IMG/VR virus record: IMGVR_UViG_3300025401_000648
Length of the DNA: 64,000 nt
Strand: one strand, 5' to 3'
From: a virus
Taxonomy: Duplodnaviria > Caudoviricetes
In this document: positions 1 through 64,000 of the stretch, piece by piece
Numbering within the stretch: the stretch's first letter is position 1
Layout: each line of letters begins with the position of its first letter
Notes under the pieces: model-generated
What the model was told of the DNA's origin: nothing
Databases searched by the model: none
The model's input: the letters and a program-made list of their open reading frames with translations, nothing else
Made by a program: the position numbers and the translations under genes

Positions 1-288
1 TATGTGGATGAGATCCTAATCTATGAAACTGAATACGACTTGCTACAGTTGTTACAAACTCAAACTATTCATATTCGTTTCCTAAGTGAAGAATACCTCA
101 ATAGAGATTTCACAGGCAAACAGTGGTGTATGAATAATGGTATTGAGCTACACTATCATAAACGACAGCATGATTATAGTTCCAGCGAACTACGAGCAAG
201 AACAGCCAAATTAGAAAATGCCAAAGACAAAGATTCTAGTAAGGCATTACCACAATACAGTCCAGAATTAATCAAGGCTCCAGAATGA
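1..288 (+). CDS. Cytidylyltransferase-like protein, C-terminal part (5' truncated by window edge)
   Basis: Frame open from base 1; YVDEILIYETEYDL...RQHDYSSSELR parallels the C-terminal half of the TagD-like paralog at 22389-22853. Confidence 0.75.
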   Translation, partial: YVDEILIYETEYDLLQLLQTQTIHIRFLSEEYLNRDFTGKQWCMNNGIELHYHKRQHDYSSSELRARTAKLENAKDKDSSKALPQYSPELIKAPE

Positions 289-1064
289 TTGCTCTTATCG
301 GCCACGGCTACGTAGCCAAACATATTGCCTGTGAATTAGAAGGGCAGGGACTGGAATATGTTTGGATCACACATCGTGATCCTGTTCCACAATGCTTGTC
401 AATTATCAATGCCGCAGGCTACACAGGATCACCTAATGTAGATGCTTGTGAAACTTACAAACAAGAAACAATTGATGGCAATGTGATCTGGCCTGTGCAA
501 CTTGAACTAGCCAATCCCAACAAGCCTATTGTACATATCAGCAGTGGGTGTGTGTATTCAGGTTATGATAAAGAGTATACCGAATATGATGAGCCTAATT
601 TTGATTTTGGCAATGGCAGTTTCTATAGTGGATCAAAAGCATTAGGTCAAAAAATGCTGATGCCATTTTTGTACAAGAGTTATCTATTACGGATTCGTAT
701 GCCCTTTGGTGACTATGAAGATACTAAAAACTTCTTGACCAAAATGAAACGCTACGACAAATTAATCAGTTATGACAACAGTTTAAGCTACATGCCGGAT
801 GTGGCTCGATTTGCTGTGGCCTGTGCTCTAGGTAAAATTAGTCCTAAAGGAATTTACAATGTGTGTAATCCTGGTTTCAGTAACGCTAGAGAAATAGTCA
901 GCATGATGGGCATAGATAAAGAGTTCTTTACTGACGAAGAGTTTAAACAGGCTGTGGTAGCTCCTAGAAGTAATTGTATTTTAAGTACAAAAAAACTACA
1001 ATCTGTATTTGACATACAGGATGTAAAAACAGCATTAACGACTGCGATTGGAAATTTAAAATGA
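285..1064 (+). CDS. NDP-4-keto-6-deoxyglucose 3,5-epimerase/4-reductase (NRS/ER, RmlD-like SDR)
   Basis: GHGYVA Rossmann start; [32 protein letters not shown] (YxxxK) match the NRS/ER type of rhamnose-pathway reductase. Confidence 0.75.
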
Positions 1065-1999
1065 AAAAAATATTAGTAACCGGTGGTGCCGGATTCCTAG
1101 GTAGCCATCTCTGTGAGCGACTGGTTCTAGAAGGACATCATGTGCTTTGTGTGGACAACTACTTTACAGGTAGTAAAAAGAATATTGAACACCTGCTAGA
1201 TTACAAAAACTTCGAAGTAATCCGCCAAGATATTTGTTTTCCCTTGTATGTGGAAGTAGATGAAATTTATAATTTGGCATGCCCTGCTAGTCCCTTTTAC
1301 TATCAGTGGGATCCAATCCAAACTATGAAAACCAGTGTATTGGGTGCTTATAACATGTTGGGTTTGGCCAAACGTACTGGTGCTAAGATTCTTCAAGCAT
1401 CAACCAGTGAGATCTACGGTGATCCACAGTTACATCCACAGACTGAAGACTATTGGGGCAATGTAAATCCCATAGGTATTCGCAGTTGTTATGATGAAGG
1501 AAAACGTGCCGCCGAAACTCTGTTCATGGATTACTGGCGAGTACATTCAGTAGATGTTCGCATTGTGCGTATTTTTAATACCTATGGGCCAAGAATGGCC
1601 ACACAGGATGGACGTGTGGTCAGTAACTTCATTGTACAAGCTCTACAAAACAAGGACATCACCGTCTACGGTTCAGGACTACAGACTCGTAGTTTTTGCT
1701 ACGTAGACGATCTTATTGAAGGTATGGTACGTTATATGGCTGTGGATGGTGATGTTACTTTCCCAGGACCTATTAATTTGGGAAATCCTGGAGAGTTCAC
1801 TATGCTAGAACTGGCACAAAAGGTCATCGAACTCACAGGCACAGACAGTAGAATAGTACAAAGCACACTGCCACAAGACGATCCTAAACAGCGCCGGCCC
1901 GATATTTCAGTGGCTAGATCCAAATTAAATTGGGAACCCACTATTGAATTAGCCGAGGGACTACAAAAGACCATTGACTATTTTCGTAAAATAGTGTAA
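1061..1999 (+). CDS. UDP-glucuronate decarboxylase (UDP-xylose synthase)-like SDR
   Basis: [66 protein letters not shown] are UXS-family signatures. Confidence 0.9.
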
Positions 2000-2023
2000 A
2001 ATATAGTTTTAGCAGGAGACAAC

Positions 2024-2209
2024 ATGACACAGCGTTGGGTTGTGACACTCGAAGAAGCCGATGACGGCAGTGAAGATTTGGTACTCCCTCTACCGCAGGA
2101 CTTACTTGAACAAGTAGGTTGGGCTGAGGGCGATGTGTTAGAATGGTCTGATAACAAGGATGGAACATACTACATCCAGAAAGTCAAAGATGAAAAAGAT
2201 CTATTATGA
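2024..2209 (+). CDS. Small AbrB/SpoVT-like protein
   Basis: LVLPLPQDLLEQVGWAEGDVLEW resembles the swapped-hairpin motif; SD GGAG upstream. Confidence 0.55.
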   Translation: MTQRWVVTLEEADDGSEDLVLPLPQDLLEQVGWAEGDVLEWSDNKDGTYYIQKVKDEKDLL

Positions 2210-2648
2210 AAAAATTGGACGAAGGTATGTGCCTGTAGCCGAATATGATAACGATTTTTTGGACAGCTTTCCAAAAGGCAATCATTTGGTTATGTCTTAT
2301 CCCGGAGGTACTAGTCGTAGGTTTAATATTGACCCTAACTATGCGGCTATGATTGCCGCAGGTCGAGTGGCTGAAGATGCTATATGCAAGGCTATTAGTA
2401 AGGCCAGTGAACTGCGTCCTAAACAAACTCCTATCACCCCTAAACAGAAACGAGCATGGGAAGCGTTGGCTGAAGCATTTGGTGATGAACTTTGTACGCT
2501 ACACGGGCTCAGTGTACATGACTGTGCTGAAGCTGGGGTCAAAGCCATGATGGCAGAGGCCGACAAGTTGATGACCAACCCCGCAGTTCGTAAGTCTTAT
2601 GAACAATTTCAAATGGTATGTGCGTTAACTAAAGAAAGTCAAAAGTGA
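2190..2648 (+). CDS. Hypothetical protein
   Basis: ORF track 2160-2648; start moved to ATG 2190 (MKKIYYEK). Confidence 0.7.
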   Translation: MKKIYYEKIGRRYVPVAEYDNDFLDSFPKGNHLVMSYPGGTSRRFNIDPNYAAMIAAGRVAEDAICKAISKASELRPKQTPITPKQKRAWEALAEAFGDELCTLHGLSVHDCAEAGVKAMMAEADKLMTNPAVRKSYEQFQMVCALTKESQK

Positions 2649-3676
2649 ATAAAAAAATTGGTTTTGCCTGTAAATGGATTGATCATCCAGGACAAGTCGA
2701 TGGCATCAAAGCCACAGATGATGCCAAAAAGTATAACACAGGCGGCACAACTGTTGCTTGGTTAAATAGACAAAAGAAAGATGTAGCAGAACAAAAGCTC
2801 TGGGACATCATGGTACAAAATATTGAATCAACTAGACTATTGGTGGAACGAGTTGGAAATCTTGAAGAAAATCTTAAAATGGTTCGCCTTAGTAGCGATA
2901 TTTTACCTGTGTATACCCAGCGTGATTGGAGTTATTTTTGGCGTCGAAGCGATGTTGTTAACTATTGCGAATCTGCTTTTAAACGTATTGGTGACCTTGC
3001 TAGATCTCGTGGTGTACGCACTAGCTTTCATCCGGGACAGTTTACAGTACTCGCCAGCGACAATCCCGACATCGTGGATCGAAGCATAGAGGAATTTGAA
3101 TATCATGCTGATATGGCACGTTGGATGGGTTACGGGGTTACTTTCCAAGACTTTAAAATCAACGTCCACATATCGGGTAGAGCCGGTCCAGCCGGTATTA
3201 AAAGCGCCTACAGTCGCCTCTCACCCGAAGCCCGCAACTGTATTACAATTGAAAACGAGGAAATAAGTTATGGATTGGATGATTGCCTTGAGCTTGGTGA
3301 TGTGGTTCCTATCGTATTGGATATTCACCACCATGGGATTAAATCAGGAGGAGAATACATCTCCCCCTTGGACCCCCGCGTTGCAAGTGTGGTGCGGTCT
3401 TGGCGTGGTATTCGGCCTACTTGTCATTATTCAGTTAGCCGTGAAGATTATCTTGTGGGTCATAGCACTACTACCCGGCCTGCGATTGATCTTCTTTTAG
3501 AACAAGGATATAAGAAACAAAAACTGCGTGCTCATTCAGATTTTATGTGGAATACCGCAGTCAATGATTGGGCATTGGGATTTTTAGATCAGTTTGATAT
3601 AATGGTCGAATGCAAGTCAAAGAATCTTGGTTCATTTGCTCTTGCTGAATATGCTAAACAATTAGGTGTTCTTTAA
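2645..3676 (+). CDS. uvsE: UV-damage endonuclease
   Basis: IGFACK, VRLSSDILP, RTSFHPGQF, ITIENEE, VLDIHHH, AHSDF, DIMVECKSK motifs of the UvsE/UVDE TIM barrel. Confidence 0.92.
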   Translation: MNKKIGFACKWIDHPGQVDGIKATDDAKKYNTGGTTVAWLNRQKKDVAEQKLWDIMVQNIESTRLLVERVGNLEENLKMVRLSSDILPVYTQRDWSYFWRRSDVVNYCESAFKRIGDLARSRGVRTSFHPGQFTVLASDNPDIVDRSIEEFEYHADMARWMGYGVTFQDFKINVHISGRAGPAGIKSAYSRLSPEARNCITIENEEISYGLDDCLELGDVVPIVLDIHHHGIKSGGEYISPLDPRVASVVRSWRGIRPTCHYSVSREDYLVGHSTTTRPAIDLLLEQGYKKQKLRAHSDFMWNTAVNDWALGFLDQFDIMVECKSKNLGSFALAEYAKQLGVL

Positions 3677-3941
3677 ACTCAGGAAATAGTTCAAATATAC
3701 GATGTAATCCAGACCTAAGTTTATTAATAGTAGCATAATCTATTTTCATTAGTTTTGTGATTTCTTTATTAGTTTGACATTCTCGAATTATTTCTGTAGT
3801 GTAATCAATGCCATGCTCTTTAAGATGTGTTTTCCAATCTGCACCAGATCCATGATAAGCATGAGGATCTTGGTTCGTAGTTTTGCCGAGGTATTTTAAC
3901 CCAGTTTTATTATGGGTTTTGACGTATAGGTAAATAGTCAT
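3654..3941 (-). pseudogene. Internally deleted GIY-YIG (Seg-like) homing endonuclease remnant
   Basis: MTIYLYVKTHNKTGLKYLGKT...YHGSG..WKTHLKEHG N-terminus runs abruptly into an HTH-like tail; only 95 aa; ends in TAG inside the uvsE 3' end. Confidence 0.7.
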
Positions 3942-4013
3942 GCTGTAAGTTCCTTTATAACTTGTAGAGAGGATGGATATGTCCAGTATCGCGATCCTCA
4001 CTTTTATTTAGTC

Positions 4014-4037
4014 AAAAAGAAAAGGCCCCGAAGAGCC
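4014..4037 (-). terminator. Intrinsic terminator with UUCG tetraloop
   Basis: Minus strand GGCTC-TTCG-GGGCC followed by TTTTCTTTTT, just after the 4057-4395 stop. Confidence 0.85.
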
Positions 4038-4056
4038 AATCCTTAGAGCTAAAGAA

Positions 4057-4395
4057 TTAAGCCTTCTTTGAACGTGGAGCACGTGGCTTCTTAACAGCAG
4101 GAGTCTTTTCAGTTTTAACAGCAGTCTTACGAGGAGCTCTAGCTTTTGCTGGAGCTTTTTCTTTAACTGCTACTTCTGCTTTAGGAGTACGTGGCTTACG
4201 AGTTTTCTTAACAGGCTCTGCTGTAGCTGGTTCAACTACTTCAGGAGCAACTGGTAATACAACAGGTTCTTCAACTACTGGCGTTTCAACTGCGGGCGTT
4301 TCGACTACAGGTGTGCTGGCTACTGCTTTGGGCTTTCTATTAAAATAGATGGCAGCGGCAAAGGCAACAACAGCAATTAATATAATGATTTCCAT
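4057..4395 (-). CDS. Membrane-anchored protein with Pro/Glu linker and Lys/Arg-rich histone-like tail
   Basis: Hydrophobic N-terminus (IIILIAVVAFAAAIYF), VETP repeats, KKTRKPRTPK...KKPRAPRSKKA tail; SD AAGGA; followed by a terminator. Confidence 0.75.
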   Translation of the reverse strand: MEIIILIAVVAFAAAIYFNRKPKAVASTPVVETPAVETPVVEEPVVLPVAPEVVEPATAEPVKKTRKPRTPKAEVAVKEKAPAKARAPRKTAVKTEKTPAVKKPRAPRSKKA

Positions 4396-4576
4396 GGAAA
4401 TTCCTTTTTATGTAAAAATGTATTGTTATTTAATGGGCACTAAATACTGATATGCAAAAAATGAAATCAAGTGCCAATTTACCTTTAAGCCACATTGGCT
4501 GTACTACGAAAAAACAGGGAAAGCTCGTAGTTAGGGGTCCTTGGATGCCCTGTTAACCACTTGATGAAATATTTAT

Positions 4577-5134
4577 ATGTACAACTTTATTAAATCCTTA
4601 ACTGAAGGTAAAATCAAACAGGAATTGGTACAGGCCACTTTACCTTATGCTCGAGATGGTTTGGGCAGAAGTCTTAGTAAATCTGCTATAGATTATCACT
4701 ATGGTAAATTATATAAGGGCTATGTTGATCGATTTAACTCTGGTGAAGGCGATCCAGATTTTAACGAAGCTGGCGCATTTTTACACAGCATCTATTTTCC
4801 ACAACTACGTCCGCCAAGAAGCAGTAATAAACCTGATGGCTTGATTTTAGAGTTTATCAACCAGCATTTTAAAAGTTTTGATAAATTCAAAGAGGAGTTC
4901 AAAAAAGTTGCCATGAAAATTCAAGGCAGCGGTTGGGTATATCTTGCCCGTGATGGTAAAATTAAAACCATAGTCAATCATGAAATCAAGCAGGATATAC
5001 TGGTACTTATTGATTGGTGGGAACATGCTTGGGCATTAGACTATCAAGCAGACAAAGAAAAATACCTGGACAATCAATGGAAAATCATTGATTGGGACAG
5101 AATTAATATCAAAATGGAGGGCATTCAAAGTTAA
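4577..5134 (+). CDS. sod: Fe/Mn superoxide dismutase with N-terminal extension
   Basis: LPY, YHYGK (His), LHSIYF (His), QGSGWVYL and IDWWEHAWALDY (Asp, His): all four metal ligands present. Confidence 0.9.
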   Translation: MYNFIKSLTEGKIKQELVQATLPYARDGLGRSLSKSAIDYHYGKLYKGYVDRFNSGEGDPDFNEAGAFLHSIYFPQLRPPRSSNKPDGLILEFINQHFKSFDKFKEEFKKVAMKIQGSGWVYLARDGKIKTIVNHEIKQDILVLIDWWEHAWALDYQADKEKYLDNQWKIIDWDRINIKMEGIQS

Positions 5135-5185
5135 TACGCAGGGTTCAGATATTCACGAAAGTTGATAACCACAAACGGAGGCGGT

Positions 5186-5410
5186 ATGTCCAACAATAAT
5201 TTAGAAGCATTAGTTAGCATTGAAGAATACGAAGAAGACGATGATTACGGGCCAGATGATTTTGGATTTGTAATAGGGCCAGATGGTAGTTTAAAATCGT
5301 TTATGATCCCACAACATTTAATGGAAGATCCTCCAGAAGAAATACAATTAATTCTAAGTATATTTGGTATTGAAAATATACACGATTTAGAGCATAGAAC
5401 CCTACACTGA
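5186..5410 (+). CDS. Small acidic hypothetical protein
   Basis: ATG 5186 after GGAGG; D/E-rich. Confidence 0.7.
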   Translation: MSNNNLEALVSIEEYEEDDDYGPDDFGFVIGPDGSLKSFMIPQHLMEDPPEEIQLILSIFGIENIHDLEHRTLH

Positions 5411-5429
5411 TTTTACTGGCCATTTTAGG

Positions 5430-5457
5430 TAAATACCTCTATAGTAGCCTATAGAGG
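5430..5457 (+). promoter_or_regulatory. T4-like late promoter core (TAAATA) plus SD-sequestering hairpin
   Basis: TAAATA 5430-5435, then CCTCTATAG/TAGC/CTATAGAGG 9-bp stem covering GAGG of the 5468 gene. Confidence 0.7.
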
Positions 5458-5467
5458 AATAATCTCA

Positions 5468-7786
5468 ATGAGTCAACAATTAGTCAATATCGGTGGTCAG
5501 GCAAATGATGGCACCGGCGATAGTATTCGAACTGCGTTCGATAAAATCAATACCAATTTCACTGAAGTTTACAGTGATTTAACTTTTATAAACAGTGTTT
5601 TTTCTAATACTAATTCATCTACGATTGGTACTAGCACTATTAACACAATACTATCAGAGTATGCTGGAGTCACAGCCACTCTTGCCTTGTTCCAAAATAG
5701 CCTTAACACGCTTAGTGCTTATGTAAGTACATTTGCCACACAGACCTATGTCGACGACCATATCAGTGCCGAATTAGGACTAGTTGAACAAAGTGCTACT
5801 ATTTTTTACTCAACTATAACTTTTGTTCATTCTGCGCTGTTTACTAATACCAACGCCACCTCAACAACATCAGGTGCTTTGCAAGTAGTAGGTGGTGCCG
5901 GCATTGGTGGTGATCTATATGTTGGCGGCAATATCAACTCTGGCGGTGGATTCAATGCGAAAGGAAATATTACTGTTATTAGTGGGACCAATAGCTTGCT
6001 GGATTTGAATATTATCAATAACAGTACAGGGAACACAGCCTCAGCCGGCGTATCTGCTCAATCAAGTGGTACATCAATTGGGTTGTTCACTTATCCGATT
6101 GCGTCCACAGTGAACTCAGGAACTTTCCTATATTCAAATAATCCTGGAGGTTTGACCATTGAACAAAACGGCAGTTCTAGCACCGGCATCAACTTTGTGC
6201 TGCCTTACTCCTATGATAATGGTGCCTATCCCCGCGTGAAAATCAATTCAACCGGTAGTATTTTAGAAATCAATCTAGATACGGCACCGTTGTACGGAGG
6301 GATTCATCAGTTTGGTAACAGTGTAGATCAAGGATATAGTCGCGGAGCCACTATCACGTACACAGGCGGAGAACCTAAATTTGGCAATTGGCGACAGTAC
6401 CACAATGCCGAAGAATGGAGTTGGGCTTTAGTTTACAACACCGCAGTCAATCCGCATACTGTTTTTCCCGCAACATACAGTGCTCGCGATACCACTGATG
6501 GTACTGCCGACATTGTGTTTGCCAATAGAATTGATGTAGCGGAAGGGCATAGCGGACAAAACTTCTGGGGAGCTGAGTGGGCGCCGGCTAACGATACAGT
6601 TCCTGCTACACAACCAGATTGGGCCGCGGGCAGTTCCATGCGCTACTATGATGGTGGAGTACTAGCACTGTCAAATAGTTGGGGAAATAGTGCTCAATGG
6701 TCATCTTCTGGAGATCCCAAATATCAACCTTCAGGAACATTTAGAGATTCAGCAATACAACTGATAAGTGGAGAAACTGTTGCGGGTCCGAATAATAATG
6801 GTTACTCACATGTCATGCGTACATCTGCTACAGACGGATCATTTAAGATTCAGGATGTAACTGCATTTAAAAACAGTTCTACATATTGGATTCCAATAAC
6901 ACCACCAACACAAGTGGGAATACTTGACCGTATGGTAATTGATACTAGCGGAAATGTATCTTTCCCAGGTGGAAATATAACTTCAGGCGGCAAAGTAATT
7001 TCAGGCGGGGACATACAGGTACCATCCAGCCATGCTCTAGTACTTTTCAATTCTGACAATACTAGTCATGCCAATGTAACGTATGATGGTACAATGGTTA
7101 AGATTTCCAAACCATATGGTGGTGGTGGCTCAGGCCTTGGGGTACAGATCGGAAACTTACAACGTGCCACCCTGAGCACTGTTGGATTTACCGGAAACAC
7201 CAGCACAGTGGTGTGTGACACAGGCACTGAGATCCTGTTCTTGGATTATAGTACAGCCTCTATAATTGTAGTATTTCCGGCAAATCCGGTAAATGGCCAA
7301 ACATTGAAAATTGGAACATTTGGCGCAACTATTACTGGTATTACATTTATACCAGGTCTAGGTAGTAGTTATATTGGTGCAGTACCCGCTAGCATAACAC
7401 AAAATACTCCCATAGAATATACATATTATTCTGGAACAAGTGCTTGGTTTACTAGTGGAGGTAGTATTCCTTCTACTACTATTAAAGGGCTAGGATATAA
7501 CGGTGAAACATGGCATGATGTCACAGCATCTAGAGTGTTAGGTGGTGGATATACAAATTCCCATACGTACCCAATCATGGTGGCTGTAAGTTGCACAAGT
7601 ATCGGATTAAGTGCAGGTAGCTTTGATCTTAACGCATACATTAATGGTTATAACATATTGAATATAGGCGGGGGTGGCTTGGGAAATATCGGCGGAATTT
7701 CCTTTATTGTTCCACCAGGAGCAATCTATGAGGTCGGGTCCAGCGGCGCAACAACAACTCTTACCTTATGGACAGAACTTTATTAA
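5468..7786 (+). CDS. Baseplate/tail fibre protein (T4 gp9/gp10-like N-terminus, fibre-tip C-terminus)
   Basis: VNIGGQANDGTGDSIRTAFDKINTNF baseplate-attachment motif; C-terminal WHDVTASRV...YTNSHTYPIMV...SFIVPPGAIY fibre-tip motif. Confidence 0.75.
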   Translation: MSQQLVNIGGQANDGTGDSIRTAFDKINTNFTEVYSDLTFINSVFSNTNSSTIGTSTINTILSEYAGVTATLALFQNSLNTLSAYVSTFATQTYVDDHISAELGLVEQSATIFYSTITFVHSALFTNTNATSTTSGALQVVGGAGIGGDLYVGGNINSGGGFNAKGNITVISGTNSLLDLNIINNSTGNTASAGVSAQSSGTSIGLFTYPIASTVNSGTFLYSNNPGGLTIEQNGSSSTGINFVLPYSYDNGAYPRVKINSTGSILEINLDTAPLYGGIHQFGNSVDQGYSRGATITYTGGEPKFGNWRQYHNAEEWSWALVYNTAVNPHTVFPATYSARDTTDGTADIVFANRIDVAEGHSGQNFWGAEWAPANDTVPATQPDWAAGSSMRYYDGGVLALSNSWGNSAQWSSSGDPKYQPSGTFRDSAIQLISGETVAGPNNNGYSHVMRTSATDGSFKIQDVTAFKNSSTYWIPITPPTQVGILDRMVIDTSGNVSFPGGNITSGGKVISGGDIQVPSSHALVLFNSDNTSHANVTYDGTMVKISKPYGGGGSGLGVQIGNLQRATLSTVGFTGNTSTVVCDTGTEILFLDYSTASIIVVFPANPVNGQTLKIGTFGATITGITFIPGLGSSYIGAVPASITQNTPIEYTYYSGTSAWFTSGGSIPSTTIKGLGYNGETWHDVTASRVLGGGYTNSHTYPIMVAVSCTSIGLSAGSFDLNAYINGYNILNIGGGGLGNIGGISFIVPPGAIYEVGSSGATTTLTLWTELY

Positions 7787-7792
7787 TTTGAT

Positions 7793-10075
7793 ATGACTGT
7801 ACAATGGACTACACCTGCAGGGCTACTTTTTACCGCTACTGAAGCAGTAAGCACATCGGTGGCAGTAATGGCCACTGGTACTAACATTTCCTATAGTTTG
7901 ATCAGCGGACAGTTATCATCTGGTTTAACAATAAATTCTTCTGGAGTTATTTCTGGTGTTCCCGACAATGTGTTTATTCCCACAACCAGCACATTTGTAA
8001 TTAGAGCAACAGATAGTGTTAATGTAATTGATAGAACATTTAGTTCCACGATTTACAATAACGGTGGAGTACAATGGGTAACCACTGCGTCAGTTATTTC
8101 AACTTCCACAAATACAACTTCAACATTTTTGCCAGCAGGGTACAGTGGTGTGGAATATATTTTTAATAATCAGTGGGTTGATTATCCCTTAAAGGCTATA
8201 CCTGTTGGTGATCCAAATACAGCCACAATAACCTATCATTTAAGTACTGGCACATTACCACCCGGATTGACACTAAGTTCCACTGGCACAATTTCAGGAT
8301 TTGTCAAGGATCATTTGACTTTCCCTGGATTTGCCAGCACAACAGGTGGGTACGATACAGAATCATTTGATGATTATAGTTATGATCCTGCTGTGTTATC
8401 TTTTTATGGAACATTGACAGAAGTACAGCTGGTATCGGTTCCAAAAATTTATCAGTTCAGTGTAGCAGCCACTGATGGATATAATACTTCTACTAATAGA
8501 TTTGAAATGTTGGTGATCAATCCAGACATGCTTAGAGCGGATTCTGTATTTTTAAGTTATGATGTTAGTATACTCAGTACCGACGTTGTTCCTGCCTCGG
8601 CCAGTTTTCTAGAGTTGCCACAATTTTTAAACAGTTCAAATTTTGGTATCATTCGAGCAGGTGAAAAAACAGATCTAGATGTGTCCGCTTATAACGGTAC
8701 ACCACAAGAGGGCAAAATAACCTATAGTTTAATTACCACAACAAATTTACTAACACAGTTACCCCCTGATTTGGTTTTAGACCCAATATCAGGTCATATT
8801 TCTGGATATGTGGAATTTCAACCAGCATACACAAAAACCTACACACTAACTGTCGCAGCCACCAAATCAGATTATACATCAACAGCCACTACCACAGTGA
8901 CAAATACATTCACATTGTTTGTTCAAGGCAATGTGTACAGCAGTATTGAATGGGTCACAGGCAGTGATCTTGGCAGCATCGAAACACAAACTGTCAGTGA
9001 TCTGTATGTTGAAGCCAGAGAAATTTCCGCAGACTATAATATCAAATATCAGTTAGATGGCGGCGCACTGCCATCAGGGTTAACTTTAGATAGAGATGGC
9101 AGTATTACTGGGCAAGTGGATTTTAATGCCACTGGTACATACACATTTACAGTACTGGCCAGCGACATTTATGATTTGGGTGCTATCAGCAAGACATTTA
9201 CACTGTCAGTAGCACAAACAACTAGCACACAATACACCAGTATATATGCTAGACCGTTTATGAACTCAACACAACGACAGAGTTTTCAAGACTTTATCAG
9301 CAATACTAAAATATTTGAACCTAGTTTGATCTATAGATATTTTGATCCTAATTTTGGTGTTCAATATAATATGAAAATGTATTTGGAATATGGCATAGAA
9401 AAACTAAATTTAGATTCATATTTTTCGGCACTATTTCAAAACTTTTATCCAACTACATTGTATTTTGGCGATGTTAAGGTGGCAGTGGCTAAAGACATAC
9501 ATGGCGATTCCATTTATGAAGTAATCTATGTCGATGTCATAGATCCGTTAGTTACTAGTACTGGTACCAGTGTTTCATTGAATACTGAAATTAATAACAG
9601 TCTTTATTATCCTGCTAGCATACAAAATATGCGTAAGAGACTGGAATCGTTGATTTTGAATGATCAATATATCACAGTCAACGAATATAATCTACCACTG
9701 TTCATGCGTACACCGCAGGCAGGACAATATAGACCTCCAGAATATATGCCTGTGATACCATTATGCTATACACTACCAGGACAAAGTTCTAAAATTGTTG
9801 ATAGAATTAAATTGTCAGGATTTAATTTTACCAGTTTGAACTTTGAAATAGATCGAATCATAGTATCAAGTAGCCTGGATAATTCAGCCGATAAATATTT
9901 GATATTTGAACGCAGAGATATATCAAATATTGTTCCAGAAGATTTCGAATTGTTTGGACCAGATGGAGTTGGATTCAATGTTGGGCCATATCAAGATAAT
10001 TCTGGCCCAGTCATTGATGATGAGAGTGGCAATATACTAACTGATCAAAGCGGAATACCTTTTGAAGGCAATTAA
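7793..10075 (+). CDS. Virion structural protein with repeated Ig-like (He_PIG-type) domains, probable baseplate wedge
   Basis: Four LPxGLTLxxxGxISG-type repeats, Thr/Ser-rich beta composition, structural context. Confidence 0.65.
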   Translation: MTVQWTTPAGLLFTATEAVSTSVAVMATGTNISYSLISGQLSSGLTINSSGVISGVPDNVFIPTTSTFVIRATDSVNVIDRTFSSTIYNNGGVQWVTTASVISTSTNTTSTFLPAGYSGVEYIFNNQWVDYPLKAIPVGDPNTATITYHLSTGTLPPGLTLSSTGTISGFVKDHLTFPGFASTTGGYDTESFDDYSYDPAVLSFYGTLTEVQLVSVPKIYQFSVAATDGYNTSTNRFEMLVINPDMLRADSVFLSYDVSILSTDVVPASASFLELPQFLNSSNFGIIRAGEKTDLDVSAYNGTPQEGKITYSLITTTNLLTQLPPDLVLDPISGHISGYVEFQPAYTKTYTLTVAATKSDYTSTATTTVTNTFTLFVQGNVYSSIEWVTGSDLGSIETQTVSDLYVEAREISADYNIKYQLDGGALPSGLTLDRDGSITGQVDFNATGTYTFTVLASDIYDLGAISKTFTLSVAQTTSTQYTSIYARPFMNSTQRQSFQDFISNTKIFEPSLIYRYFDPNFGVQYNMKMYLEYGIEKLNLDSYFSALFQNFYPTTLYFGDVKVAVAKDIHGDSIYEVIYVDVIDPLVTSTGTSVSLNTEINNSLYYPASIQNMRKRLESLILNDQYITVNEYNLPLFMRTPQAGQYRPPEYMPVIPLCYTLPGQSSKIVDRIKLSGFNFTSLNFEIDRIIVSSSLDNSADKYLIFERRDISNIVPEDFELFGPDGVGFNVGPYQDNSGPVIDDESGNILTDQSGIPFEGN

Positions 10076-10078
10076 TAA

Positions 10079-13000
10079 ATGACCAAGATAACAGATTTAC
10101 CAGTAACGCAGAATATAAGCACAACAAGTGTATTCTTGGTGGTTGATAATAATGTGGCCAAGCAATTCAGCTATAGTTCTTTAAAACAAGAATTAGGAGT
10201 TGCTGGCGGATATGCTGGCAGCGCAGGTCCCATTGGATTTACTGGCAGTATTGGATCCACAGGATACTGGGGAAGTGTAGGGTACGGTGGTAGCATAGGC
10301 TATACTGGTAGCATAGGCTATACTGGATCAGCTAGTGATGTTTCTGGGCCAGTAGGATATACAGGCAGTCAAGGCACTCCTGGTGGCCCACAGGGACCAG
10401 TTGGATACACTGGCAGTCAAGGATTGGGATTTACTGGCAGTACTGGTGCTCAAGGATATACAGGTAGTTCTGGATTAGGCTACAGTGGAAGTTTAGGATA
10501 TTCTGGTAGTGTGGGTGCACAAGGACCACAGGGCTATACTGGAAGCACTGGTCCACAAGGACCACAAGGATATAGTGGCAGTATTGGTCCGCAAGGACCG
10601 CAGGGCTATACAGGCAGTGTTGGCTATGCTGGTAGTGTTGGTGCTCAGGGCCCACAGGGATATAGTGGTAGTAAGGGCGATGCTGGCGGATATACTGGTT
10701 CAGCAAGTACTGTAAGTGGACCACAAGGACCACAGGGCTATACTGGATCATTAGGTCCACAAGGATACACCGGTAGCGTTGGTGGAGTAGGTTTTACTGG
10801 ATCGGGCGGATTAGGCTATAGTGGCAGTGTTGGACCAGTCGGTCCACAAGGGTACACTGGCAGTATTGGCGGTACAGGTTATTCTGGAAGTGTTGGTACT
10901 GGATTAACTATCAAGGGAACCATTCAAAGTAATGGTTCTACAGGTAACGCATCAACACCTGGTACAGCAGTGTACTTACTGGTACAAACAGGCGACACCA
11001 CAATAGGTGATGGCTATGTTGATATAACCACAGGCAATTTATGGTTTTATGGAGCTTCAAGAAATAACAGCGGTTGGGTCGATGCTGGAGGCATCCAAGG
11101 ACCAACCGGACCACAGGGTTATACTGGTTCTGGTGGATTAGGTTACAGCGGCAGTACAGGGTTCACTGGCAGTACAGGTTATGCCGGCAGTACAGGGTTC
11201 ACTGGCAGTACAGGTTATGCCGGTAGTTTAGGATTTAGCGGCAGTTTAGGGTTTACAGGTAGCACAGGTTATGCCGGCAGCGCTGGACCACAAGGACCAC
11301 AAGGACCACAGGGGTATGCTGGAAGCATAGGTGGTGCTGGGCAAATAGGCTATGCAGGTAGTGTGGGCTATAGCGGAAGTAACGGTTATCTAGGCAGTAC
11401 TGGGTTCACAGGTAGCATAGGTTTTACAGGCAGCGTCGGTGGTCAAGGCGGATTAGGTTATACCGGATCACTTGGTCCACAAGGTCCACAAGGATATACC
11501 GGCAGCAAAGGCTATGTAGGTAGTCAAGGTACATCGTTTACTATTAAGGGATCAATAGCAACATATACCGGTTTACCATCATCTGGTGCTGTTAACGGCG
11601 ATTCTTACATCACTGTGGATACTGGTGATTTATGGGTATATACTGGTGGTACTGGTACCAGTGGTCCAGCTGTAGGTGATTATTATAATGGTTTCCTTAA
11701 CGCAGGTGTCATAGCAGGCCCTACAGGATTTACTGGCAGTCAAGGCTATGCTGGATCAGCTGGCTATTGGGGTAGTTTTGGTTATACAGGTAGCCAAGGC
11801 TATTCTGGATCACAGGGATACTGGGGTAGTATTGGCTACGCTGGTAGTGTGGGTGCTGTTGGTTATACTGGTAGCCAAGCCTATACTGGTTCACAAGGAT
11901 ACGCAGGCAGTGCTGGTTTTGTGGGTAGTGCCGGATACAACGGAAGTGTGGGATTTACAGGAAGTTTTGGTTTTACTGGTTACACTGGTTCAGCAAGTAG
12001 TGTAGCTGGTCCAAGTGGACCTTTGGGATACACAGGCAGTCAAGGTTTTGCTGGCAGTGCTGGATCAACAGGTACTAACGGATTTTCTGGAAGTACAGGA
12101 TTTACTGGAAGTGTGGGACAGGCTGGCCTTATTGGATATTCAGGTAGTGTTGGAGCGCAAGGACCACAGGGCTATACAGGAAGTATAGGTGGTGCTGGAC
12201 AGATAGGCTATACAGGCAGTGTGGGATACACAGGCAGTGCTGGAGCTGCCGCAGCCGTGGGTTACGCTGGAAGTAATGGATTCTCAGGAAGTAATGGGTT
12301 TGCTGGAAGTGTGGGATATACTGGAAGCCAAGGAACTCCAGGTATTGGCACACAGGGGTTTGCTGGCAGTGGCGGCTACACTGGTAGCGCAGGGTATGTT
12401 GGAAGTCAAGGATTTGCTGGCAGTCAAGGCTATGCTGGATCTGCTAGTACACAAACAGGATATACTGGTAGTATTGGTCCACAAGGATATAGTGGCAGTA
12501 AAGGCGATGCGGGCGGATATACAGGCAGTATCGGTGCTGTTGGGTTTACAGGCAGTCGTGGATTTCTTGGATTTACAGGTAGCAAAGGTGACCCAGGTGG
12601 ATACACTGGTAGTGTGGGTTATGATGGTAGTCAAGGATTTATTGGCTATGCGGGTAGTCAAGGTTACACTGGTTCAACTGGCACAGTGTCTGTGGCCTAT
12701 GGCAATACCTTTGCCGGCTATCAACCAGTATTGTTCAGTGGCCTCAATTCAAACCTTTTAGTAACATCTAATGGGGTACAGGTATATCCTTCCACAGGCG
12801 GAATATATTCATTTATATCTGGAGTTGGCACAACTACCAATTATGCAGGAGAAGTATTAACTGTCAAAGGCGGGGCCTACATCAACGGTGTTTTAACTGC
12901 TACCAGTGTGTACATCAATGGATTTGCTGTCAGTACCAGCACTGGTGGAGGTTTTGGATACACAGGTAGCCAAGGAACTCCAGGCGGTTACACAGGTAGT

Positions 13001-14923
13001 GCTGGCAGTATAGGTTATGCTGGAAGTCAAGGCACACCAGGTGGCTATACAGGTAGTCGTGGCTACGCAGGCAGTCAAGGCTATGCTGGGTCACAAGGAA
13101 CAACAGGATTTACTGGCAGTGCTGGGTATTCAGGCAGTAATGGCAGTCAAGGATTTGCTGGGTCACAAGGATATTGGGGTAGTGTTGGTGCTCAGGGCCC
13201 TATAGGATATTTTGGTAGCGCAGGTTATCAAGGAAGCACAGGGTTCACTGGCAGTATTGGATATTCAGGTAGTACTGGGTTTACTGGATCAGCTGGTGCC
13301 GGTTATGGTGGTAGTACAGGTTACTCAGGTAGTGCTGGATTTACTGGAAGTTTGGGGTATACTGGATCAGTTGGCTATTCAGGATCAATTGGCGGATTAG
13401 GATTCAGTGGTAGTTTAGGCTATGCTGGCAGCGGTGGTTATTGGGGATCAGTAGGCTATACTGGCAGTAGTGGTTATGCTGGCAGTAGTGGTTACGCTGG
13501 TAGTATTGGTCCACAAGGCCCTTCAGGGTATGCAGGCAGTGCTGGTTTTGTTGGAAGTACTGGTTATTGGGGTAGTGTTGGTTATACCGGAAGCATTGGA
13601 CCACAAGGGCCATCGGGACCAGGAGGACCACAAGGGCCATCAGGATACGCAGGCAGTGCAGGAAGTCAAGGGCCGTCAGGTTATACCGGGTCAGCCAGCA
13701 CACAAGCAGGGTATGTTGGATCAAAAGGATCTACAGGATATGCCGGAAGTGTAGGATATGCTGGATCAATAGGACCAATAGGTTACAGCGGAAGTGCTGG
13801 TCCTTTATATACTAGCACAGTAAACATTATTAATTATGGTGCTGATGCCACAGGTGCTAGCGATTCTTCCTCTGCTATACAAAGTGCTATTAATAGTTTA
13901 AGTTCTGGAGTGGTATTATTCCCACCAGGAACCTATTTAATAAACACTGGGTTGACTATGAAGCCTGGTGTGGAATTACATGGAGTTGGATATAACAATG
14001 TTACACTGACTGCTGGCAACAATTCCATGACTTTGATATCTTACCTTAACAATTCAGCTGCCTATGCCAGCAATTTTGTTGTAGAAAACTTAACCTTAAG
14101 TGCTAACGGAAAAACTAACTGTACAGGTATAGCCTTGATGGGTTCGGATACAAGTCATAGATTAAATGATGTCAAAATTAACAATTCAACATTTAATGGG
14201 GCATTTAATACAGGCACATACCTAGCATATTCTGCCAATAATTTCTTAAACAATGTAGCAGTTACATCAGCTGTTAACGGCATTTTTATCAACGTATGTA
14301 CTGATACTAACATTGTAGATTGTAATGTACAGTTAGGTACCAATGCGGGATTCTTAATTCAAGGCAATGCCACCGATAATGCTAATGCTTTTGACGAAGG
14401 CACTAGGCTAGTGGGCTGTACCACTAACGGCCAAACCTATGGATTATATTTGAACACCGTTAATTGGGGAGTAGTAAGCGGATGCAGTTTTACTACTGAC
14501 CCAAGTAGTGGAAATAGCCTTTATGCTACAGGTGCTTGTCAACATTGGAAATTTGTTGGATGCGAATTTGCCAGCGGCACTGGGGGTGGATACGGTGTAA
14601 ATATTGTGTCAAGTACAGTACAGGGTTTGGTGTTTTCTGGTTGTGAAGTGGCTGTAAGCACATTTGGCTTAGTATCGGCAGGAACAGATATTGTTATTAA
14701 TGGCTGTAATTTCAATAATAACACTAATGTAGACATTGACCTACAATCTGGTGCCAGCAAGCATTTGATTGTGGGCAATATACTACAGAGTAGTGGATCG
14801 GCATTTTCAATCGTAGAATCTAGTGGAGCTGACTATACTCTAGTAGGAAGCAACATGATCAAAGGTTCTGTATCGTTAACTGGTTCCCATTCTACGCAAA
14901 ATAACAATATGGCAATCACATAA
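10079..14923 (+). CDS. Collagen-like fibre protein (1614 aa) with C-terminal pectate-lyase-like beta-helix
   Basis: Long Gly-X-Y runs (GYT-GSX, GPQ); two homologous globular knots; C-terminal VNIINYGADATGASDSSSAIQSAINSLSSGVVLFPPGTYLI beta-helix start. Confidence 0.85.
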   Translation: MTKITDLPVTQNISTTSVFLVVDNNVAKQFSYSSLKQELGVAGGYAGSAGPIGFTGSIGSTGYWGSVGYGGSIGYTGSIGYTGSASDVSGPVGYTGSQGTPGGPQGPVGYTGSQGLGFTGSTGAQGYTGSSGLGYSGSLGYSGSVGAQGPQGYTGSTGPQGPQGYSGSIGPQGPQGYTGSVGYAGSVGAQGPQGYSGSKGDAGGYTGSASTVSGPQGPQGYTGSLGPQGYTGSVGGVGFTGSGGLGYSGSVGPVGPQGYTGSIGGTGYSGSVGTGLTIKGTIQSNGSTGNASTPGTAVYLLVQTGDTTIGDGYVDITTGNLWFYGASRNNSGWVDAGGIQGPTGPQGYTGSGGLGYSGSTGFTGSTGYAGSTGFTGSTGYAGSLGFSGSLGFTGSTGYAGSAGPQGPQGPQGYAGSIGGAGQIGYAGSVGYSGSNGYLGSTGFTGSIGFTGSVGGQGGLGYTGSLGPQGPQGYTGSKGYVGSQGTSFTIKGSIATYTGLPSSGAVNGDSYITVDTGDLWVYTGGTGTSGPAVGDYYNGFLNAGVIAGPTGFTGSQGYAGSAGYWGSFGYTGSQGYSGSQGYWGSIGYAGSVGAVGYTGSQAYTGSQGYAGSAGFVGSAGYNGSVGFTGSFGFTGYTGSASSVAGPSGPLGYTGSQGFAGSAGSTGTNGFSGSTGFTGSVGQAGLIGYSGSVGAQGPQGYTGSIGGAGQIGYTGSVGYTGSAGAAAAVGYAGSNGFSGSNGFAGSVGYTGSQGTPGIGTQGFAGSGGYTGSAGYVGSQGFAGSQGYAGSASTQTGYTGSIGPQGYSGSKGDAGGYTGSIGAVGFTGSRGFLGFTGSKGDPGGYTGSVGYDGSQGFIGYAGSQGYTGSTGTVSVAYGNTFAGYQPVLFSGLNSNLLVTSNGVQVYPSTGGIYSFISGVGTTTNYAGEVLTVKGGAYINGVLTATSVYINGFAVSTSTGGGFGYTGSQGTPGGYTGSAGSIGYAGSQGTPGGYTGSRGYAGSQGYAGSQGTTGFTGSAGYSGSNGSQGFAGSQGYWGSVGAQGPIGYFGSAGYQGSTGFTGSIGYSGSTGFTGSAGAGYGGSTGYSGSAGFTGSLGYTGSVGYSGSIGGLGFSGSLGYAGSGGYWGSVGYTGSSGYAGSSGYAGSIGPQGPSGYAGSAGFVGSTGYWGSVGYTGSIGPQGPSGPGGPQGPSGYAGSAGSQGPSGYTGSASTQAGYVGSKGSTGYAGSVGYAGSIGPIGYSGSAGPLYTSTVNIINYGADATGASDSSSAIQSAINSLSSGVVLFPPGTYLINTGLTMKPGVELHGVGYNNVTLTAGNNSMTLISYLNNSAAYASNFVVENLTLSANGKTNCTGIALMGSDTSHRLNDVKINNSTFNGAFNTGTYLAYSANNFLNNVAVTSAVNGIFINVCTDTNIVDCNVQLGTNAGFLIQGNATDNANAFDEGTRLVGCTTNGQTYGLYLNTVNWGVVSGCSFTTDPSSGNSLYATGACQHWKFVGCEFASGTGGGYGVNIVSSTVQGLVFSGCEVAVSTFGLVSAGTDIVINGCNFNNNTNVDIDLQSGASKHLIVGNILQSSGSAFSIVESSGADYTLVGSNMIKGSVSLTGSHSTQNNNMAIT
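11149..11220 (+). repeat. Perfect 36-nt tandem duplication within collagen-like gene
   Basis: CGGCAGTACAGGGTTCACTGGCAGTACAGGTTATGC twice in tandem. Confidence 0.85.
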
Positions 14924-14957
14924 TTTTCATTAAATAATAGGATACCAGGACACTAAA

Positions 14958-16526
14958 ATGACACAAATAATTGACTTACCACTACTAACTACATCCACTG
15001 CTGTTAATATCACAGTGCCTGTGGCCAATTTGAACTACACTCCTGGGCGTACACAGCAAATAAGTTTGGCAAATATTGTTACATTGGCCCAAGGATATAC
15101 TGGATCAATAGGCTACGACGGTAGTGTTGGTCAGTCAGGTAATCACGGATATGATGGTAGCCAAGGCCCACAGGGCTATACCGGCAGCCAAGGAATTTTT
15201 GGATTTACTGGTAGTAAAGGATACACTGGCAGTGCCGGACCACAGGGATTCAGCGGAAGTATTGGCTACAGTGGAAGTATTGGTGCTAGAGGATTTATTG
15301 GCTACAGTGGTAGTTTAGGTTATACTGGTAGCGTTGGCTATACCGGTTCAGTGGGAGCGCAAGGACCACAAGGTTATACTGGTTCAGCTAGTACACAAAC
15401 AGGCTTTACTGGTAGTGTGGGATTTACAGGCAGTGTTGGTTACGCTGGTAGTTACGGACATACAGGATATACTGGTTCAGCTAGTACACAAACAGGCTTT
15501 ACTGGTAGTGTAGGTTATTATGGAAGTTCTGGTTATACTGGATCTGCGGGTCCACAAGGACCACAAGGTCCGCTGGGATACACTGGAAGTCAAGGCACAG
15601 TGGGCTATGTAGGTAGTCAAGGAAGCCCAGGCGGCTATACTGGTAGCGTGGGGGATCAAGGACCTATAGGATTTACAGGTAGTCGTGGAGTTTTTGGCTA
15701 TGCTGGTAGTGCTGGATCTTTAGGTTACACAGGTAGTTTAGGCTATACTGGTAGTATTGGTGCGGCCAGTGCTATCGGGTATACTGGTAGTGCTAGTACA
15801 CAAACTGGATATTCTGGCAGTACTGGCTATACTGGTAGCGCAGGGTCTAATGGATTTAATGGCAGTGTTGGATTTACAGGCAGTCGTGGATTTACTGGTT
15901 CTGCTAGTACAGTACCTGGTCCAGTAGGGTATGCTGGAAGTCAAGGAACTCCAGGCGGCTACACAGGTAGCGCAGGATACAACGGAAGCCACGGATATAC
16001 AGGTAGTCAAGGTCCACAAGGCCCTGCTGGCGGATACACCGGAAGTCAGGGTAATTTAGGATTCAGTGGTAGCTTAGGATATACTGGCAGCAGGGGTTAT
16101 ACAGGTTCGGCTAGTACAGCAACTGGTTATACTGGATCAGCTAGTACAGTTACTGGTTACACCGGTAGTTTAGGTATTACTGGTTACACTGGATCGGCTA
16201 GTACAGCCACCGGCTATACTGGAAGTTTGGGCAATATTGGTTACACCGGATCAGCTAGTACAGCAACTGGTTATACTGGTAGTAAAGGATTAATTGGCTA
16301 CGCAGGAAGTCAAGGGCCACAAGGACCAGCAGGCGGATATAGCGGTAGTGTAGGCTACACCGGCAGTGTTGGTTCAACATTAAGCGTACAAAATGCCACA
16401 CTAACACCAAACAGCGCAGGCAGTACAGGACAAATTGCTTGGGATAGTAACTTTGTATATATTTGTGTAGATACGAATACCTGGGTTAGATTGGGTAATA
16501 TTTCTACAGATATCACAACTTGGTAA
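14958..16526 (+). CDS. Collagen-like fibre protein (522 aa)
   Basis: MTQIIDLP N-domain like the neighbours; Gly-X-Y repeats; short C-terminal GSTGQIAWDSNFVYICVDTNTW domain. Confidence 0.85.
   Translation: MTQIIDLPLLTTSTAVNITVPVANLNYTPGRTQQISLANIVTLAQGYTGSIGYDGSVGQSGNHGYDGSQGPQGYTGSQGIFGFTGSKGYTGSAGPQGFSGSIGYSGSIGARGFIGYSGSLGYTGSVGYTGSVGAQGPQGYTGSASTQTGFTGSVGFTGSVGYAGSYGHTGYTGSASTQTGFTGSVGYYGSSGYTGSAGPQGPQGPLGYTGSQGTVGYVGSQGSPGGYTGSVGDQGPIGFTGSRGVFGYAGSAGSLGYTGSLGYTGSIGAASAIGYTGSASTQTGYSGSTGYTGSAGSNGFNGSVGFTGSRGFTGSASTVPGPVGYAGSQGTPGGYTGSAGYNGSHGYTGSQGPQGPAGGYTGSQGNLGFSGSLGYTGSRGYTGSASTATGYTGSASTVTGYTGSLGITGYTGSASTATGYTGSLGNIGYTGSASTATGYTGSKGLIGYAGSQGPQGPAGGYSGSVGYTGSVGSTLSVQNATLTPNSAGSTGQIAWDSNFVYICVDTNTWVRLGNISTDITTW
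15375..15511 (+). repeat. 44-nt direct repeat 93 nt apart within collagen-like gene
   Basis: TATACTGGTTCAGCTAGTACACAAACAGGCTTTACTGGTAGTGT at 15375-15418 and 15468-15511. Confidence 0.8.
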
Positions 16527-16531
16527 ACACA

Positions 16532-16569
16532 TAAATACACTATCAATTTGTATGATAGGTACCTAAATA
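16532..16569 (+). promoter_or_regulatory. Late promoter cores plus short hairpin upstream of 16570 gene
   Basis: TAAATA 16532-16537, CTATCA/TGATAG stem 16540-16558 overlapping AGGT, second TAAATA 16564-16569. Confidence 0.5.
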
Positions 16570-18417
16570 ATGACTAATAGACCAGATCTAACCAGCTTAC
16601 CCGTTTTAACCAATCCCACGACAGCGACTACCTTGTTCATTGTTCAAGACGGCGGTGTAGATGAAACTATTACAGTCTCGCAAGTAGCAACTCTAGTAAA
16701 TGCTCAAGGTTCACCTGGTCCGCAAGGGCCTAGCGGTCCAATTGGATATACTGGTAGTCTTGGTCCACAGGGACCAATCGGGTATAGTGGTAGCATGGGT
16801 CCATCAGGACTGGGCTATACAGGCAGTCAAGGTTCAGGCTATACAGGGTCAGCCAGTACAGTTCCAGGCTATACAGGCAGTATTGGGGGACTGGGCTATA
16901 CCGGTTCAGTGGGTTATACTGGATCAGTTGGCGCGGCCAGTGCTATTGGTTTTTCTGGATCAGTAGGATCTCAAGGTCCAAGAGGTTATGATGGCAGCGT
17001 GGGCTACACTGGTAGTGCTAGTTCAATTAGCGGACCTACTGGTTATTCTGGAAGCGTAGGATACACAGGCAGTCAAGGTTACGCTGGTTCAGCTAGTACA
17101 CAAACAGGATTTAGTGGCAGTATAGGTTTCAGTGGCAGTATAGGATACACAGGTAGTGTAGGCTACACTGGTTCAGCAGGTGTTCAAGGGCCTACAGGAT
17201 ACAGTGGAAGTTTTGGTTACACTGGCAGTATAGGATACACCGGAAGTCGTGGTCCAATTGGATATGCTGGTAGTATTGGTCCACAAGGTTATACTGGTAG
17301 TGTTGGCGATTTGGGTTATTCAGGTAGTGTTGGCCCACAAGGATATACTGGTAGTTTAGGTGATTTAGGATATACTGGTAGCATTGGCTATACAGGGTCG
17401 GTAGGCTATACAGGCTCGGCAAGCACAGCTCCAGGATATACAGGAAGCATAGGATATAGTGGGTCAGCAAGCAGTGTTAGCGGACCATTAGGCTATACCG
17501 GTAGTTTAGGCTATACCGGTAGTCAAGGCGTTATTGGGTATTCTGGTAGTATTGGAACTAACGGTTACGCAGGATCTTTAGGTATCAATGGATATGATGG
17601 CAGTATTGGGCCCATTGGCTATTCAGGTAGTTTAGGCTACACAGGTTCAAAAAGTACTGTAAGTGGACCGTCTGGACCATTAGGGTATACCGGTAGTTTA
17701 GGTTACACAGGTAGTGCTAGTACGGTGTCAGGTCCATTGGGCTATACAGGATCGGCTAGTACAGTTAGTGGTCCGTCTGGTTCAATAGGATATACAGGTA
17801 GTCAAGGCTACGATGGTTCAATAGGAGTCAGAGGTATTGCTGGCCCAACAGGTCCACAGGGACCATTTGGTTATACCGGTAGTGTTGGTTTAGGCGCTAC
17901 AGGCTATTCAGGCAGCGTAGGCGGGTTAGGCTATAGCGGCAGTATTGGCTATGCTGGATCAGTAGGTCCGGTAGCAGGCACTGATAGAGAAATTATATAC
18001 AATTATTCAGGTGCTGCAACAGGTACTAATAGTTTAACATGGGACTATAATAATAATATTCTTTATGTAAATGGCAGTATAAATGCCACAGGTGATATCA
18101 CAGCATTCTATGCGGCGCCCTCTGACATTAGATTAAAAACCAATATTACAAATATTAGCAATGGTTTGGCCAAGGTATTAGAATTAAACGGTATTACTTA
18201 TAATTGGAATGATTTGGCTGCCACTATTGGCAAAGACAGTCAGGAAACTGAGGCAGGGGTTATTGCTCAAGAAGTACAACGAGTATTACCAGAAGTGGTA
18301 GTAGTTCGTGAAGATGGATACTTGACCGTTCGATATGAAAAACTAGTGCCATTATTAATAGAAGCTATTAAAGAACTCAGTGCCGAGCTTGAAATAATTA
18401 AGAAAAAATTGCCATGA
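16570..18417 (+). CDS. Collagen-like fibre protein with C-terminal peptidase S74 intramolecular chaperone
   Basis: Gly-X-Y repeats; SDIRLKTNI...GVIAQEVQRVLPEVV...VRYEKLVPLLIEAIKEL is the S74 autocleaving chaperone signature. Confidence 0.88.
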   Translation: MTNRPDLTSLPVLTNPTTATTLFIVQDGGVDETITVSQVATLVNAQGSPGPQGPSGPIGYTGSLGPQGPIGYSGSMGPSGLGYTGSQGSGYTGSASTVPGYTGSIGGLGYTGSVGYTGSVGAASAIGFSGSVGSQGPRGYDGSVGYTGSASSISGPTGYSGSVGYTGSQGYAGSASTQTGFSGSIGFSGSIGYTGSVGYTGSAGVQGPTGYSGSFGYTGSIGYTGSRGPIGYAGSIGPQGYTGSVGDLGYSGSVGPQGYTGSLGDLGYTGSIGYTGSVGYTGSASTAPGYTGSIGYSGSASSVSGPLGYTGSLGYTGSQGVIGYSGSIGTNGYAGSLGINGYDGSIGPIGYSGSLGYTGSKSTVSGPSGPLGYTGSLGYTGSASTVSGPLGYTGSASTVSGPSGSIGYTGSQGYDGSIGVRGIAGPTGPQGPFGYTGSVGLGATGYSGSVGGLGYSGSIGYAGSVGPVAGTDREIIYNYSGAATGTNSLTWDYNNNILYVNGSINATGDITAFYAAPSDIRLKTNITNISNGLAKVLELNGITYNWNDLAATIGKDSQETEAGVIAQEVQRVLPEVVVVREDGYLTVRYEKLVPLLIEAIKELSAELEIIKKKLP

Positions 18418-18451
18418 AATCAATTACGGTAAATATTAAAAACAACGGAGA

Positions 18452-20179
18452 TTGATAGTGACAATATCTGCAACAACAGCTGGCGCTTATATTAATAATA
18501 TAAATTTGACTTTCCCGGTTCCTGGGCAAGATAATAACAGCCAGACTTTTAGAGACAACTGGGAAAACATTTCTAACGCATTGACTGAAATTAATTCAGC
18601 TACAAATTACCTTAGTTCATATGCTGTTGATGTTACAAATACAACAACTACATTTAATGGTAATACCATTTCTGATGTAAATTTAGTAAATGTTTCTGAA
18701 ACATTATGGGAAAATGGCGCACAAAGTGGCGACATTACCATTGACTATAGTTTAGGAAATTATCAAAATATTGAATTAAATTCTGGTGTACATAACATCA
18801 CAGTGGCCAATTGGCCCGGACAAGGACTGGCTTCGGAATTAACTTTGCTAATTACACCCACAGGATCAGGGGCAACCAGTGTTAATTTTGTAGGCGCTAC
18901 TGCTTTGGGGCCATCAGCCAATCCATATTTGTTGACCGCACCAACTAGTGTGTTTACACTACTAAATGAATTTTCTGCTACAGCATCTACAGCAACCACA
19001 TTTGTTCATCTAGTAAATGAATTAATTATTAGTAGCACAAGCACAGTTACCCAGGTAGCTTCGCAGTATGTTGTATCAAATCCCAACGGTAACGTTTCAA
19101 ATAACCAATTTTATTCAATTAGCACAACTTCAGGTGCTAATGGCGTATTAAGAGTAACATCACAATTAAACAGTAATCTAGTAGCAGGCAATGTAGCCTT
19201 TACTCCAAATTATATTACTGCCAACATTGTGGCAGGCAACTGGTCAAGCCCCAGTGCTACTACCGCTACACAATTCCAAGTAGACTCTGTCAATGGTATC
19301 ATTGTTGGGGCGACATTTGGAGTTAAGACAACCAGTACTGTGTTAACAGTGGTAAATGTTAATTCAACCAATTCTACAATTACTTGTACTCCTGCCTTCC
19401 CAGATGGTATTGGTACTGGACAAGTAATTTTTAGAAATCCCACATTCCGTGATTATGGTGAATCCACTGCGTTCCCAATCCTAGCCACTAAGGCCACTCA
19501 TGCTGCCAATACATATACTGGAACAGCAACTAATTTTGAAGGAGCAATTTATGCCAATCAAAATTATATTGAAATCACTTACGCTAATTATGGTCAGCAA
19601 ACTACAAATACATTTGTAGCCAGTACTATGGCTGTGACTACTACCACAGATAACAGTACTAATTTGGCCAACACTAACTTTGTACACCAAGTACTACCTT
19701 ATGGTAGTATTATCATGTGGTACGGATCTGTAGCAAGTATTCCCTATGGTTGGGCTCTATGTAATGGTACAAATGGAACTCCTAATTTGGTAAATCAATT
19801 TGTAATTGGTGCTGGATCTGATTTCCAAGGATCTGCGGTAACTTCAATTACAAACACTGCCACACAAACAGGTGGTAGTGCTGATGCCATAGTTCCATTA
19901 CACACTCACGCTACAATTGAGCCAAACGAAGGTGCTGGACACGAACACCAATTTAACTATTACACCACTAGTAGTGGAAATGTAGCGGCTGGTTCTAACC
20001 TAACTGGCGGTAACGATACACAGCTAGCTTCATCTTATACACTATATGCTAATGCCAATATTACTATTGCCTCAACTGGTACTAGCACAACCTACGCAAA
20101 CCTTCCTCCATACTATGCCCTTTGCTATATTATGAAGGTCACAGGAAACACTACCACACAGCCAAATCAAGGTAGCTAA
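18452..20179 (+). CDS. Baseplate/short fibre protein with tail-collar domain
   Basis: FPVPGQDNNSQTFRDN N-motif; LPYGSIIMWYGS..IPYGWALCNGTNGTPNL...NLPPYYALCYIMK tail-collar motif; true start may be GTG 18458. Confidence 0.75.
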   Translation: MIVTISATTAGAYINNINLTFPVPGQDNNSQTFRDNWENISNALTEINSATNYLSSYAVDVTNTTTTFNGNTISDVNLVNVSETLWENGAQSGDITIDYSLGNYQNIELNSGVHNITVANWPGQGLASELTLLITPTGSGATSVNFVGATALGPSANPYLLTAPTSVFTLLNEFSATASTATTFVHLVNELIISSTSTVTQVASQYVVSNPNGNVSNNQFYSISTTSGANGVLRVTSQLNSNLVAGNVAFTPNYITANIVAGNWSSPSATTATQFQVDSVNGIIVGATFGVKTTSTVLTVVNVNSTNSTITCTPAFPDGIGTGQVIFRNPTFRDYGESTAFPILATKATHAANTYTGTATNFEGAIYANQNYIEITYANYGQQTTNTFVASTMAVTTTTDNSTNLANTNFVHQVLPYGSIIMWYGSVASIPYGWALCNGTNGTPNLVNQFVIGAGSDFQGSAVTSITNTATQTGGSADAIVPLHTHATIEPNEGAGHEHQFNYYTTSSGNVAAGSNLTGGNDTQLASSYTLYANANITIASTGTSTTYANLPPYYALCYIMKVTGNTTTQPNQGS

Positions 20180-20421
20180 TGTTTAATCCGTTGATAGGCG
20201 ATTTATCTAAGTTAAAAGATGCCGAACTTGAGCTTAAAGTATTAGATTTAGGCAAAAAATACAATTCGGCTATGAGATTAGGCATGGGCGGGGCGGCTCA
20301 ACAAATTGCCATGACCTTGGATATGTATAGATATGAATTAAACAAGCGACAACGTGAATCCATGGAAGCCACCATGACAAAACAAAATAAAGACCTAGAC
20401 GGTCTAATTAATGTAGATTAA
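20179..20421 (+). CDS. Hypothetical helical protein
   Basis: 80-aa ORF coupled by TAATG overlap. Confidence 0.7.
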   Translation: MFNPLIGDLSKLKDAELELKVLDLGKKYNSAMRLGMGGAAQQIAMTLDMYRYELNKRQRESMEATMTKQNKDLDGLINVD

Positions 20422-20422
20422 A

Positions 20423-20968
20423 ATGTCACAATTCATTTGGCCAGCATCGTTTGCTTGTACTCTTGTTAACGAAAAAATTATTTTACCCACAACATACAAT
20501 ATTAGTGTGAGTATTGCTCCCGAGTATAAGGGACGCCCTGATGTTAATATAGGACTAAGAAAATTAAAAGCATTTATTGATATTAGACTACAAAATAGTA
20601 TATTTGTTTTTAACGATAACCCCCTAGTCAAAACATTAGATGGTGTGGTCAATAACGCAGTTATGTTTCCATCAGAACCTTACGATTATTTTGTAGGGTG
20701 TGTATTATTTCGAAAATTCTTGGTAATTACTCAAAATTATTTAGACATTGAATTTATTTCTATTGACAGCCTTGTTGGCGGCCATGTACAATACAGTATA
20801 GAAGATCCAGAAGAATCCGGTTTAGATCTAGACGGAAACTTTTGGTGGAATTTAGATACTTTGTATACAGGATCGTTAAATGATGTTAAATGGGATGACC
20901 TCAACATTGACACTGGTCCAAAATTTGAACCAAAGATTGTTCGAGGCGGATTGAGTGAAAACAAATAA
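20423..20968 (+). CDS. Hypothetical protein
   Basis: 181-aa ORF tightly packed in operon. Confidence 0.7.
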   Translation: MSQFIWPASFACTLVNEKIILPTTYNISVSIAPEYKGRPDVNIGLRKLKAFIDIRLQNSIFVFNDNPLVKTLDGVVNNAVMFPSEPYDYFVGCVLFRKFLVITQNYLDIEFISIDSLVGGHVQYSIEDPEESGLDLDGNFWWNLDTLYTGSLNDVKWDDLNIDTGPKFEPKIVRGGLSENK

Positions 20969-21473
20969 GTATGGGCAAGTAACAATTACAGAACAAGAGG
21001 CAGTTAATGCCTTATACGAAGGTGTGATTGACAACTTGGAAAACGTCTATATTGATAACATCGATGTAATCACCAAATATAACCAATCCCGCGAAATAAA
21101 CGCTGATCGAATTCCCGAACTAAAAATCCCAGATTTATTATCAATTTCCATAGAGGAATTTGATAAAATTAACCAAAGTATTTGGTTTATGCCTGGGGAG
21201 TATAAAAATTTAGATATAGATTTTATCTATTCTAAATGTAGTACACCAGAACAACATGCCAGGGTTACAGAGGAATTAGAACTGTTCTATCAACATAATA
21301 TGATCGACCTGTTGAAGTATATTAAATACTTGGTAGATACTATGCGTAAAAATAATATTGTTTGGGGTGTAGGACGTGGAAGTAGTGTAGCAAGTTATGT
21401 ACTATTTCTATTAGGTGTACACAAAGTTGACAGTATTAAATATAACCTAGATATAAATGAATTCTTAAAATAA
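20955..21473 (+). CDS. Stand-alone fragment homologous to DNA polymerase III alpha (DnaE) palm region
   Basis: RVTEELELF...NNIVWGVGRGSSVASYVLFLLGVHKVDSIKYNLDINEFLK aligns with DnaE GPGRGSxAGSLVAY.L.IT..DP....LLFERFL and stops there. Confidence 0.8.
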   Translation: MKTNKYGQVTITEQEAVNALYEGVIDNLENVYIDNIDVITKYNQSREINADRIPELKIPDLLSISIEEFDKINQSIWFMPGEYKNLDIDFIYSKCSTPEQHARVTEELELFYQHNMIDLLKYIKYLVDTMRKNNIVWGVGRGSSVASYVLFLLGVHKVDSIKYNLDINEFLK

Positions 21474-21484
21474 GGAGAAACAAT

Positions 21485-21766
21485 ATGGTATACAAAACAA
21501 TGCGTGGTAAACCGATTGATATGGACAAATTAAAGGGCCAACATGAGCTCATGCCAGCTATTGGCAACATGAAAGTAAATGCTCGTGGAGATAAGTTAGG
21601 TCCAGGTGGACAGATAGTAAAAAAGCGTGAAGAAATTGTAGCCGAATATTATCAGCACAATCCCAAGGCTAGGGTTGAAGTAAAGCAAGAGACTGCTCCT
21701 GCGGTTGAACCAGAAGTAGTTAAGCCAGCATCAACTGCTCCAAAAAAAGTACCAGCGAGTGAATAA
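21485..21766 (+). CDS. Hypothetical protein
   Basis: Strong SD AAGGAG; 93 aa. Confidence 0.75.
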   Translation: MVYKTMRGKPIDMDKLKGQHELMPAIGNMKVNARGDKLGPGGQIVKKREEIVAEYYQHNPKARVEVKQETAPAVEPEVVKPASTAPKKVPASE

Positions 21767-22111
21767 ATGACAAAAGTAATAGGAACTATTAAACCATTAG
21801 GTGCCAAAGTATTTGTATCTGATATGGATTTTGGATCACAACAAACTAGCAGTGGTATCTATATACCTAGCACAGACGGTAAGCCTGAAGGTATTTCTCC
21901 ACGCTGGGGCAAGGTTTGGGCAGTGGGCCCAGATCAAACAGATGTTAGTATTGGAGAATGGATCCTAGTTGAACATGGACGATGGACTCGTACTGTCGAA
22001 GTTGAACAAGAGGATGGCAGTATTTTAAAAGTACGCATGGTAGACGCTAACGATATCATGATGAGTGCTGACGAAAAACCTCAAGATCAAATCTATCGTA
22101 GATTGGATTAA
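21767..22111 (+). CDS. groES: GroES-like co-chaperonin
   Basis: IKPLGAKVFV, TSSGIYIP mobile loop, GKVWAVGP, VSIGEWIL. Confidence 0.8.
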   Translation: MTKVIGTIKPLGAKVFVSDMDFGSQQTSSGIYIPSTDGKPEGISPRWGKVWAVGPDQTDVSIGEWILVEHGRWTRTVEVEQEDGSILKVRMVDANDIMMSADEKPQDQIYRRLD

Positions 22112-22117
22112 AAACAT

Positions 22118-22147
22118 TTGACATTGTAATAGATCCCATGTTACTAT
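22118..22147 (+). promoter_or_regulatory. Sigma70-type promoter
   Basis: TTGACA-18nt-TACTAT with TGn extended -10. Confidence 0.65.
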
Positions 22148-22153
22148 AAACAC

Positions 22154-22402
22154 ATGGGATTCAAATACTGTTACAATATAGAAAACGCTGTCCGTGAGAT
22201 ACACAGGGCAACAAGAGACGCCACTAACCCACTTAATGATGGGTTTATCATGTGGGGCGCAAAACAAGATTTATATAGACTAAAATGGATTTTAGAAGAT
22301 TCATTGCGTCGTTGTGGATCATTTGGTTCTACGGAACAGGAATGGCTCAAAGAACAAGAGCAAGAAAAAATAATAAAAATTTTAAAAAATGATATTCAAT
22401 AA
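22154..22402 (+). CDS. Hypothetical protein
   Basis: 82-aa ORF directly after promoter. Confidence 0.65.
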   Translation: MGFKYCYNIENAVREIHRATRDATNPLNDGFIMWGAKQDLYRLKWILEDSLRRCGSFGSTEQEWLKEQEQEKIIKILKNDIQ

Positions 22403-22853
22403 AGTAAAACAACTAAAAGCAGATGGTAAAAAGATTGGTATAGTCTTTAGTCAATTTGATTTGCTTCATGCTGGGCACATTGCTATGTTGGCCGAAGTTA
22501 AAAACCATTGTGATTATCTAATTGCAGGTCTACAAACTAGTGCGGCAATTGATCGTCCAGATAGTAAAAATCCGCCAGTACAAAGTATTGTAGAAAGACA
22601 AATCCAATTAGCCGCAGTACGTTATGTGGATGAAATAGTTGTCTACCAAACTGAAAAAGACCTAGAAGATATCTTGCTTACATTGCCAATAGATGTTAGA
22701 ATATTAGGTGTAGAGTACAAAGACAAAGCATTTACCGGCAAAGACATTTGCAATATGCGTGGTATTCAAATTGTCTATAACGGCAGGGATCATAGTTTCT
22801 CATCAAGTAGCCTGCGTAAACGTGTGGCAGAAGCAGAAAGGACAAAGAAATGA
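22389..22853 (+). CDS. Cytidylyltransferase (TagD/glycerol-3-phosphate CT-like)
   Basis: FDLLHAGH (HxGH), AGLQT, ERQIQL..VRYVDEI, GRDHSFSSSSLR. Confidence 0.88.
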   Translation: MIFNKVKQLKADGKKIGIVFSQFDLLHAGHIAMLAEVKNHCDYLIAGLQTSAAIDRPDSKNPPVQSIVERQIQLAAVRYVDEIVVYQTEKDLEDILLTLPIDVRILGVEYKDKAFTGKDICNMRGIQIVYNGRDHSFSSSSLRKRVAEAERTKK

Positions 22854-23257
22854 GCCAGTACGGTACAGCATACGCAACAACAGCAAAACTCAGTAGTGGT
22901 AATAGGAAAAGACGTATTGGTTCAGTAAAACCAGCGACTTCACTAGGGTGGGATGAAGAACCAAAGGAAAAGAAAATGAATTTTTTAAAACGATGGCTAG
23001 TTAATATTGGCAAACGAGCCTATGAAGAAGAAAACATCCTAGCAATTAATGAAGCCACGGTTCAGGATTATCCAAGGTTAGATGGTAATCCACTACGGTT
23101 AAATGTGTATCGTGCTAGTGGCGGAACTATTGTTGAAACTAGTCAATATGATCAAATTAAAGATCGTAATTTTAATCAATTACATATTGTCACACATGAT
23201 CAGGATTTAGGTCAAAGTTTAGCAAAAATTATTACAATGGAGAGTTTACGTGGATAA
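22850..23257 (+). CDS. Hypothetical protein
   Basis: 135-aa ORF, ATGA overlap. Confidence 0.7.
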   Translation: MSQYGTAYATTAKLSSGNRKRRIGSVKPATSLGWDEEPKEKKMNFLKRWLVNIGKRAYEEENILAINEATVQDYPRLDGNPLRLNVYRASGGTIVETSQYDQIKDRNFNQLHIVTHDQDLGQSLAKIITMESLRG

Positions 23258-23402
23258 ATGTCCAACATGTGGTGAAAAACTTTCAGAAGACACTGTGATG
23301 GCGTGTGTTTGGCAACAGGGTCGATGCCCCTATCGACCACCGATGATTGATCTCGGGCAGGTGTTTAATAAATTAATTAATTGGCTCAAAGGAAAAAAAT
23401 GA
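23250..23402 (+). CDS. Small Cys-containing protein (below ORF-track cut-off)
   Basis: GTG start; MDKCPTCGEKL...ACVWQQGRCP, 50 aa, exactly fills the gap and overlaps both neighbours. Confidence 0.6.
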   Translation: MDKCPTCGEKLSEDTVMACVWQQGRCPYRPPMIDLGQVFNKLINWLKGKK

Positions 23403-24319
23403 AAGAACTATGGGTAGAGAAGTATCGTCCAAAAACTATTGATGGCTATGTTTTTAAAGACACCGCGCACAAACGGCAAATTTCAGAGTGGATCAAAGAA
23501 GGCACCATTCCGCATTTGTTGATGAGTGGACCACCCGGTATTGGCAAAACTACCTTGGCCAAGATCCTACTTAATGAACTTGAAATATCAGAGTATGACG
23601 TTTTAGAAGTTAATGCCAGTCGAGAAACAGGTATTGATTTTATTCGTGATAAGATTGTACCATTTATCAGCATGATCCCGTTTGGTCCATTTAAAGTTGT
23701 ATTACTAGATGAGGCAGATCGATTGAGTCAAAACGCACAGGATAGTCTAAAAGGTATTATTGAAGAATACTCTGCTCACGCAAGATTTATTTTAACCTGT
23801 AATAATCCCAATCGTGTACAAAAACCATTACATAGTCGTTGTACACCCATGCACTTTGTCAGTGTTGATCAAACAGAATTTACTGCTAGAGCCGCAACTA
23901 TTCTAGTTGAAGAAGGCATTGATTTTGATTTAGATACTTTGGATACTTATGTTAAGGTAACTTATCCAGATTTGCGTAAATGTATTAAACTTTTACAGAG
24001 CAACTGTGTTGCCGGTAAATTATTAAATCCAAGAGACGAAGATGTTGGTGTAAGTGATTACAAACTTGAAATGGTTGAACTTTTTAAACGAGGAGACATT
24101 CAAGGCGCAAGAAAATTGTTGTGTAGTAGAGCTCAAGAAGATGATATGGAAATGATCTTCCGTTGGCTGTATGATAATTTAGATATATTTGGTAGTGATG
24201 AACAGACTAAAGATTCTGCTATATTGATTATTAAACAAGGCCTAGTTGATAATTCTTTATGTGCTGATCATGAAATTAATTTGGCCGCAACACTGATCAA
24301 ACTGGCAAGGCTACAATGA
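23399..24319 (+). CDS. Clamp loader AAA+ subunit (RFC small / T4 gp44-like)
   Basis: LWVEKYRP, GPPGIGKTT, EVNAS, VLLDEAD, FILTCN, SRC. Confidence 0.92.
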   Translation: MKELWVEKYRPKTIDGYVFKDTAHKRQISEWIKEGTIPHLLMSGPPGIGKTTLAKILLNELEISEYDVLEVNASRETGIDFIRDKIVPFISMIPFGPFKVVLLDEADRLSQNAQDSLKGIIEEYSAHARFILTCNNPNRVQKPLHSRCTPMHFVSVDQTEFTARAATILVEEGIDFDLDTLDTYVKVTYPDLRKCIKLLQSNCVAGKLLNPRDEDVGVSDYKLEMVELFKRGDIQGARKLLCSRAQEDDMEMIFRWLYDNLDIFGSDEQTKDSAILIIKQGLVDNSLCADHEINLAATLIKLARLQ

Positions 24320-24666
24320 ACTCTAATCAAATATTATACGGAACACTAGTTTGGGCTGTACTGATTGGTATTACTTATACACATTGCAAATGGTCCAACA
24401 TAAAAAATTGTTTTAAAATGTGGTTTACCAAAGAGTATTGGACAGATTACAACACCGTTGAAGCCGCTAGTTGGTTTGCTAAAGCTGTGATCATAGTGCC
24501 TGGATTAATATTCGGAATACAAATTTGGTGGCTTTATTTTTTAACATTGGCCACTAGTGTTAGTTTGATTTGGGCCAGTAACAAAAAATTACTGCCAACA
24601 CTTGTGGGATTCAATACTCTATGGGTATGGATTAGTTGTATGGTGTTGGCACAGCATTTACTATAA
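24316..24666 (+). CDS. Hypothetical membrane protein
   Basis: Several hydrophobic segments. Confidence 0.7.
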   Translation: MNSNQILYGTLVWAVLIGITYTHCKWSNIKNCFKMWFTKEYWTDYNTVEAASWFAKAVIIVPGLIFGIQIWWLYFLTLATSVSLIWASNKKLLPTLVGFNTLWVWISCMVLAQHLL

Positions 24667-24670
24667 AATA

Positions 24671-24706
24671 ACCGCACAGTCGATAGCAGGTCGAATACTG
24701 TGCGGT
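24671..24706. terminator. Hairpin between convergent genes (possible terminator or processing site)
   Basis: ACCGCACAGT (24671-24680) pairs with ACTGTGCGGT (24697-24706), plus inner CGA/TCG. Confidence 0.5.
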
Positions 24707-24728
24707 GATTTCGTTAGTAAATTTGTTG

Positions 24729-25487
24729 TTACTCGATATCCGATTCCTTGTAAATTTTTAATATTTCCTTAACCACTGGATGACGTTCAACATCCTTGGC
24801 TTCAAACCGTGCCATAGCTATCATACGATAATCACCTCCTTGGCCGTATAATGAGCAGAATTCTAGCAGTCCATTCTCTCTTGGACGATCAGCTTGATTT
24901 AAATCTCCAGTTACTACCATTCGGCTACCATCTCCCAATCTGGTTAATAACATTTTCATCTGACTTGGTGTAGCATTTTGCATTTCGTCAGCGATGACAA
25001 AAGCATTTTTGAAAGTGCGTCCACGCATATAGGCTAATGGGCTAATTTCAATGACACCATCTTCCAACATTTCAGCAATTTCTTTTGGATGGAAATATTC
25101 TTCAAACACATCCATAATAGGACGGGTCCAAGGTTCCATCTTTTGATTTAAGGTTCCTGGTAAAAATCCATGTTCCTCATCTACACTTACAGCTGGCCTT
25201 GTGACTACAATTTTACTAATCACCCCCTCTTTTAGATTTTTAATGGCCATCTGTACACCCAACATAGTTTTACCTGTACCGGCTGGGCCGATAGCAAAAA
25301 CAATGTATTTTTTGGGGTTTTTTAACAATTCTAGGTAGTTTTCCTGCGCAATACTGCGTGGAACTATAAGAACTTGTTGCTTTTTTTTCAGGTAAGGTTT
25401 GATAGCAATCATGTTACCTGCTTCAGGTTGGAATCGTGGGTCACGATAAACCTGGTCTTTTTCATTGCGTCTTCTTGCTCTGGACAA
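24729..25487 (-). CDS. phoH: PhoH-like ATPase
   Basis: GPAGTGKT, IVVTRPAV, GFLPG, LAYMRGRTF, ADEMQN, VTGDLNQAD, RHPVV; TTG start after GGAGG. Confidence 0.93.
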   Translation of the reverse strand: MSRARRRNEKDQVYRDPRFQPEAGNMIAIKPYLKKKQQVLIVPRSIAQENYLELLKNPKKYIVFAIGPAGTGKTMLGVQMAIKNLKEGVISKIVVTRPAVSVDEEHGFLPGTLNQKMEPWTRPIMDVFEEYFHPKEIAEMLEDGVIEISPLAYMRGRTFKNAFVIADEMQNATPSQMKMLLTRLGDGSRMVVTGDLNQADRPRENGLLEFCSLYGQGGDYRMIAMARFEAKDVERHPVVKEILKIYKESDIE

Positions 25488-25613
25488 ATTATGCCTCCAT
25501 TAATTGAAGATCGACCTGCATGGATATTTAATTTGAAATCAAAAAACATACCCAAAACGGGTAAAAATTGAACCTAGTACCAAGAGCATAAATAATACAG
25601 TAAAGAGAAAACT

Positions 25614-26138
25614 ATGCATGATATCCTTGATGTAATTAAAAACCTCCAAACACTAAGTGAAAACAATAGTGCCTTTAATACCCTGAAAGATTTTGAAAGG
25701 GTCATTGATGAGCTTGATATCTATGTTTACAAGAATTGGTTGGATGGAGAACTAGTAGCAGGCCCAGATGTTAGCCGATATGGTGTAACATGTAGTTTCA
25801 TGTGGCCTAGACAAGATATGCCTGACCCACAAGGTGCTAAACGCCTATCAGACTATGGCTGTGAAGTACTGTATAAAAAAGAACATGTACTAGTTCCAAG
25901 AAAAATTAAAACTCCTGGAGATTATCGTCCAGGAACTAAGAAAGGTAAAATTGATGCGCATCCAGTTTGGGTAGTAGAAATTACCATGCCTAAGAAACTA
26001 ATGCAGGATATCTACGTTGGTAAAGAAAATAGAACACATAATCAAATGGCTGAATTAATGAAGTATAACAACACTGATACTATGATGCCAGATGAAACCG
26101 CACAGGAGTCGCCGCAAGATGTCGAACCAACCACGTAA
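25614..26138 (+). CDS. Hypothetical protein (late)
   Basis: ATAAATA upstream at ~25588; 174 aa. Confidence 0.75.
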   Translation: MHDILDVIKNLQTLSENNSAFNTLKDFERVIDELDIYVYKNWLDGELVAGPDVSRYGVTCSFMWPRQDMPDPQGAKRLSDYGCEVLYKKEHVLVPRKIKTPGDYRPGTKKGKIDAHPVWVVEITMPKKLMQDIYVGKENRTHNQMAELMKYNNTDTMMPDETAQESPQDVEPTT

Positions 26139-26871
26139 ATTAAACGAAAGCCTAAGACATGGTGACCTTAAGAATTATGTCAACGAAGTATTCACTGTGG
26201 ATCAATACAAAAGCAAAATGGGCGAAGATCAGGACATCGTTGTTCTGGGATTCCGTGTTAAAGAAAAATACCCAGCAATAGATCTAGTTGAGTTTATTGA
26301 AAAAGGATTCACATTTGTACTTGATGCTGATATGAGTACTGGTGAAGAACATGACGGGCAATATCAAGTTTTTGTTGAAATGGAACGTAATCATAGTTTA
26401 CCAGGCCATTTAAAGACTCTGTTGAATGGTATTAGCCAACTAACTGATAACCATGATTGGAAATATCGTTATCAAAAATCATCAGAAGTTGTAGATTTTA
26501 ACCTAACATCTATTACAGAACATATTCCTACTACCCCAGAAGAATACAAGGCTAAGATTTTAGAATTTAAAACACAAGATGTTCAAGAATTTTTTGATCA
26601 AGGCGCTATAGAAGTTGCCCTAGAATCTGATAACACCTTGACTTTTAGTAAACCATATAGTGGCGACTTAACAGCAAAATTTGTCGCTATTGGAGATTAT
26701 GAAGATGTAAAACAAACTGTACCAGGTCCATTAGCATTAGATGAAGCTAGTAACAGTCATGTAACATTTTTTAACAAATATTTAGGTAACTACGATATAA
26801 ACAAGGTTGGAGACAAGTTTTTGATTAGAAACGGTACCCGAGCGGTTGTCATCCAAAAAGATAGGTGGTAA
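26119..26871 (+). CDS. Hypothetical protein (N-terminus MSNQPRKLNES)
   Basis: ORF track 26092; start moved to ATG 26119. Confidence 0.7.
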   Translation: MSNQPRKLNESLRHGDLKNYVNEVFTVDQYKSKMGEDQDIVVLGFRVKEKYPAIDLVEFIEKGFTFVLDADMSTGEEHDGQYQVFVEMERNHSLPGHLKTLLNGISQLTDNHDWKYRYQKSSEVVDFNLTSITEHIPTTPEEYKAKILEFKTQDVQEFFDQGAIEVALESDNTLTFSKPYSGDLTAKFVAIGDYEDVKQTVPGPLALDEASNSHVTFFNKYLGNYDINKVGDKFLIRNGTRAVVIQKDRW

Positions 26872-26872
26872 T

Positions 26873-27337
26873 GTGTGGTTTTTAAACTTCATTCCAGATA
26901 GTTTATTACAATTTGCAATTTTAAGTGTTTTATTTACAGGCATAGGTTTATATATCCTAGGCATTTTTATAAACTTTTTCCCAGTATTTTATCCCTATAA
27001 AGAACCAATTCGCATACTAGCAACAATATTAATTGTAGCAGGTGTTTATGGAGAAGGCAGTTATGCTAATGAAATGTCATGGCGTATGAAAATTGCCGAA
27101 GCACAGGCCAAAATAGCACAGGCTGAGGCTAAATCAGCAGAAGTTAACACGGTCATTGAAACCAAAATTGTAAAACAAAAACAAATTGTACACGATAAAC
27201 AAATTGTGATACAAAAAGAAATACAAGTCAATGAAAAATTAATCGACGCTGAGTGTAAATTAAATCCTGTGGTTATCACAATTTTAAATGATGCGGCTAC
27301 AAATCCATTCTTAAAATCAACAGGAGATAAAAAATGA
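26873..27337 (+). CDS. Inner-membrane spanin (Rz-like)
   Basis: N-terminal TM segments, then coiled coil AEAQAKIAQAEAKS; upstream of lipoprotein and endolysin. Confidence 0.6.
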   Translation: MWFLNFIPDSLLQFAILSVLFTGIGLYILGIFINFFPVFYPYKEPIRILATILIVAGVYGEGSYANEMSWRMKIAEAQAKIAQAEAKSAEVNTVIETKIVKQKQIVHDKQIVIQKEIQVNEKLIDAECKLNPVVITILNDAATNPFLKSTGDKK

Positions 27338-27609
27338 AAAAACTTCTTTTAGTGTGTTCATTTTTAATTCTAACCGGGTGCGCTAGTCAAGGTGTACCAG
27401 TTACATATAAATTTCCAGAAGCTCCTGCCGACCTATTAGCAGTATGTCCAGATCTAGCACAATTAGATCCAGCTCAAACTAAGGAACTAAGCCAAGTACT
27501 AACCGGGGTAACTGCTAACTACTCACAATATTATGAGTGTAAGGCCAAAGTAGATAATTGGATTGAATGGTATAATTCGCAACAAAAGATTTTCAACGAT
27601 ATAAAATAA
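27334..27609 (+). CDS. Outer-membrane spanin lipoprotein (Rz1-like)
   Basis: Lipobox LTGC, Pro-rich FPEAPADLLAVCPDL, second Cys. Confidence 0.65.
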   Translation: MKKLLLVCSFLILTGCASQGVPVTYKFPEAPADLLAVCPDLAQLDPAQTKELSQVLTGVTANYSQYYECKAKVDNWIEWYNSQQKIFNDIK

Positions 27610-27618
27610 GGTAAACAC

Positions 27619-28023
27619 ATGAAACAAATATTCCTAGCAGTAATGATTTCAATGTTATCAGGATGTGCGGTATATGATGCTTACATGATGACACACTATG
27701 ATCCAAACGAATATGTTTTGATCACAAGTATTCGCGCAGAAGCACAGGCGTTTAAAACACAATGTGATGATGCCGCGATCAGCAAATTAAATGCTGTCAA
27801 ACTAGCCAGTGACACTCAGTTATTTGTGCTATATAGCGAACACATTCCAAAAAATGATAATTTGATATCAGCAAGCAAGGATTTACATACTATAGCACAG
27901 GGTCTAGCAGATCAATATGCTAAGTTTGATAAAGTGAGTCCAGGGTTTTGTAAAATTAAATTTACCAGCGTAGAGTCAAACGCTGACAAGATGCAAACAA
28001 CCATCGCAAGGAGACCAAGATGA
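27619..28023 (+). CDS. Predicted lipoprotein
   Basis: MKQIFLAVMISMLSGC lipobox. Confidence 0.7.
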   Translation: MKQIFLAVMISMLSGCAVYDAYMMTHYDPNEYVLITSIRAEAQAFKTQCDDAAISKLNAVKLASDTQLFVLYSEHIPKNDNLISASKDLHTIAQGLADQYAKFDKVSPGFCKIKFTSVESNADKMQTTIARRPR

Positions 28024-28280
28024 GCGTAGAAACATATCAAGGCCAATTGGGACAGGCCTACACAAGTCCTGATCCAGCAATCCAACAAGCGGCCAGTACT
28101 GCTAATCAATATACAGAAATGTTTAAAGCAGGTCAGCTTACCAAAGAAGAATACATGCAGGCTGTGGCAGATCTTAACAATACAGCACGAATTCAACAAT
28201 CCATGAATGATATGGCTAACTTAGAAATGTTAAATACAGCTATTAATGGATTGATTACATTAGCAAGTTTAGCGGGGTAA
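28020..28280 (+). CDS. Hypothetical helical protein
   Basis: 86-aa ORF, ATGA overlap. Confidence 0.7.
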   Translation: MSVETYQGQLGQAYTSPDPAIQQAASTANQYTEMFKAGQLTKEEYMQAVADLNNTARIQQSMNDMANLEMLNTAINGLITLASLAG

Positions 28281-28284
28281 AAAA

Positions 28285-28899
28285 ATGGCAGAACTAACAA
28301 AAGAACAACTAGCACAAATTATACCAGGTAATCCTTATTTGGATCACTGGTTTTCAGCATTATCACAAGCATTGCCCGACTACGATATCAATACGCCACA
28401 ACGTATGGCAGCTTTCCTAGCACAATGCGCTCACGAAAGTGGTGGATTCACTGCTATCAAAGAAAACTTAAACTACCAAGCGGCAAGTTTATGCCGTGTT
28501 TGGCCACATTATTTTAATGCTGGCAACGCCGACGGTTATGCTCATCAACCTGAAAAAATTGCTAATAGAGCGTATGCTAATCGCATGGGTAACGGTCCTG
28601 AAGAATCAGGCGACGGATATCGTTTCTGTGGTCGTGGCCTAATTCAATTGACTGGACGTAGCAACTATCAAGCATTTGCCGACAGTATTCAAGAAGATAT
28701 CAACAATTTACCAGACTACCTAGCAACATTTGAAGGCTGTGTACAATCAGCTTGTTGGTTCTGGGAAGCCAATAACTTAAATTCTGTGGCCGACGCCGGC
28801 GATATTCTTAGAATGACAAAAATTATTAATGGCGGGACATTGGGATTAGATGATCGCACAGCAAGGTATAAACACGCACTACAAGTTTTAGGAGCATAA
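28285..28899 (+). CDS. Glycoside hydrolase family 19 endolysin
   Basis: AAFLAQCAHESGGF, ENLNY, YANRMGNG, GRGLIQLTGRSNY, SACWFW, TKIINGG..GLDDR. Confidence 0.92.
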   Translation: MAELTKEQLAQIIPGNPYLDHWFSALSQALPDYDINTPQRMAAFLAQCAHESGGFTAIKENLNYQAASLCRVWPHYFNAGNADGYAHQPEKIANRAYANRMGNGPEESGDGYRFCGRGLIQLTGRSNYQAFADSIQEDINNLPDYLATFEGCVQSACWFWEANNLNSVADAGDILRMTKIINGGTLGLDDRTARYKHALQVLGA

Positions 28900-28903
28900 C
28901 ACT

Positions 28904-29494
28904 ATGGCATTATTAGATTCAGTATTAGGGTTGGTCACTAAACAACCTAAAGACCCAAACGCAGTTAAACCACCAGTTGGTTCACGTAGCGAACGAGAAG
29001 CAAAAGTTAAAGATAAAGCAGGTATGGTCATTAACATATTTGCTCTATTGTTGGCTGTAAACGTCTGGTACGGTGGCAAACTATCCAGCACAGTATTAAA
29101 CAACACAATCAAGGCCAGTGATGTTTATAGTTTTTATCAAGCCAAGAGTATCAAACAAACTCTAGCAGAAACAGCCTTATATGAAGCACAACAAAAGGGC
29201 GACAAACAACGTGTTGAATCACTTCAAGCCAAGATTGATCGTTATGAAAGCGACCCTAAGACAGGTGAAGGCAAAAAAGAATTACTGGCCAAAGCACAAA
29301 AACTAGAAGCTGAACGTGATGATGCTAAACAACGTAGCCCATGGATTGGATATGCTAGTACAGCGTATCAATTAAGCATTGTGGTATTATCAGCAAGTAT
29401 CCTTGCTGTCAGCATGCCAATGTTTTGGAGTAGTTTTGTTGTAGCAGGTATTGGCTTGGTATTGAGCCTAAACGGTTTATTTTTATGGTTTTAA
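28904..29494 (+). CDS. Membrane protein with periplasmic coiled coil (DUF4337-like)
   Basis: TM, then ASDVYSFYQAKSIKQ helical domain, then two C-terminal TMs. Confidence 0.6.
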   Translation: MALLDSVLGLVTKQPKDPNAVKPPVGSRSEREAKVKDKAGMVINIFALLLAVNVWYGGKLSSTVLNNTIKASDVYSFYQAKSIKQTLAETALYEAQQKGDKQRVESLQAKIDRYESDPKTGEGKKELLAKAQKLEAERDDAKQRSPWIGYASTAYQLSIVVLSASILAVSMPMFWSSFVVAGIGLVLSLNGLFLWF

Positions 29495-29505
29495 GGAGAG
29501 ATTAA

Positions 29506-30129
29506 ATGGCAAGTAGAAACGATAATTGGATGCAGACATTATGGCGCCCTATGATGGGGTGGATGTACATGTTGATTTGTACACTGGACATGGCAGTATT
29601 CCCTGTGCTATGGGCATTGTGGCAAGGTATGAATCATGTGCCTATTACACAATGGAATCCACTAACACTTCAAGGTGCTGGACTATTCCATATTGCCATG
29701 GGTGCTGTATTAGGTATCAGCGCATTTGGTCGCACACAAGAAAAACTAGCAGGAACAGCCGCAAACCCAACTGCTACAGAATCAATTACTCAAAATACCA
29801 CTAACATGAGTGGTGTACCAGCAGGAGGATTTGGCAATGGAAACAACTCATCATTCGGCGGGGCTCCAGCATTTGGCGCACCTTCAGCAGGAGGCTTCGG
29901 TTCCTCAGGCGGTTTTGGTTCACCAGCAACATCAGGGTTTGGAAACACCACGCTTGGCGGAAACAGCGCAAGTGGATTCGGCGGAGGGTTTGGGGCTACT
30001 ACGCCAAGCATGGCACCAACTCCAGCTCCAACAGCTTCAGCCCCAGCACCAGCACCAGTTACAGGCCAAGTGGCAGCAGGGTTTGGGGGAAAATTAGGAC
30101 CAGTCCCTGCGGCTGATCCAATCATTTAA
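29506..30129 (+). CDS. Holin-like protein (3TM type) with FG-rich disordered tail
   Basis: WRPMMGWMY...FHIAMGAVLGISAFGRTQEK resembles 3TM holins; located in lysis cassette. Confidence 0.65.
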   Translation: MASRNDNWMQTLWRPMMGWMYMLICTLDMAVFPVLWALWQGMNHVPITQWNPLTLQGAGLFHIAMGAVLGISAFGRTQEKLAGTAANPTATESITQNTTNMSGVPAGGFGNGNNSSFGGAPAFGAPSAGGFGSSGGFGSPATSGFGNTTLGGNSASGFGGGFGATTPSMAPTPAPTASAPAPAPVTGQVAAGFGGKLGPVPAADPII

Positions 30130-30139
30130 AGGAAATAAA

Positions 30140-30319
30140 ATGAAAAAATTACTATTAGCAGTATCAATGTTAGCATTTTTAGGCACAGCATTTGCTGAAG
30201 CTGAAACAAAAAAAGTTTGTCATAATGAAGTTAAAAATGGCAAAACCGTTGAAGTTTGCAAAACTATCAAAGTACATAAAAAGCTAGAAGGCAATGACAA
30301 GGTCCCAGTTAAGAAATAA
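30140..30319 (+). CDS. Small secreted protein (below ORF-track cut-off)
   Basis: SD AAGGA; MKKLLLAVSMLAFLGTAFA signal peptide; 59 aa with two Cys. Confidence 0.75.
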   Translation: MKKLLLAVSMLAFLGTAFAEAETKKVCHNEVKNGKTVEVCKTIKVHKKLEGNDKVPVKK

Positions 30320-30326
30320 TTAATTC

Positions 30327-30371
30327 TTGACACTACACAAAAGGTATAGTATATTAGTTACTATACCTTTT
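30327..30371 (+). promoter_or_regulatory. Sigma70-type promoter overlapped by 12-bp inverted repeat
   Basis: TTGACA-17-TATATT; AAAAGGTATAGT-N9-ACTATACCTTTT at 30339-30371. Confidence 0.7.
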
Positions 30372-30381
30372 CTTATCACAT

Positions 30382-31200
30382 ATGGCAGATCATTATCAAA
30401 CATTAGGCGTAGATAAAAACGCAAGCGCAGACGATATCAAACGAGCATATCGAAAACTTGCCAGTCAGCATCACCCTGATAAAGGTGGCGATACTCGTAA
30501 GTTCCAAGAAGTTGAAGAAGCATATCGTACGCTAAGTAATCCCGAATCTCGAGCACAATACGATAATCCACAGCCACAATTTGGGGGTGGGTTTGGCGGT
30601 ATGCCTCCAGGATTTGACGATATAGTAAGTCAAATGTTTGGGCACAGTAGCCCATTTGGGTGGGGTCGTCCCCAACAACCAAGAAACAGAACATTAAACA
30701 TACAAACTTCTATCACATTGGAAGAAGCATTTTATGGCAAAGACATGATTGCCAATCTGCAATTACCCAGTGGACGAGACCAAGTATTAGAAATTAAAAT
30801 ACCGGCAGGTATCATAGACGGCACAACATTAAGACTAGCCGGCATGGGCGATGACTCTGTGTCTAATGCTCCAAGAGGAGATATACATTTAACAATCAGT
30901 GTTCAACCACACAGTAAATTCACACGCCAAGGTGATGACCTTGTAATGAATCTTAAGTTGAATTGTATAGATGCTATTTTAGGTAAGACTGAAACAGTTA
31001 CTACTATTGATAACAAAACATTGGACATTAAGATCAATCCAGGTACACAGCATGGACAAATGCTAGCGGCATCTGGTTATGGTATGCCTAAAATGGCAGA
31101 CAACCGATTCAAAGGCAGGATGCTGGTACAAATACAAATTGTTATTCCCGCAAATCTTACACCAGCACAATTAGATAAATTAAAAAACTTATATAACTAA
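30382..31200 (+). CDS. dnaJ: DnaJ/CbpA-type chaperone (no Zn finger)
   Basis: DHYQTLGV, IKRAYRKLASQHHPDKGG (HPD), G/F region, C-terminal RGDIHL and GMP motifs. Confidence 0.92.
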   Translation: MADHYQTLGVDKNASADDIKRAYRKLASQHHPDKGGDTRKFQEVEEAYRTLSNPESRAQYDNPQPQFGGGFGGMPPGFDDIVSQMFGHSSPFGWGRPQQPRNRTLNIQTSITLEEAFYGKDMIANLQLPSGRDQVLEIKIPAGIIDGTTLRLAGMGDDSVSNAPRGDIHLTISVQPHSKFTRQGDDLVMNLKLNCIDAILGKTETVTTIDNKTLDIKINPGTQHGQMLAASGYGMPKMADNRFKGRMLVQIQIVIPANLTPAQLDKLKNLYN

Positions 31201-31204
31201 TATT

Positions 31205-31726
31205 ATGAACATAGTAAAATTTCCAGATCCTATACTACGAGAAAAAATAGAAGAATTTGATTTTACCAATCCTCCTATTGATCCAGAGCAGTTAGAAAAA
31301 GATATGATAGAACTTATGTTGAAACATGACGGCATAGGTTTGGCAGCAACACAGGTTGGTATTAGGGCCAGGATGTTTGTCATGGGGCATACTGAATATC
31401 CCGAACAGGCACAGGCATTTTATAACCCCGTAGTTGTTGCTAACACAGAAGCAGTGGAAGATTTAGAGGAAGGGTGTTTGAGTTTTCCAGGCATTTTTGT
31501 TAACATTAAAAGGCCTAAGGCAATTAAAGCTAGATGGCAAAATAGTAAAGGAGAGTGGCAAGAAAGTGAATTCGACGGATACAACTGTAAATGTTTCCTA
31601 CATGAATTAGATCATTTAGAAGGCATTGTGTTTCAAGATAGAGTTAGTACATTAAAATGGTCATTGGCTGTTAAAAAATCAAAACCCAAAAAACCAAGAA
31701 CTATAAGAGTAAAAAGGAAATATTAA
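31205..31726 (+). CDS. def: Peptide deformylase
   Basis: GIGLAATQVG, EGCLSFPG, HELDHLEG. Confidence 0.95.
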   Translation: MNIVKFPDPILREKIEEFDFTNPPIDPEQLEKDMIELMLKHDGIGLAATQVGIRARMFVMGHTEYPEQAQAFYNPVVVANTEAVEDLEEGCLSFPGIFVNIKRPKAIKARWQNSKGEWQESEFDGYNCKCFLHELDHLEGIVFQDRVSTLKWSLAVKKSKPKKPRTIRVKRKY

Positions 31727-31728
31727 TA

Positions 31729-33993
31729 ATGTTAGAACCCAGCAAGGACCTAGAAAAGATTTTTGAGAAGGCAGTATCTGAAGCCTCTGAAAGACATCAT
31801 GAATATATTACCATAGAACATATATTACATAGTATGGTCCAAAATGAATCATTTGTTAATATTCTAAAGGCATTTGGTGCCGATGTGGATACATTAAAAC
31901 AAGATATTACAAACTACGTTGACAATGAGTTAACAGAGCTAGTCAACGAGCAAGCAATTAAGCCTAGAAAAACAAATACTGTTGATAGGATGCTACATCG
32001 TTCTTTTAAAAATGTAATGATGAACAAGCGTCAAATTATTGAACCAGTTGATTGCTTTATCAGTATGCTAGATGAAAAGAAAAGTTTCGCAAACTTTTTT
32101 ATTCAAAAAGCAAAAATAGATAAAGATAAATTTATTACTTTCTTAAACAAAGAATCAATCATCGAGGAAGAAGAAGCCAACGCAGAACATGCGGATCGAT
32201 TGGAAAGAATGATTATACAATTCTGCTTAAATTTAAGTGCCCGTGCTAAGGCCAAAAAGATTGATCCAGTGATTGGTCGAGAAAAAGAGATTGAAGAAAT
32301 CCAATTAGTGTTAGCCCGACGAACCAAGGCCAATGCTATCTTGATTGGAGATCCAGGCGTAGGTAAAACTGCTATCGCTGAAGGACTAGCCCGTAAAATA
32401 CATGAAGGCAAGGTTCCTAAATTTATTCAAAATCATGTGGTCTATAGTTTAGATATCAGTGCCATGCTGGCTGGTAGTAAGTACCGTGGCGATTTTGAAG
32501 AAAGACTAAAAACTGTCATCAATGCTCTTGAAAAGAAAGGCAACTGTATTTTGTTCATTGACGAAGCACACATGATGAGTGGTGCTGGAGCAAGTAGTAG
32601 CGGCAGTAATGATATGGCCAATATGCTTAAATCAGCATTGGGCAAAGGCGGCATTAAGGTTATTGCTAGTACTACCTGGGATGAATATAGAAAGTATTTT
32701 GAAAAGGACCGGGCTTTAATGCGTCGATTCCAACGTGTTACTATCGATGAACCAGATGAAGACACTGCCATTAAAATTATCAAAGGTCTTAGAAAGTATT
32801 ACGAAAAACATCACGGTGTTAAAATTACCAACCAGGCTGTAATTGATTCCGTCAAGTATTCTGTCAAATATATCAGTGATAAAAAATTACCTGATAAGGC
32901 TATTGATCTGATTGACTGTGCCTGTGCTAGATTCAAGATACGTGATGAAGAAAATGGTGTTGTTGATCATGCTGAGATATTATTTGAAATCAGCAAAATT
33001 TCTAATTTGCCACTGGAGCAAATTACTAATAAAGAAACTGCCAACATGGCCAATTTAGAAAAGAACATGAAGGCCAAAGTTTACGGACAAGAAAAGGCCA
33101 TTGAAAGTCTATTGGATAAAGTCTTTATTGCTCAGGCAGGTCTCAAATCATTAAACAAACCTGTAGGCACGTTCCTATTTGTTGGACCAACTGGTGTAGG
33201 TAAGACCGAAGCCGCTAAACAACTTGCCAGCAACCTAGGAGTCAAACTTGTTCGTTTTGATATGAGTGAATATCAGGAACAACATAGTGTATCTAAATTT
33301 ATTGGGGCTCCTCCAGGATATGTTGGTTTTGAAGATAATGCTGGCCAACTTATCACACAGCTACAGGAAAATCCTAATTGTGTGTTGTTGTTAGATGAAG
33401 TAGAAAAAGCTCACCCCAGTGTGCTTACTGTGTTACTACAGTTAATGGACAATGGGTTTATCACAGGCAGTAATGGTAAGAAGGCCGACGGTCGCAATGC
33501 TATTATTATTATGACCAGTAACCTGGGTGCTAGTGATGCTGAAAAGAATTCAGTAGGATTTGGTAGTTTAGAACGTGATGGTGATCCTAAAGATGCTGTC
33601 AACAAATTCTTTGCTCCAGAGTTCCGCAATCGCCTAGATGGTATCATCCGCTTTGGCAAGTTGGATCACGCTACTATGATTATGATTGTTAAGAAGTTTA
33701 TTGACGAGCTTAACCAATTGGTTGGTGATAAAAACATATTTGTCAAACCTACGGAGCTAGCATTAGACTATCTAGTGAACAAGGGATTTGATAGCAAAAT
33801 GGGTGCTCGTCCGTTACAGCGTACTATCGACGATATGATTAAACGCCCATTAAGTAAAGAAATATTGTTTGGCCGGTTAACCAATGGTGGTATTGTTGAA
33901 ATTGATATTGTCGATGACAAAATAATATTAAACTTTATTGATCCATTACCTATTCCAGATAAGCCTGTTGTAGATAGCGCTGAAACTATCTAA
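31729..33993 (+). CDS. clpA: ClpA-like AAA+ chaperone
   Basis: N-domain HEYITIEH; GDPGVGKT/LFIDEAH; GPTGVGKT/LLDEVEK; SVGF loop; FAPEFRNRLD; GARPL. Confidence 0.92.
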   Translation: MLEPSKDLEKIFEKAVSEASERHHEYITIEHILHSMVQNESFVNILKAFGADVDTLKQDITNYVDNELTELVNEQAIKPRKTNTVDRMLHRSFKNVMMNKRQIIEPVDCFISMLDEKKSFANFFIQKAKIDKDKFITFLNKESIIEEEEANAEHADRLERMIIQFCLNLSARAKAKKIDPVIGREKEIEEIQLVLARRTKANAILIGDPGVGKTAIAEGLARKIHEGKVPKFIQNHVVYSLDISAMLAGSKYRGDFEERLKTVINALEKKGNCILFIDEAHMMSGAGASSSGSNDMANMLKSALGKGGIKVIASTTWDEYRKYFEKDRALMRRFQRVTIDEPDEDTAIKIIKGLRKYYEKHHGVKITNQAVIDSVKYSVKYISDKKLPDKAIDLIDCACARFKIRDEENGVVDHAEILFEISKISNLPLEQITNKETANMANLEKNMKAKVYGQEKAIESLLDKVFIAQAGLKSLNKPVGTFLFVGPTGVGKTEAAKQLASNLGVKLVRFDMSEYQEQHSVSKFIGAPPGYVGFEDNAGQLITQLQENPNCVLLLDEVEKAHPSVLTVLLQLMDNGFITGSNGKKADGRNAIIIMTSNLGASDAEKNSVGFGSLERDGDPKDAVNKFFAPEFRNRLDGIIRFGKLDHATMIMIVKKFIDELNQLVGDKNIFVKPTELALDYLVNKGFDSKMGARPLQRTIDDMIKRPLSKEILFGRLTNGGIVEIDIVDDKIILNFIDPLPIPDKPVVDSAETI

Positions 33994-33998
33994 AAGTG

Positions 33999-34033
33999 TC
34001 CTGATTTAGCATAAATACTTGTCTAAATCAGGA
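33999..34033 (+). promoter_or_regulatory. Late promoter inside the loop of an SD-sequestering hairpin
   Basis: TCCTGATTTAG (33999-34009) / CTAAATCAGGA (34023-34033), 11 bp; TAAATA 34012-34017 in loop; AGGA is the SD of the 34040 gene. Confidence 0.7.
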
Positions 34034-34039
34034 ACCTAT

Positions 34040-34447
34040 ATGTCAGCCCTAAGTCAAAGTTTAACATTTCCTATATACAATAGCACTTCAAGTGTACAGG
34101 TTGTATATCCAAATTCAGCCACTAATACTATGAACTATATTAGTTATCAAGTGGAAGGGGATGGCTACTATGGCGCTAGTGATGGATTACATACTGTGAT
34201 GTATACAACCACAGACAACTTTGTTGGCACAGTGACCATGCAGGCCAGTTTGGCCACTGTTCCTGCTGATAGTGATTGGTTTACAGTTAATGGTACTACT
34301 TTTGTTGTTAGTACCAGCACATATTACGATAATATTTCAAGTTCTAGCACAGTAAATTGCTACAATTTCACCGGTAACTTTGTATGGGTCCGCGGAGTCG
34401 TAGCCATCAATAATGGTACTGTCGAGTCCATACTCTATAATCACTAA
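34040..34447 (+). CDS. Probable virion structural protein
   Basis: Beta-rich Thr/Ser composition, late promoter; start moved to ATG 34040. Confidence 0.6.
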   Translation: MSALSQSLTFPIYNSTSSVQVVYPNSATNTMNYISYQVEGDGYYGASDGLHTVMYTTTDNFVGTVTMQASLATVPADSDWFTVNGTTFVVSTSTYYDNISSSSTVNCYNFTGNFVWVRGVVAINNGTVESILYNH

Positions 34448-34520
34448 ATTTCTATTTGGTAAAAGTTGAATAAATAGTTTATATGTTGAGCTACGGCCAA
34501 CAATTTTAAAGTAGACTACT

Positions 34521-34895
34521 ATGAAACTAATGGAATTTTTCGGCAAGCCCGTCGATATCAACAAAGAAATGTCCAAGGATCGTGAAGATTCTAAAATAGG
34601 TGATGATTTATTCTGGTTCATTGTCGATCATGATCGACTACACAAGGATTTCTTTCATCCTATTGCTGTAAAAATTCACCGAGCACAAAAATCTAATAAA
34701 CTAGATAAAGAAGAAATTGTCAAAGATTTTATGCCCATGGTTATTAAAGGGTGTAAAGAGTTTTTTAGAAAACATAAAATGCTAGGCAACATTAAAGAAA
34801 CTTTCCCCAAAGAACTACGCAAAGATGTTTGCGAAAAACTATTTGATCATTATCGTGAAGATATTATCAAAGGCAAATATAAGATAGGAATTTAA
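34521..34895 (+). CDS. Hypothetical late protein (MKLMEFF N-terminus)
   Basis: TAAATA at 34471; 124 aa. Confidence 0.7.
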   Translation: MKLMEFFGKPVDINKEMSKDREDSKIGDDLFWFIVDHDRLHKDFFHPIAVKIHRAQKSNKLDKEEIVKDFMPMVIKGCKEFFRKHKMLGNIKETFPKELRKDVCEKLFDHYREDIIKGKYKIGI

Positions 34896-34896
34896 T

Positions 34897-37800
34897 ATGT
34901 TTCTAAGAGATATTTTTAAACGTATAGTTGTTGAAGGTGGCAATTTAGAATTACCTAATCCTCAAAACGCCAACGAACCACATCGTGCTGATGAAATAGA
35001 TCTACAGGTTCACAACCGTAGTTTTATAGTTCCAATATTAGATAAACTATTAAAAGACATCAACAATTCATTTAAGGCCAAATATAAAACTCCTATTTGG
35101 AGTCAAGACCTTTTGACCAGCAAACAATTTTTAGGCGGCAGTAGTTTACATTTCTTCAATACCAAAGGCATCAACGATCAACAATTTACTGCCAAGAAGC
35201 CCAAGGTAGGTGATATCGATACGCAGTGCAATAAAGAACAAGAAGAACAAATAAAAGAATTTTTAACTGTTTATACAAATAAACAAATTGGTGACACAAC
35301 GTTATTGGGATTTAGCGCAGGCAATGAACAATTCAATGCCCTGTTTCAATTCCAAGATCCGCCAATGAAAATACAGGTTGATTTTGAGTTTGGCCGATAT
35401 AATCCAGAAACAAACACACCAGATGAGTGGTTTAGATTCAGTCATAATAGTGAATGGAATGATATTGATGCCGGTATCAAGGGAGTGTTCCACAAATATC
35501 TTTATAGATCTTTAAGTGGTATATCGTCACGTAGAGCATATATTGCCAAACTGGCAGGACGTGGTAAAGCACGTGCCATACAAATTTCTGATGAACCAGA
35601 AGAAGTTAACTTAATCTCTTTTGCTGTGGCAAGCAAACAAGGTGGTGGTGTTAGTCAAAAATATAAACCCTATATTGATCCAAATACCAATAAGCCCATG
35701 GTGAAAGATAATTTACCAGTATTGGAGCCAGTAGCGCCTGCTGATAGACAATATGAACAAAGATTAAGCAAACAATTTGAAATGTTTTTTGGCCGTGTTC
35801 CTACTCCTGAAGATTCTAAACTACAACAAAGTTTTTTAGGCACATTAGACTTAATTAACAGATATGTTGAAAATTCTAAAAAGGCAGGAATAGTTGAAGA
35901 TTTCTTAGATATTTGTTTTGAACAAGGTAGTCAAATGATTACCCGAGACGATCCTAAACGTGATGCTGAAACTAAATTTATAGCCATAGATGTAATGCTA
36001 GAAAAATTAGGCATGCGATCCATGCGCCCCAAGGCCATTGAAATGGCCAAGGCCTATGAGCAAGATTATAATGATGTCGAAGCATTTAAGAAAGCCAATC
36101 CAGGTGTATCACAACCACGTGCCGCGATGAAAAAAATGGCTGTTCGAGAAGCTGAAGGTGATGCCCCGGCAGTTAAAGCACAACTACGCAAAGGTATGCC
36201 TCACCTTCGTGATCTAAAACCTGCGGACTTTTTAGATCTAATCGATGAGTTACATGATGGCAATGGTAATTTTAAATTACAAAATATTCCATTAAATGTC
36301 AAAATAGATGGATTTGGTGGACGCTTTGGTAAAAACGCAGATGGTAAACCATTCATGGGCACTAGCCGTACTGAGCCACGTTACGAGCCAGGTTTTCTAA
36401 AGTATCATCAAGAAAAAGGCACAACTGATCCAGAAATATTGGGTCGCGCTCAATCTTTTGACAAGTTGTTTGATGAAATGATGAACGCTATTAAAGTAGT
36501 TGATAGTACTTTAGGTCCAGATTTTCTAAAAGATAGACAGGTCACCTGCGAGGTATTATTTTTACCATTTGCCACACAAACTGAAGAAGGCAAATTAAAA
36601 TTTGTAGGTATTGAATATGATCAACTGCCAAAAGGTGTTAATCTTGTGCTGGTACCTTTTCGCATTGTAGAAGGTAGTACAGGTGAGGACATACCTGACA
36701 GTGACAGAGTTATTCAAGAATTATCAAACTTAGGACAGAATGGTAGTGTGGCATTCATGAGCAACAGGCTGGTACAAAAACAAGGCTTGGATGTTACAGA
36801 AATTATCAACCCGTTAGACAACATTGAAGAATTAAAACAAATTGTCAGCGGAGCCGCAGGTAAACGAGACAAAGCCAGTTTACAACTGCGTAGAGAAGTT
36901 GAGGAAAAGTTAAAGCCTATACAAATAGCATTAGAAAAAGCCATTGATGAAGATCCTAACATTATTGGCAAAGACATGTTGGGGCAAGACTACGAGGGTA
37001 TTGTTATCAATAGTCGATTGGGACCAATCAAGGTCACAAGTCAACGCCAAAAAGATATTATCACCGCTAAGAATGCCGCTAAGAAAAATGCCCGTACAGA
37101 ACGCCCACGCAGTGAAAACAAAACAGCAGTAGTGGCCATTGGCAGTTTTGTTGGACATAAAGGCCATCAACAATTATTTGATTACACAATTAAGAAGGCC
37201 AAGGAATTGAATGGCGACCCGTATTTGTTTATGGGCAATGCTGTAGGAAAAGATGATCCAATTCCAGTCGCTGATAAAATTAAAACTTGGCAAATGCTGT
37301 ATCCACAATATGCCAACAATATCAGTGCTGTAACAATGGAAGGTGGAACACTCATGCAGAAAATCAAACATGAGTTAATCAATCCATTGCCAGGTAAACT
37401 GCCACGCTATGATAACATTATTATTATGGTTGGGGAAGATCAGGCCAAGATGCCAATAGCAGGCGCATTGATGAAAGCAGTTAATAAATTTCCAGGCTAT
37501 GAGAATGTCAAAGTTCATTTAGAAGTTACCCCGCGTGGAACTGGAATGAGTTTTACCAAATTACGTGATATTTTAAAAACAGGTAATCCTGATCAAGCAT
37601 TTCAATTATGGAATGATGCGTTTAACGGTGGTCAGTTTGGTGCCAAACAACTACCACCAGAATGGATACGACACCTAATGGATGTAACAAGGAACGGTAT
37701 GGGAATCAAAGAGCCACAAAAACAACAACCTGTTGCTGAACAGAGGTTGTTTAATTCGTTGTTGCGCCCACAAGTAAAGAAAGAAAAGCAAGGTGTGGCG

Positions 37801-38298
37801 GAGACTACAGGAGATAAACCGTTTGATAACATGATGAAAACTATTAAAACGGGTACAAAAAAACAAGCCACCGCAGATAGACGAGAACAAAAAAAGCAAG
37901 ATCAAGAAAGAACAAGAGCCGCTATTAGCAATATGTTTGGCAATAGTATGGATCACTTAAAAAATTTAAAAATTAAAGAGCGAAGTGTGGCAGAAAAGAT
38001 GATGCCTGCCGGTAATTTTTCTAGCACACCCAAAAACAAACTAGGCCCAGCAGGACAGCTAAAGGGCAAGATGAAGCGTCCAGCACGGGCAGGTGATCTA
38101 GTGGGTGGTGCTGAAGAAAGTTATGACGGCGGTAGTTATACCTCACACAAACCAGGATTTGGTGGACAAGGTAGATACACTGATTCTGTGAGAACACAGT
38201 TTAATATTGGTGAAAACAAACTAGTGCCTATTGGTGAAGATCTAGAATTAAAAATGGCCGAAGCTGTGTTAAAACTGATGGAAAATACCTTAAAATGA
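34897..38298 (+). CDS. Multidomain nucleotidyltransferase: pol-beta-type NTase + ligase-type (KxDG) NTase + HxGH cytidylyltransferase/NMNAT-like domain
   Basis: GGSS...GDIDT...QVD; KIDG...CEVLF...EGIVI...IKV; GSFVGHKGH; low-complexity C-tail with QGVAE. Confidence 0.7.
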   Translation: MFLRDIFKRIVVEGGNLELPNPQNANEPHRADEIDLQVHNRSFIVPILDKLLKDINNSFKAKYKTPIWSQDLLTSKQFLGGSSLHFFNTKGINDQQFTAKKPKVGDIDTQCNKEQEEQIKEFLTVYTNKQIGDTTLLGFSAGNEQFNALFQFQDPPMKIQVDFEFGRYNPETNTPDEWFRFSHNSEWNDIDAGIKGVFHKYLYRSLSGISSRRAYIAKLAGRGKARAIQISDEPEEVNLISFAVASKQGGGVSQKYKPYIDPNTNKPMVKDNLPVLEPVAPADRQYEQRLSKQFEMFFGRVPTPEDSKLQQSFLGTLDLINRYVENSKKAGIVEDFLDICFEQGSQMITRDDPKRDAETKFIAIDVMLEKLGMRSMRPKAIEMAKAYEQDYNDVEAFKKANPGVSQPRAAMKKMAVREAEGDAPAVKAQLRKGMPHLRDLKPADFLDLIDELHDGNGNFKLQNIPLNVKIDGFGGRFGKNADGKPFMGTSRTEPRYEPGFLKYHQEKGTTDPEILGRAQSFDKLFDEMMNAIKVVDSTLGPDFLKDRQVTCEVLFLPFATQTEEGKLKFVGIEYDQLPKGVNLVLVPFRIVEGSTGEDIPDSDRVIQELSNLGQNGSVAFMSNRLVQKQGLDVTEIINPLDNIEELKQIVSGAAGKRDKASLQLRREVEEKLKPIQIALEKAIDEDPNIIGKDMLGQDYEGIVINSRLGPIKVTSQRQKDIITAKNAAKKNARTERPRSENKTAVVAIGSFVGHKGHQQLFDYTIKKAKELNGDPYLFMGNAVGKDDPIPVADKIKTWQMLYPQYANNISAVTMEGGTLMQKIKHELINPLPGKLPRYDNIIIMVGEDQAKMPIAGALMKAVNKFPGYENVKVHLEVTPRGTGMSFTKLRDILKTGNPDQAFQLWNDAFNGGQFGAKQLPPEWIRHLMDVTRNGMGIKEPQKQQPVAEQRLFNSLLRPQVKKEKQGVAETTGDKPFDNMMKTIKTGTKKQATADRREQKKQDQERTRAAISNMFGNSMDHLKNLKIKERSVAEKMMPAGNFSSTPKNKLGPAGQLKGKMKRPARAGDLVGGAEESYDGGSYTSHKPGFGGQGRYTDSVRTQFNIGENKLVPIGEDLELKMAEAVLKLMENTLK

Positions 38299-38606
38299 AG
38301 CAATTTAGGATTACTTCAGAAAATAGCCAACCCATAGACAGTAGTGAAGATTGTGTACTACCTCCAGACGACTATGCTCACGAGCTAAAGCGTTTACAGT
38401 ATTTGGGCGGTTTAGGTGGAGAGGCAAGGCTTCAAGAATACCGTGCTCATCAAAATGCGGTAAATAAAGGAAGCAATGTCAGTGTTACAGGTACTGAAAA
38501 GGCTCAACTGATGAAGCAGAATAATATTAAACCAGGAACTCCAGAATGGTTTCAACTTTGGTTTAGTAGACCGTATCTAACACATGAGAAACCAGTAGGA
38601 AAATAA
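38295..38606 (+). CDS. Hypothetical protein
   Basis: 103 aa, ATGA overlap. Confidence 0.75.
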   Translation: MKQFRITSENSQPIDSSEDCVLPPDDYAHELKRLQYLGGLGGEARLQEYRAHQNAVNKGSNVSVTGTEKAQLMKQNNIKPGTPEWFQLWFSRPYLTHEKPVGK

Positions 38607-38607
38607 T

Positions 38608-38973
38608 ATGAGAGCAAAAGAATTTATCCGTGAATCATTAGGGTCACAAAACATGGCCAAGGATCAAGTGACTAGTATTCCTAATGCTCACTATTTTCCT
38701 GATTTGGATAACAGTAGTGGTTATGAAGCATATCGTTGGGGTGTGGCTTTGGCAGGTATGCCAGATTACCCAATGCCGCAAGATGGCACTACAGGACAAA
38801 AATTAGTTACAATTGGCTATACTGAAGCAGATGATTTAATTATAGACAGCACCAGTAAATTATTTGGTGCTAGAAAAGTAAGATTGACCCCACGCGGTAG
38901 TACAGAGTTGAAAGACACAAACAAAACTAGCCCCGTGGCTAATTGGATGGGAAAAGAGAAAAACAATGACTAA
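38608..38973 (+). CDS. Hypothetical protein with CTS-like N-terminus (MRAKEFIRES)
   Basis: Resembles T4 internal-protein capsid-targeting sequence MKTYQEFIAE. Confidence 0.7.
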   Translation: MRAKEFIRESLGSQNMAKDQVTSIPNAHYFPDLDNSSGYEAYRWGVALAGMPDYPMPQDGTTGQKLVTIGYTEADDLIIDSTSKLFGARKVRLTPRGSTELKDTNKTSPVANWMGKEKNND

Positions 38974-41287
38974 CGAATTTAAAAAAATCTCCAAGGGTAC
39001 AGAAACCCGTTATATTCTAGAAAGCGAAACTGCTGGTGCCACTGGCAGTGGATCTATTGCCACTGTGCCAGGTGGTATGGGTGGTGTTCGTAAACGTGGC
39101 GGAAACTTGTTAGCTCAGGAAGGCAATAAAGAAAAAGTTCCTGCTACTAAGCCAAGAAACTTTGTGGCCAAGAATGCCAAGATGGGCGGTGCTGGCGCAC
39201 ACAAGGATAAGAAGAAGGCTGAGAAGCAGGGTGATGTAAAACATCGTAAACCATTTGCCGAACAAGGTGTGGCGGAAGGCTCCGGAGGCAATTGGTATAT
39301 TCGGGTCAACGGTAAAATCCTCAATGACACCAAGTATAAGCCAGAGATTTTCTCATCTGAGGACGAGGCAAGAAGTCACGCAATGAAACTTGCTGATAAG
39401 AAACGCATACCGTTGTCACAAATTAAATTAACAAAAAGTTGGATGGATGCTCCTGAGCAAGGTGTGGCGGAAGGCAGTATATCTGACTTATTGAATAAAG
39501 ATTCAGCATCACCAAAATTCAATGACCATCCAGCACCACTCAAAACAAAACATTCTGGTAGCATTCCAACGCCCTACGAAAAAGGTAGATTAGATGCTCA
39601 TAGAAAAAAGCCATATAACAATATCCACAAAGACAAGCAAGATGCGGAAGATTATAAAACTGGTTATGGGCACGTTAAATCTAAGCAAGGTGTGGCGGAA
39701 GGCTCGGGAAAGAATGTAGTCAAGTCAGTCAAGGTAGGAAACTTTAGACACGATTTGGTCAATACTGGAATGGGTTGGCAGGTTCGTATCTATAACGGTG
39801 ATGAACTTTATGATACTGGGTTGAGCAAGAACTCTGAAGAAAAAGGTTTAGCCGCATTGGATAACTCAGTGGCATACACTAAAAAGCAACTAAACATTAA
39901 AGAGCAAGGTGTGGCGGAAGGCGCTCCAGAACTATTGAAGAAAGAAATGCCACTACATCGTCATGCTGAAAAATTATTAGCACAAAATGGCGTCAGTAAA
40001 GATGATCCAGATTATCGCCATCATCTTGGTAACACGATAAAACATCTTCGTCAGTTTGGTAATATTGATTTGATTAACAAGAGTGACGAGCAAGGTGTGG
40101 CGGAAGAGTGGAGTCAAAAATATAAATCTAGTATCAACTGCTCACATCCAAAAGGTTTCTCACAAAAGGCTCACTGTGCAGGCAAGAAAAAGCACACGGA
40201 AAGTATGATGACAATGGAAGCAGTATGTCCTGATTGTGGTATGTGCCAAACACACGGCAACTTGAATGAGATCAAGAAAGGTGCTAAAGACAGTAATGGA
40301 TTTACCAAATGCTGGCCTGGACATCATGCGGCAGGTACTAAGAAAGGTAAGAACGGTGGACAAGTTCGTAACTGTGTGCCTAATGAAAGTTTGTCAGAAG
40401 GTTGGGGTATGGGCGGTTATGAAACTGCCAAGGTACAGCCAATTGAACCAGGCAAAGGCATTGATAAAGAAATAGGTGAAAATCCAGATTGGTACAATGA
40501 CGAAGCAAATAGCATGAGCACTGCTCAACTAAAGAGTTTGGTCAAACATGCTACTAAGCTCCGCCATGCTGTCAAACAAATGCAAGCACAAGGCGATACA
40601 TTAGAACCTTGGCAACAAAGCAAAGTTACCAAAGCCGCAGATTATTTAGATGCTGTATTCAATGCTGTAGATGACGAACATGACATGGACGAAGAGGAAG
40701 GAGCAGGCGGAATGTTAAGCCCTATATCAGAAGCTCCAATTGATATGGATCCGTCCGAACCAATGAATCCAATGATATACGGACATCAAGGTGTTAATCC
40801 TGCTAAACTAAAAGATCGAATGATGAGGGCCGCTGGTCAATTAAAAGATCTAGCACAAAGAGCAGAATCAGGAAGTGCGTTAGGCTGGGAAAGTATCACT
40901 CGTCACTTTGAAGAATTGGCAATGAACATTGAACAAATACGTCATGCTTTAGAAGAGCTGGCTAACAAACGTAAGAAAGGTGGCATTGGTTCAAGAGGTA
41001 TTGATCCACACATTGGCGAAAGTGATCATCCTGATGAAAAAGAAGATAAAGCACTTATTCGTAAAATGGTCAAGGCACAAGCATTGAAACAAGAAGACAG
41101 TTATATGGCTGAGCTACAGGCCAAACTAGCTGAAAAGATTCCCAAGAATGCTCCTGTAGATGTTTATATCAAAGATTTTGAAAAATCCAATGCTCCACAG
41201 TTCCGTGGTAAGACAAAGGAAAAACGTCGTCAAATGGCCATTGCCGCCAGTTACGGTGCTAAAAATCCTAGCAAGAAGAAAAAATGA
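38966..41287 (+). CDS. Modular polyprotein, probable internal head protein
   Basis: 773 aa; five QGVAE linkers separating unrelated ~60-70 aa modules, followed by basic Cys/Lys-rich modules. Confidence 0.75.
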   Translation: MTNEFKKISKGTETRYILESETAGATGSGSIATVPGGMGGVRKRGGNLLAQEGNKEKVPATKPRNFVAKNAKMGGAGAHKDKKKAEKQGDVKHRKPFAEQGVAEGSGGNWYIRVNGKILNDTKYKPEIFSSEDEARSHAMKLADKKRIPLSQIKLTKSWMDAPEQGVAEGSISDLLNKDSASPKFNDHPAPLKTKHSGSIPTPYEKGRLDAHRKKPYNNIHKDKQDAEDYKTGYGHVKSKQGVAEGSGKNVVKSVKVGNFRHDLVNTGMGWQVRIYNGDELYDTGLSKNSEEKGLAALDNSVAYTKKQLNIKEQGVAEGAPELLKKEMPLHRHAEKLLAQNGVSKDDPDYRHHLGNTIKHLRQFGNIDLINKSDEQGVAEEWSQKYKSSINCSHPKGFSQKAHCAGKKKHTESMMTMEAVCPDCGMCQTHGNLNEIKKGAKDSNGFTKCWPGHHAAGTKKGKNGGQVRNCVPNESLSEGWGMGGYETAKVQPIEPGKGIDKEIGENPDWYNDEANSMSTAQLKSLVKHATKLRHAVKQMQAQGDTLEPWQQSKVTKAADYLDAVFNAVDDEHDMDEEEGAGGMLSPISEAPIDMDPSEPMNPMIYGHQGVNPAKLKDRMMRAAGQLKDLAQRAESGSALGWESITRHFEELAMNIEQIRHALEELANKRKKGGIGSRGIDPHIGESDHPDEKEDKALIRKMVKAQALKQEDSYMAELQAKLAEKIPKNAPVDVYIKDFEKSNAPQFRGKTKEKRRQMAIAASYGAKNPSKKKK

Positions 41288-41568
41288 AAATTGTAGAGTT
41301 GATCAATGAGAGTGATGACAATTGGGATGAGTTATCTCAAAAAGTATCAAAAAAATCAGCTGATCAAGCAATCAAACATCTTCAAAAGGATTTAAAAGAT
41401 CCTATTGGATATGAAGCAGTGGACCATATGATGACCAGTATAGCTAAAAAATACAATATGACTCCTCATGACCTACATTTATTATTTGTAGAAAAAGTTG
41501 GCACTACACCAGATGTTTGGATTAGAAAAATCGGTCCAAGTTTAGACAAGTGGATTAACAAAAAATGA
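41284..41568 (+). CDS. Hypothetical protein with CTS-like N-terminus (MKIVELINES)
   Basis: ATGA overlap; KKYNMTPHDLHLLFVEK..TPDVWI domain homologous to next gene. Confidence 0.7.
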   Translation: MKIVELINESDDNWDELSQKVSKKSADQAIKHLQKDLKDPIGYEAVDHMMTSIAKKYNMTPHDLHLLFVEKVGTTPDVWIRKIGPSLDKWINKK

Positions 41569-42002
41569 AAATCCGTGAACTAGTTGAGGCTATGAAGCCG
41601 GAACATGTGTCAGGTAAGGAAAAACCTGGTGCCGTAGATGCATTAGAAAAAAGATTATTGGCTGCTAAAAAATCTGGTACAAAATTCAACTACGACGTCA
41701 TTGATCAAATGATGCAAAAAATCTGTAGAGAATTTAATCTCACAGGCGATAAACTTCATAATGATTTTGTAAAGAAACATAATCTTGTTCCAGACAATTG
41801 GATTAAGAAAGATCTTAACGTAGAAGAAAACTTTGCTGATGGTAAGCATCCAGGACGTAAAGGATTAGCCAAACGCAGTGGTGTAAATACAAAAGCCAGT
41901 GTTAGTAGCCTACGCAAAACTGCCAAACACAGCACAGGTGAAAAACAACGTATGGCACATTGGTTGGCCAATATGAAAGCAGGGAGAGCCAAGAAAAAAT
42001 GA
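41565..42002 (+). CDS. Hypothetical protein with CTS-like N-terminus (MKIRELVEA)
   Basis: REFNLTGDKLHNDFVKKH..VPDNWI domain plus basic C-terminal module after NVEEN. Confidence 0.7.
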   Translation: MKIRELVEAMKPEHVSGKEKPGAVDALEKRLLAAKKSGTKFNYDVIDQMMQKICREFNLTGDKLHNDFVKKHNLVPDNWIKKDLNVEENFADGKHPGRKGLAKRSGVNTKASVSSLRKTAKHSTGEKQRMAHWLANMKAGRAKKK

Positions 42003-42418
42003 GAGCATCAGAATTCATAATTGAAACAGCCGCTTGGCAAAAATCATCAGGTAAAAATAAAAATGGTGGTTTAAACAAAAAAGGTGTGGCCAGTTATCGT
42101 AGAGAGCATCCTGGATCAAAATTACAAACTGCTGTGACCACTAAGCCCAGCAAGTTGAAAAAAGGTAGCAAAGCCAGTAAACGTCGAGCAAGTTTTTGTG
42201 CTCGTATGAAAGGTATGAAAAAACATCGTACAGGAGCCTCCACCAAGAGAGATCCAAACAGTCGCATAAACAAAAGTCTACGCAAGTGGCATTGTGAAAG
42301 TGTTGAGCAATTATACGGCGTGTTACAAGCATTGAGAGAAGCAGCCAATCCAGCACAGCAGGCTGCTATTGCTATCAATATGAAGAAGAATCATAAAAAG
42401 CCTAAGAATACAAAATAA
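41999..42418 (+). CDS. Basic hypothetical protein with CTS-like N-terminus (MRASEFIIET)
   Basis: Start moved to ATG 41999 (ATGA overlap); GGLNKKG...RRASFCARM...SLRKWHC module. Confidence 0.7.
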   Translation: MRASEFIIETAAWQKSSGKNKNGGLNKKGVASYRREHPGSKLQTAVTTKPSKLKKGSKASKRRASFCARMKGMKKHRTGASTKRDPNSRINKSLRKWHCESVEQLYGVLQALREAANPAQQAAIAINMKKNHKKPKNTK

Positions 42419-42422
42419 AAAT

Positions 42423-42752
42423 ATGTCAAATAACTATAATTGGATTATTTCAAAATTAGATTGTATTCCCAATGCCAATGGTTTGGAAAATGTGATTCAA
42501 TCAATACATTGGAGATTTGGTGGTACTGACGGCACTAACTATGCCGATGTATTTGGGGAAGTTATACTGGATAGTCCGGATCCTGATTCATTCATATTAT
42601 ATAAAGATTTGAGTGAAGAGCAAATTATAAACTGGATCACCGCATCATTAGGTGAAGAAGCAATAATATCTTTTAAGAAAACAATAGATGCCAAAATTTC
42701 CGCAATAGTCAACCCACCCGTGGTAAATCCTGCGTTTCCTTGGGTTATTTAA
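42423..42752 (+). CDS. Hypothetical protein, possibly fibre-associated
   Basis: YNWIISKLDC...IHWRF...LPW-like end; 109 aa. Confidence 0.6.
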   Translation: MSNNYNWIISKLDCIPNANGLENVIQSIHWRFGGTDGTNYADVFGEVILDSPDPDSFILYKDLSEEQIINWITASLGEEAIISFKKTIDAKISAIVNPPVVNPAFPWVI

Positions 42753-42778
42753 ATTAATATCTAAAAATTCCAAAACAC

Positions 42779-42807
42779 TTGATCTCCTGACTTCACTAGC
42801 GTATAGT
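42779..42807 (+). promoter_or_regulatory. Sigma70-type promoter
   Basis: TTGATC-17-TATAGT. Confidence 0.55.
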
Positions 42808-42829
42808 AAGTGAATAAGGAGATTTTTTT

Positions 42830-43102
42830 ATGAGTAAAGCGTTCGGCGCCCCAGAACAGGCAAAGATTAAACAGATTGTAGCAGAAGGTATGACTGTGAT
42901 GCAGGAAATTCAAGACCTTACTGAGGGGTTGAATGATACAATTAAAGCAGTAGCCGAAGAATTGGAAGTCAAACCCAGTGTTATTAAGCGGGCCATTAAA
43001 ATTGCCCAAAAAGATCAATGGGATCAAGTATTCCGTGAATTTGATGATTTGGAAACTATCGTTGATATTGCCGGACACGCAAATCGTCGACAAGACGTTT
43101 GA
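42830..43102 (+). CDS. Small DNA-binding protein (T4 DsbA-like)
   Basis: EIQDLTEGLNDTIKAVAEELEVKPSVIKRAIKIA helical pattern; SD AAGGAG. Confidence 0.55.
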   Translation: MSKAFGAPEQAKIKQIVAEGMTVMQEIQDLTEGLNDTIKAVAEELEVKPSVIKRAIKIAQKDQWDQVFREFDDLETIVDIAGHANRRQDV

Positions 43103-43134
43103 TAAAAGTACTTGATATTAATTAACCAATTTAC

Positions 43135-43163
43135 TTGATCTATCTTACACAGATCTGTAATAT
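43135..43163 (+). promoter_or_regulatory. Sigma70-type promoter
   Basis: TTGATC-17-TAATAT. Confidence 0.5.
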
Positions 43164-43208
43164 AACTAATAACTGATGTATATCAGCATACAACAAAAGG
43201 AAATAAAG

Positions 43209-43481
43209 ATGAAAACAATTAGTCAAGAAACAAAAACATACAAGCTATTGACCGCATTAAAGAGCGGCGAAAAGTTTACAGCATCACAAGCTGAAAAGCG
43301 TTTTGGTATCAAGAACATCAGCGCAGAAGCAAGTCGTCTTCGTCAAGCTGGACACGCTATCTATGCTCGTAGCCGTAAAGCTGGCAACGGTGTTAATGTA
43401 ACTGAGTATCACTTGGATCGTCCAACCCGCAAGATGGTTGCTTTGGCATACAAGGCACAAAGCCTAGGCATTACACTGTAA
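43209..43481 (+). CDS. Small winged-HTH-like protein
   Basis: LLTALKSGEKFTASQAEKRFGIKNISAEASRLRQAGHAIY; SD AAGGA; followed by terminator. Confidence 0.6.
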   Translation: MKTISQETKTYKLLTALKSGEKFTASQAEKRFGIKNISAEASRLRQAGHAIYARSRKAGNGVNVTEYHLDRPTRKMVALAYKAQSLGITL

Positions 43482-43501
43482 TTTGAGCTTGCTCAGTAAT
43501 C

Positions 43502-43523
43502 AACCCGCTTAGGCGGGTTTTTT
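43502..43523 (+). terminator. Intrinsic terminator between convergent genes
   Basis: AACCCGC-TTAG-GCGGGTT followed by TTTT. Confidence 0.85.
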
Positions 43524-44583
43524 ATTGACTTTTGTAGTCTCGGTATCGTTGTCCGGACACTTCGCCTGAGAATAATTTTTTAACATATTCCAGACCTTTG
43601 GTCAATGCGTCTCTATCTTTGACAGCGCGGGCTTGACTGGCATCTGTACTAGCCTTGTCACGTTTGGGCGCAGTGATAGCATGTTGCGATTTTTCTACAT
43701 AGTGATTGGCAAATTGATTAATAAAGTCATCGGCAGAACTGAATCGTTCCAAATCACCCTTACCAAACATTCCATTTAATTCACAGCTACGAGCAAACCC
43801 CTTAACACCATTAACCAAACGTTCTACATTAACATTCATTGTGTCAACACCAGGATTGGCCTTTAGTAGTGGATCAATCTTGGGATTTTCTATTCCAAGT
43901 TCTTCTGCCTCATGTAGGAATATGTCTAATACCCAGCGTTTGATATCTTGCCCTACTGTGTGTAGGTTGTAATTCTTAAGCGTCTTGCCATAATTAACTT
44001 TTTTTCCATTTACAGTTTTGTATTGGATGCCCTTGTGCTGCAGGTTAACTGGAATCAATTCGCTCATTGTGGCAAAGATATTACCGTTTAGTAAACCTTT
44101 TAATCCATGTTCTCCTGTGGCACGATAACGGCCCCATTCGGCAGTCTTTTCTGGATGCGGCATAATATCTACTTGTACCTTACTACCATCACCCAATATG
44201 AACATGGGCTGTGCTCCTCGACTTTCAGCTTTATCAATATAGGATAAATTTGAATCTTGAATAAATTTATTGATTAATGTGCCCCAGCGACCCTGAACTT
44301 GCCCACTGGTCATATCATCATATTCTGGTAAATCTGGAATAATAACCTGTAGATCCATGTCACCATATATGGTGTTTTCTGGATCATCGAGTTCATGATA
44401 AGCGGCGGATCCTGTGGGATGACCAACTTTCATAGGTCCAAGCCCCTGTTGTTTTAACCAAGGATTGAAATCTTTAAGGAAATTATCTACTGCAACAATT
44501 CCCTGTTTTACCACTTTGGCTTTGATGCCAGGATTATCTCCGGTGGTCCACCCGCCTTCAACAATTAATTCTCTAATTTTCAT
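43522..44583 (-). CDS. Pol-beta superfamily nucleotidyltransferase with CTS-like N-terminus (MKIRELIVEGG)
   Basis: PTGS...YGDMDLQV...VQVDI catalytic pattern; TAAATA late core 7 nt before ATG 44583. Confidence 0.7.
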   Translation of the reverse strand: MKIRELIVEGGWTTGDNPGIKAKVVKQGIVAVDNFLKDFNPWLKQQGLGPMKVGHPTGSAAYHELDDPENTIYGDMDLQVIIPDLPEYDDMTSGQVQGRWGTLINKFIQDSNLSYIDKAESRGAQPMFILGDGSKVQVDIMPHPEKTAEWGRYRATGEHGLKGLLNGNIFATMSELIPVNLQHKGIQYKTVNGKKVNYGKTLKNYNLHTVGQDIKRWVLDIFLHEAEELGIENPKIDPLLKANPGVDTMNVNVERLVNGVKGFARSCELNGMFGKGDLERFSSADDFINQFANHYVEKSQHAITAPKRDKASTDASQARAVKDRDALTKGLEYVKKLFSGEVSGQRYRDYKSQ

Positions 44584-44606
44584 AGTAAAGTATTTATTCA
44601 AAACAG

Positions 44607-44635
44607 TTGTGTCAAATTGCTATAGCTGTTATACT
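44607..44635 (+). promoter_or_regulatory. Sigma70-type promoter (extended -10), divergent from a late promoter on the minus strand
   Basis: TTGTGT-17-TATACT with TGn; TATTTA (minus-strand TAAATA) at 44591-44596. Confidence 0.55.
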
Positions 44636-44640
44636 TGTTT

Positions 44641-44937
44641 ATGAATGAATTATTTAGACCCACCTTAGAATGGATACGCGATGATTATCGAAGTAACCCT
44701 TTTCGTTTTTTTGTTGAGCTTGTTGCTTGGGCGATTAGTATTGGCTGTAGTATCACAATGGCCTTTACTGTTCCCAATCCACCTCTCATTATTCTTTATC
44801 CTATTTGGATTAGTGGCTGTGCCATGTATGCTTGGTCTGCTTATACTAGGCAATCATTTGGCATGCTGGCTAACTACATCTTGCTAGTAAGCATAGATTC
44901 TGTTGGCTTAATTAGAATGTTAGCTAAATATTTGTGA
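44641..44937 (+). CDS. Hypothetical membrane protein
   Basis: Three hydrophobic segments; ATG 44641 sits at the predicted TSS (possibly leaderless). Confidence 0.7.
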   Translation: MNELFRPTLEWIRDDYRSNPFRFFVELVAWAISIGCSITMAFTVPNPPLIILYPIWISGCAMYAWSAYTRQSFGMLANYILLVSIDSVGLIRMLAKYL

Positions 44938-44947
44938 GAAAGGTACA

Positions 44948-44997
44948 GCGAGCCATAAATCGCATCATGGTATTTGAGAGCCGTAAATCTCAAGGAG
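44948..44997 (+). promoter_or_regulatory. Tandem RNA hairpins with identical-type loop in DNA polymerase leader
   Basis: GCGA-GCCATAAA-TCGC and TTGAGA-GCCGTAAA-TCTCAA, immediately followed by GGAG SD. Confidence 0.65.
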
Positions 44998-45006
44998 AAA
45001 AATAAT

Positions 45007-47676
45007 ATGAGTTATGTTGATGCCATTTGGGATCGCGAAAAAGACATTGTCAAAGTCATTGAGCGTGATCCAAAACAGGGTAGACTCTATCAAGAGTACA
45101 ATGCCCGCTATCTATTTTATTATCCAGACCAACGAGGAAAATTCAAAAGCATCTTTGGAGAAAACTTATCCAAAGTAACTGCTCGTAGCTGGAAAGAATT
45201 CATTAAAGAACAAAAAATCCATTCTTCTCATAAACTATATGAGAGCGATATCAATCCTGTATTCCGTTGTTTAGAAGAAAACTATCTTGGCAAAGATGCT
45301 CCAAAATTAAATGTAGCATTTTTTGATATTGAGGTGGACTTTGATCCAGAACGTGGCTACGCAAGTCCAGACGATGCGTTTATGCCAATTACTGCGATTG
45401 CTGTCCACCTACAATGGATGGATACTCTAGTATGCCTTGCTGTTCCTCCAAAGACTTTAACCATGGAACAAGCACAAGATCAAGTTAAAGAATTTCCCAA
45501 CACTATACTGTTTGAAACAGAATACGAAATGTTGGATACATTCTTAAATCTAATTGAAGATGCTGATGTGCTAAGTGGATGGAACAGTGAAGGGTTTGAT
45601 ATTCCCTATACTGTTAATCGTGTTACAAAAGTTCTAAGTAAAGAAGATACCCGTAGATTTTGTCTTTGGGGAGCCATGCCAAAGAAACGTGAATTTGAAA
45701 AATATGGAAAAACTGCTGTTACCTATGACCTTGTTGGTCGTGTTCACCTTGATAGTCTCGAGTTGTACAGAAAATATACCTATGAAGAACGCCACACATA
45801 TCGACTGGATGCAATTGGAGAGATGGAAATAGGCGAAAGCAAGACTGTTTACGAAGGTACGTTGGACCAGTTATACAATAATGATTTCCGTAAATTTATT
45901 GAATATAATAGACAAGACTGTGCCTTGCTTGATAAGTTGGATAAAAAGTTAAAATTCATTGACCTTGCTAATACTGTTGCTCACGAAAATACTGTGTTAC
46001 TACAAACTACAATGGGTGCTGTGGCTGTTACAGAACAGGCTATTGTAAATGAAGCACATCACAGAGGTATGATGGTACCAAGTCGCCCCAAACGAGATGA
46101 TACCGTAAGTAATCAGGCGGCAGGTGCGTATGTTGCTTATCCAAAAAAAGGCATCCATGACTACATTGGATCAATGGATATTAACAGTTTGTACCCGTCT
46201 GTGATTCGTGCGCTGAACATGGGTCCAGAAACGATTGTGGGTCAGTTACGCCAAGATTATACTAAAGAAGAAATTGAAAACAAAATGGCCAAGAAAGAAA
46301 GTTTCGCTGGCGCATGGGAAGGTAAGTTTGGCAGTAATGAATATGAATTTGTTATGAACCGAGATCGAAGTCATGATATTATCATTGATTGGGAGAATGG
46401 CGAAACCACTATTATGAGTGGTGCTCAAATTTATGAACTTATCTTTGAAAGTAATAATCCATGGATGCTAAGTGCCAATGGTACTATCTTTACCTATGAA
46501 AAAGAAGGTATCATTCCTGGTTTACTAAAACGTTGGTATAGTGAACGTAAAGAAATGCAGGCCAAGCTCAAAGAAGCAATTAAAGCGGAGAATAAAATTG
46601 AAGAAGAATACTGGGACAAAAGACAACTGGTTAAAAAAATTAACCTCAATAGCCTATATGGTGCTATTCTTAACGCTGGTTGTAGGTTCTTTGATAATCG
46701 TATTGGACAATCCACAACTCTTTCCGGACGTGGTATCGCCCGCCATATGGCCGCAAAGATAAATGAAGTTATCACTGGAGAGTACAACCATATTGGTAAA
46801 AGCATTATCTATGGTGATACTGACTCTGCCTACTTTAGTGCTTATTCATCTTTAAAGAACGAAATTGCCAAAGGTGAAATTCCTTGGAACAAGGACACAG
46901 TGGTTCAACTATATGATACCATTGCTGAAGAAGTAAATTCAACATTCCCAGATTTCATGCTAGAAGCACATCACTGTCCTCGCAGCCGTGGCGATGTTAT
47001 CCGTGCTGGTCGTGAAATTGTTGCTATCAAAGGCCTGTTTATTACCAAGAAGCGTTATGCCGTACTGTATTATGACAAGGAAGGCAAACGCAGTGACGTA
47101 GATGGCAAGCCAGGTAAGATCAAGGCCATGGGCTTGGATTTGAAACGCAGTGACACTCCTGAATTTATGCAGAAGTTTTTGGAAGAAGTTCTTACCAAAG
47201 TACTCAATGGTAGTGAAGAAAAAGAAATTCTAGAGATGATCAGTGAATTCCGTACAGAATTTAAAGCCCGACCAGGTTGGGAGAAAGGAAGTCCAAAACG
47301 TGCCAACAACATTACAGAATATCAAGAAAAAGAGAAGAAATTTGGCAAGGCTAATATGCCTGGTCATGTTAGAGCAAGTATTAATTGGAATACGCTCAAA
47401 AGAATGAATGGTGACAAATACAGTCAGCAAATTGTTGATGGTATGAAAGTTATCGTTTGTAAACTAAAGGGTAACCCCTTGGGATATACATCAGTAGCAT
47501 ATCCTGTGGACGAACTACGGTTGCCTAAATGGTTTCAAGAACTTCCGTTTGATCATGAAGAAATGGAAGCTACCATTATTAACAATAAGATTGAAAACCT
47601 TATTGGCGTATTAGAATGGGACTTGAGCAGTACTACTGAGACTAATACGTTTGGCAACTTGTTTTCGTTTGATTAA
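45007..47676 (+). CDS. Family B DNA polymerase (T4 gp43-like)
   Basis: Exo FFDIEVD, GWNSEGFD; motif A DINSLYPS, motif B KKINLNSLYG, motif C YGDTDS; start moved to ATG 45007. Confidence 0.96.
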   Translation: MSYVDAIWDREKDIVKVIERDPKQGRLYQEYNARYLFYYPDQRGKFKSIFGENLSKVTARSWKEFIKEQKIHSSHKLYESDINPVFRCLEENYLGKDAPKLNVAFFDIEVDFDPERGYASPDDAFMPITAIAVHLQWMDTLVCLAVPPKTLTMEQAQDQVKEFPNTILFETEYEMLDTFLNLIEDADVLSGWNSEGFDIPYTVNRVTKVLSKEDTRRFCLWGAMPKKREFEKYGKTAVTYDLVGRVHLDSLELYRKYTYEERHTYRLDAIGEMEIGESKTVYEGTLDQLYNNDFRKFIEYNRQDCALLDKLDKKLKFIDLANTVAHENTVLLQTTMGAVAVTEQAIVNEAHHRGMMVPSRPKRDDTVSNQAAGAYVAYPKKGIHDYIGSMDINSLYPSVIRALNMGPETIVGQLRQDYTKEEIENKMAKKESFAGAWEGKFGSNEYEFVMNRDRSHDIIIDWENGETTIMSGAQIYELIFESNNPWMLSANGTIFTYEKEGIIPGLLKRWYSERKEMQAKLKEAIKAENKIEEEYWDKRQLVKKINLNSLYGAILNAGCRFFDNRIGQSTTLSGRGIARHMAAKINEVITGEYNHIGKSIIYGDTDSAYFSAYSSLKNEIAKGEIPWNKDTVVQLYDTIAEEVNSTFPDFMLEAHHCPRSRGDVIRAGREIVAIKGLFITKKRYAVLYYDKEGKRSDVDGKPGKIKAMGLDLKRSDTPEFMQKFLEEVLTKVLNGSEEKEILEMISEFRTEFKARPGWEKGSPKRANNITEYQEKEKKFGKANMPGHVRASINWNTLKRMNGDKYSQQIVDGMKVIVCKLKGNPLGYTSVAYPVDELRLPKWFQELPFDHEEMEATIINNKIENLIGVLEWDLSSTTETNTFGNLFSFD

Positions 47677-47684
47677 TTTAATCA

Positions 47685-47713
47685 TTGACTTTTTCGCTTG
47701 ACCTAAATAAACT
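47685..47713 (+). promoter_or_regulatory. Sigma70-type promoter with embedded TAAATA
   Basis: TTGACT-17-TAAACT; TAAATA at 47704-47709. Confidence 0.55.
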
Positions 47714-47731
47714 TATATAAAGGAAAATATT

Positions 47732-48466
47732 ATGCAAGACTTACTTAAAGATATCGTGTCGCACACAAATAAACTGGGATTTCTTAACATTGTTAAGATC
47801 ACAGGCACTGATGAAGAAACATTAATCGACAGCATGGCTGAAGACCGTACTGTTGTTATGTACGCAAAAACTGCCAATCCTTATCCACAATTAATTGGTA
47901 GTTTTGGTATGCCACAACTTGAAAAATTACGCTACTTGTTAGAAGGTAAAGAATATCAAGAAGATGCCAAGATTGATTTGGTAACTGCTACCCGTAACAA
48001 TGAAACAATTCCGGTTGGACTTCACTTTGAAAACAAAGATGGCGATTTCAAAAATGATTATCGTTTCATGAACAAGGAAGTCATTGACGAAAAATTGAAA
48101 ACAGTTAAATTCAAAGGTGTCAATTGGAATGTCACAGTTAGCCCAAGTGTTAATTCAACACAACGTTTCCAATTCCAGTCAGGTGCTAATACAGAACATA
48201 CACACTTCTTGGCTAAAACAGATGGCGATAAATTGATTTTCTCATTCGGTGATGTAGCAAGTCACGCTGGTGAGTTTGTGTTTGCCACAGGCGTTACAGG
48301 TAAAATTAGCAAGTCCTGGACATATCCAGTTGTGCCTGTACTGAGCATTTTGAAAATTGCCGATGCTAACAATACAAAAATGAGTTTTAGTGATGGTGGT
48401 GCTCTACGTCTTGAATTAGACAGCGGCATTGCTACTTATGAATACATTGTTCCAGCCAAGGTATGA
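47732..48466 (+). CDS. Sliding clamp (gp45/PCNA-like)
   Basis: 244 aa next to PolB, beta-rich, ends GIATYEYIVPA; clamp loader present in window. Confidence 0.65.
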   Translation: MQDLLKDIVSHTNKLGFLNIVKITGTDEETLIDSMAEDRTVVMYAKTANPYPQLIGSFGMPQLEKLRYLLEGKEYQEDAKIDLVTATRNNETIPVGLHFENKDGDFKNDYRFMNKEVIDEKLKTVKFKGVNWNVTVSPSVNSTQRFQFQSGANTEHTHFLAKTDGDKLIFSFGDVASHAGEFVFATGVTGKISKSWTYPVVPVLSILKIADANNTKMSFSDGGALRLELDSGIATYEYIVPAKV

Positions 48467-48837
48467 TAAAGGGTATAAATCAGGGCGGGAGATATATTAG
48501 TGTTACCGGCGGAATGCCGGGCAGTAATTATATTAACAATTACTCTGGCGCACAAGGTATCGGTAACATGCGATTCAATACTTCTACACAAAATGTGGAA
48601 GTATGGGATGGCAATAATTGGATGACCTTACAAACATCTTATGCTACAGTTCAATTAGATAGTGAAGCAACAAGTCTACTAGATTGGGCTAAAGAAAAAC
48701 GTGATGAAGAATGGAAGATGCAGGAGTTGATTAAAACCAATCCTGCTGTTAAAATAGCGTATGACAATGTTTTGAAAGCACAAGAACAATTAAAGATAAC
48801 AACTATATTGAGTACAGATGAAAAAACCACCAGTTAA
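48463..48837 (+). CDS. Hypothetical protein
   Basis: 124 aa, ATGA overlap. Confidence 0.7.
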   Translation: MIKGINQGGRYISVTGGMPGSNYINNYSGAQGIGNMRFNTSTQNVEVWDGNNWMTLQTSYATVQLDSEATSLLDWAKEKRDEEWKMQELIKTNPAVKIAYDNVLKAQEQLKITTILSTDEKTTS

Positions 48838-50356
48838 TTTGACACCATTACAAATGGATTATGCTGTATATTTGCCAGCCATTAGTAGTTTTTATGGCAC
48901 ATATATTGCTAAACAGAGATTAGAAGAATTTATTCCTAAGGATCGTATACCCACTGGGTTTGATCGAGGCATTGAAGGAATGAATTTCTTAAATGAAGAA
49001 GATGGGTACTTTACTTACAAATATGGTCTTTATTCAGCAGGTCACGCAACTCTAGACCTAAATAAGACTATGACAAAAGAAAGTATGATTCAACAACGTG
49101 ATAGAAATAAAACTCTAATACTTGGCGATTCAGGCGGATTCCAAATTGGTAAGGGCGTACTTAAATTTGATTGGTTAAATTTTGAAGGTCCTTCAGCTAC
49201 CAAGGTACGTCAAAGTATTTTAGAATGGCTAGAAGTAACTGCTGATTGGAGTATGATGTTGGACGTTCCTACGTGGGCGTGTGATCATAATCATACAGCC
49301 AAGACTGGACTAAAAACATTTGAAGATTGTTTGGATAAAACAAAATACAATAACAAATATTTCCTAGACAACCGCTTAGGTCAGACCAAGTTCCTAAACG
49401 TGCTACAAGGTGGCGACTGGGATCGTGCTGAACAATGGTATAATGGTGTTAAAGAATTTAGCGATCCTAAGATATGGGGCGACAAAGCCGCTGAAGGCTG
49501 GGCCATGGGCGGTGCTAATATGAGCATGATGGATGTTACTCTTAAACGTCTAATGACAATGAGAGACGACGGCATGCTAGTGGGTAAAGACTGGATGCAC
49601 TTTTTGGGTACAGCACAATTAGATTGGGCCTGCTACTTAACTTTGATTCAACGACAAATTAGGAAACATATCAATGAAAACTTCACCATCTCTTTTGATT
49701 GCGCCTCACCGTTTATCGCAACAGCACACGGACTTGTCTACACAAACCCACAGTTCTCGCCAAAACGGTGGAGTACTATTATGGAAAAAGCCACAGACAA
49801 CAAGGCACTCGCAACAAGCAAGACTCCTTTCCCCTGGGAAAGTGAAATTGGAAGCCGCTTGACAATGGGTGATATCTGCTGGTATCAGCCAGGCATGTTA
49901 AACAAGATTGGCAAAGAAGGCAAAACATCATGGGATAGTTTTAGCTATGCTCTTATGATGGCACATAATGTTAACAGTCACATTTCCAGTGTACAACGTG
50001 CTAATCATTTAGTAGATATCGAATGTACAAGATATCAGCCAAATTGGAAGTTATGGGGAATTGAAGGTAAGAAAGAAAAAGAATACAGTGACTGGGTTCC
50101 ACGTAGGATTTTATACTTTAGCCGTTTTATCAAAGAGCTGTTTGAAACAACATCAAAACAAGAAGCATTTGATATGATTGAAGAAGGTATTGGATTTTTA
50201 CGTAGCCTAGAAGGCACACGTAGCCAAGATGGTATGGCACGTAATACATTCTTTAATTTATTTGAAGAAGAAGCTAAAGATGAAAATGATTTAGACTTGT
50301 CTAATCCCGACGATGACGAATTACGTGCTTTAGAAGAAAGTGTTGACAGTGAATAA
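48818..50356 (+). CDS. tRNA-guanine transglycosylase-like protein (DpdA-type base exchanger)
   Basis: ILGDSGGFQIG, SMMLDVP, LNVLQG, GWAMGG, MHFLG, ISFDCASP correspond to TGT/DpdA barrel motifs; QueE and QueD-like genes nearby. Confidence 0.75.
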   Translation: MKKPPVNLTPLQMDYAVYLPAISSFYGTYIAKQRLEEFIPKDRIPTGFDRGIEGMNFLNEEDGYFTYKYGLYSAGHATLDLNKTMTKESMIQQRDRNKTLILGDSGGFQIGKGVLKFDWLNFEGPSATKVRQSILEWLEVTADWSMMLDVPTWACDHNHTAKTGLKTFEDCLDKTKYNNKYFLDNRLGQTKFLNVLQGGDWDRAEQWYNGVKEFSDPKIWGDKAAEGWAMGGANMSMMDVTLKRLMTMRDDGMLVGKDWMHFLGTAQLDWACYLTLIQRQIRKHINENFTISFDCASPFIATAHGLVYTNPQFSPKRWSTIMEKATDNKALATSKTPFPWESEIGSRLTMGDICWYQPGMLNKIGKEGKTSWDSFSYALMMAHNVNSHISSVQRANHLVDIECTRYQPNWKLWGIEGKKEKEYSDWVPRRILYFSRFIKELFETTSKQEAFDMIEEGIGFLRSLEGTRSQDGMARNTFFNLFEEEAKDENDLDLSNPDDDELRALEESVDSE

Positions 50357-50825
50357 ATTTACAGATTTTCCAGAACAACCTAGAGTAATGCGTGACGCAG
50401 AGGGCGAAGCATATTTTAGTATTATGCTGGCCCAAATTGCAGATTTCAATCCTAACGAAATCATTGCTGTGGCACGTAGCGGATTTAGTTATGCTATGTG
50501 GGTAGCGCAAATGCTTAAATTACCATTAGGTGCTTATTGGGCAGAGCGAGGTGAACTGGTCACCGGCAGTGATCCAGAACGTATTGTATTTGTAGATGAC
50601 AATATTGTATCTGGTAGTACATATAAAGATACAAAACTTTTTATGGAACGGTATTATCCCAATACTGAATGGCGTTGGGCTGTATTATTTACTGACTGGC
50701 ATACTCCGAAAGAAATATGCGATGAAGTCATTCAAGGTGTAAAACTTCCTTACTTTGCTGAAGAGCCAATGTGGGGTAGCAAAAAAATTAGTCAAGATTA
50801 TGGCATAAGGTACAGAGATGAATAA
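50340..50825 (+). CDS. Type I phosphoribosyltransferase-like protein
   Basis: IIAVARSG and IVFVDDNIVSGST PRPP-binding loop; start may be GTG 50349. Confidence 0.75.
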   Translation: MLTVNKFTDFPEQPRVMRDAEGEAYFSIMLAQIADFNPNEIIAVARSGFSYAMWVAQMLKLPLGAYWAERGELVTGSDPERIVFVDDNIVSGSTYKDTKLFMERYYPNTEWRWAVLFTDWHTPKEICDEVIQGVKLPYFAEEPMWGSKKISQDYGIRYRDE

Positions 50826-51234
50826 TATTAGAATCGCATTTGATATGGACGGGGTATTACTACCCGATTTTCATAAAATTCCTCAGTTAAATGATGATGA
50901 ATTTTTCGAGCATACATTATATGCTAGGCCCATGTTTTCGCCAGTTGGTGTTTTTGATGTGGTCACTGCCCGTACAGAAGATCGTCGGCCAGTTACACTA
51001 GAATGGCTCAAACAGTTATCCACTCCGCCACAAAATTTGTTTATGAAGCCTGTGAATAGTGATGAAACTCCAGCTGAATACAAATATCGTAAGTGTATTG
51101 AAGAAGGTTATAAAATTTTTGTAGAAAGCGAACCCAGTATTGTTTTAGAAATGCGTGAAATGGCATTGATTGATAACACAGACTTAATGGTTATTCATTT
51201 TTCTGGTTTCGTTTCAAGAGGATTTGAATTGTGA
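50818..51234 (+). CDS. HAD-superfamily phosphatase
   Basis: IAFDMDGVL (DxDG), VVTAR, KYRK, FVES. Confidence 0.75.
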   Translation: MNNIRIAFDMDGVLLPDFHKIPQLNDDEFFEHTLYARPMFSPVGVFDVVTARTEDRRPVTLEWLKQLSTPPQNLFMKPVNSDETPAEYKYRKCIEEGYKIFVESEPSIVLEMREMALIDNTDLMVIHFSGFVSRGFEL

Positions 51235-52112
51235 AAAGTCTAATCGTAGGTATGGGGATTGGCAATCTCTACAAAGCAGTATTAACTAATTTAGGACACG
51301 AAGTTGTTACTGTGGATATCAATCCATCAGCAAATGCTGACTATCCCACAATTGGAGACGCTTGCCTTAAGCACAAACATTTTGATACCGCACACATTTG
51401 TACTCCAAATTATCTACATAATATTCATGCTAGGTCTGCGGCCAATTGTGCTAAAATTATATTTGTGGAAAAACCAGGTGTTGCTAATGCCAAAGATTGG
51501 TTGGAGTTAGTCAGCTATTTTCCTAAAACAAGATTCATGATGGTTAAAAATAACCAATGGCGAGATAATATTGAACGTATGCGTGAATTGATGATTGACT
51601 CAGATTCAATATCAATTGATTGGTTAAATCAAGATCGTGTGCCCAATCCTGGAACATGGTTTACCACAAAACACTTGGCATATGGCGGAGTTAGTAGAGA
51701 TTTAATGCCTCACTTGTTGAGCTTGTTTATGGCTTTAGACCCAGAATACATGACATCACGTGAATTAGAAAGATCGATTGACCGTAAATGGAAATTGTGT
51801 GATCTCACAAAGACAGATTATGGCAGAGTTAACGAACATGGCACATATGATGTCGATGACTACTTTAAATTAAATTTCATGTGTAATGATCGAGCTTGGA
51901 GTTTGACCGCAGACTGGCGTACTCTAAAAGAAGATCGTAGAGCTATTACATTTAATTTAAAAGATGGCGGTGCTGAAGTTATTGAATTAGGATTATGTCC
52001 AGAAGAAGCATACCAAGTCATGATCAAAGATGCTATTGATAATTTAGAAAATAATTTATTTTGGAATAACCAATTACTACAGGATTACTGGATTCACAGT
52101 AAGATAGAATGA
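51231..52112 (+). CDS. Gfo/Idh/MocA-family oxidoreductase
   Basis: IVGMGIG, ICTPNYLH, IFVEKPG, GGVSRDLMPH. Confidence 0.82.
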   Translation: MKSLIVGMGIGNLYKAVLTNLGHEVVTVDINPSANADYPTIGDACLKHKHFDTAHICTPNYLHNIHARSAANCAKIIFVEKPGVANAKDWLELVSYFPKTRFMMVKNNQWRDNIERMRELMIDSDSISIDWLNQDRVPNPGTWFTTKHLAYGGVSRDLMPHLLSLFMALDPEYMTSRELERSIDRKWKLCDLTKTDYGRVNEHGTYDVDDYFKLNFMCNDRAWSLTADWRTLKEDRRAITFNLKDGGAEVIELGLCPEEAYQVMIKDAIDNLENNLFWNNQLLQDYWIHSKIE

Positions 52113-53002
52113 ACGTAAGACTACTACATACTACCGGAAACGGAATATTTGAAGAAACCATTTGGGAAAAGCCTGAACCTTCTGATAACGAAATTGAAGT
52201 ACGTGCTGTTATGACAGGTGTTTGCCGAAGCGACATCGACATGATGATGGGCAATTTTGGGCCACTACCATTACACATGCAGGGGCATGAAGGATTGGGC
52301 ATAGTAACCAAAGTTGGTAGTGATATCACTGATATTGCCATTGGAAATTTTGTTGCTACACGCGGTGAACCCGCTTATGCAGATTTTTATAATGTACGCA
52401 ACACTGAATACACATGGGTTCCTGAACTACACCCTCGCTATATTATTGAGCCAGTAGCCTGCGGTATCAATATTATAGATCAAGCATGGCAACAAATTAG
52501 AGAAAGATCTAATGGAAAAATACTAATCATAGGCAGTGGATTCCTTGCCTGGGTGGCGTTTAATAGATTAAAATCACAACGATCAAATGCCAGTGTTGAT
52601 GTATTAGGATCAAGTAATTTAGAATTATGGGGAGATCAACTGCTGTTAGGAACCAGTGAAAGTTATGATGTGGTCATTGACCTAACTGGAAAATATGCGT
52701 TAGGCTTAGACATTAAACTAAACAACAACGCAATAATTATAGACGGCGTTGGCAAAGCAATTAGTAGAGAGGAAGCACAGCAACAACTTTGGAAAGCCTG
52801 TACTACAATTCGTCCAAGTCCTCGAAATCCAAAATTTCATCAATGTATGAAAGAAGCAGTTTGGATGATTGAAAATTATCATTTAGCTATTGACAATTTC
52901 TGGACTAAAGCGTATAATAGAGATACAGAATGGCAACAAGCGTTTGCGGATGGTAAGGATCGTCCAAACGGTTATAGCCGAGGTTACATTGTATGGGATT
53001 GA
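52109..53002 (+). CDS. Zn-dependent medium-chain (sugar/alcohol) dehydrogenase
   Basis: GVCRSD, GHEGLG, EPVAC, IIGSGFLA. Confidence 0.82.
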   Translation: MNVRLLHTTGNGIFEETIWEKPEPSDNEIEVRAVMTGVCRSDIDMMMGNFGPLPLHMQGHEGLGIVTKVGSDITDIAIGNFVATRGEPAYADFYNVRNTEYTWVPELHPRYIIEPVACGINIIDQAWQQIRERSNGKILIIGSGFLAWVAFNRLKSQRSNASVDVLGSSNLELWGDQLLLGTSESYDVVIDLTGKYALGLDIKLNNNAIIIDGVGKAISREEAQQQLWKACTTIRPSPRNPKFHQCMKEAVWMIENYHLAIDNFWTKAYNRDTEWQQAFADGKDRPNGYSRGYIVWD

Positions 53003-53532
53003 ATACTGAAGAACGACAAGGAGTCGTTTACTTTACAGGTTATGAAGTAGAACATACTATTTGTCATGGTATGTATACATTGTTTGTTGTAGGCACACCT
53101 CCTGTAGAAGATATCCTACGTATTGCCAACGACTCACAAGCAATGTTAGACGAGTCTAAACGTATCAAACATATCTACTTTGGTACTAGCCAAAGTTTTA
53201 ATCCTCAAGGTATTACATTTCAAGAATACCGGGCATGGGACGATGTCATTCTTCCATGTTTAAAAGCAGACTACTGGGTGACATTAGACTTTGATGTCAA
53301 ACACGCCGAAGGAGTGCTCGAATCTGGATATTCTGAATATCCTAGATTTGTTCCGATGATTAGTGTTAAGCTACCTTACATTAATCAATTTAACTATAAC
53401 GCCACACTTAAACTGGACGACCTCACATGGGGTAAGACTAATCCGGGTGTGTGGACTCATCAACTACATGATCTAATGAGTAAAGACAAATATACTTACT
53501 GGGATCAATATACACAGGACACAGAACTATGA
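52993..53532 (+). CDS. Hypothetical protein in DNA-modification cluster
   Basis: 179 aa, tightly coupled to neighbours. Confidence 0.7.
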   Translation: MGLNTEERQGVVYFTGYEVEHTICHGMYTLFVVGTPPVEDILRIANDSQAMLDESKRIKHIYFGTSQSFNPQGITFQEYRAWDDVILPCLKADYWVTLDFDVKHAEGVLESGYSEYPRFVPMISVKLPYINQFNYNATLKLDDLTWGKTNPGVWTHQLHDLMSKDKYTYWDQYTQDTEL

Positions 53533-53894
53533 CAACAAATACATATATCAAAATTCGCACAGAATTTGAAGGTTTTCATTTTTACCCCGACGCAGGTAAA
53601 ATTGATCCACGCATTGAATTTTTAGAACACGAACATCGCCATATGTTCAAGGTCGAAGTTAAAATCTCTGTCACGCATTTGGATCGTGAACTAGAGTTCT
53701 TCCTTGTCAAATGGGCACTACAAGATTTTATCCGAGCAGGCGACCAAAATCATAAGTCCTGCGAAATGATAGCAACAGATATTTTGCAGGACCATTTAAT
53801 TCCTCTTTACGGACCAAATCGATCTTATGAGATCGTAGTATCCGAAGATGGGGAATCAGATGGTATTGTGGAATATACTCCGTCTTTTCATTAA
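53529..53894 (+). CDS. QueD/PTPS-like T-fold protein
   Basis: FEGFH, HEHRH (like HGH), SCEMIA (like TAENIA), VSEDGES (like V.ET) spaced as in QueD. Confidence 0.55.
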   Translation: MTTNTYIKIRTEFEGFHFYPDAGKIDPRIEFLEHEHRHMFKVEVKISVTHLDRELEFFLVKWALQDFIRAGDQNHKSCEMIATDILQDHLIPLYGPNRSYEIVVSEDGESDGIVEYTPSFH

Positions 53895-53920
53895 CTCCTA
53901 TTTTAACAGGAAAATTTAAA

Positions 53921-54184
53921 ATGGCATTGCCAAACTATATTACAAAAACTCTTCAACTGAAGCCCGAAGTCAACAAGATCTTTAATGATCTAGATCGTTG
54001 GTTGGATCACTGTAGGATTAACCTACTGCCCTATAACCCTGCGGACTTGTATCGTAGTCCAGAGTATAGGAAGTTCCAACAGGAGCAAGAGTACTTAGAA
54101 CGTAAAGCACGTCGTGAACGTGAAGGACGTCCAGAGCCAGTTAAACAACGCGAATTCCGCGGCAACTTCAAGCCACGGTATTGA
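53921..54184 (+). CDS. Hypothetical protein
   Basis: 87 aa, SD CAGGA. Confidence 0.7.
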   Translation: MALPNYITKTLQLKPEVNKIFNDLDRWLDHCRINLLPYNPADLYRSPEYRKFQQEQEYLERKARREREGRPEPVKQREFRGNFKPRY

Positions 54185-54185
54185 T

Positions 54186-55253
54186 ATGGCAAATATCTTT
54201 CTAATCGATTTAGAAAGTGTAGAAACTAGGTACACGGGGCAATGGAAGTCCCATGTACCTAATATCTTACGAAAGGCAGGACACGATGTTAGAGTTATTT
54301 CCGGACCTGGAGATATTCCTCCAGCAACTACGCCAGGAGCTTTTCTTAACTTTGGTGGCACCAATATATACAAGGCTAATCAAGTTGAACAGATTAGTCG
54401 TTTGTTTTGCTCCGGAGCAGTCAAGCCTGGCGATCATTTTTTGTTCACAGATGCTTGGCATCCCGGAATCATAAATTTAAAATACATGAGTGAACTACTG
54501 GGAATCCCAGTAACTACACACGGCTTATGGCATGCTGGCAGTTATGATCCTCAAGATTTTCTTGGACGTCTTGTAGGAGATAAGCCATGGGTAAGACATG
54601 CTGAGAAAAGTTTTTATGAAGCATTTGATCATAACTACTTTGCCACACAGTTCCATATTGATATGTTCTGTGAAAATTTGTTAGATCGTAAATCTGATAT
54701 CACCATCTATTTTGCCAAAGATAAAATTGTTCGCACAGGTTGGCCCATGGAGTATATGGATGAATTATTGGGCGGAGGAGGCCCGTATGCCAAAGACAAC
54801 CTAATTGTATTCCCGCACCGTATTGCTCCAGAGAAGCAGGTAGAAATTTTTAGAGATTTGGCTAATCATTTACCAGAATATGAATTTGTTGTTTGCCAGG
54901 ATCAATCACTGACTAAGAATGAATACCATACCTTGTTGAAACGTGCTAAGATTGTGTTCAGTGCTAACCTACAGGAAACACTAGGTATCAGTTGCTACGA
55001 AGGTGCTATGGTAGATACTATTCCCATGGTGCCTGATAGATTAAGCTACACAGAAATGTATTATGATACTTTCAAATATCCAAGCAAATGGACTGAAAGT
55101 TTTGAAGCATATCAATCATATCGTCCGCAACTTTGCTATAAATTGGTCAATTACTTAAAAAATTACGAAAAGTTTTTACCACAACTACACAAACAAACTC
55201 AAGACTTAACAGAAAGATTTTTCTCATGTCAAAACTTGCTGACAAAATTTTAA
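54186..55253 (+). CDS. GT-B fold glycosyltransferase
   Basis: FPHRIAPEKQ and QETLGISCYEG (ExxGxxxxE) C-domain motifs; start moved to ATG 54186. Confidence 0.75.
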   Translation: MANIFLIDLESVETRYTGQWKSHVPNILRKAGHDVRVISGPGDIPPATTPGAFLNFGGTNIYKANQVEQISRLFCSGAVKPGDHFLFTDAWHPGIINLKYMSELLGIPVTTHGLWHAGSYDPQDFLGRLVGDKPWVRHAEKSFYEAFDHNYFATQFHIDMFCENLLDRKSDITIYFAKDKIVRTGWPMEYMDELLGGGGPYAKDNLIVFPHRIAPEKQVEIFRDLANHLPEYEFVVCQDQSLTKNEYHTLLKRAKIVFSANLQETLGISCYEGAMVDTIPMVPDRLSYTEMYYDTFKYPSKWTESFEAYQSYRPQLCYKLVNYLKNYEKFLPQLHKQTQDLTERFFSCQNLLTKF

Positions 55254-55705
55254 ATTTGCTCGACCAAATGGGTCGTAAACGTGTTGTACTAGATCGAGAA
55301 GGAAATGAACCTTATCTTATACGCTATTATGTCTTTCTCAAAGACCGAAAGTTATTTCCATTTAATGTGTTTTTACACAAGTTTCTTAAGTCAGACCCCG
55401 ATGATGTGCATGATCATCCTTGGCCTTACGCTACACTAATTTTACGAGGTGGATATTACGAATGGATTCCAAAATTTAATGACAAAAAAGAAATGATTGG
55501 TGAAATTCGTAAATGGAGAGGCCCTGGTCATTTTCGTATATCTCGACCATCAAGCTATCATCGTATTGAATTACAAGAAGGAGTTACTCCTTGGACTCTG
55601 TTTATGCCTGGACCACAACAGCGTGAATGGGGATTTTTAGTTAATAATCAGTGGATACATAATGAACAATATTTGAAGGAAAGAAATGAACAAGCTCATA
55701 CTTAA
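55226..55705 (+). CDS. Cupin-like protein
   Basis: HDHPW..TLILRGGYYE...YHRIEL metal-binding double-stranded beta-helix pattern. Confidence 0.55.
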   Translation: MSKLADKILNLLDQMGRKRVVLDREGNEPYLIRYYVFLKDRKLFPFNVFLHKFLKSDPDDVHDHPWPYATLILRGGYYEWIPKFNDKKEMIGEIRKWRGPGHFRISRPSSYHRIELQEGVTPWTLFMPGPQQREWGFLVNNQWIHNEQYLKERNEQAHT

Positions 55706-56186
55706 TGATCAGGAGTACAAAGGCCTTGTTGGCAAAATATGTCGGGATATCGCCGTTAGCGGTTGGCGCCCGGATTATATTGTAGGCATCGGTCGTGGTG
55801 GGTTGTTGCCTGCTGTCATGATCAGTCAATATTTTGGTATCAAAATGTGTAGTTTAGATATCAGTCTGCGTGATGGTGGCGATACTGTTAGTAATTTTAG
55901 TATGAGTGAAGATGCGTTTAGCGGCAAAAAAATTCTAATCGTCGACGACATCAACGATACAGGAGCTACAATTAACTGGCTAATGAATGACTGGCGTAGC
56001 TCATGCCAACCCGAGCATCAGGTATGGGACGAAGGTGTGTGGAATGACAATGTTAAATTTGCTGTGGTTGTGGATAACTGGAGTAGCGCATGTCAAGTCA
56101 CTATGGATTTCACAGGGATGGAAGTAAACAAATCAGAACAAGACGTATGGATTGAATTTCCTTACGAGGAATGGTGGACCAAATGA
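55686..56186 (+). CDS. Purine phosphoribosyltransferase-like (Gpt-like)
   Basis: PDYIVGIGRGGLLPA, ILIVDDINDTGAT, WIEFPYE. Confidence 0.85.
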   Translation: MNKLILNDQEYKGLVGKICRDIAVSGWRPDYIVGIGRGGLLPAVMISQYFGIKMCSLDISLRDGGDTVSNFSMSEDAFSGKKILIVDDINDTGATINWLMNDWRSSCQPEHQVWDEGVWNDNVKFAVVVDNWSSACQVTMDFTGMEVNKSEQDVWIEFPYEEWWTK

Positions 56187-56593
56187 AAAAGACTGTACAG
56201 GATAAAATCTTTGATGGGCCGGATCATATCGATTGGGCTGATACCCCATGGACTGACTTAGAACGTGATGATTTTCATGTGGCTATCTACAGAGACAAAT
56301 ACCCCTGTACACCCGGACATTTATTGTTTGTGCCTAAATACAATACCATAGGAGTACTAAATGATGCGTTTGAAGATGCTGTTAGATACGGCAAAAAAAT
56401 GGTGGAAACCGGAGAATGGGACGGTTACAATATTGGACTTAATATGGGCCAGGCTGCTGGACAAACTATCAACTGGCCTCATGTCCATCTTATACCACGT
56501 AGGCGAGGTGACGTCGACGATCCGACGGGCGGCGTCAGAAATACAATACCAGGCAAAGGCAATTATAAATCGCCGGACTTTAGAGCAGATTAA
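56183..56593 (+). CDS. HIT-family nucleotide hydrolase
   Basis: DKYPCTPGHLLFVPK, YNIGLNMGQAAGQTINWPHVHLIPR. Confidence 0.9.
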   Translation: MKKTVQDKIFDGPDHIDWADTPWTDLERDDFHVAIYRDKYPCTPGHLLFVPKYNTIGVLNDAFEDAVRYGKKMVETGEWDGYNIGLNMGQAAGQTINWPHVHLIPRRRGDVDDPTGGVRNTIPGKGNYKSPDFRAD

Positions 56594-56636
56594 TCCTATT
56601 GAGTATGAATGGAGCTCTAATAACCATACAGGATTT

Positions 56637-57029
56637 ATGGCGCAAACTATTGGACCAGCCTATGGATATTATAATACAGCAGTTGGTAGTCAAGCAGGTC
56701 ATAGTTATCAACCTAATAATGTACAGTTTAATTCCAGTGGGCCTAAGACTGTGTTAACCATTACCGGAGACGGTGATGTTATTTGGACAGGAAAACCCAG
56801 TGAGGCCGCAGACATTCTAGTACGTAGTTTTCAAATGTCTGTAGAAGATGCCAAGGGTGTTACTAAAGCCGCTCGTCGCAGATATTATGCTCTAGCCTGT
56901 CGCAATATTTTGAGCAAAGCAGAAGATATGGAATATGAAGAGTTCCTTGCTTTCCTAAATAGAGAAGTGTATAATAGAGAACGTAAGGTCATTTTAGATT
57001 CATTAAAAGGAGAAGACAATGCTACATGA
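56637..57029 (+). CDS. Hypothetical protein
   Basis: ORF track 56361; 5' part shadows the HIT gene, so start moved to ATG 56637. Confidence 0.6.
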   Translation: MAQTIGPAYGYYNTAVGSQAGHSYQPNNVQFNSSGPKTVLTITGDGDVIWTGKPSEAADILVRSFQMSVEDAKGVTKAARRRYYALACRNILSKAEDMEYEEFLAFLNREVYNRERKVILDSLKGEDNAT

Positions 57030-57249
57030 TTCAATTAAAAATACATATAAAGAAATGGTCATTAAAGAAGATTCAGGATTTCGACTGGTGTTGAAGAAAC
57101 ATGAAGTGTTGAGTCCTAAAGGTCTTTTTAGTGTTAATTTAGAACAACAAAATTTACGAGATGGTGAAATCTCAGATGTTTCAACATATAACTTCTTTAT
57201 GACCAAAGAAGAAATTCAAGCACTAGCACATGGATTAACACATGAGTAA
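57019..57249 (+). CDS. Hypothetical protein
   Basis: 76 aa, SD AAGGAG. Confidence 0.7.
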   Translation: MLHDSIKNTYKEMVIKEDSGFRLVLKKHEVLSPKGLFSVNLEQQNLRDGEISDVSTYNFFMTKEEIQALAHGLTHE

Positions 57250-58093
57250 GATTAAAATAGCAGAACTATTTTATAGTATACAGGGAGAAGGACGTTATAT
57301 GGGCGTACCAAGTATCTTCTTAAGGACTTTCGGCTGCAATTTCCGCTGTGCAGGATTTGGTATGCCTAAAGGGCAATTGAGCGCAGAAGCAGAAGACATT
57401 GCCACCGTAGTGCATTTATATAACAAATATGAAGATTTGCCGCTAGTATCAACTGGTTGTGATAGTTATGCTAGTTGGCATCCTGATTTTAAAAACCTAA
57501 GTCCTATGTTGACTACGGATGCTATTGTTGAACGCATCATGGAGATATTGCCCTTCAATGAGTGGCGCAATGAACATCTTGTTATCACAGGTGGTGAACC
57601 GCTATTAGGTTGGCAACGTGCTTATCCTGACCTGTTGGATCATCCTAAAATGTCTAAACTAAAAGAAATTACATTTGAAACAAATGGTACTCAAAAGTTA
57701 ACACAAGATTTTAAAAATTATCTTGGAGTATGGAATGGCTTACCTAGGCAAAAACGAGAAATTACATTCAGTGTAAGTGCTAAGTTGCCAGCAAGTGGTG
57801 AAAAGTGGGAAGAAGCTATTCTTCCAGAAGTTGTTTGTGAATATGAAGAAGTAGGCACAGCATATCTTAAATTTGTGGTAGCCACAGAAGAGGACGTTAA
57901 AGATGCAGAACAAGCAATTGAACAATATAGAGCGGCTGGCTTTAAAGGTCACATATATCTTATGCCTGTTGGCGGTGTTGAGTCTGTTTACAATCTCAAT
58001 GCTAAATCCGTTGCCCTTGCCGCAATGAAACGCGGCCTACGTTATAGTGATCGACTACAAGTGCCCTTGTTCAAGAACGAGTGGGGCACTTGA
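57242..58093 (+). CDS. queE: 7-carboxy-7-deazaguanine synthase-like radical SAM enzyme
   Basis: ELFYSIQGEG, FLRTFGCNFRC...GCDS, VITGGEP, FETNGT, LMPVG, RLQVPLF; ~30-aa insert before third Cys. Confidence 0.85.
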   Translation: MSKIKIAELFYSIQGEGRYMGVPSIFLRTFGCNFRCAGFGMPKGQLSAEAEDIATVVHLYNKYEDLPLVSTGCDSYASWHPDFKNLSPMLTTDAIVERIMEILPFNEWRNEHLVITGGEPLLGWQRAYPDLLDHPKMSKLKEITFETNGTQKLTQDFKNYLGVWNGLPRQKREITFSVSAKLPASGEKWEEAILPEVVCEYEEVGTAYLKFVVATEEDVKDAEQAIEQYRAAGFKGHIYLMPVGGVESVYNLNAKSVALAAMKRGLRYSDRLQVPLFKNEWGT

Positions 58094-58380
58094 TGATGGG
58101 AGTAGGATACTACGGAAAAAAGGCTATGTCACATGATCGCCGGGGTGATGAAGTACAACAATCACCACCATCTGAAGACTGGGGATTACGCAGAGCACAA
58201 TATTGGAAACTTAAACTATGTTGGCTTCCAAAAAAGTGTTTTCTAACAAATAAGCCTCTTTGGGGTAAACTTGCGTATCACGGTGAAAACTGGATTACTG
58301 GTCCAGGTGATCCTGTTGTTAATCACTACTGGATAGAAAAAAATGAATTCTTAATGTGGAATTTGAGAGGAAGAAGATGA
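58093..58380 (+). CDS. Hypothetical protein
   Basis: TGATG overlap with queE. Confidence 0.65.
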   Translation: MMGVGYYGKKAMSHDRRGDEVQQSPPSEDWGLRRAQYWKLKLCWLPKKCFLTNKPLWGKLAYHGENWITGPGDPVVNHYWIEKNEFLMWNLRGRR

Positions 58381-58802
58381 ACAATTTATGGAAAAAGTTG
58401 ACAGGCATTGACAAGATTGAAAAAGAACGTGCTGATGCTGAAGCAGTACGGGAAGCCGCAAAACAGGCCGCGGCTGAAGCATTAGAAGCCGCTCGCATTG
58501 CCAAATTAACGCCAAAAGAAATTGCCACGGAGAAAAAAGAACCATGGGTCGCTGTATTAGACACGCATGTCAATATGGAAAATCTTAGAAACGGTTTCTT
58601 TGAACTTGACTGGAATGAGTACTTTGTAGTACAATTAAGAAGCGCTGGTTACGTAGGTGAAACAGACGAAGCAGTGGTTGATTCCTGGTTTACTGAATTA
58701 TGTCGTAATTTAGGATCAGAAGAAGGTGTTGATATGAGCCGTAGAGGATCAGGTTATATCAATATAAACAATTTAGGTGGCGGAAGATCGGAAATTTCTT
58801 AA
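58377..58802 (+). CDS. Hypothetical protein
   Basis: Start moved to ATG 58377 (ATGA overlap). Confidence 0.7.
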   Translation: MNNLWKKLTGIDKIEKERADAEAVREAAKQAAAEALEAARIAKLTPKEIATEKKEPWVAVLDTHVNMENLRNGFFELDWNEYFVVQLRSAGYVGETDEAVVDSWFTELCRNLGSEEGVDMSRRGSGYININNLGGGRSEIS

Positions 58803-59794
58803 TGACAAAAACATATATTCTTGTAGATACAGCTAACACATTCTTCCGTGCTAGACACGTGATTAGGGGTGACCTTAACGATAAAATTGGTATGAGTATT
58901 CATACTGTGTTAGGCAGTGTACGCAAAGCATGGCGTGATTTCAAAGGCGATCATGTGGTGTTCTGCCTTGAGGGTCGAAGCTGGCGCAAAGACTATTATG
59001 CTCCCTACAAACGCCAACGTGCTGAAGGACGTGCAGCGATGAGTCCCAGCGAGCAAGAAGAAGAAAGAGTATTTTGGGAAACCTTTGATAATTTCAAAGA
59101 CTTTATTATCAACAAGACCAACACCACCGTGCTTCAACATCCACAACTTGAAGCAGATGATTTAATTGCTGGTTTTATTCAAGCCCACCCCAATGACCAT
59201 CATGTGATTATTTCAACAGATGGTGATTTTGCACAATTGATTGCGCCTAACGTAAAACAATATAATGGGGTAATGGAAATTACGACTACACATGAAGGAT
59301 ACTTTGATGCCAAGGGTAAACGTGTCGTTGATAAGAAAACTAAACAAGACAAGCCCGCGCCGGATCCGTCCTGGTTACTATTTGAGAAGTGTATGCGTGG
59401 CGACACCTCCGACAATGTCTTTAGTGCTTATCCAGGAGTTCGTACTAAAGGGACAAAGAATAAAGTTGGTCTCCAGGAGGCCTATGCCGACAGAAACACA
59501 CGGGGATTCAATTGGAACAACATGATGTTGCAACGCTGGGTTGACCATAATGGTGAAGAACATCGTGTGTTGGATGACTATAATCGAAATGTCACACTGT
59601 GCGACTTGACAGCACAACCTGAAAATATTAAAGTTTTAATTAAAGAAACAATCACAACGGCAACTACCGCAGATAAAGATATTCCGCAGGTTGGTGTTAG
59701 ATTGTTGAAATTCTGTGCTGAATATGACATGCAGAAAATCAGTGAGCAGGTTCAGAGTTACGCAGAACCATTAAACGCAAGGTATGTAAAATAA
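58802..59794 (+). CDS. rnh: T4 RNase H-like 5'-3' exonuclease/flap nuclease
   Basis: ILVDTAN, YKRQR, LEADDLIA, STDGDFAQL, RGDTSDNV. Confidence 0.88.
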   Translation: MTKTYILVDTANTFFRARHVIRGDLNDKIGMSIHTVLGSVRKAWRDFKGDHVVFCLEGRSWRKDYYAPYKRQRAEGRAAMSPSEQEEERVFWETFDNFKDFIINKTNTTVLQHPQLEADDLIAGFIQAHPNDHHVIISTDGDFAQLIAPNVKQYNGVMEITTTHEGYFDAKGKRVVDKKTKQDKPAPDPSWLLFEKCMRGDTSDNVFSAYPGVRTKGTKNKVGLQEAYADRNTRGFNWNNMMLQRWVDHNGEEHRVLDDYNRNVTLCDLTAQPENIKVLIKETITTATTADKDIPQVGVRLLKFCAEYDMQKISEQVQSYAEPLNARYVK

Positions 59795-60285
59795 TGATAA
59801 CAAATGCCAAAATATTGATTCCAGAAAAAGAATGGTTAATTAAAAATGGTGACGAAAAATTAGGTAGCATTAGCAAAGTTAAAAAAGGTTACCTAGTTCT
59901 ACATCAAGGACAGGCTATCCCCTTTAAAGATCTATCTGAGATAAAAGCCAAACTTGGTATAGCATTGTTTGAAGAAAGTATTAAGAAAGCCAAAAAAGAT
60001 CTTGGTGAACCTATATCATACAGTATCTACGATTTTCCTTGTAAAAGTAAACCCTACGAACCCGTATACAATGTTCAAAAGAAACTGCCATTATATACCA
60101 AGCGTTCTAAAAGCAAAAGCCAGCATTGCGCTGGGCACTATATTATTAAATTCCGTAAAGGATGGGTCAAAAGTTTTTGCCCTAAGTTGATCACTTTGGA
60201 AAGATACCCCTACAAAGGTCCTTGGAAAACTGAAGAAGAATCAAAAATAGAACTAAGGAAAGCCAATCATAATGAAACAACTTAA
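59794..60285 (+). CDS. Hypothetical protein
   Basis: 163 aa, TAATG overlap. Confidence 0.7.
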   Translation: MITNAKILIPEKEWLIKNGDEKLGSISKVKKGYLVLHQGQAIPFKDLSEIKAKLGIALFEESIKKAKKDLGEPISYSIYDFPCKSKPYEPVYNVQKKLPLYTKRSKSKSQHCAGHYIIKFRKGWVKSFCPKLITLERYPYKGPWKTEEESKIELRKANHNETT

Positions 60286-60502
60286 TACATTACCTATTGA
60301 AGATTTTTTGGATCGTGCTAGAGTAGCAATTAAGACCAATCAAAAAAATGTCACGTTAACCATTAAAGAAGCCACTGATTTACAAAATAGTTTGGCAGTG
60401 GTAATGACCAGATTATCTGGTGAGTTGGATCAGCTTGTATCTTCTGCTGGTACAGCACAATCAGATACTATTCAAGTAAAAATGGACGGCGGAACTTTTT
60501 AA
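60272..60502 (+). CDS. Hypothetical protein
   Basis: 76 aa. Confidence 0.7.
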   Translation: MKQLNTLPIEDFLDRARVAIKTNQKNVTLTIKEATDLQNSLAVVMTRLSGELDQLVSSAGTAQSDTIQVKMDGGTF

Positions 60503-60510
60503 CATTCTGG

Positions 60511-60544
60511 ATAAATATATATACGCATATTTGGAGCGTATATA
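60511..60544 (+). promoter_or_regulatory. Late promoter core plus RBS hairpin
   Basis: ATAAATA 60511-60517; TATATACGC/GCGTATATA 9-bp stem whose loop and 3' arm carry GGAG and the spacer before GTG 60547. Confidence 0.65.
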
Positions 60545-60546
60545 AA

Positions 60547-60846
60547 GTGAGCAGACCTAAACCAACCGTTTTGTTAGAAATAACTAATAAAAAGACTTAT
60601 AAAACTGAACAGGTTTTAGAAGCAGAGGCGATTTGGGCCGTATTTTATAAAGATCTCCCAATTAATCTAAAAATTACCAGTTTGGTGGTACAACAATTAG
60701 GCCCAAAATATAAAAAAGTTAGTTTTAGTAATGCCGGACATGCCCTTAATCTTGCTAAAAAACTCAACAAACTATTTGGATGCCAGGACTTCTCTGTTTT
60801 TAAATTAACCACAGGTGAGAAGTTAATTGATGATTCAAAAAATTGA
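60547..60846 (+). CDS. Hypothetical protein
   Basis: GTG start, 99 aa. Confidence 0.72.
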   Translation: MSRPKPTVLLEITNKKTYKTEQVLEAEAIWAVFYKDLPINLKITSLVVQQLGPKYKKVSFSNAGHALNLAKKLNKLFGCQDFSVFKLTTGEKLIDDSKN

Positions 60847-61222
60847 AATAACCAAATACATCGCAGATCAATATAAGCTGGCTAGTGATGAAAAATCACT
60901 GAGAAAACTAGTGTCATTATGGTGGGTAAATCCTAGGAAAAAAGCCAAAGGTGGCTTGAGATTGACTGATGAAGGATTTGCTCGATTATCAGCACATATC
61001 AAATTCCATAAAGTTAAATTTACCGAAGGTCCTATTGAGTATAACAATCAGTTAATACTTCAATTAGATAATTTTATCAACTGCCCTTGGTATACGACCA
61101 AAAAAGAAATATTTGTGACCAATGACAAGATGGCTGTACAGTTGGTGTTGTTTTCTGGTAACATTGCTCGATTTAGTCATGCCAAGGCAAAAAGCATTAA
61201 AAATCATTTGACAGAACCCTAA
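60827..61222 (+). CDS. Hypothetical protein
   Basis: 131 aa. Confidence 0.68.
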   Translation: MMIQKIEITKYIADQYKLASDEKSLRKLVSLWWVNPRKKAKGGLRLTDEGFARLSAHIKFHKVKFTEGPIEYNNQLILQLDNFINCPWYTTKKEIFVTNDKMAVQLVLFSGNIARFSHAKAKSIKNHLTEP

Positions 61223-61236
61223 AATCCCTGTATAAT
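61208..61236 (+). promoter_or_regulatory. Consensus sigma70 promoter
   Basis: TTGACA-17-TATAAT exact. Confidence 0.85.
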
Positions 61237-61297
61237 TACTATATATTGAAACACTAATGCACTTCAATATTTTTTCAACTTTATAGAAAGAGATTTT

Positions 61298-62380
61298 ATG
61301 GCAGAGCAAATTAGCACTAATCGCACAGTTACGCCAAATGATGCTAAACGTAGCATTCGTAAGTGTATCAAAATCCAGCGCCCTGTATTCATGTGGGGGC
61401 CTCCGGGTATTGGTAAATCCGATATTGTTAAACAAATTGGCGACGAACAAGGACGTGAAGTCATTGACGTTCGTTTGAGTCTTTGGGAACCTACTGACAT
61501 CAAAGGTATCCCCTATTACAACAGTAATTCAAATACCATGACTTGGGCGCCGCCTGCCGAATTGCCCACAGATCCAGAATCAACTGCTATTTTGTTCCTA
61601 GACGAACTTAATTCCGCGGCTCCTGCTACGCAAGCCGCGGCTTTCCAATTGGTATTGAATCGCCGTGTTGGTACATATCAATTGCCTAAAGGTGTTAGTA
61701 TTGTTGCCGCAGGTAACCGTGAAACTGACAAGGGTGTTACTTATCGTATGCCTGCTCCATTGGCCAATCGTTTTGTACACTTGGAACTCAAGAGCGATTA
61801 CGATGACTGGTTGGAATGGGCTGTTAACAACAAGGTTCACGAACAAGTTGTTGGCTATGTTGGCTTTGCTAAACAGGATTTGTACGACTTTGATCCTAAG
61901 AGTGCAAGTCGTGCGTTTGCTACTCCACGTAGCTGGAGTTTTGTCAGTGACCTGCTTAAAGATGACGACCTTTCAGAAGGCACATTGACCGATTTGGTTG
62001 CTGGTGCTATTGGTGAAGGTCTTGCTGTTAAGTTTATGGCTCATCGTCGTGTTGCCAAACAGATGCCCAAACCAGAAGATATTTTGACAGGCAAAATTAC
62101 TAAGTGTGATATCAAAGAAATCTCAGCAATGTATTCTTTGACTGTGTCCATGTGCTATGAGCTCCAATCCTCTGACCAAAAGAAGGTCAAGAATTGGGAT
62201 AATATGGCAGATAACTTCTTTGCGTTCATGATGGATAACTTCCCAACTGAATTGGTTGTTATGGGTGCTAAGGTAGCATTGACCAGCTATAACTTGCCGT
62301 TTGATGCTAGTAAATTGAAGCATTTTGATCGCTTCCATGAGAAGTACGGCAAATATATTATCCAAGCAATGGAGAATTGA
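61298..62380 (+). CDS. MoxR-like AAA+ ATPase
   Basis: WGPPGIGKS, LFLDELN, AAGNR, PLANRF, TPRSW. Confidence 0.88.
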   Translation: MAEQISTNRTVTPNDAKRSIRKCIKIQRPVFMWGPPGIGKSDIVKQIGDEQGREVIDVRLSLWEPTDIKGIPYYNSNSNTMTWAPPAELPTDPESTAILFLDELNSAAPATQAAAFQLVLNRRVGTYQLPKGVSIVAAGNRETDKGVTYRMPAPLANRFVHLELKSDYDDWLEWAVNNKVHEQVVGYVGFAKQDLYDFDPKSASRAFATPRSWSFVSDLLKDDDLSEGTLTDLVAGAIGEGLAVKFMAHRRVAKQMPKPEDILTGKITKCDIKEISAMYSLTVSMCYELQSSDQKKVKNWDNMADNFFAFMMDNFPTELVVMGAKVALTSYNLPFDASKLKHFDRFHEKYGKYIIQAMEN

Positions 62381-62381
62381 T

Positions 62382-62403
62382 AAAAAGCCCCTAGGGGCTT
62401 TTT
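62382..62403 (+). terminator. Bidirectional-type intrinsic terminator
   Basis: AAAAAGCCC-CTAG-GGGCTTTTT. Confidence 0.85.
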
Positions 62404-62405
62404 AT

Positions 62406-62434
62406 TTGACTTTCAGGATAAATTCATGTATAAT
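62406..62434 (+). promoter_or_regulatory. Sigma70 promoter
   Basis: TTGACT-17-TATAAT. Confidence 0.8.
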
Positions 62435-62454
62435 AGTATTTTAGAAGGGTAAAA

Positions 62455-63708
62455 ATGTCAAACACTACAGCAAACAAAAAATTTAAACTTCCTGAAAAGC
62501 GGGAATTCACACAATCAGAAAAAAACAAGATTGTTGAAAAACTAATCACTGCTCGTGTGGGCTTGTTATTGCGCCATCCATTTTTTGGTAATATGGCCAC
62601 ACGTTTGAAATTGGTTGATGCTAGTGATTGGTGTAGCACACTGGCCACAGATGGTCGTACATTTTATTACAGCAACGATTTTGTAAACATGCTGACTCCA
62701 AAACAGTGCGAGTTTGGCTTCGCTCACGAAGTTCTACATAATGTGTTTGATCACTTGAGCCGACGTGAAAATCGAGATAGAAACCTCAGTAACATTGCCG
62801 CAGACTATGCTGTTAATCAAATCTTAAAAGATGAACGCATCGGTGAAGTTCCTAGCATGATTCAAATTTTCCAAGATAACAAATATCGAGGAATGAGCTA
62901 TGAACAAATTTATGACGATTTGGAACAAAAAGCTATCAAAATCAATATCAATGATCTAGGCGAGTTGCTCGACGATCACTTGGATGGCGACGATGAAGGC
63001 GGTGGTGGAGACGGCGAGCAAGTTGACGGAAATGGTAAAGGCCGTCCTAAACTTACCGCAGAAGAAAAGAAACAGATTCGAGACGAAATTAAAGAAGCTA
63101 TGGTTGCAGCCGCACAGGCCGCAGGAGCAGGACGTGTACCAGCTGGCGTGTCAAGAATGATTCAAATCTTTACAGAGCCAAAAATGGACTGGCGCCAAAT
63201 GTTGCGTATGAATATCCAAAGTATTCTAAAAAGCAACTTCAGTTTCAGCCGTCCAAATCGTAAAAGTCAACATTGCGGTGCTGTACTTCCAGGTATGATG
63301 AACGAAGAAACCATTGATGTCAGTGTAGCAATTGACATGTCAGGTAGTATTAGTGATAAAATGGCCATGGACTTCCTAAGCGAAGTCAAAGGTATCATGG
63401 AAGAATACAAAGACTTTAAGTTAGATTTGTTCTGCTTTGATACCGAAGTGTATAACTACGCACAATTTACTGGCGATAACGCAGATGATATCATGAGCTA
63501 CGAATGCAAAGGTGGCGGTGGCACCGACTTTGATGCCTGCTATAACTTTATGAAAGAAAATAGTATTGAGCCAAAGCGGTTCATTATGTTTACAGACGGA
63601 TATCCATGCGGTAGCTGGGGCGATGAGAATTATTGCGATACGCTGTTCATTGTACATGGCAACGATAGCATTGAAGCTCCATTTGGGCAAACTGCCCATT
63701 ATAAATAA
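62455..63708 (+). CDS. Metallopeptidase-like (HExxH) plus vWA domain protein, MoxR partner
   Basis: TLATDG, AHEVLH, NIAADYAVN; vWA MIDAS AIDMSGS, GGGTDF, MFTDG. Confidence 0.85.
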   Translation: MSNTTANKKFKLPEKREFTQSEKNKIVEKLITARVGLLLRHPFFGNMATRLKLVDASDWCSTLATDGRTFYYSNDFVNMLTPKQCEFGFAHEVLHNVFDHLSRRENRDRNLSNIAADYAVNQILKDERIGEVPSMIQIFQDNKYRGMSYEQIYDDLEQKAIKININDLGELLDDHLDGDDEGGGGDGEQVDGNGKGRPKLTAEEKKQIRDEIKEAMVAAAQAAGAGRVPAGVSRMIQIFTEPKMDWRQMLRMNIQSILKSNFSFSRPNRKSQHCGAVLPGMMNEETIDVSVAIDMSGSISDKMAMDFLSEVKGIMEEYKDFKLDLFCFDTEVYNYAQFTGDNADDIMSYECKGGGGTDFDACYNFMKENSIEPKRFIMFTDGYPCGSWGDENYCDTLFIVHGNDSIEAPFGQTAHYK

Positions 63709-63719
63709 GTGAGTAGTTA

Positions 63720-64000
63720 ATGGCATTAAGTAGAGGTGAACTCAATCCGCTAAGTGTTTTAAAATTGAGGAAGTTATCCTTTATACCCAATCACTTTGCC
63801 CGAATCACTATCAAAATACCAGAAACTGATACCAAGATATTAGATCAGTGGATTAACTACAACTTAAATAGTAGGTACGCTATAAAGAAAACGTTCACCT
63901 TAGATAACTCAAATAAAATGATTGAGGTATTAGAAGTTGGAATGGAAGATCCCAAAGAGATTACCATGTTTTCTTTAGGGTGTCCTTATATACATAAACA
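63720..64000 (+). CDS. Hypothetical protein, 3' truncated by window edge
   Basis: MALSRGELNPLSVLKLRKL... open to end of window. Confidence 0.65.
   Translation, partial: MALSRGELNPLSVLKLRKLSFIPNHFARITIKIPETDTKILDQWINYNLNSRYAIKKTFTLDNSNKMIEVLEVGMEDPKEITMFSLGCPYIHK

Follow-up and report, generated by a model that had tools for sequence, protein, structure and literature searches.

An operon beside a phage DNA polymerase gene as a candidate system for replacing DNA guanine with a 7-deazaguanine base that may carry a sugar

A freshwater jumbo phage carries, adjoining its own DNA polymerase gene, an operon that we somewhat favor as a system by which the phage replaces the guanine of its DNA by a 7-deazaguanine base, possibly with a sugar added. 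The operon lies on the + strand at positions 48818-58093 of the window, by which we mean the whole 64,000 nt stretch of viral DNA that was analyzed. Every gene named there by a first-pass annotation is real and at its assigned position. Two general claims of that annotation, that the genes form a 7-deazaguanine DNA-modification cluster around a TGT/DpdA-type enzyme and QueE and that the additional enzymes go beyond any characterized pathway, are likewise supported. Most adjacent gene pairs overlap, by 4-28 nt, and three are separated, by 1, 26 and 43 nt. The features are as follows.

44974-47676, +: family B DNA polymerase (PolB; PF03104 and PF00136, Pfam matches in an identical contig)
47732-48466, +: predicted sliding clamp, 244 aa (Atlas language-model features, PCNA_N and gp45 sliding-clamp clusters, 0.93-0.98)
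48818-50356, +: DpdA-like DNA-guanine transglycosylase, 512 aa (TGT fold; catalytic D104, D149, D294)
50240-50272, +: putative clamp-interaction peptide RNTFFNLFEEE, DpdA residues 475-485
50340-50825, +: PRTase1, type I phosphoribosyltransferase, accessory (PF00156 at 6.4e-5, 22.7 bits, below cut-off; PRPP loop VFVDDNIVSGST)
50818-51234, +: HAD-type phosphatase, accessory (phrog_415 at 1.1e-6; DMDGV motif)
51231-52112, +: Gfo/Idh/MocA NAD(P) oxidoreductase, optional (PF01408, 28.7 bits, above cut-off; EKP motif)
52109-53002, +: zinc-type medium-chain dehydrogenase, optional (PF08240, ADH_N, 41.3 bits, above cut-off)
52993-53532, +: u179, conserved core protein of unknown family (partial β/α barrel; AF2 pLDDT 75)
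53529-53894, +: DpdL-type T-fold protein, 121 aa, proposed CDG decarboxylase (LEHEHRHMF, fitting LxxxHRHxF)
53921-54184, +: conserved small protein, 87 aa (position kept in most relatives; no family match)
54186-55253, +: GT4-like (GT-B) glycosyltransferase, for which 54186 is the more likely start (invariant EX7E, E264 and E272; HRxxxxK, H211-R212...K217)
55226-55705, +: 3-His cupin of a family annotated 'cysteine dioxygenase' (phrog_4786 at 1.9e-37; invariant H62, H64, H112, HxH...H)
55686-56186, +: PRTase2, xanthine/guanine-type phosphoribosyltransferase (PF00156, 49.6 bits, above cut-off)
56171-56593, +: HIT-family nucleotide hydrolase or transferase (PF01230, 37.8 bits, above cut-off; NCBIfam HinT, ATP adenylyltransferase)
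56637-57029, +: 130-aa gene, probably the true extent of an open reading frame at 56361-57029
57242-58093, +: QueE, 7-carboxy-7-deazaguanine synthase, radical SAM (phrog_2076 at 1.6e-52)

To separate core from accessory genes, the operon was compared with 160 related loci from viruses, with cultured phages and with islands in bacteria. The core comprises u179, DpdA, the glycosyltransferase, DpdL and QueE. Genes for FolE and QueD accompany it, in the cluster or elsewhere, and the core set is also found in PA5oct, ACP17 and BUCT-ZZ01. The accessory genes are the Gfo/Idh/MocA and Zn-dehydrogenase pair, which is recurrent and optional, and PRTase1 with HAD, which are confined to the nearest relatives of the window. 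All four are missing from a strain that is 99.8% identical from DpdL onward.

DpdA and its clamp-binding peptide

The 512-aa protein had no match in Pfam, PHROG, NCBIfam or PDB-sequence searches. When its AlphaFold2 model (mean pLDDT 91.9) was compared with the PDB by Foldseek, the best 50 matches listed were all tRNA-guanine transglycosylases (E about 1e-7, probability 1.0). Alignment with E. coli Tgt by hhalign (87.6% probability) places D104, D149 and D294 opposite Tgt D89, D143 and D264. Across 57 diverse homologs, D104 and D294 never vary, and at least 90% retain D149. The fold and the three catalytic aspartates bear out the initial call of a TGT/DpdA-like protein, which we propose to be a distinct DpdA lineage. 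Homologs reside in que-gene clusters of PA5oct (with QueE), ACP17 (QueD, FolE and QueE), BUCT-ZZ01 and Vibrio 2.275.O (QueF, YhhQ, QueC, Gat and FolE). An experimental hint comes from the relative PA5oct, whose DNA resists restriction enzymes acting at G sites and is a target of nucleases recognizing modified G (PMC12191111). We regard 7-deazaguanine modification of DNA by DpdA as very probable.

PolB ends in NTFGNLFSFD, a putative clamp-interaction peptide whose motif is kept in 74 distinct relatives. Language-model features and a trimer model (pLDDT 90) indicate that the 244-aa protein is the sliding clamp, and in PA5oct the gene that follows PolB occupies the syntenic position. New here is the finding, read from the sequence, that the disordered tail of DpdA (pLDDT <50 over residues 469-497 of the model) bears the putative C-terminal clamp-binding peptide of the polymerase. 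This motif is kept in 113 distinct DpdA tails, and the PolB/DpdA peptide pairs co-vary across three phage lineages, including PA5oct and Vibrio 2.275.O (NTFGNLFSFD/NTFFNLFEEE, HFDSLFGW/SFNSLFDVD and NNTDLFDW/NNNDLFGW).

A model of the DpdA-clamp complex scored 0.68, versus 0.11 for the best of three controls; the mark that it reaches admits 51 of 78 solved complexes and 2 of 108 mismatched pairs, and because clamp-peptide complexes have already been solved, the good score may stem from resemblance to them. Model runs share at least 51% of contacts, with a partner pLDDT of at least 47. The modeled contacts join DpdA residues 472-485 to clamp residues 38-42, 123-130, 196-199, 222-224 and 239-244, which we take to form the interdomain loop and the C-terminal pocket. 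Peptide conservation, co-variation and the complex model make clamp tethering of DpdA likely. In the proposed route DpdA would dock on the clamp through the peptide that the polymerase also uses, and would put the deaza base in place of guanine just after replication. That the peptide is common to DpdA and the polymerase also argues against action of the TGT-like protein on tRNA, the outcome named earlier as fatal to the DNA-modification reading.

Synthesis of the base

In the proposed pathway, FolE and QueD, neither of which is encoded in the window, would convert GTP to CPH4, and QueE would then yield 7-carboxy-7-deazaguanine (CDG). The QueE assignment is supported by the PHROG match and by the five best NCBIfam matches, which are all QueE models (best 8.1e-17; all under curated cut-offs). 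A tblastn search of the 64-kb window found no folE, queC or queF, confirming the first-pass annotation, and no queD. Near-complete relatives encode FolE, QueD and QueE and no real QueC; in complete relatives the cluster includes FolE, and QueD is encoded 50-60 kb from it. Because no QueC was found, synthesis would end at CDG or 7-deazaguanine rather than at preQ0.

The T-fold protein had been labeled QueD-like. We rejected its assignment as QueD: the LxxxHRHxF motif is present, the QueD cysteine is missing and the protein aligns with DpdL of phiST and ACP17, making it DpdL-type. The literature proposes that the DpdL class removes the C7 carboxyl, and this protein would accordingly be placed at the decarboxylation of CDG to 7-deazaguanine. 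Published heterologous tests failed to demonstrate decarboxylase activity of DpdL; ACP17 dpdA and dpdL alone yielded no dDG in E. coli. For u179, profile searches returned no family match. Its nearest annotated folds are QueE, weakly (Z 6.7, TM 0.58), and hhalign against QueE gave 0.5% probability. Homologs occur in PA5oct and ACP17, and we infer some role for u179 in the pathway.

The glycosyltransferase and accessory enzymes

Atlas features place the glycosyltransferase near GT1/GT4, and PF00534 and PF13439 match it weakly and below threshold. At least seven phage lineages, among them PA5oct, Phosso, ACP17, X1, BCSR5 and BUCT-ZZ01, have its gene beside that of DpdA or DpdL, as do bacterial islands. 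The same adjacency occurs in chromosomes of Pelagibacterium, Devosia, Azospirillum and an alphaproteobacterium; the Pelagibacterium arrangement is DpdA-YhhQ-GT, without FolE and the T-fold protein. Co-occurrence across phages upholds one part of the first-pass proposal, that the glycosyltransferase belongs to the system; the dehydrogenases and the PRTase1-HAD pair are optional. The enzyme most likely puts a sugar on the inserted base, a precedent being the GT4 enzyme HuiG, whose substrate for N-glycosylation is a 7-deazaguanine base (bioRxiv 10.64898/2026.04.15.718813). 7-Deazaguanine has no obvious hydroxyl acceptor, and by analogy we would guess N2 or another atom. That the final product bears a sugar is a tentative suggestion, with slightly more to be said against it than for it.

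Gfo/Idh/MocA and Zn-dehydrogenase genes always come as a pair at the same position (80 of 80 loci); the former has a PA5oct homolog (34% identity) and relatives of the latter occur on 166 viral contigs. PRTase1, present in only three of the 160 loci and without a homolog in cultured phages, is always accompanied by HAD. The task of both pairs is probably to modify the sugar or the donor that supplies it; in an alternative put forward by the first-pass annotation, the redox, PRTase and HAD set may build an unusual sugar donor. PRTase2, whose best NCBIfam match is a xanthine PRTase (2.5e-9), most likely recycles freed guanine to GMP. The cupin, whose family is widespread in unrelated phages, and the HIT protein may also contribute.

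Alternative readings and known systems

One route suggested by the first-pass annotation would have CDG inserted into DNA, its C7 carboxyl reduced to a hydroxymethyl by the two dehydrogenases and the product glycosylated like glucosyl-hmC. The operon does combine QueE and DpdA with a glycosyltransferase and two NAD(P) oxidoreductases, the Gfo-ZnDH-u179 trio is kept in PA5oct, and phage records with a Zn-dehydrogenase homolog come almost exclusively from PA5oct-like phages that bear DpdA (11 PA5oct-group records, besides which an uncultured fecal phage record gave one weak partial match, E 5e-6 at 28% coverage). However, most relatives keep the glycosyltransferase without either dehydrogenase, a pattern that makes the acceptor independent of them; the near-identical strain described above has an identical glycosyltransferase and neither dehydrogenase. 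No ATP-dependent carboxylate-activating enzyme is present, and the T-fold protein belongs to the proposed carboxyl-removing class. The route is thus unsupported and very improbable. We also doubt strongly, if a shade less, that the PRTases make a deaza ribonucleotide (as do ToyH/ToyI and TubE) that the host converts to a dNTP for the polymerase to incorporate, leaving the TGT-like protein a side role in repair, proofreading or tRNA modification. A PRTase with HAD does have a parallel in toyocamycin biosynthesis, as does a PRTase acting on CDG in tubercidin biosynthesis, and the clusters of PA5oct and BUCT-ZZ01 also keep PRTase2. Yet a DpdA with all catalytic aspartates and a clamp-docking peptide fits DNA work at the fork, PRTase1 and HAD occur only in a few close relatives, ACP17 and bacterial islands combine DpdA and glycosyltransferase with no in-cluster PRTase, and the scanned cluster genes include no dedicated kinase or dGTP-degrading enzyme. 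Cyanobacteria make biopterin glucoside by a route resembling the set of FolE, a T-fold enzyme, two reductases and GT4, and the host of BUCT-ZZ01 is Synechococcus elongatus PCC 7942. A glycosylated tetrahydrobiopterin-like cofactor, made as auxiliary metabolism apart from DpdA and QueE, is nevertheless extremely improbable: the catalytic Cys that PTPS and QueD require is missing from the T-fold protein, the reductases are optional, and in Pelagibacterium the glycosyltransferase accompanies DpdA with neither FolE nor the T-fold protein present.

A plain dDG or dCDG system as in phiST, with the glycosyltransferase, cupin, HIT, PRTases and dehydrogenases co-located for unrelated jobs (host takeover, nucleotide salvage, surface glycans), is rather unlikely. 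It would fit the scattered cupin family, the dispensability of the four-gene unit and the lack of an obvious sugar acceptor on the base. Co-location alone is, however, a hard explanation for a glycosyltransferase with invariant catalytic motifs that adjoins DpdA/DpdL in very distant phages and in bacterial islands without the other genes, and the failure of ACP17 dpdA and dpdL to yield dDG also speaks against it. The known case for comparison is Cellulophaga phage phiST, whose DNA is 100% dDG (PMC10516641) and which has DpdL, QueE, FolE and QueD but no glycosyltransferase, whereas the cluster described here has one. A sugar is therefore not needed for base exchange itself; if our preferred reading of base exchange followed by glycosylation is true, this phage would add to the phiST-type chemistry a DNA modification not yet identified, a sugar-bearing 7-deazaguanine.

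Layout of the replication module

The replication module of this virus spans 44.9-60.3 kb of the window on the + strand, and most of its adjacent genes overlap by 4-28 nt. The layout is syntenic with that of the Pseudomonas jumbo phage PA5oct.

Gene order of the replication module (+ strand) and coordinates of the genes discussed
Start: PolB, 244-aa protein, 124-aa protein, 512-aa DpdA, PRTase1, HAD phosphatase, Gfo/Idh/MocA oxidoreductase, Zn-dehydrogenase
Middle: u179, 121-aa T-fold protein, 87-aa protein, glycosyltransferase, cupin, PRTase2, HIT
End: 130-aa protein, 76-aa protein, QueE, RNase H
48818..50356, +, DpdA, 512-aa protein with a tRNA-guanine transglycosylase (TGT) fold
52993..53532, +, u179, 179-aa protein
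53529..53894, +, DpdL, 121-aa T-fold protein
54186..55253, +, GT, GT4-like glycosyltransferase
57242-58093, +, QueE

A 223,706-bp freshwater bog-lake metagenome contig (L006) matches the window at 100% identity, and no fewer than 20 metagenome runs from freshwater or lakes, all as assembled contigs, contain at least half of the sampled words of the stretch. Megablast of the region found nothing in the phage collection.

The gene set described in the first-pass annotation was confirmed, apart from the label 'QueD-like' for the T-fold protein. This protein has Leu where QueD has its catalytic Cys and yields no PF01242 match. Its motif LEHEHRHMF conforms to the LxxxHRHxF signature that separates DpdL, a proposed decarboxylase of 7-carboxy-7-deazaguanine (CDG), from QueD with its CxxxHGH (Cui et al., 2023; PMC10516641). 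On the strength of the HRH motif and the missing Cys we call the protein DpdL; it can be aligned to phiST DpdL, and tblastn retrieved the named DpdL proteins of ACP17 (2e-12) and phiST (2e-9). Decarboxylation of CDG is a proposed activity throughout this family, phiST included (Cui et al., 2023; PMC10516641).

QueE matches phrog_2076 at 1.6e-52, and its five best NCBIfam matches are QueE models, the best at 8.1e-17, under the curated cut-offs. Three Cys residues are invariant in its clade (C32, C36 and C73): the first two form CX3C, and the third comes about 36 residues later. The usual QueE cluster motif is CX3CX2C, and the alignment suggests that here the cluster-binding motif contains an inserted loop.

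That folE, queC and queF are missing from the window, as originally reported, was borne out, and queD was likewise not found there. Three relatives with 94-99% complete genomes encode FolE inside the cluster and, 50-60 kb from it, a bona fide QueD (PF01242 above cut-off). All three lack a genuine QueC, which argues that the pathway ends at CDG or 7-deazaguanine (DG), as in phiST, whose DNA is modified entirely to 2′-deoxy-7-deazaguanosine (PMC10516641).

Among the remaining genes, the Gfo/Idh/MocA protein matches PF01408 with 28.7 bits (cut-off 24; N-terminal Rossmann domain) and carries the EKP motif as VEKPG. The Zn-dehydrogenase matches PF08240 with 41.3 bits (cut-off 23.5), and GVCRSD and GHEG are present, as in a GroES-like ADH_N domain with Cys/His zinc ligands. 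A 222-aa open reading frame (56361-57029) overlaps the HIT gene in another frame; the identical contig calls a 130-aa product instead (56637-57029), for which no family match was found. Downstream of the replication genes, at 61298-63708, lie genes for a MoxR-type AAA ATPase (360 aa) and then a DUF2201/VWA-like protein (417 aa), both kept in sister contigs. A perfect sigma-70 consensus (TTGACA, 17 nt, TATAAT; 12/12) is located at 52890-52918 (+), within the 3′-terminal part of the Zn-dehydrogenase gene, and precedes the start of u179 by 75 nt; the total from the promoter and terminator scan was not above shuffled expectation.

The transglycosylase and its putative clamp-docking peptide

DpdA could be identified only by folding, because direct family searches with Pfam, PHROG, NCBIfam and PDB sequences, and with a profile (A1) against the PDB, returned nothing. 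The protein contains GDSGGFQ, and its AF2 model (mean pLDDT 91.9; alignment of 57 diverse homologues) has the TIM-barrel TGT fold, followed by a helical C-terminal segment that gives way to disorder. Every one of the 50 best-ranked PDB matches listed for this model is a tRNA-guanine transglycosylase (E about 1e-7, probability 1.0). In an hhalign comparison with E. coli Tgt (probability 87.6%), D104, D149 and D294 fall on D89, D143 and D264; all 57 homologues have D104 and D294, and at least 90% have D149. The zinc-subdomain motif CxCxxC of tRNA TGT is absent from the DpdA sequence, a difference that sets DpdA apart from tRNA TGT proper, though not from DNA-acting relatives.

Among viral structures, the neighbours of DpdA include phiST DpdA3, a Vibrio nt-1 protein and phage proteins annotated as transglycosylases. 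When BFVD was searched with Foldseek, phiST DpdA3 (M4SLA5) scored E 9e-4, and the Motura 'TGT' (3e-12) and the Vibrio nt-1 protein (1e-10) were closer. The hhalign probability for DpdA and phiST DpdA3 is 73.7% over only 84 columns. Because this relation is weak, we treat DpdA as a distinct lineage. The lineage is very large: at least 7,984 clusters at 90% identity score E 0.001 or better (8,000 candidates scored), with 889 representatives at 50%, and PA5oct, ACP17, BUCT-ZZ01 and Phosso are cultured members. DpdA is linked genomically to 7-deazaguanine synthesis by QueE and DpdL within the operon, and its homologues lie in que clusters of PA5oct, Vibrio 2.275.O, ACP17 and BUCT-ZZ01. Two BUCT-ZZ01 proteins were considered and dismissed: one of 447 aa does not resemble DpdA, and one of 174 aa does not resemble u179.

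Base exchange by DpdA on DNA is putative. Hints that DNA is the substrate come from the G-site restriction resistance of PA5oct and from a presumed clamp-docking peptide that DpdA has in common with the polymerase. The window PolB ends in NTFGNLFSFD, and DpdA residues 475-485 read RNTFFNLFEEE, which falls in the only disordered stretch of the DpdA model (residues 469-497). The FxxLF core is kept in 113 distinct DpdA tails, whose flanks are free to vary, and in 74 PolB C-termini. The putative docking peptide co-varies between PolB and DpdA across lineages.

Paired peptides of PolB and DpdA in two relatives
PA5oct: PolB C-terminus HFDSLFGW; DpdA tail SFNSLFDVD
Vibrio 2.275.O: PolB NNTDLFDW; DpdA NNNDLFGW; both at the C-terminus

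The 244-aa protein has no Pfam, PHROG-function or PDB-sequence match. Its language-model neighbours are PCNA_N and gp45-slide_C clusters at 0.93-0.98, features that identify it as a predicted sliding clamp, and a three-copy model reached pLDDT 90. When DpdA residues 450-512 were modelled together with three copies of the clamp, the complex scored 0.68, compared with 0.11 for the best of three controls; this mark is attained by 51 of 78 solved complexes and by 2 of 108 mismatched pairs. Contact agreement between runs was at least 51%, and partner pLDDT at least 47. The modelled contacts join DpdA 472-485 to clamp residues 38-42, 123-130, 196-199, 222-224 and 239-244, which can be read as the interdomain loop and the C-terminal pocket. 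The score may reflect likeness to solved clamp-peptide complexes, which are well represented among structures.

Given the complex model and the covariation, we consider it likely that DpdA docks on the sliding clamp. Such docking argues that DpdA acts at the fork, with DNA rather than tRNA as its substrate, and it offers a possible route by which a post-replicative exchanger could modify DNA completely or nearly so. We found no paper on a clamp-binding DpdA.

A portable core with optional cassettes

Across 25 homologues, the GT has an invariant EX7E (E264-x7-E272) together with H211, R212 and K217. EX7E and HRxxxxK motifs are typical of GT4 enzymes, in which the basic residues serve the NDP phosphates in the C-terminal domain. 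Pfam matches fall below cut-off (PF00534, 0.0066; PF13439, 0.024) and a profile search against PDB sequences was empty; the language-model neighbours in the Atlas are GT1/GT4 clusters at 0.96-1.0. In a 356-kb relative (L066), a partial second match to the GT N-terminus (10620-10880) precedes the full gene (13010-14101) by about 2 kb; it may be a remnant, or the gene may be split or interrupted.

The GT gene occurs near DpdL in Phosso, Xanthomonas X1 and BUDD, and Burkholderia BCSR5. It also accompanies a DpdA homologue beside a resolvase in bacterial chromosomes.

Bacterial loci with DpdA and the glycosyltransferase
L199:4092-7038, Pelagibacterium mangrovi: DpdA, Vut_1/YhhQ-like transporter, GT; adjacent serine resolvase
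L204:5381-11329, alphaproteobacterial metagenome-assembled genome: QueD, GT, 537-aa protein, DpdA, DpdL, QueE; adjacent serine resolvase

The recurrence of DpdA and GT in distant phages and in bacterial chromosomes identifies DpdA and the glycosyltransferase as the stable pair, and the bacterial loci are candidates for a new Dpd-like island. DpdA-GT adjacency is seen in three further bacterial chromosomes (L198, L200 and L201), and the island of the QueD/DpdL/QueE type holds large unknown proteins of 537 and 700 aa.

To separate core from accessory genes, we surveyed 160 IMG/VR loci, 80 retrieved with the Zn-dehydrogenase and 80 with DpdA. The recurrent order is PolB, clamp, DpdA, a variable slot, u179, DpdL, 87-aa protein, GT, FolE in some, cupin, PRTase2, HIT, QueE and RNase H. 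The Gfo/Idh/MocA and Zn-dehydrogenase genes are inseparable and fill the slot between DpdA and u179 in 80 of 80 loci, and are missing from most loci found through DpdA. PRTase1 and HAD are restricted to three of the 160 loci (L016, L031 and L056), all close relatives of the window, and no homologue of either was found in cultured phages. The dehydrogenase label requires at least 2-4 changes on the DpdA tree, and most dehydrogenase-bearing loci have a second, deeply divergent DpdA type.

One strain has a GT 100% identical to that of the window and DNA 99.8% identical from the DpdL start on, and does without PRTase1, HAD, Gfo and the Zn-dehydrogenase. Its PolB-to-DpdA segment is just 77-79% identical, and this drop places a recombination breakpoint at the u179/DpdL border, where homing endonucleases may drive mosaic exchange. 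Genes for such endonucleases break up the module in relatives.

Endonuclease genes in relatives
L007:6338-7018, NUMOD3 protein between clamp and DpdA, sister strain
L001:8009-9691, Hef-like endonuclease that splits the PA5oct polymerase

The sigma-70 consensus within the Zn-dehydrogenase gene also lies near the border between variable slot and core. In alignment A4, u179 falls into two types, the window type with Gfo and Zn-dehydrogenase (63-87% identity, N-terminus MGLNTEERQ) and one without this pair (36-56%, MKRDY), a split that could reflect either function or linkage only.

Taken together, the distribution of genes points to u179, DpdA, GT4, DpdL and QueE as a portable five-gene core. The cupin was given little weight because its family is spread over unrelated phages; its profile search against PDB sequences was empty or marginal, and phiST cupin gp032, considered as a relative, is unrelated. 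Foldseek searches of the PDB and AFDB with u179 gave nothing clear. We also considered u179 as a cysteine-less QueE paralogue. Two structure searches ranked QueE first among annotated folds, yet at background level (Z 6.7, TM 0.58), and profile-profile comparison gave a probability of 0.5%, with no sequence relation; we retain this reading as no more than a lead.

Proposed chemistry and relation to known systems

We tentatively propose a replisome-coupled DpdA-GT4 pair, in which a clamp-held DpdA would swap G for 7-deazaguanine behind the fork and GT would add a sugar to that purine. DpdA would insert DG, possibly CDG, and the GT4 enzyme would then glycosylate it on the DNA. The conservation of Asp149, a base-binding residue, hints that the 2-amino group is still free when DpdA binds the base, and this speaks for glycosylation following insertion. 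The best match of PRTase2 is a xanthine PRTase; the enzyme could salvage the guanine set free by the exchange as GMP and so replenish GTP, from which the pathway starts. Differences in the sugar from strain to strain would come from the optional dehydrogenase and PRTase/HAD cassettes, and the bacterial islands beside resolvases would represent a new Dpd-like self-marking system.

The first-pass annotation had proposed a new hypermodified 7-deazaguanine, a general reading that is plausible, made by reduction of the C7 carboxyl to a hydroxymethyl group that is then glycosylated. This route is not supported, as the dehydrogenases are optional among GT-bearing loci and hence cannot create the GT acceptor. 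The Gfo and Zn-dehydrogenase genes are linked to u179 in the window clade and in PA5oct, with translational overlap with u179, and their products probably tailor the sugar, its donor or the base. A role as a substitute for FolE was rejected, since both are often found within one cluster. Action of GT on hydroxymethyl-pyrimidines is likewise unsupported: the thymidylate synthase gene just downstream of the window end, on the same contig, encodes a canonical ThyA above curated cut-offs with the dUMP-specifying Asn, and a hydroxymethyl-pyrimidine pathway is not evident.

Replacement of guanine by 7-deazaguanine is a known anti-restriction strategy. The DpdA-GT4 reading, if true, would provide the first glycosylated purine in any natural DNA, and would bear on restriction and CRISPR evasion, on END-type modified-DNA sensors and on sequencing errors in environmental viromes. 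We found no paper on glycosylated deazaguanine in DNA.

Of the named systems, phiST (DpdA3, DpdL, FolE, QueD, QueE; PMC10516641) is like the window in having no QueC, a DpdL with LxxxHRHxF, QueE and a distant TGT-fold enzyme, and in a cluster that adjoins the replicative polymerase. Its DpdA3, in contrast, is a weakly related protein of 259 aa, compared with 512 aa here, with no clamp peptide reported, and phiST has MazG and an AAA_18 ATPase in place of glycosyltransferase, u179 and PRTase.

PA5oct (Wroclawvirus) shares PolB, clamp, small gene, DpdA (41% identity), GT (42%), a DpdL-like protein, PRTase, QueE and RNase H, and its DpdA tail, too, has a peptide resembling its own PolB C-terminus. 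Its contiguous Gfo, Zn-dehydrogenase and u179 genes lie 27 kb from the cluster rather than inside the operon, no cupin or HIT homologue was detected in the cluster, and its T-fold motif is HFH rather than HRH. PA5oct DNA behaves as G-modified, being resistant to restriction at G sites and restricted by END nucleases that sense modified G; that study reports no modification chemistry (PMC12191111).

ACP17 (Acidovorax) carries the five-gene core in a compact polymerase-side operon (QueD, FolE, u179, DpdA, GT, DpdL, QueE), with a shorter u179 (132 aa) and without dehydrogenases, cupin, PRTase or HIT. Cui et al. (2023) named the DpdA and DpdL of this phage, and expression of dpdA and dpdL alone produced no deoxynucleoside of 7-deazaguanine (PMC10516641); the five-gene core offers a possible reason for this failed reconstitution. 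The BUCT-ZZ01 cluster comprises QueE, a xanthine/guanine PRTase, QueD, FolE, DpdA, DpdL and GT.

Enzymes of the same families as those in the window tailor 7-deazaguanine bases in the huimycin, dapiramicin, toyocamycin and tubercidin pathways. Toyocamycin synthesis uses a PRTase to attach ribose-5-phosphate to preQ0 and a HAD phosphatase to take the phosphate off again; in tubercidin synthesis a PRTase acts on CDG, with the phosphate removed afterwards. Across these two pathways the PRTase is accompanied by a HAD or Nudix enzyme. HuiG (huimycin/dapiramicin), a PF13439 GT4 enzyme, glycosylates the 7-deazaguanine base with UDP-GlcNAc (bioRxiv 10.64898/2026.04.15.718813). These actinomycete pathways belong to secondary metabolism and lack DpdA, whereas the window enzymes are encoded alongside a DNA transglycosylase in the replication module of a phage. 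The T4 alpha- and beta-glucosyltransferases are, like GT, GT-B enzymes associated with a non-canonical base pathway and acting after replication, and we count variable sugar chemistry as an arms-race device as a further likeness. The T4 base, however, is a pyrimidine with a hydroxyl acceptor (5-hydroxymethylcytosine), and the T4 enzymes have no sequence relation to GT. The new elements here are the fixed partnership of DpdA and GT4 and the predicted tethering to the clamp.
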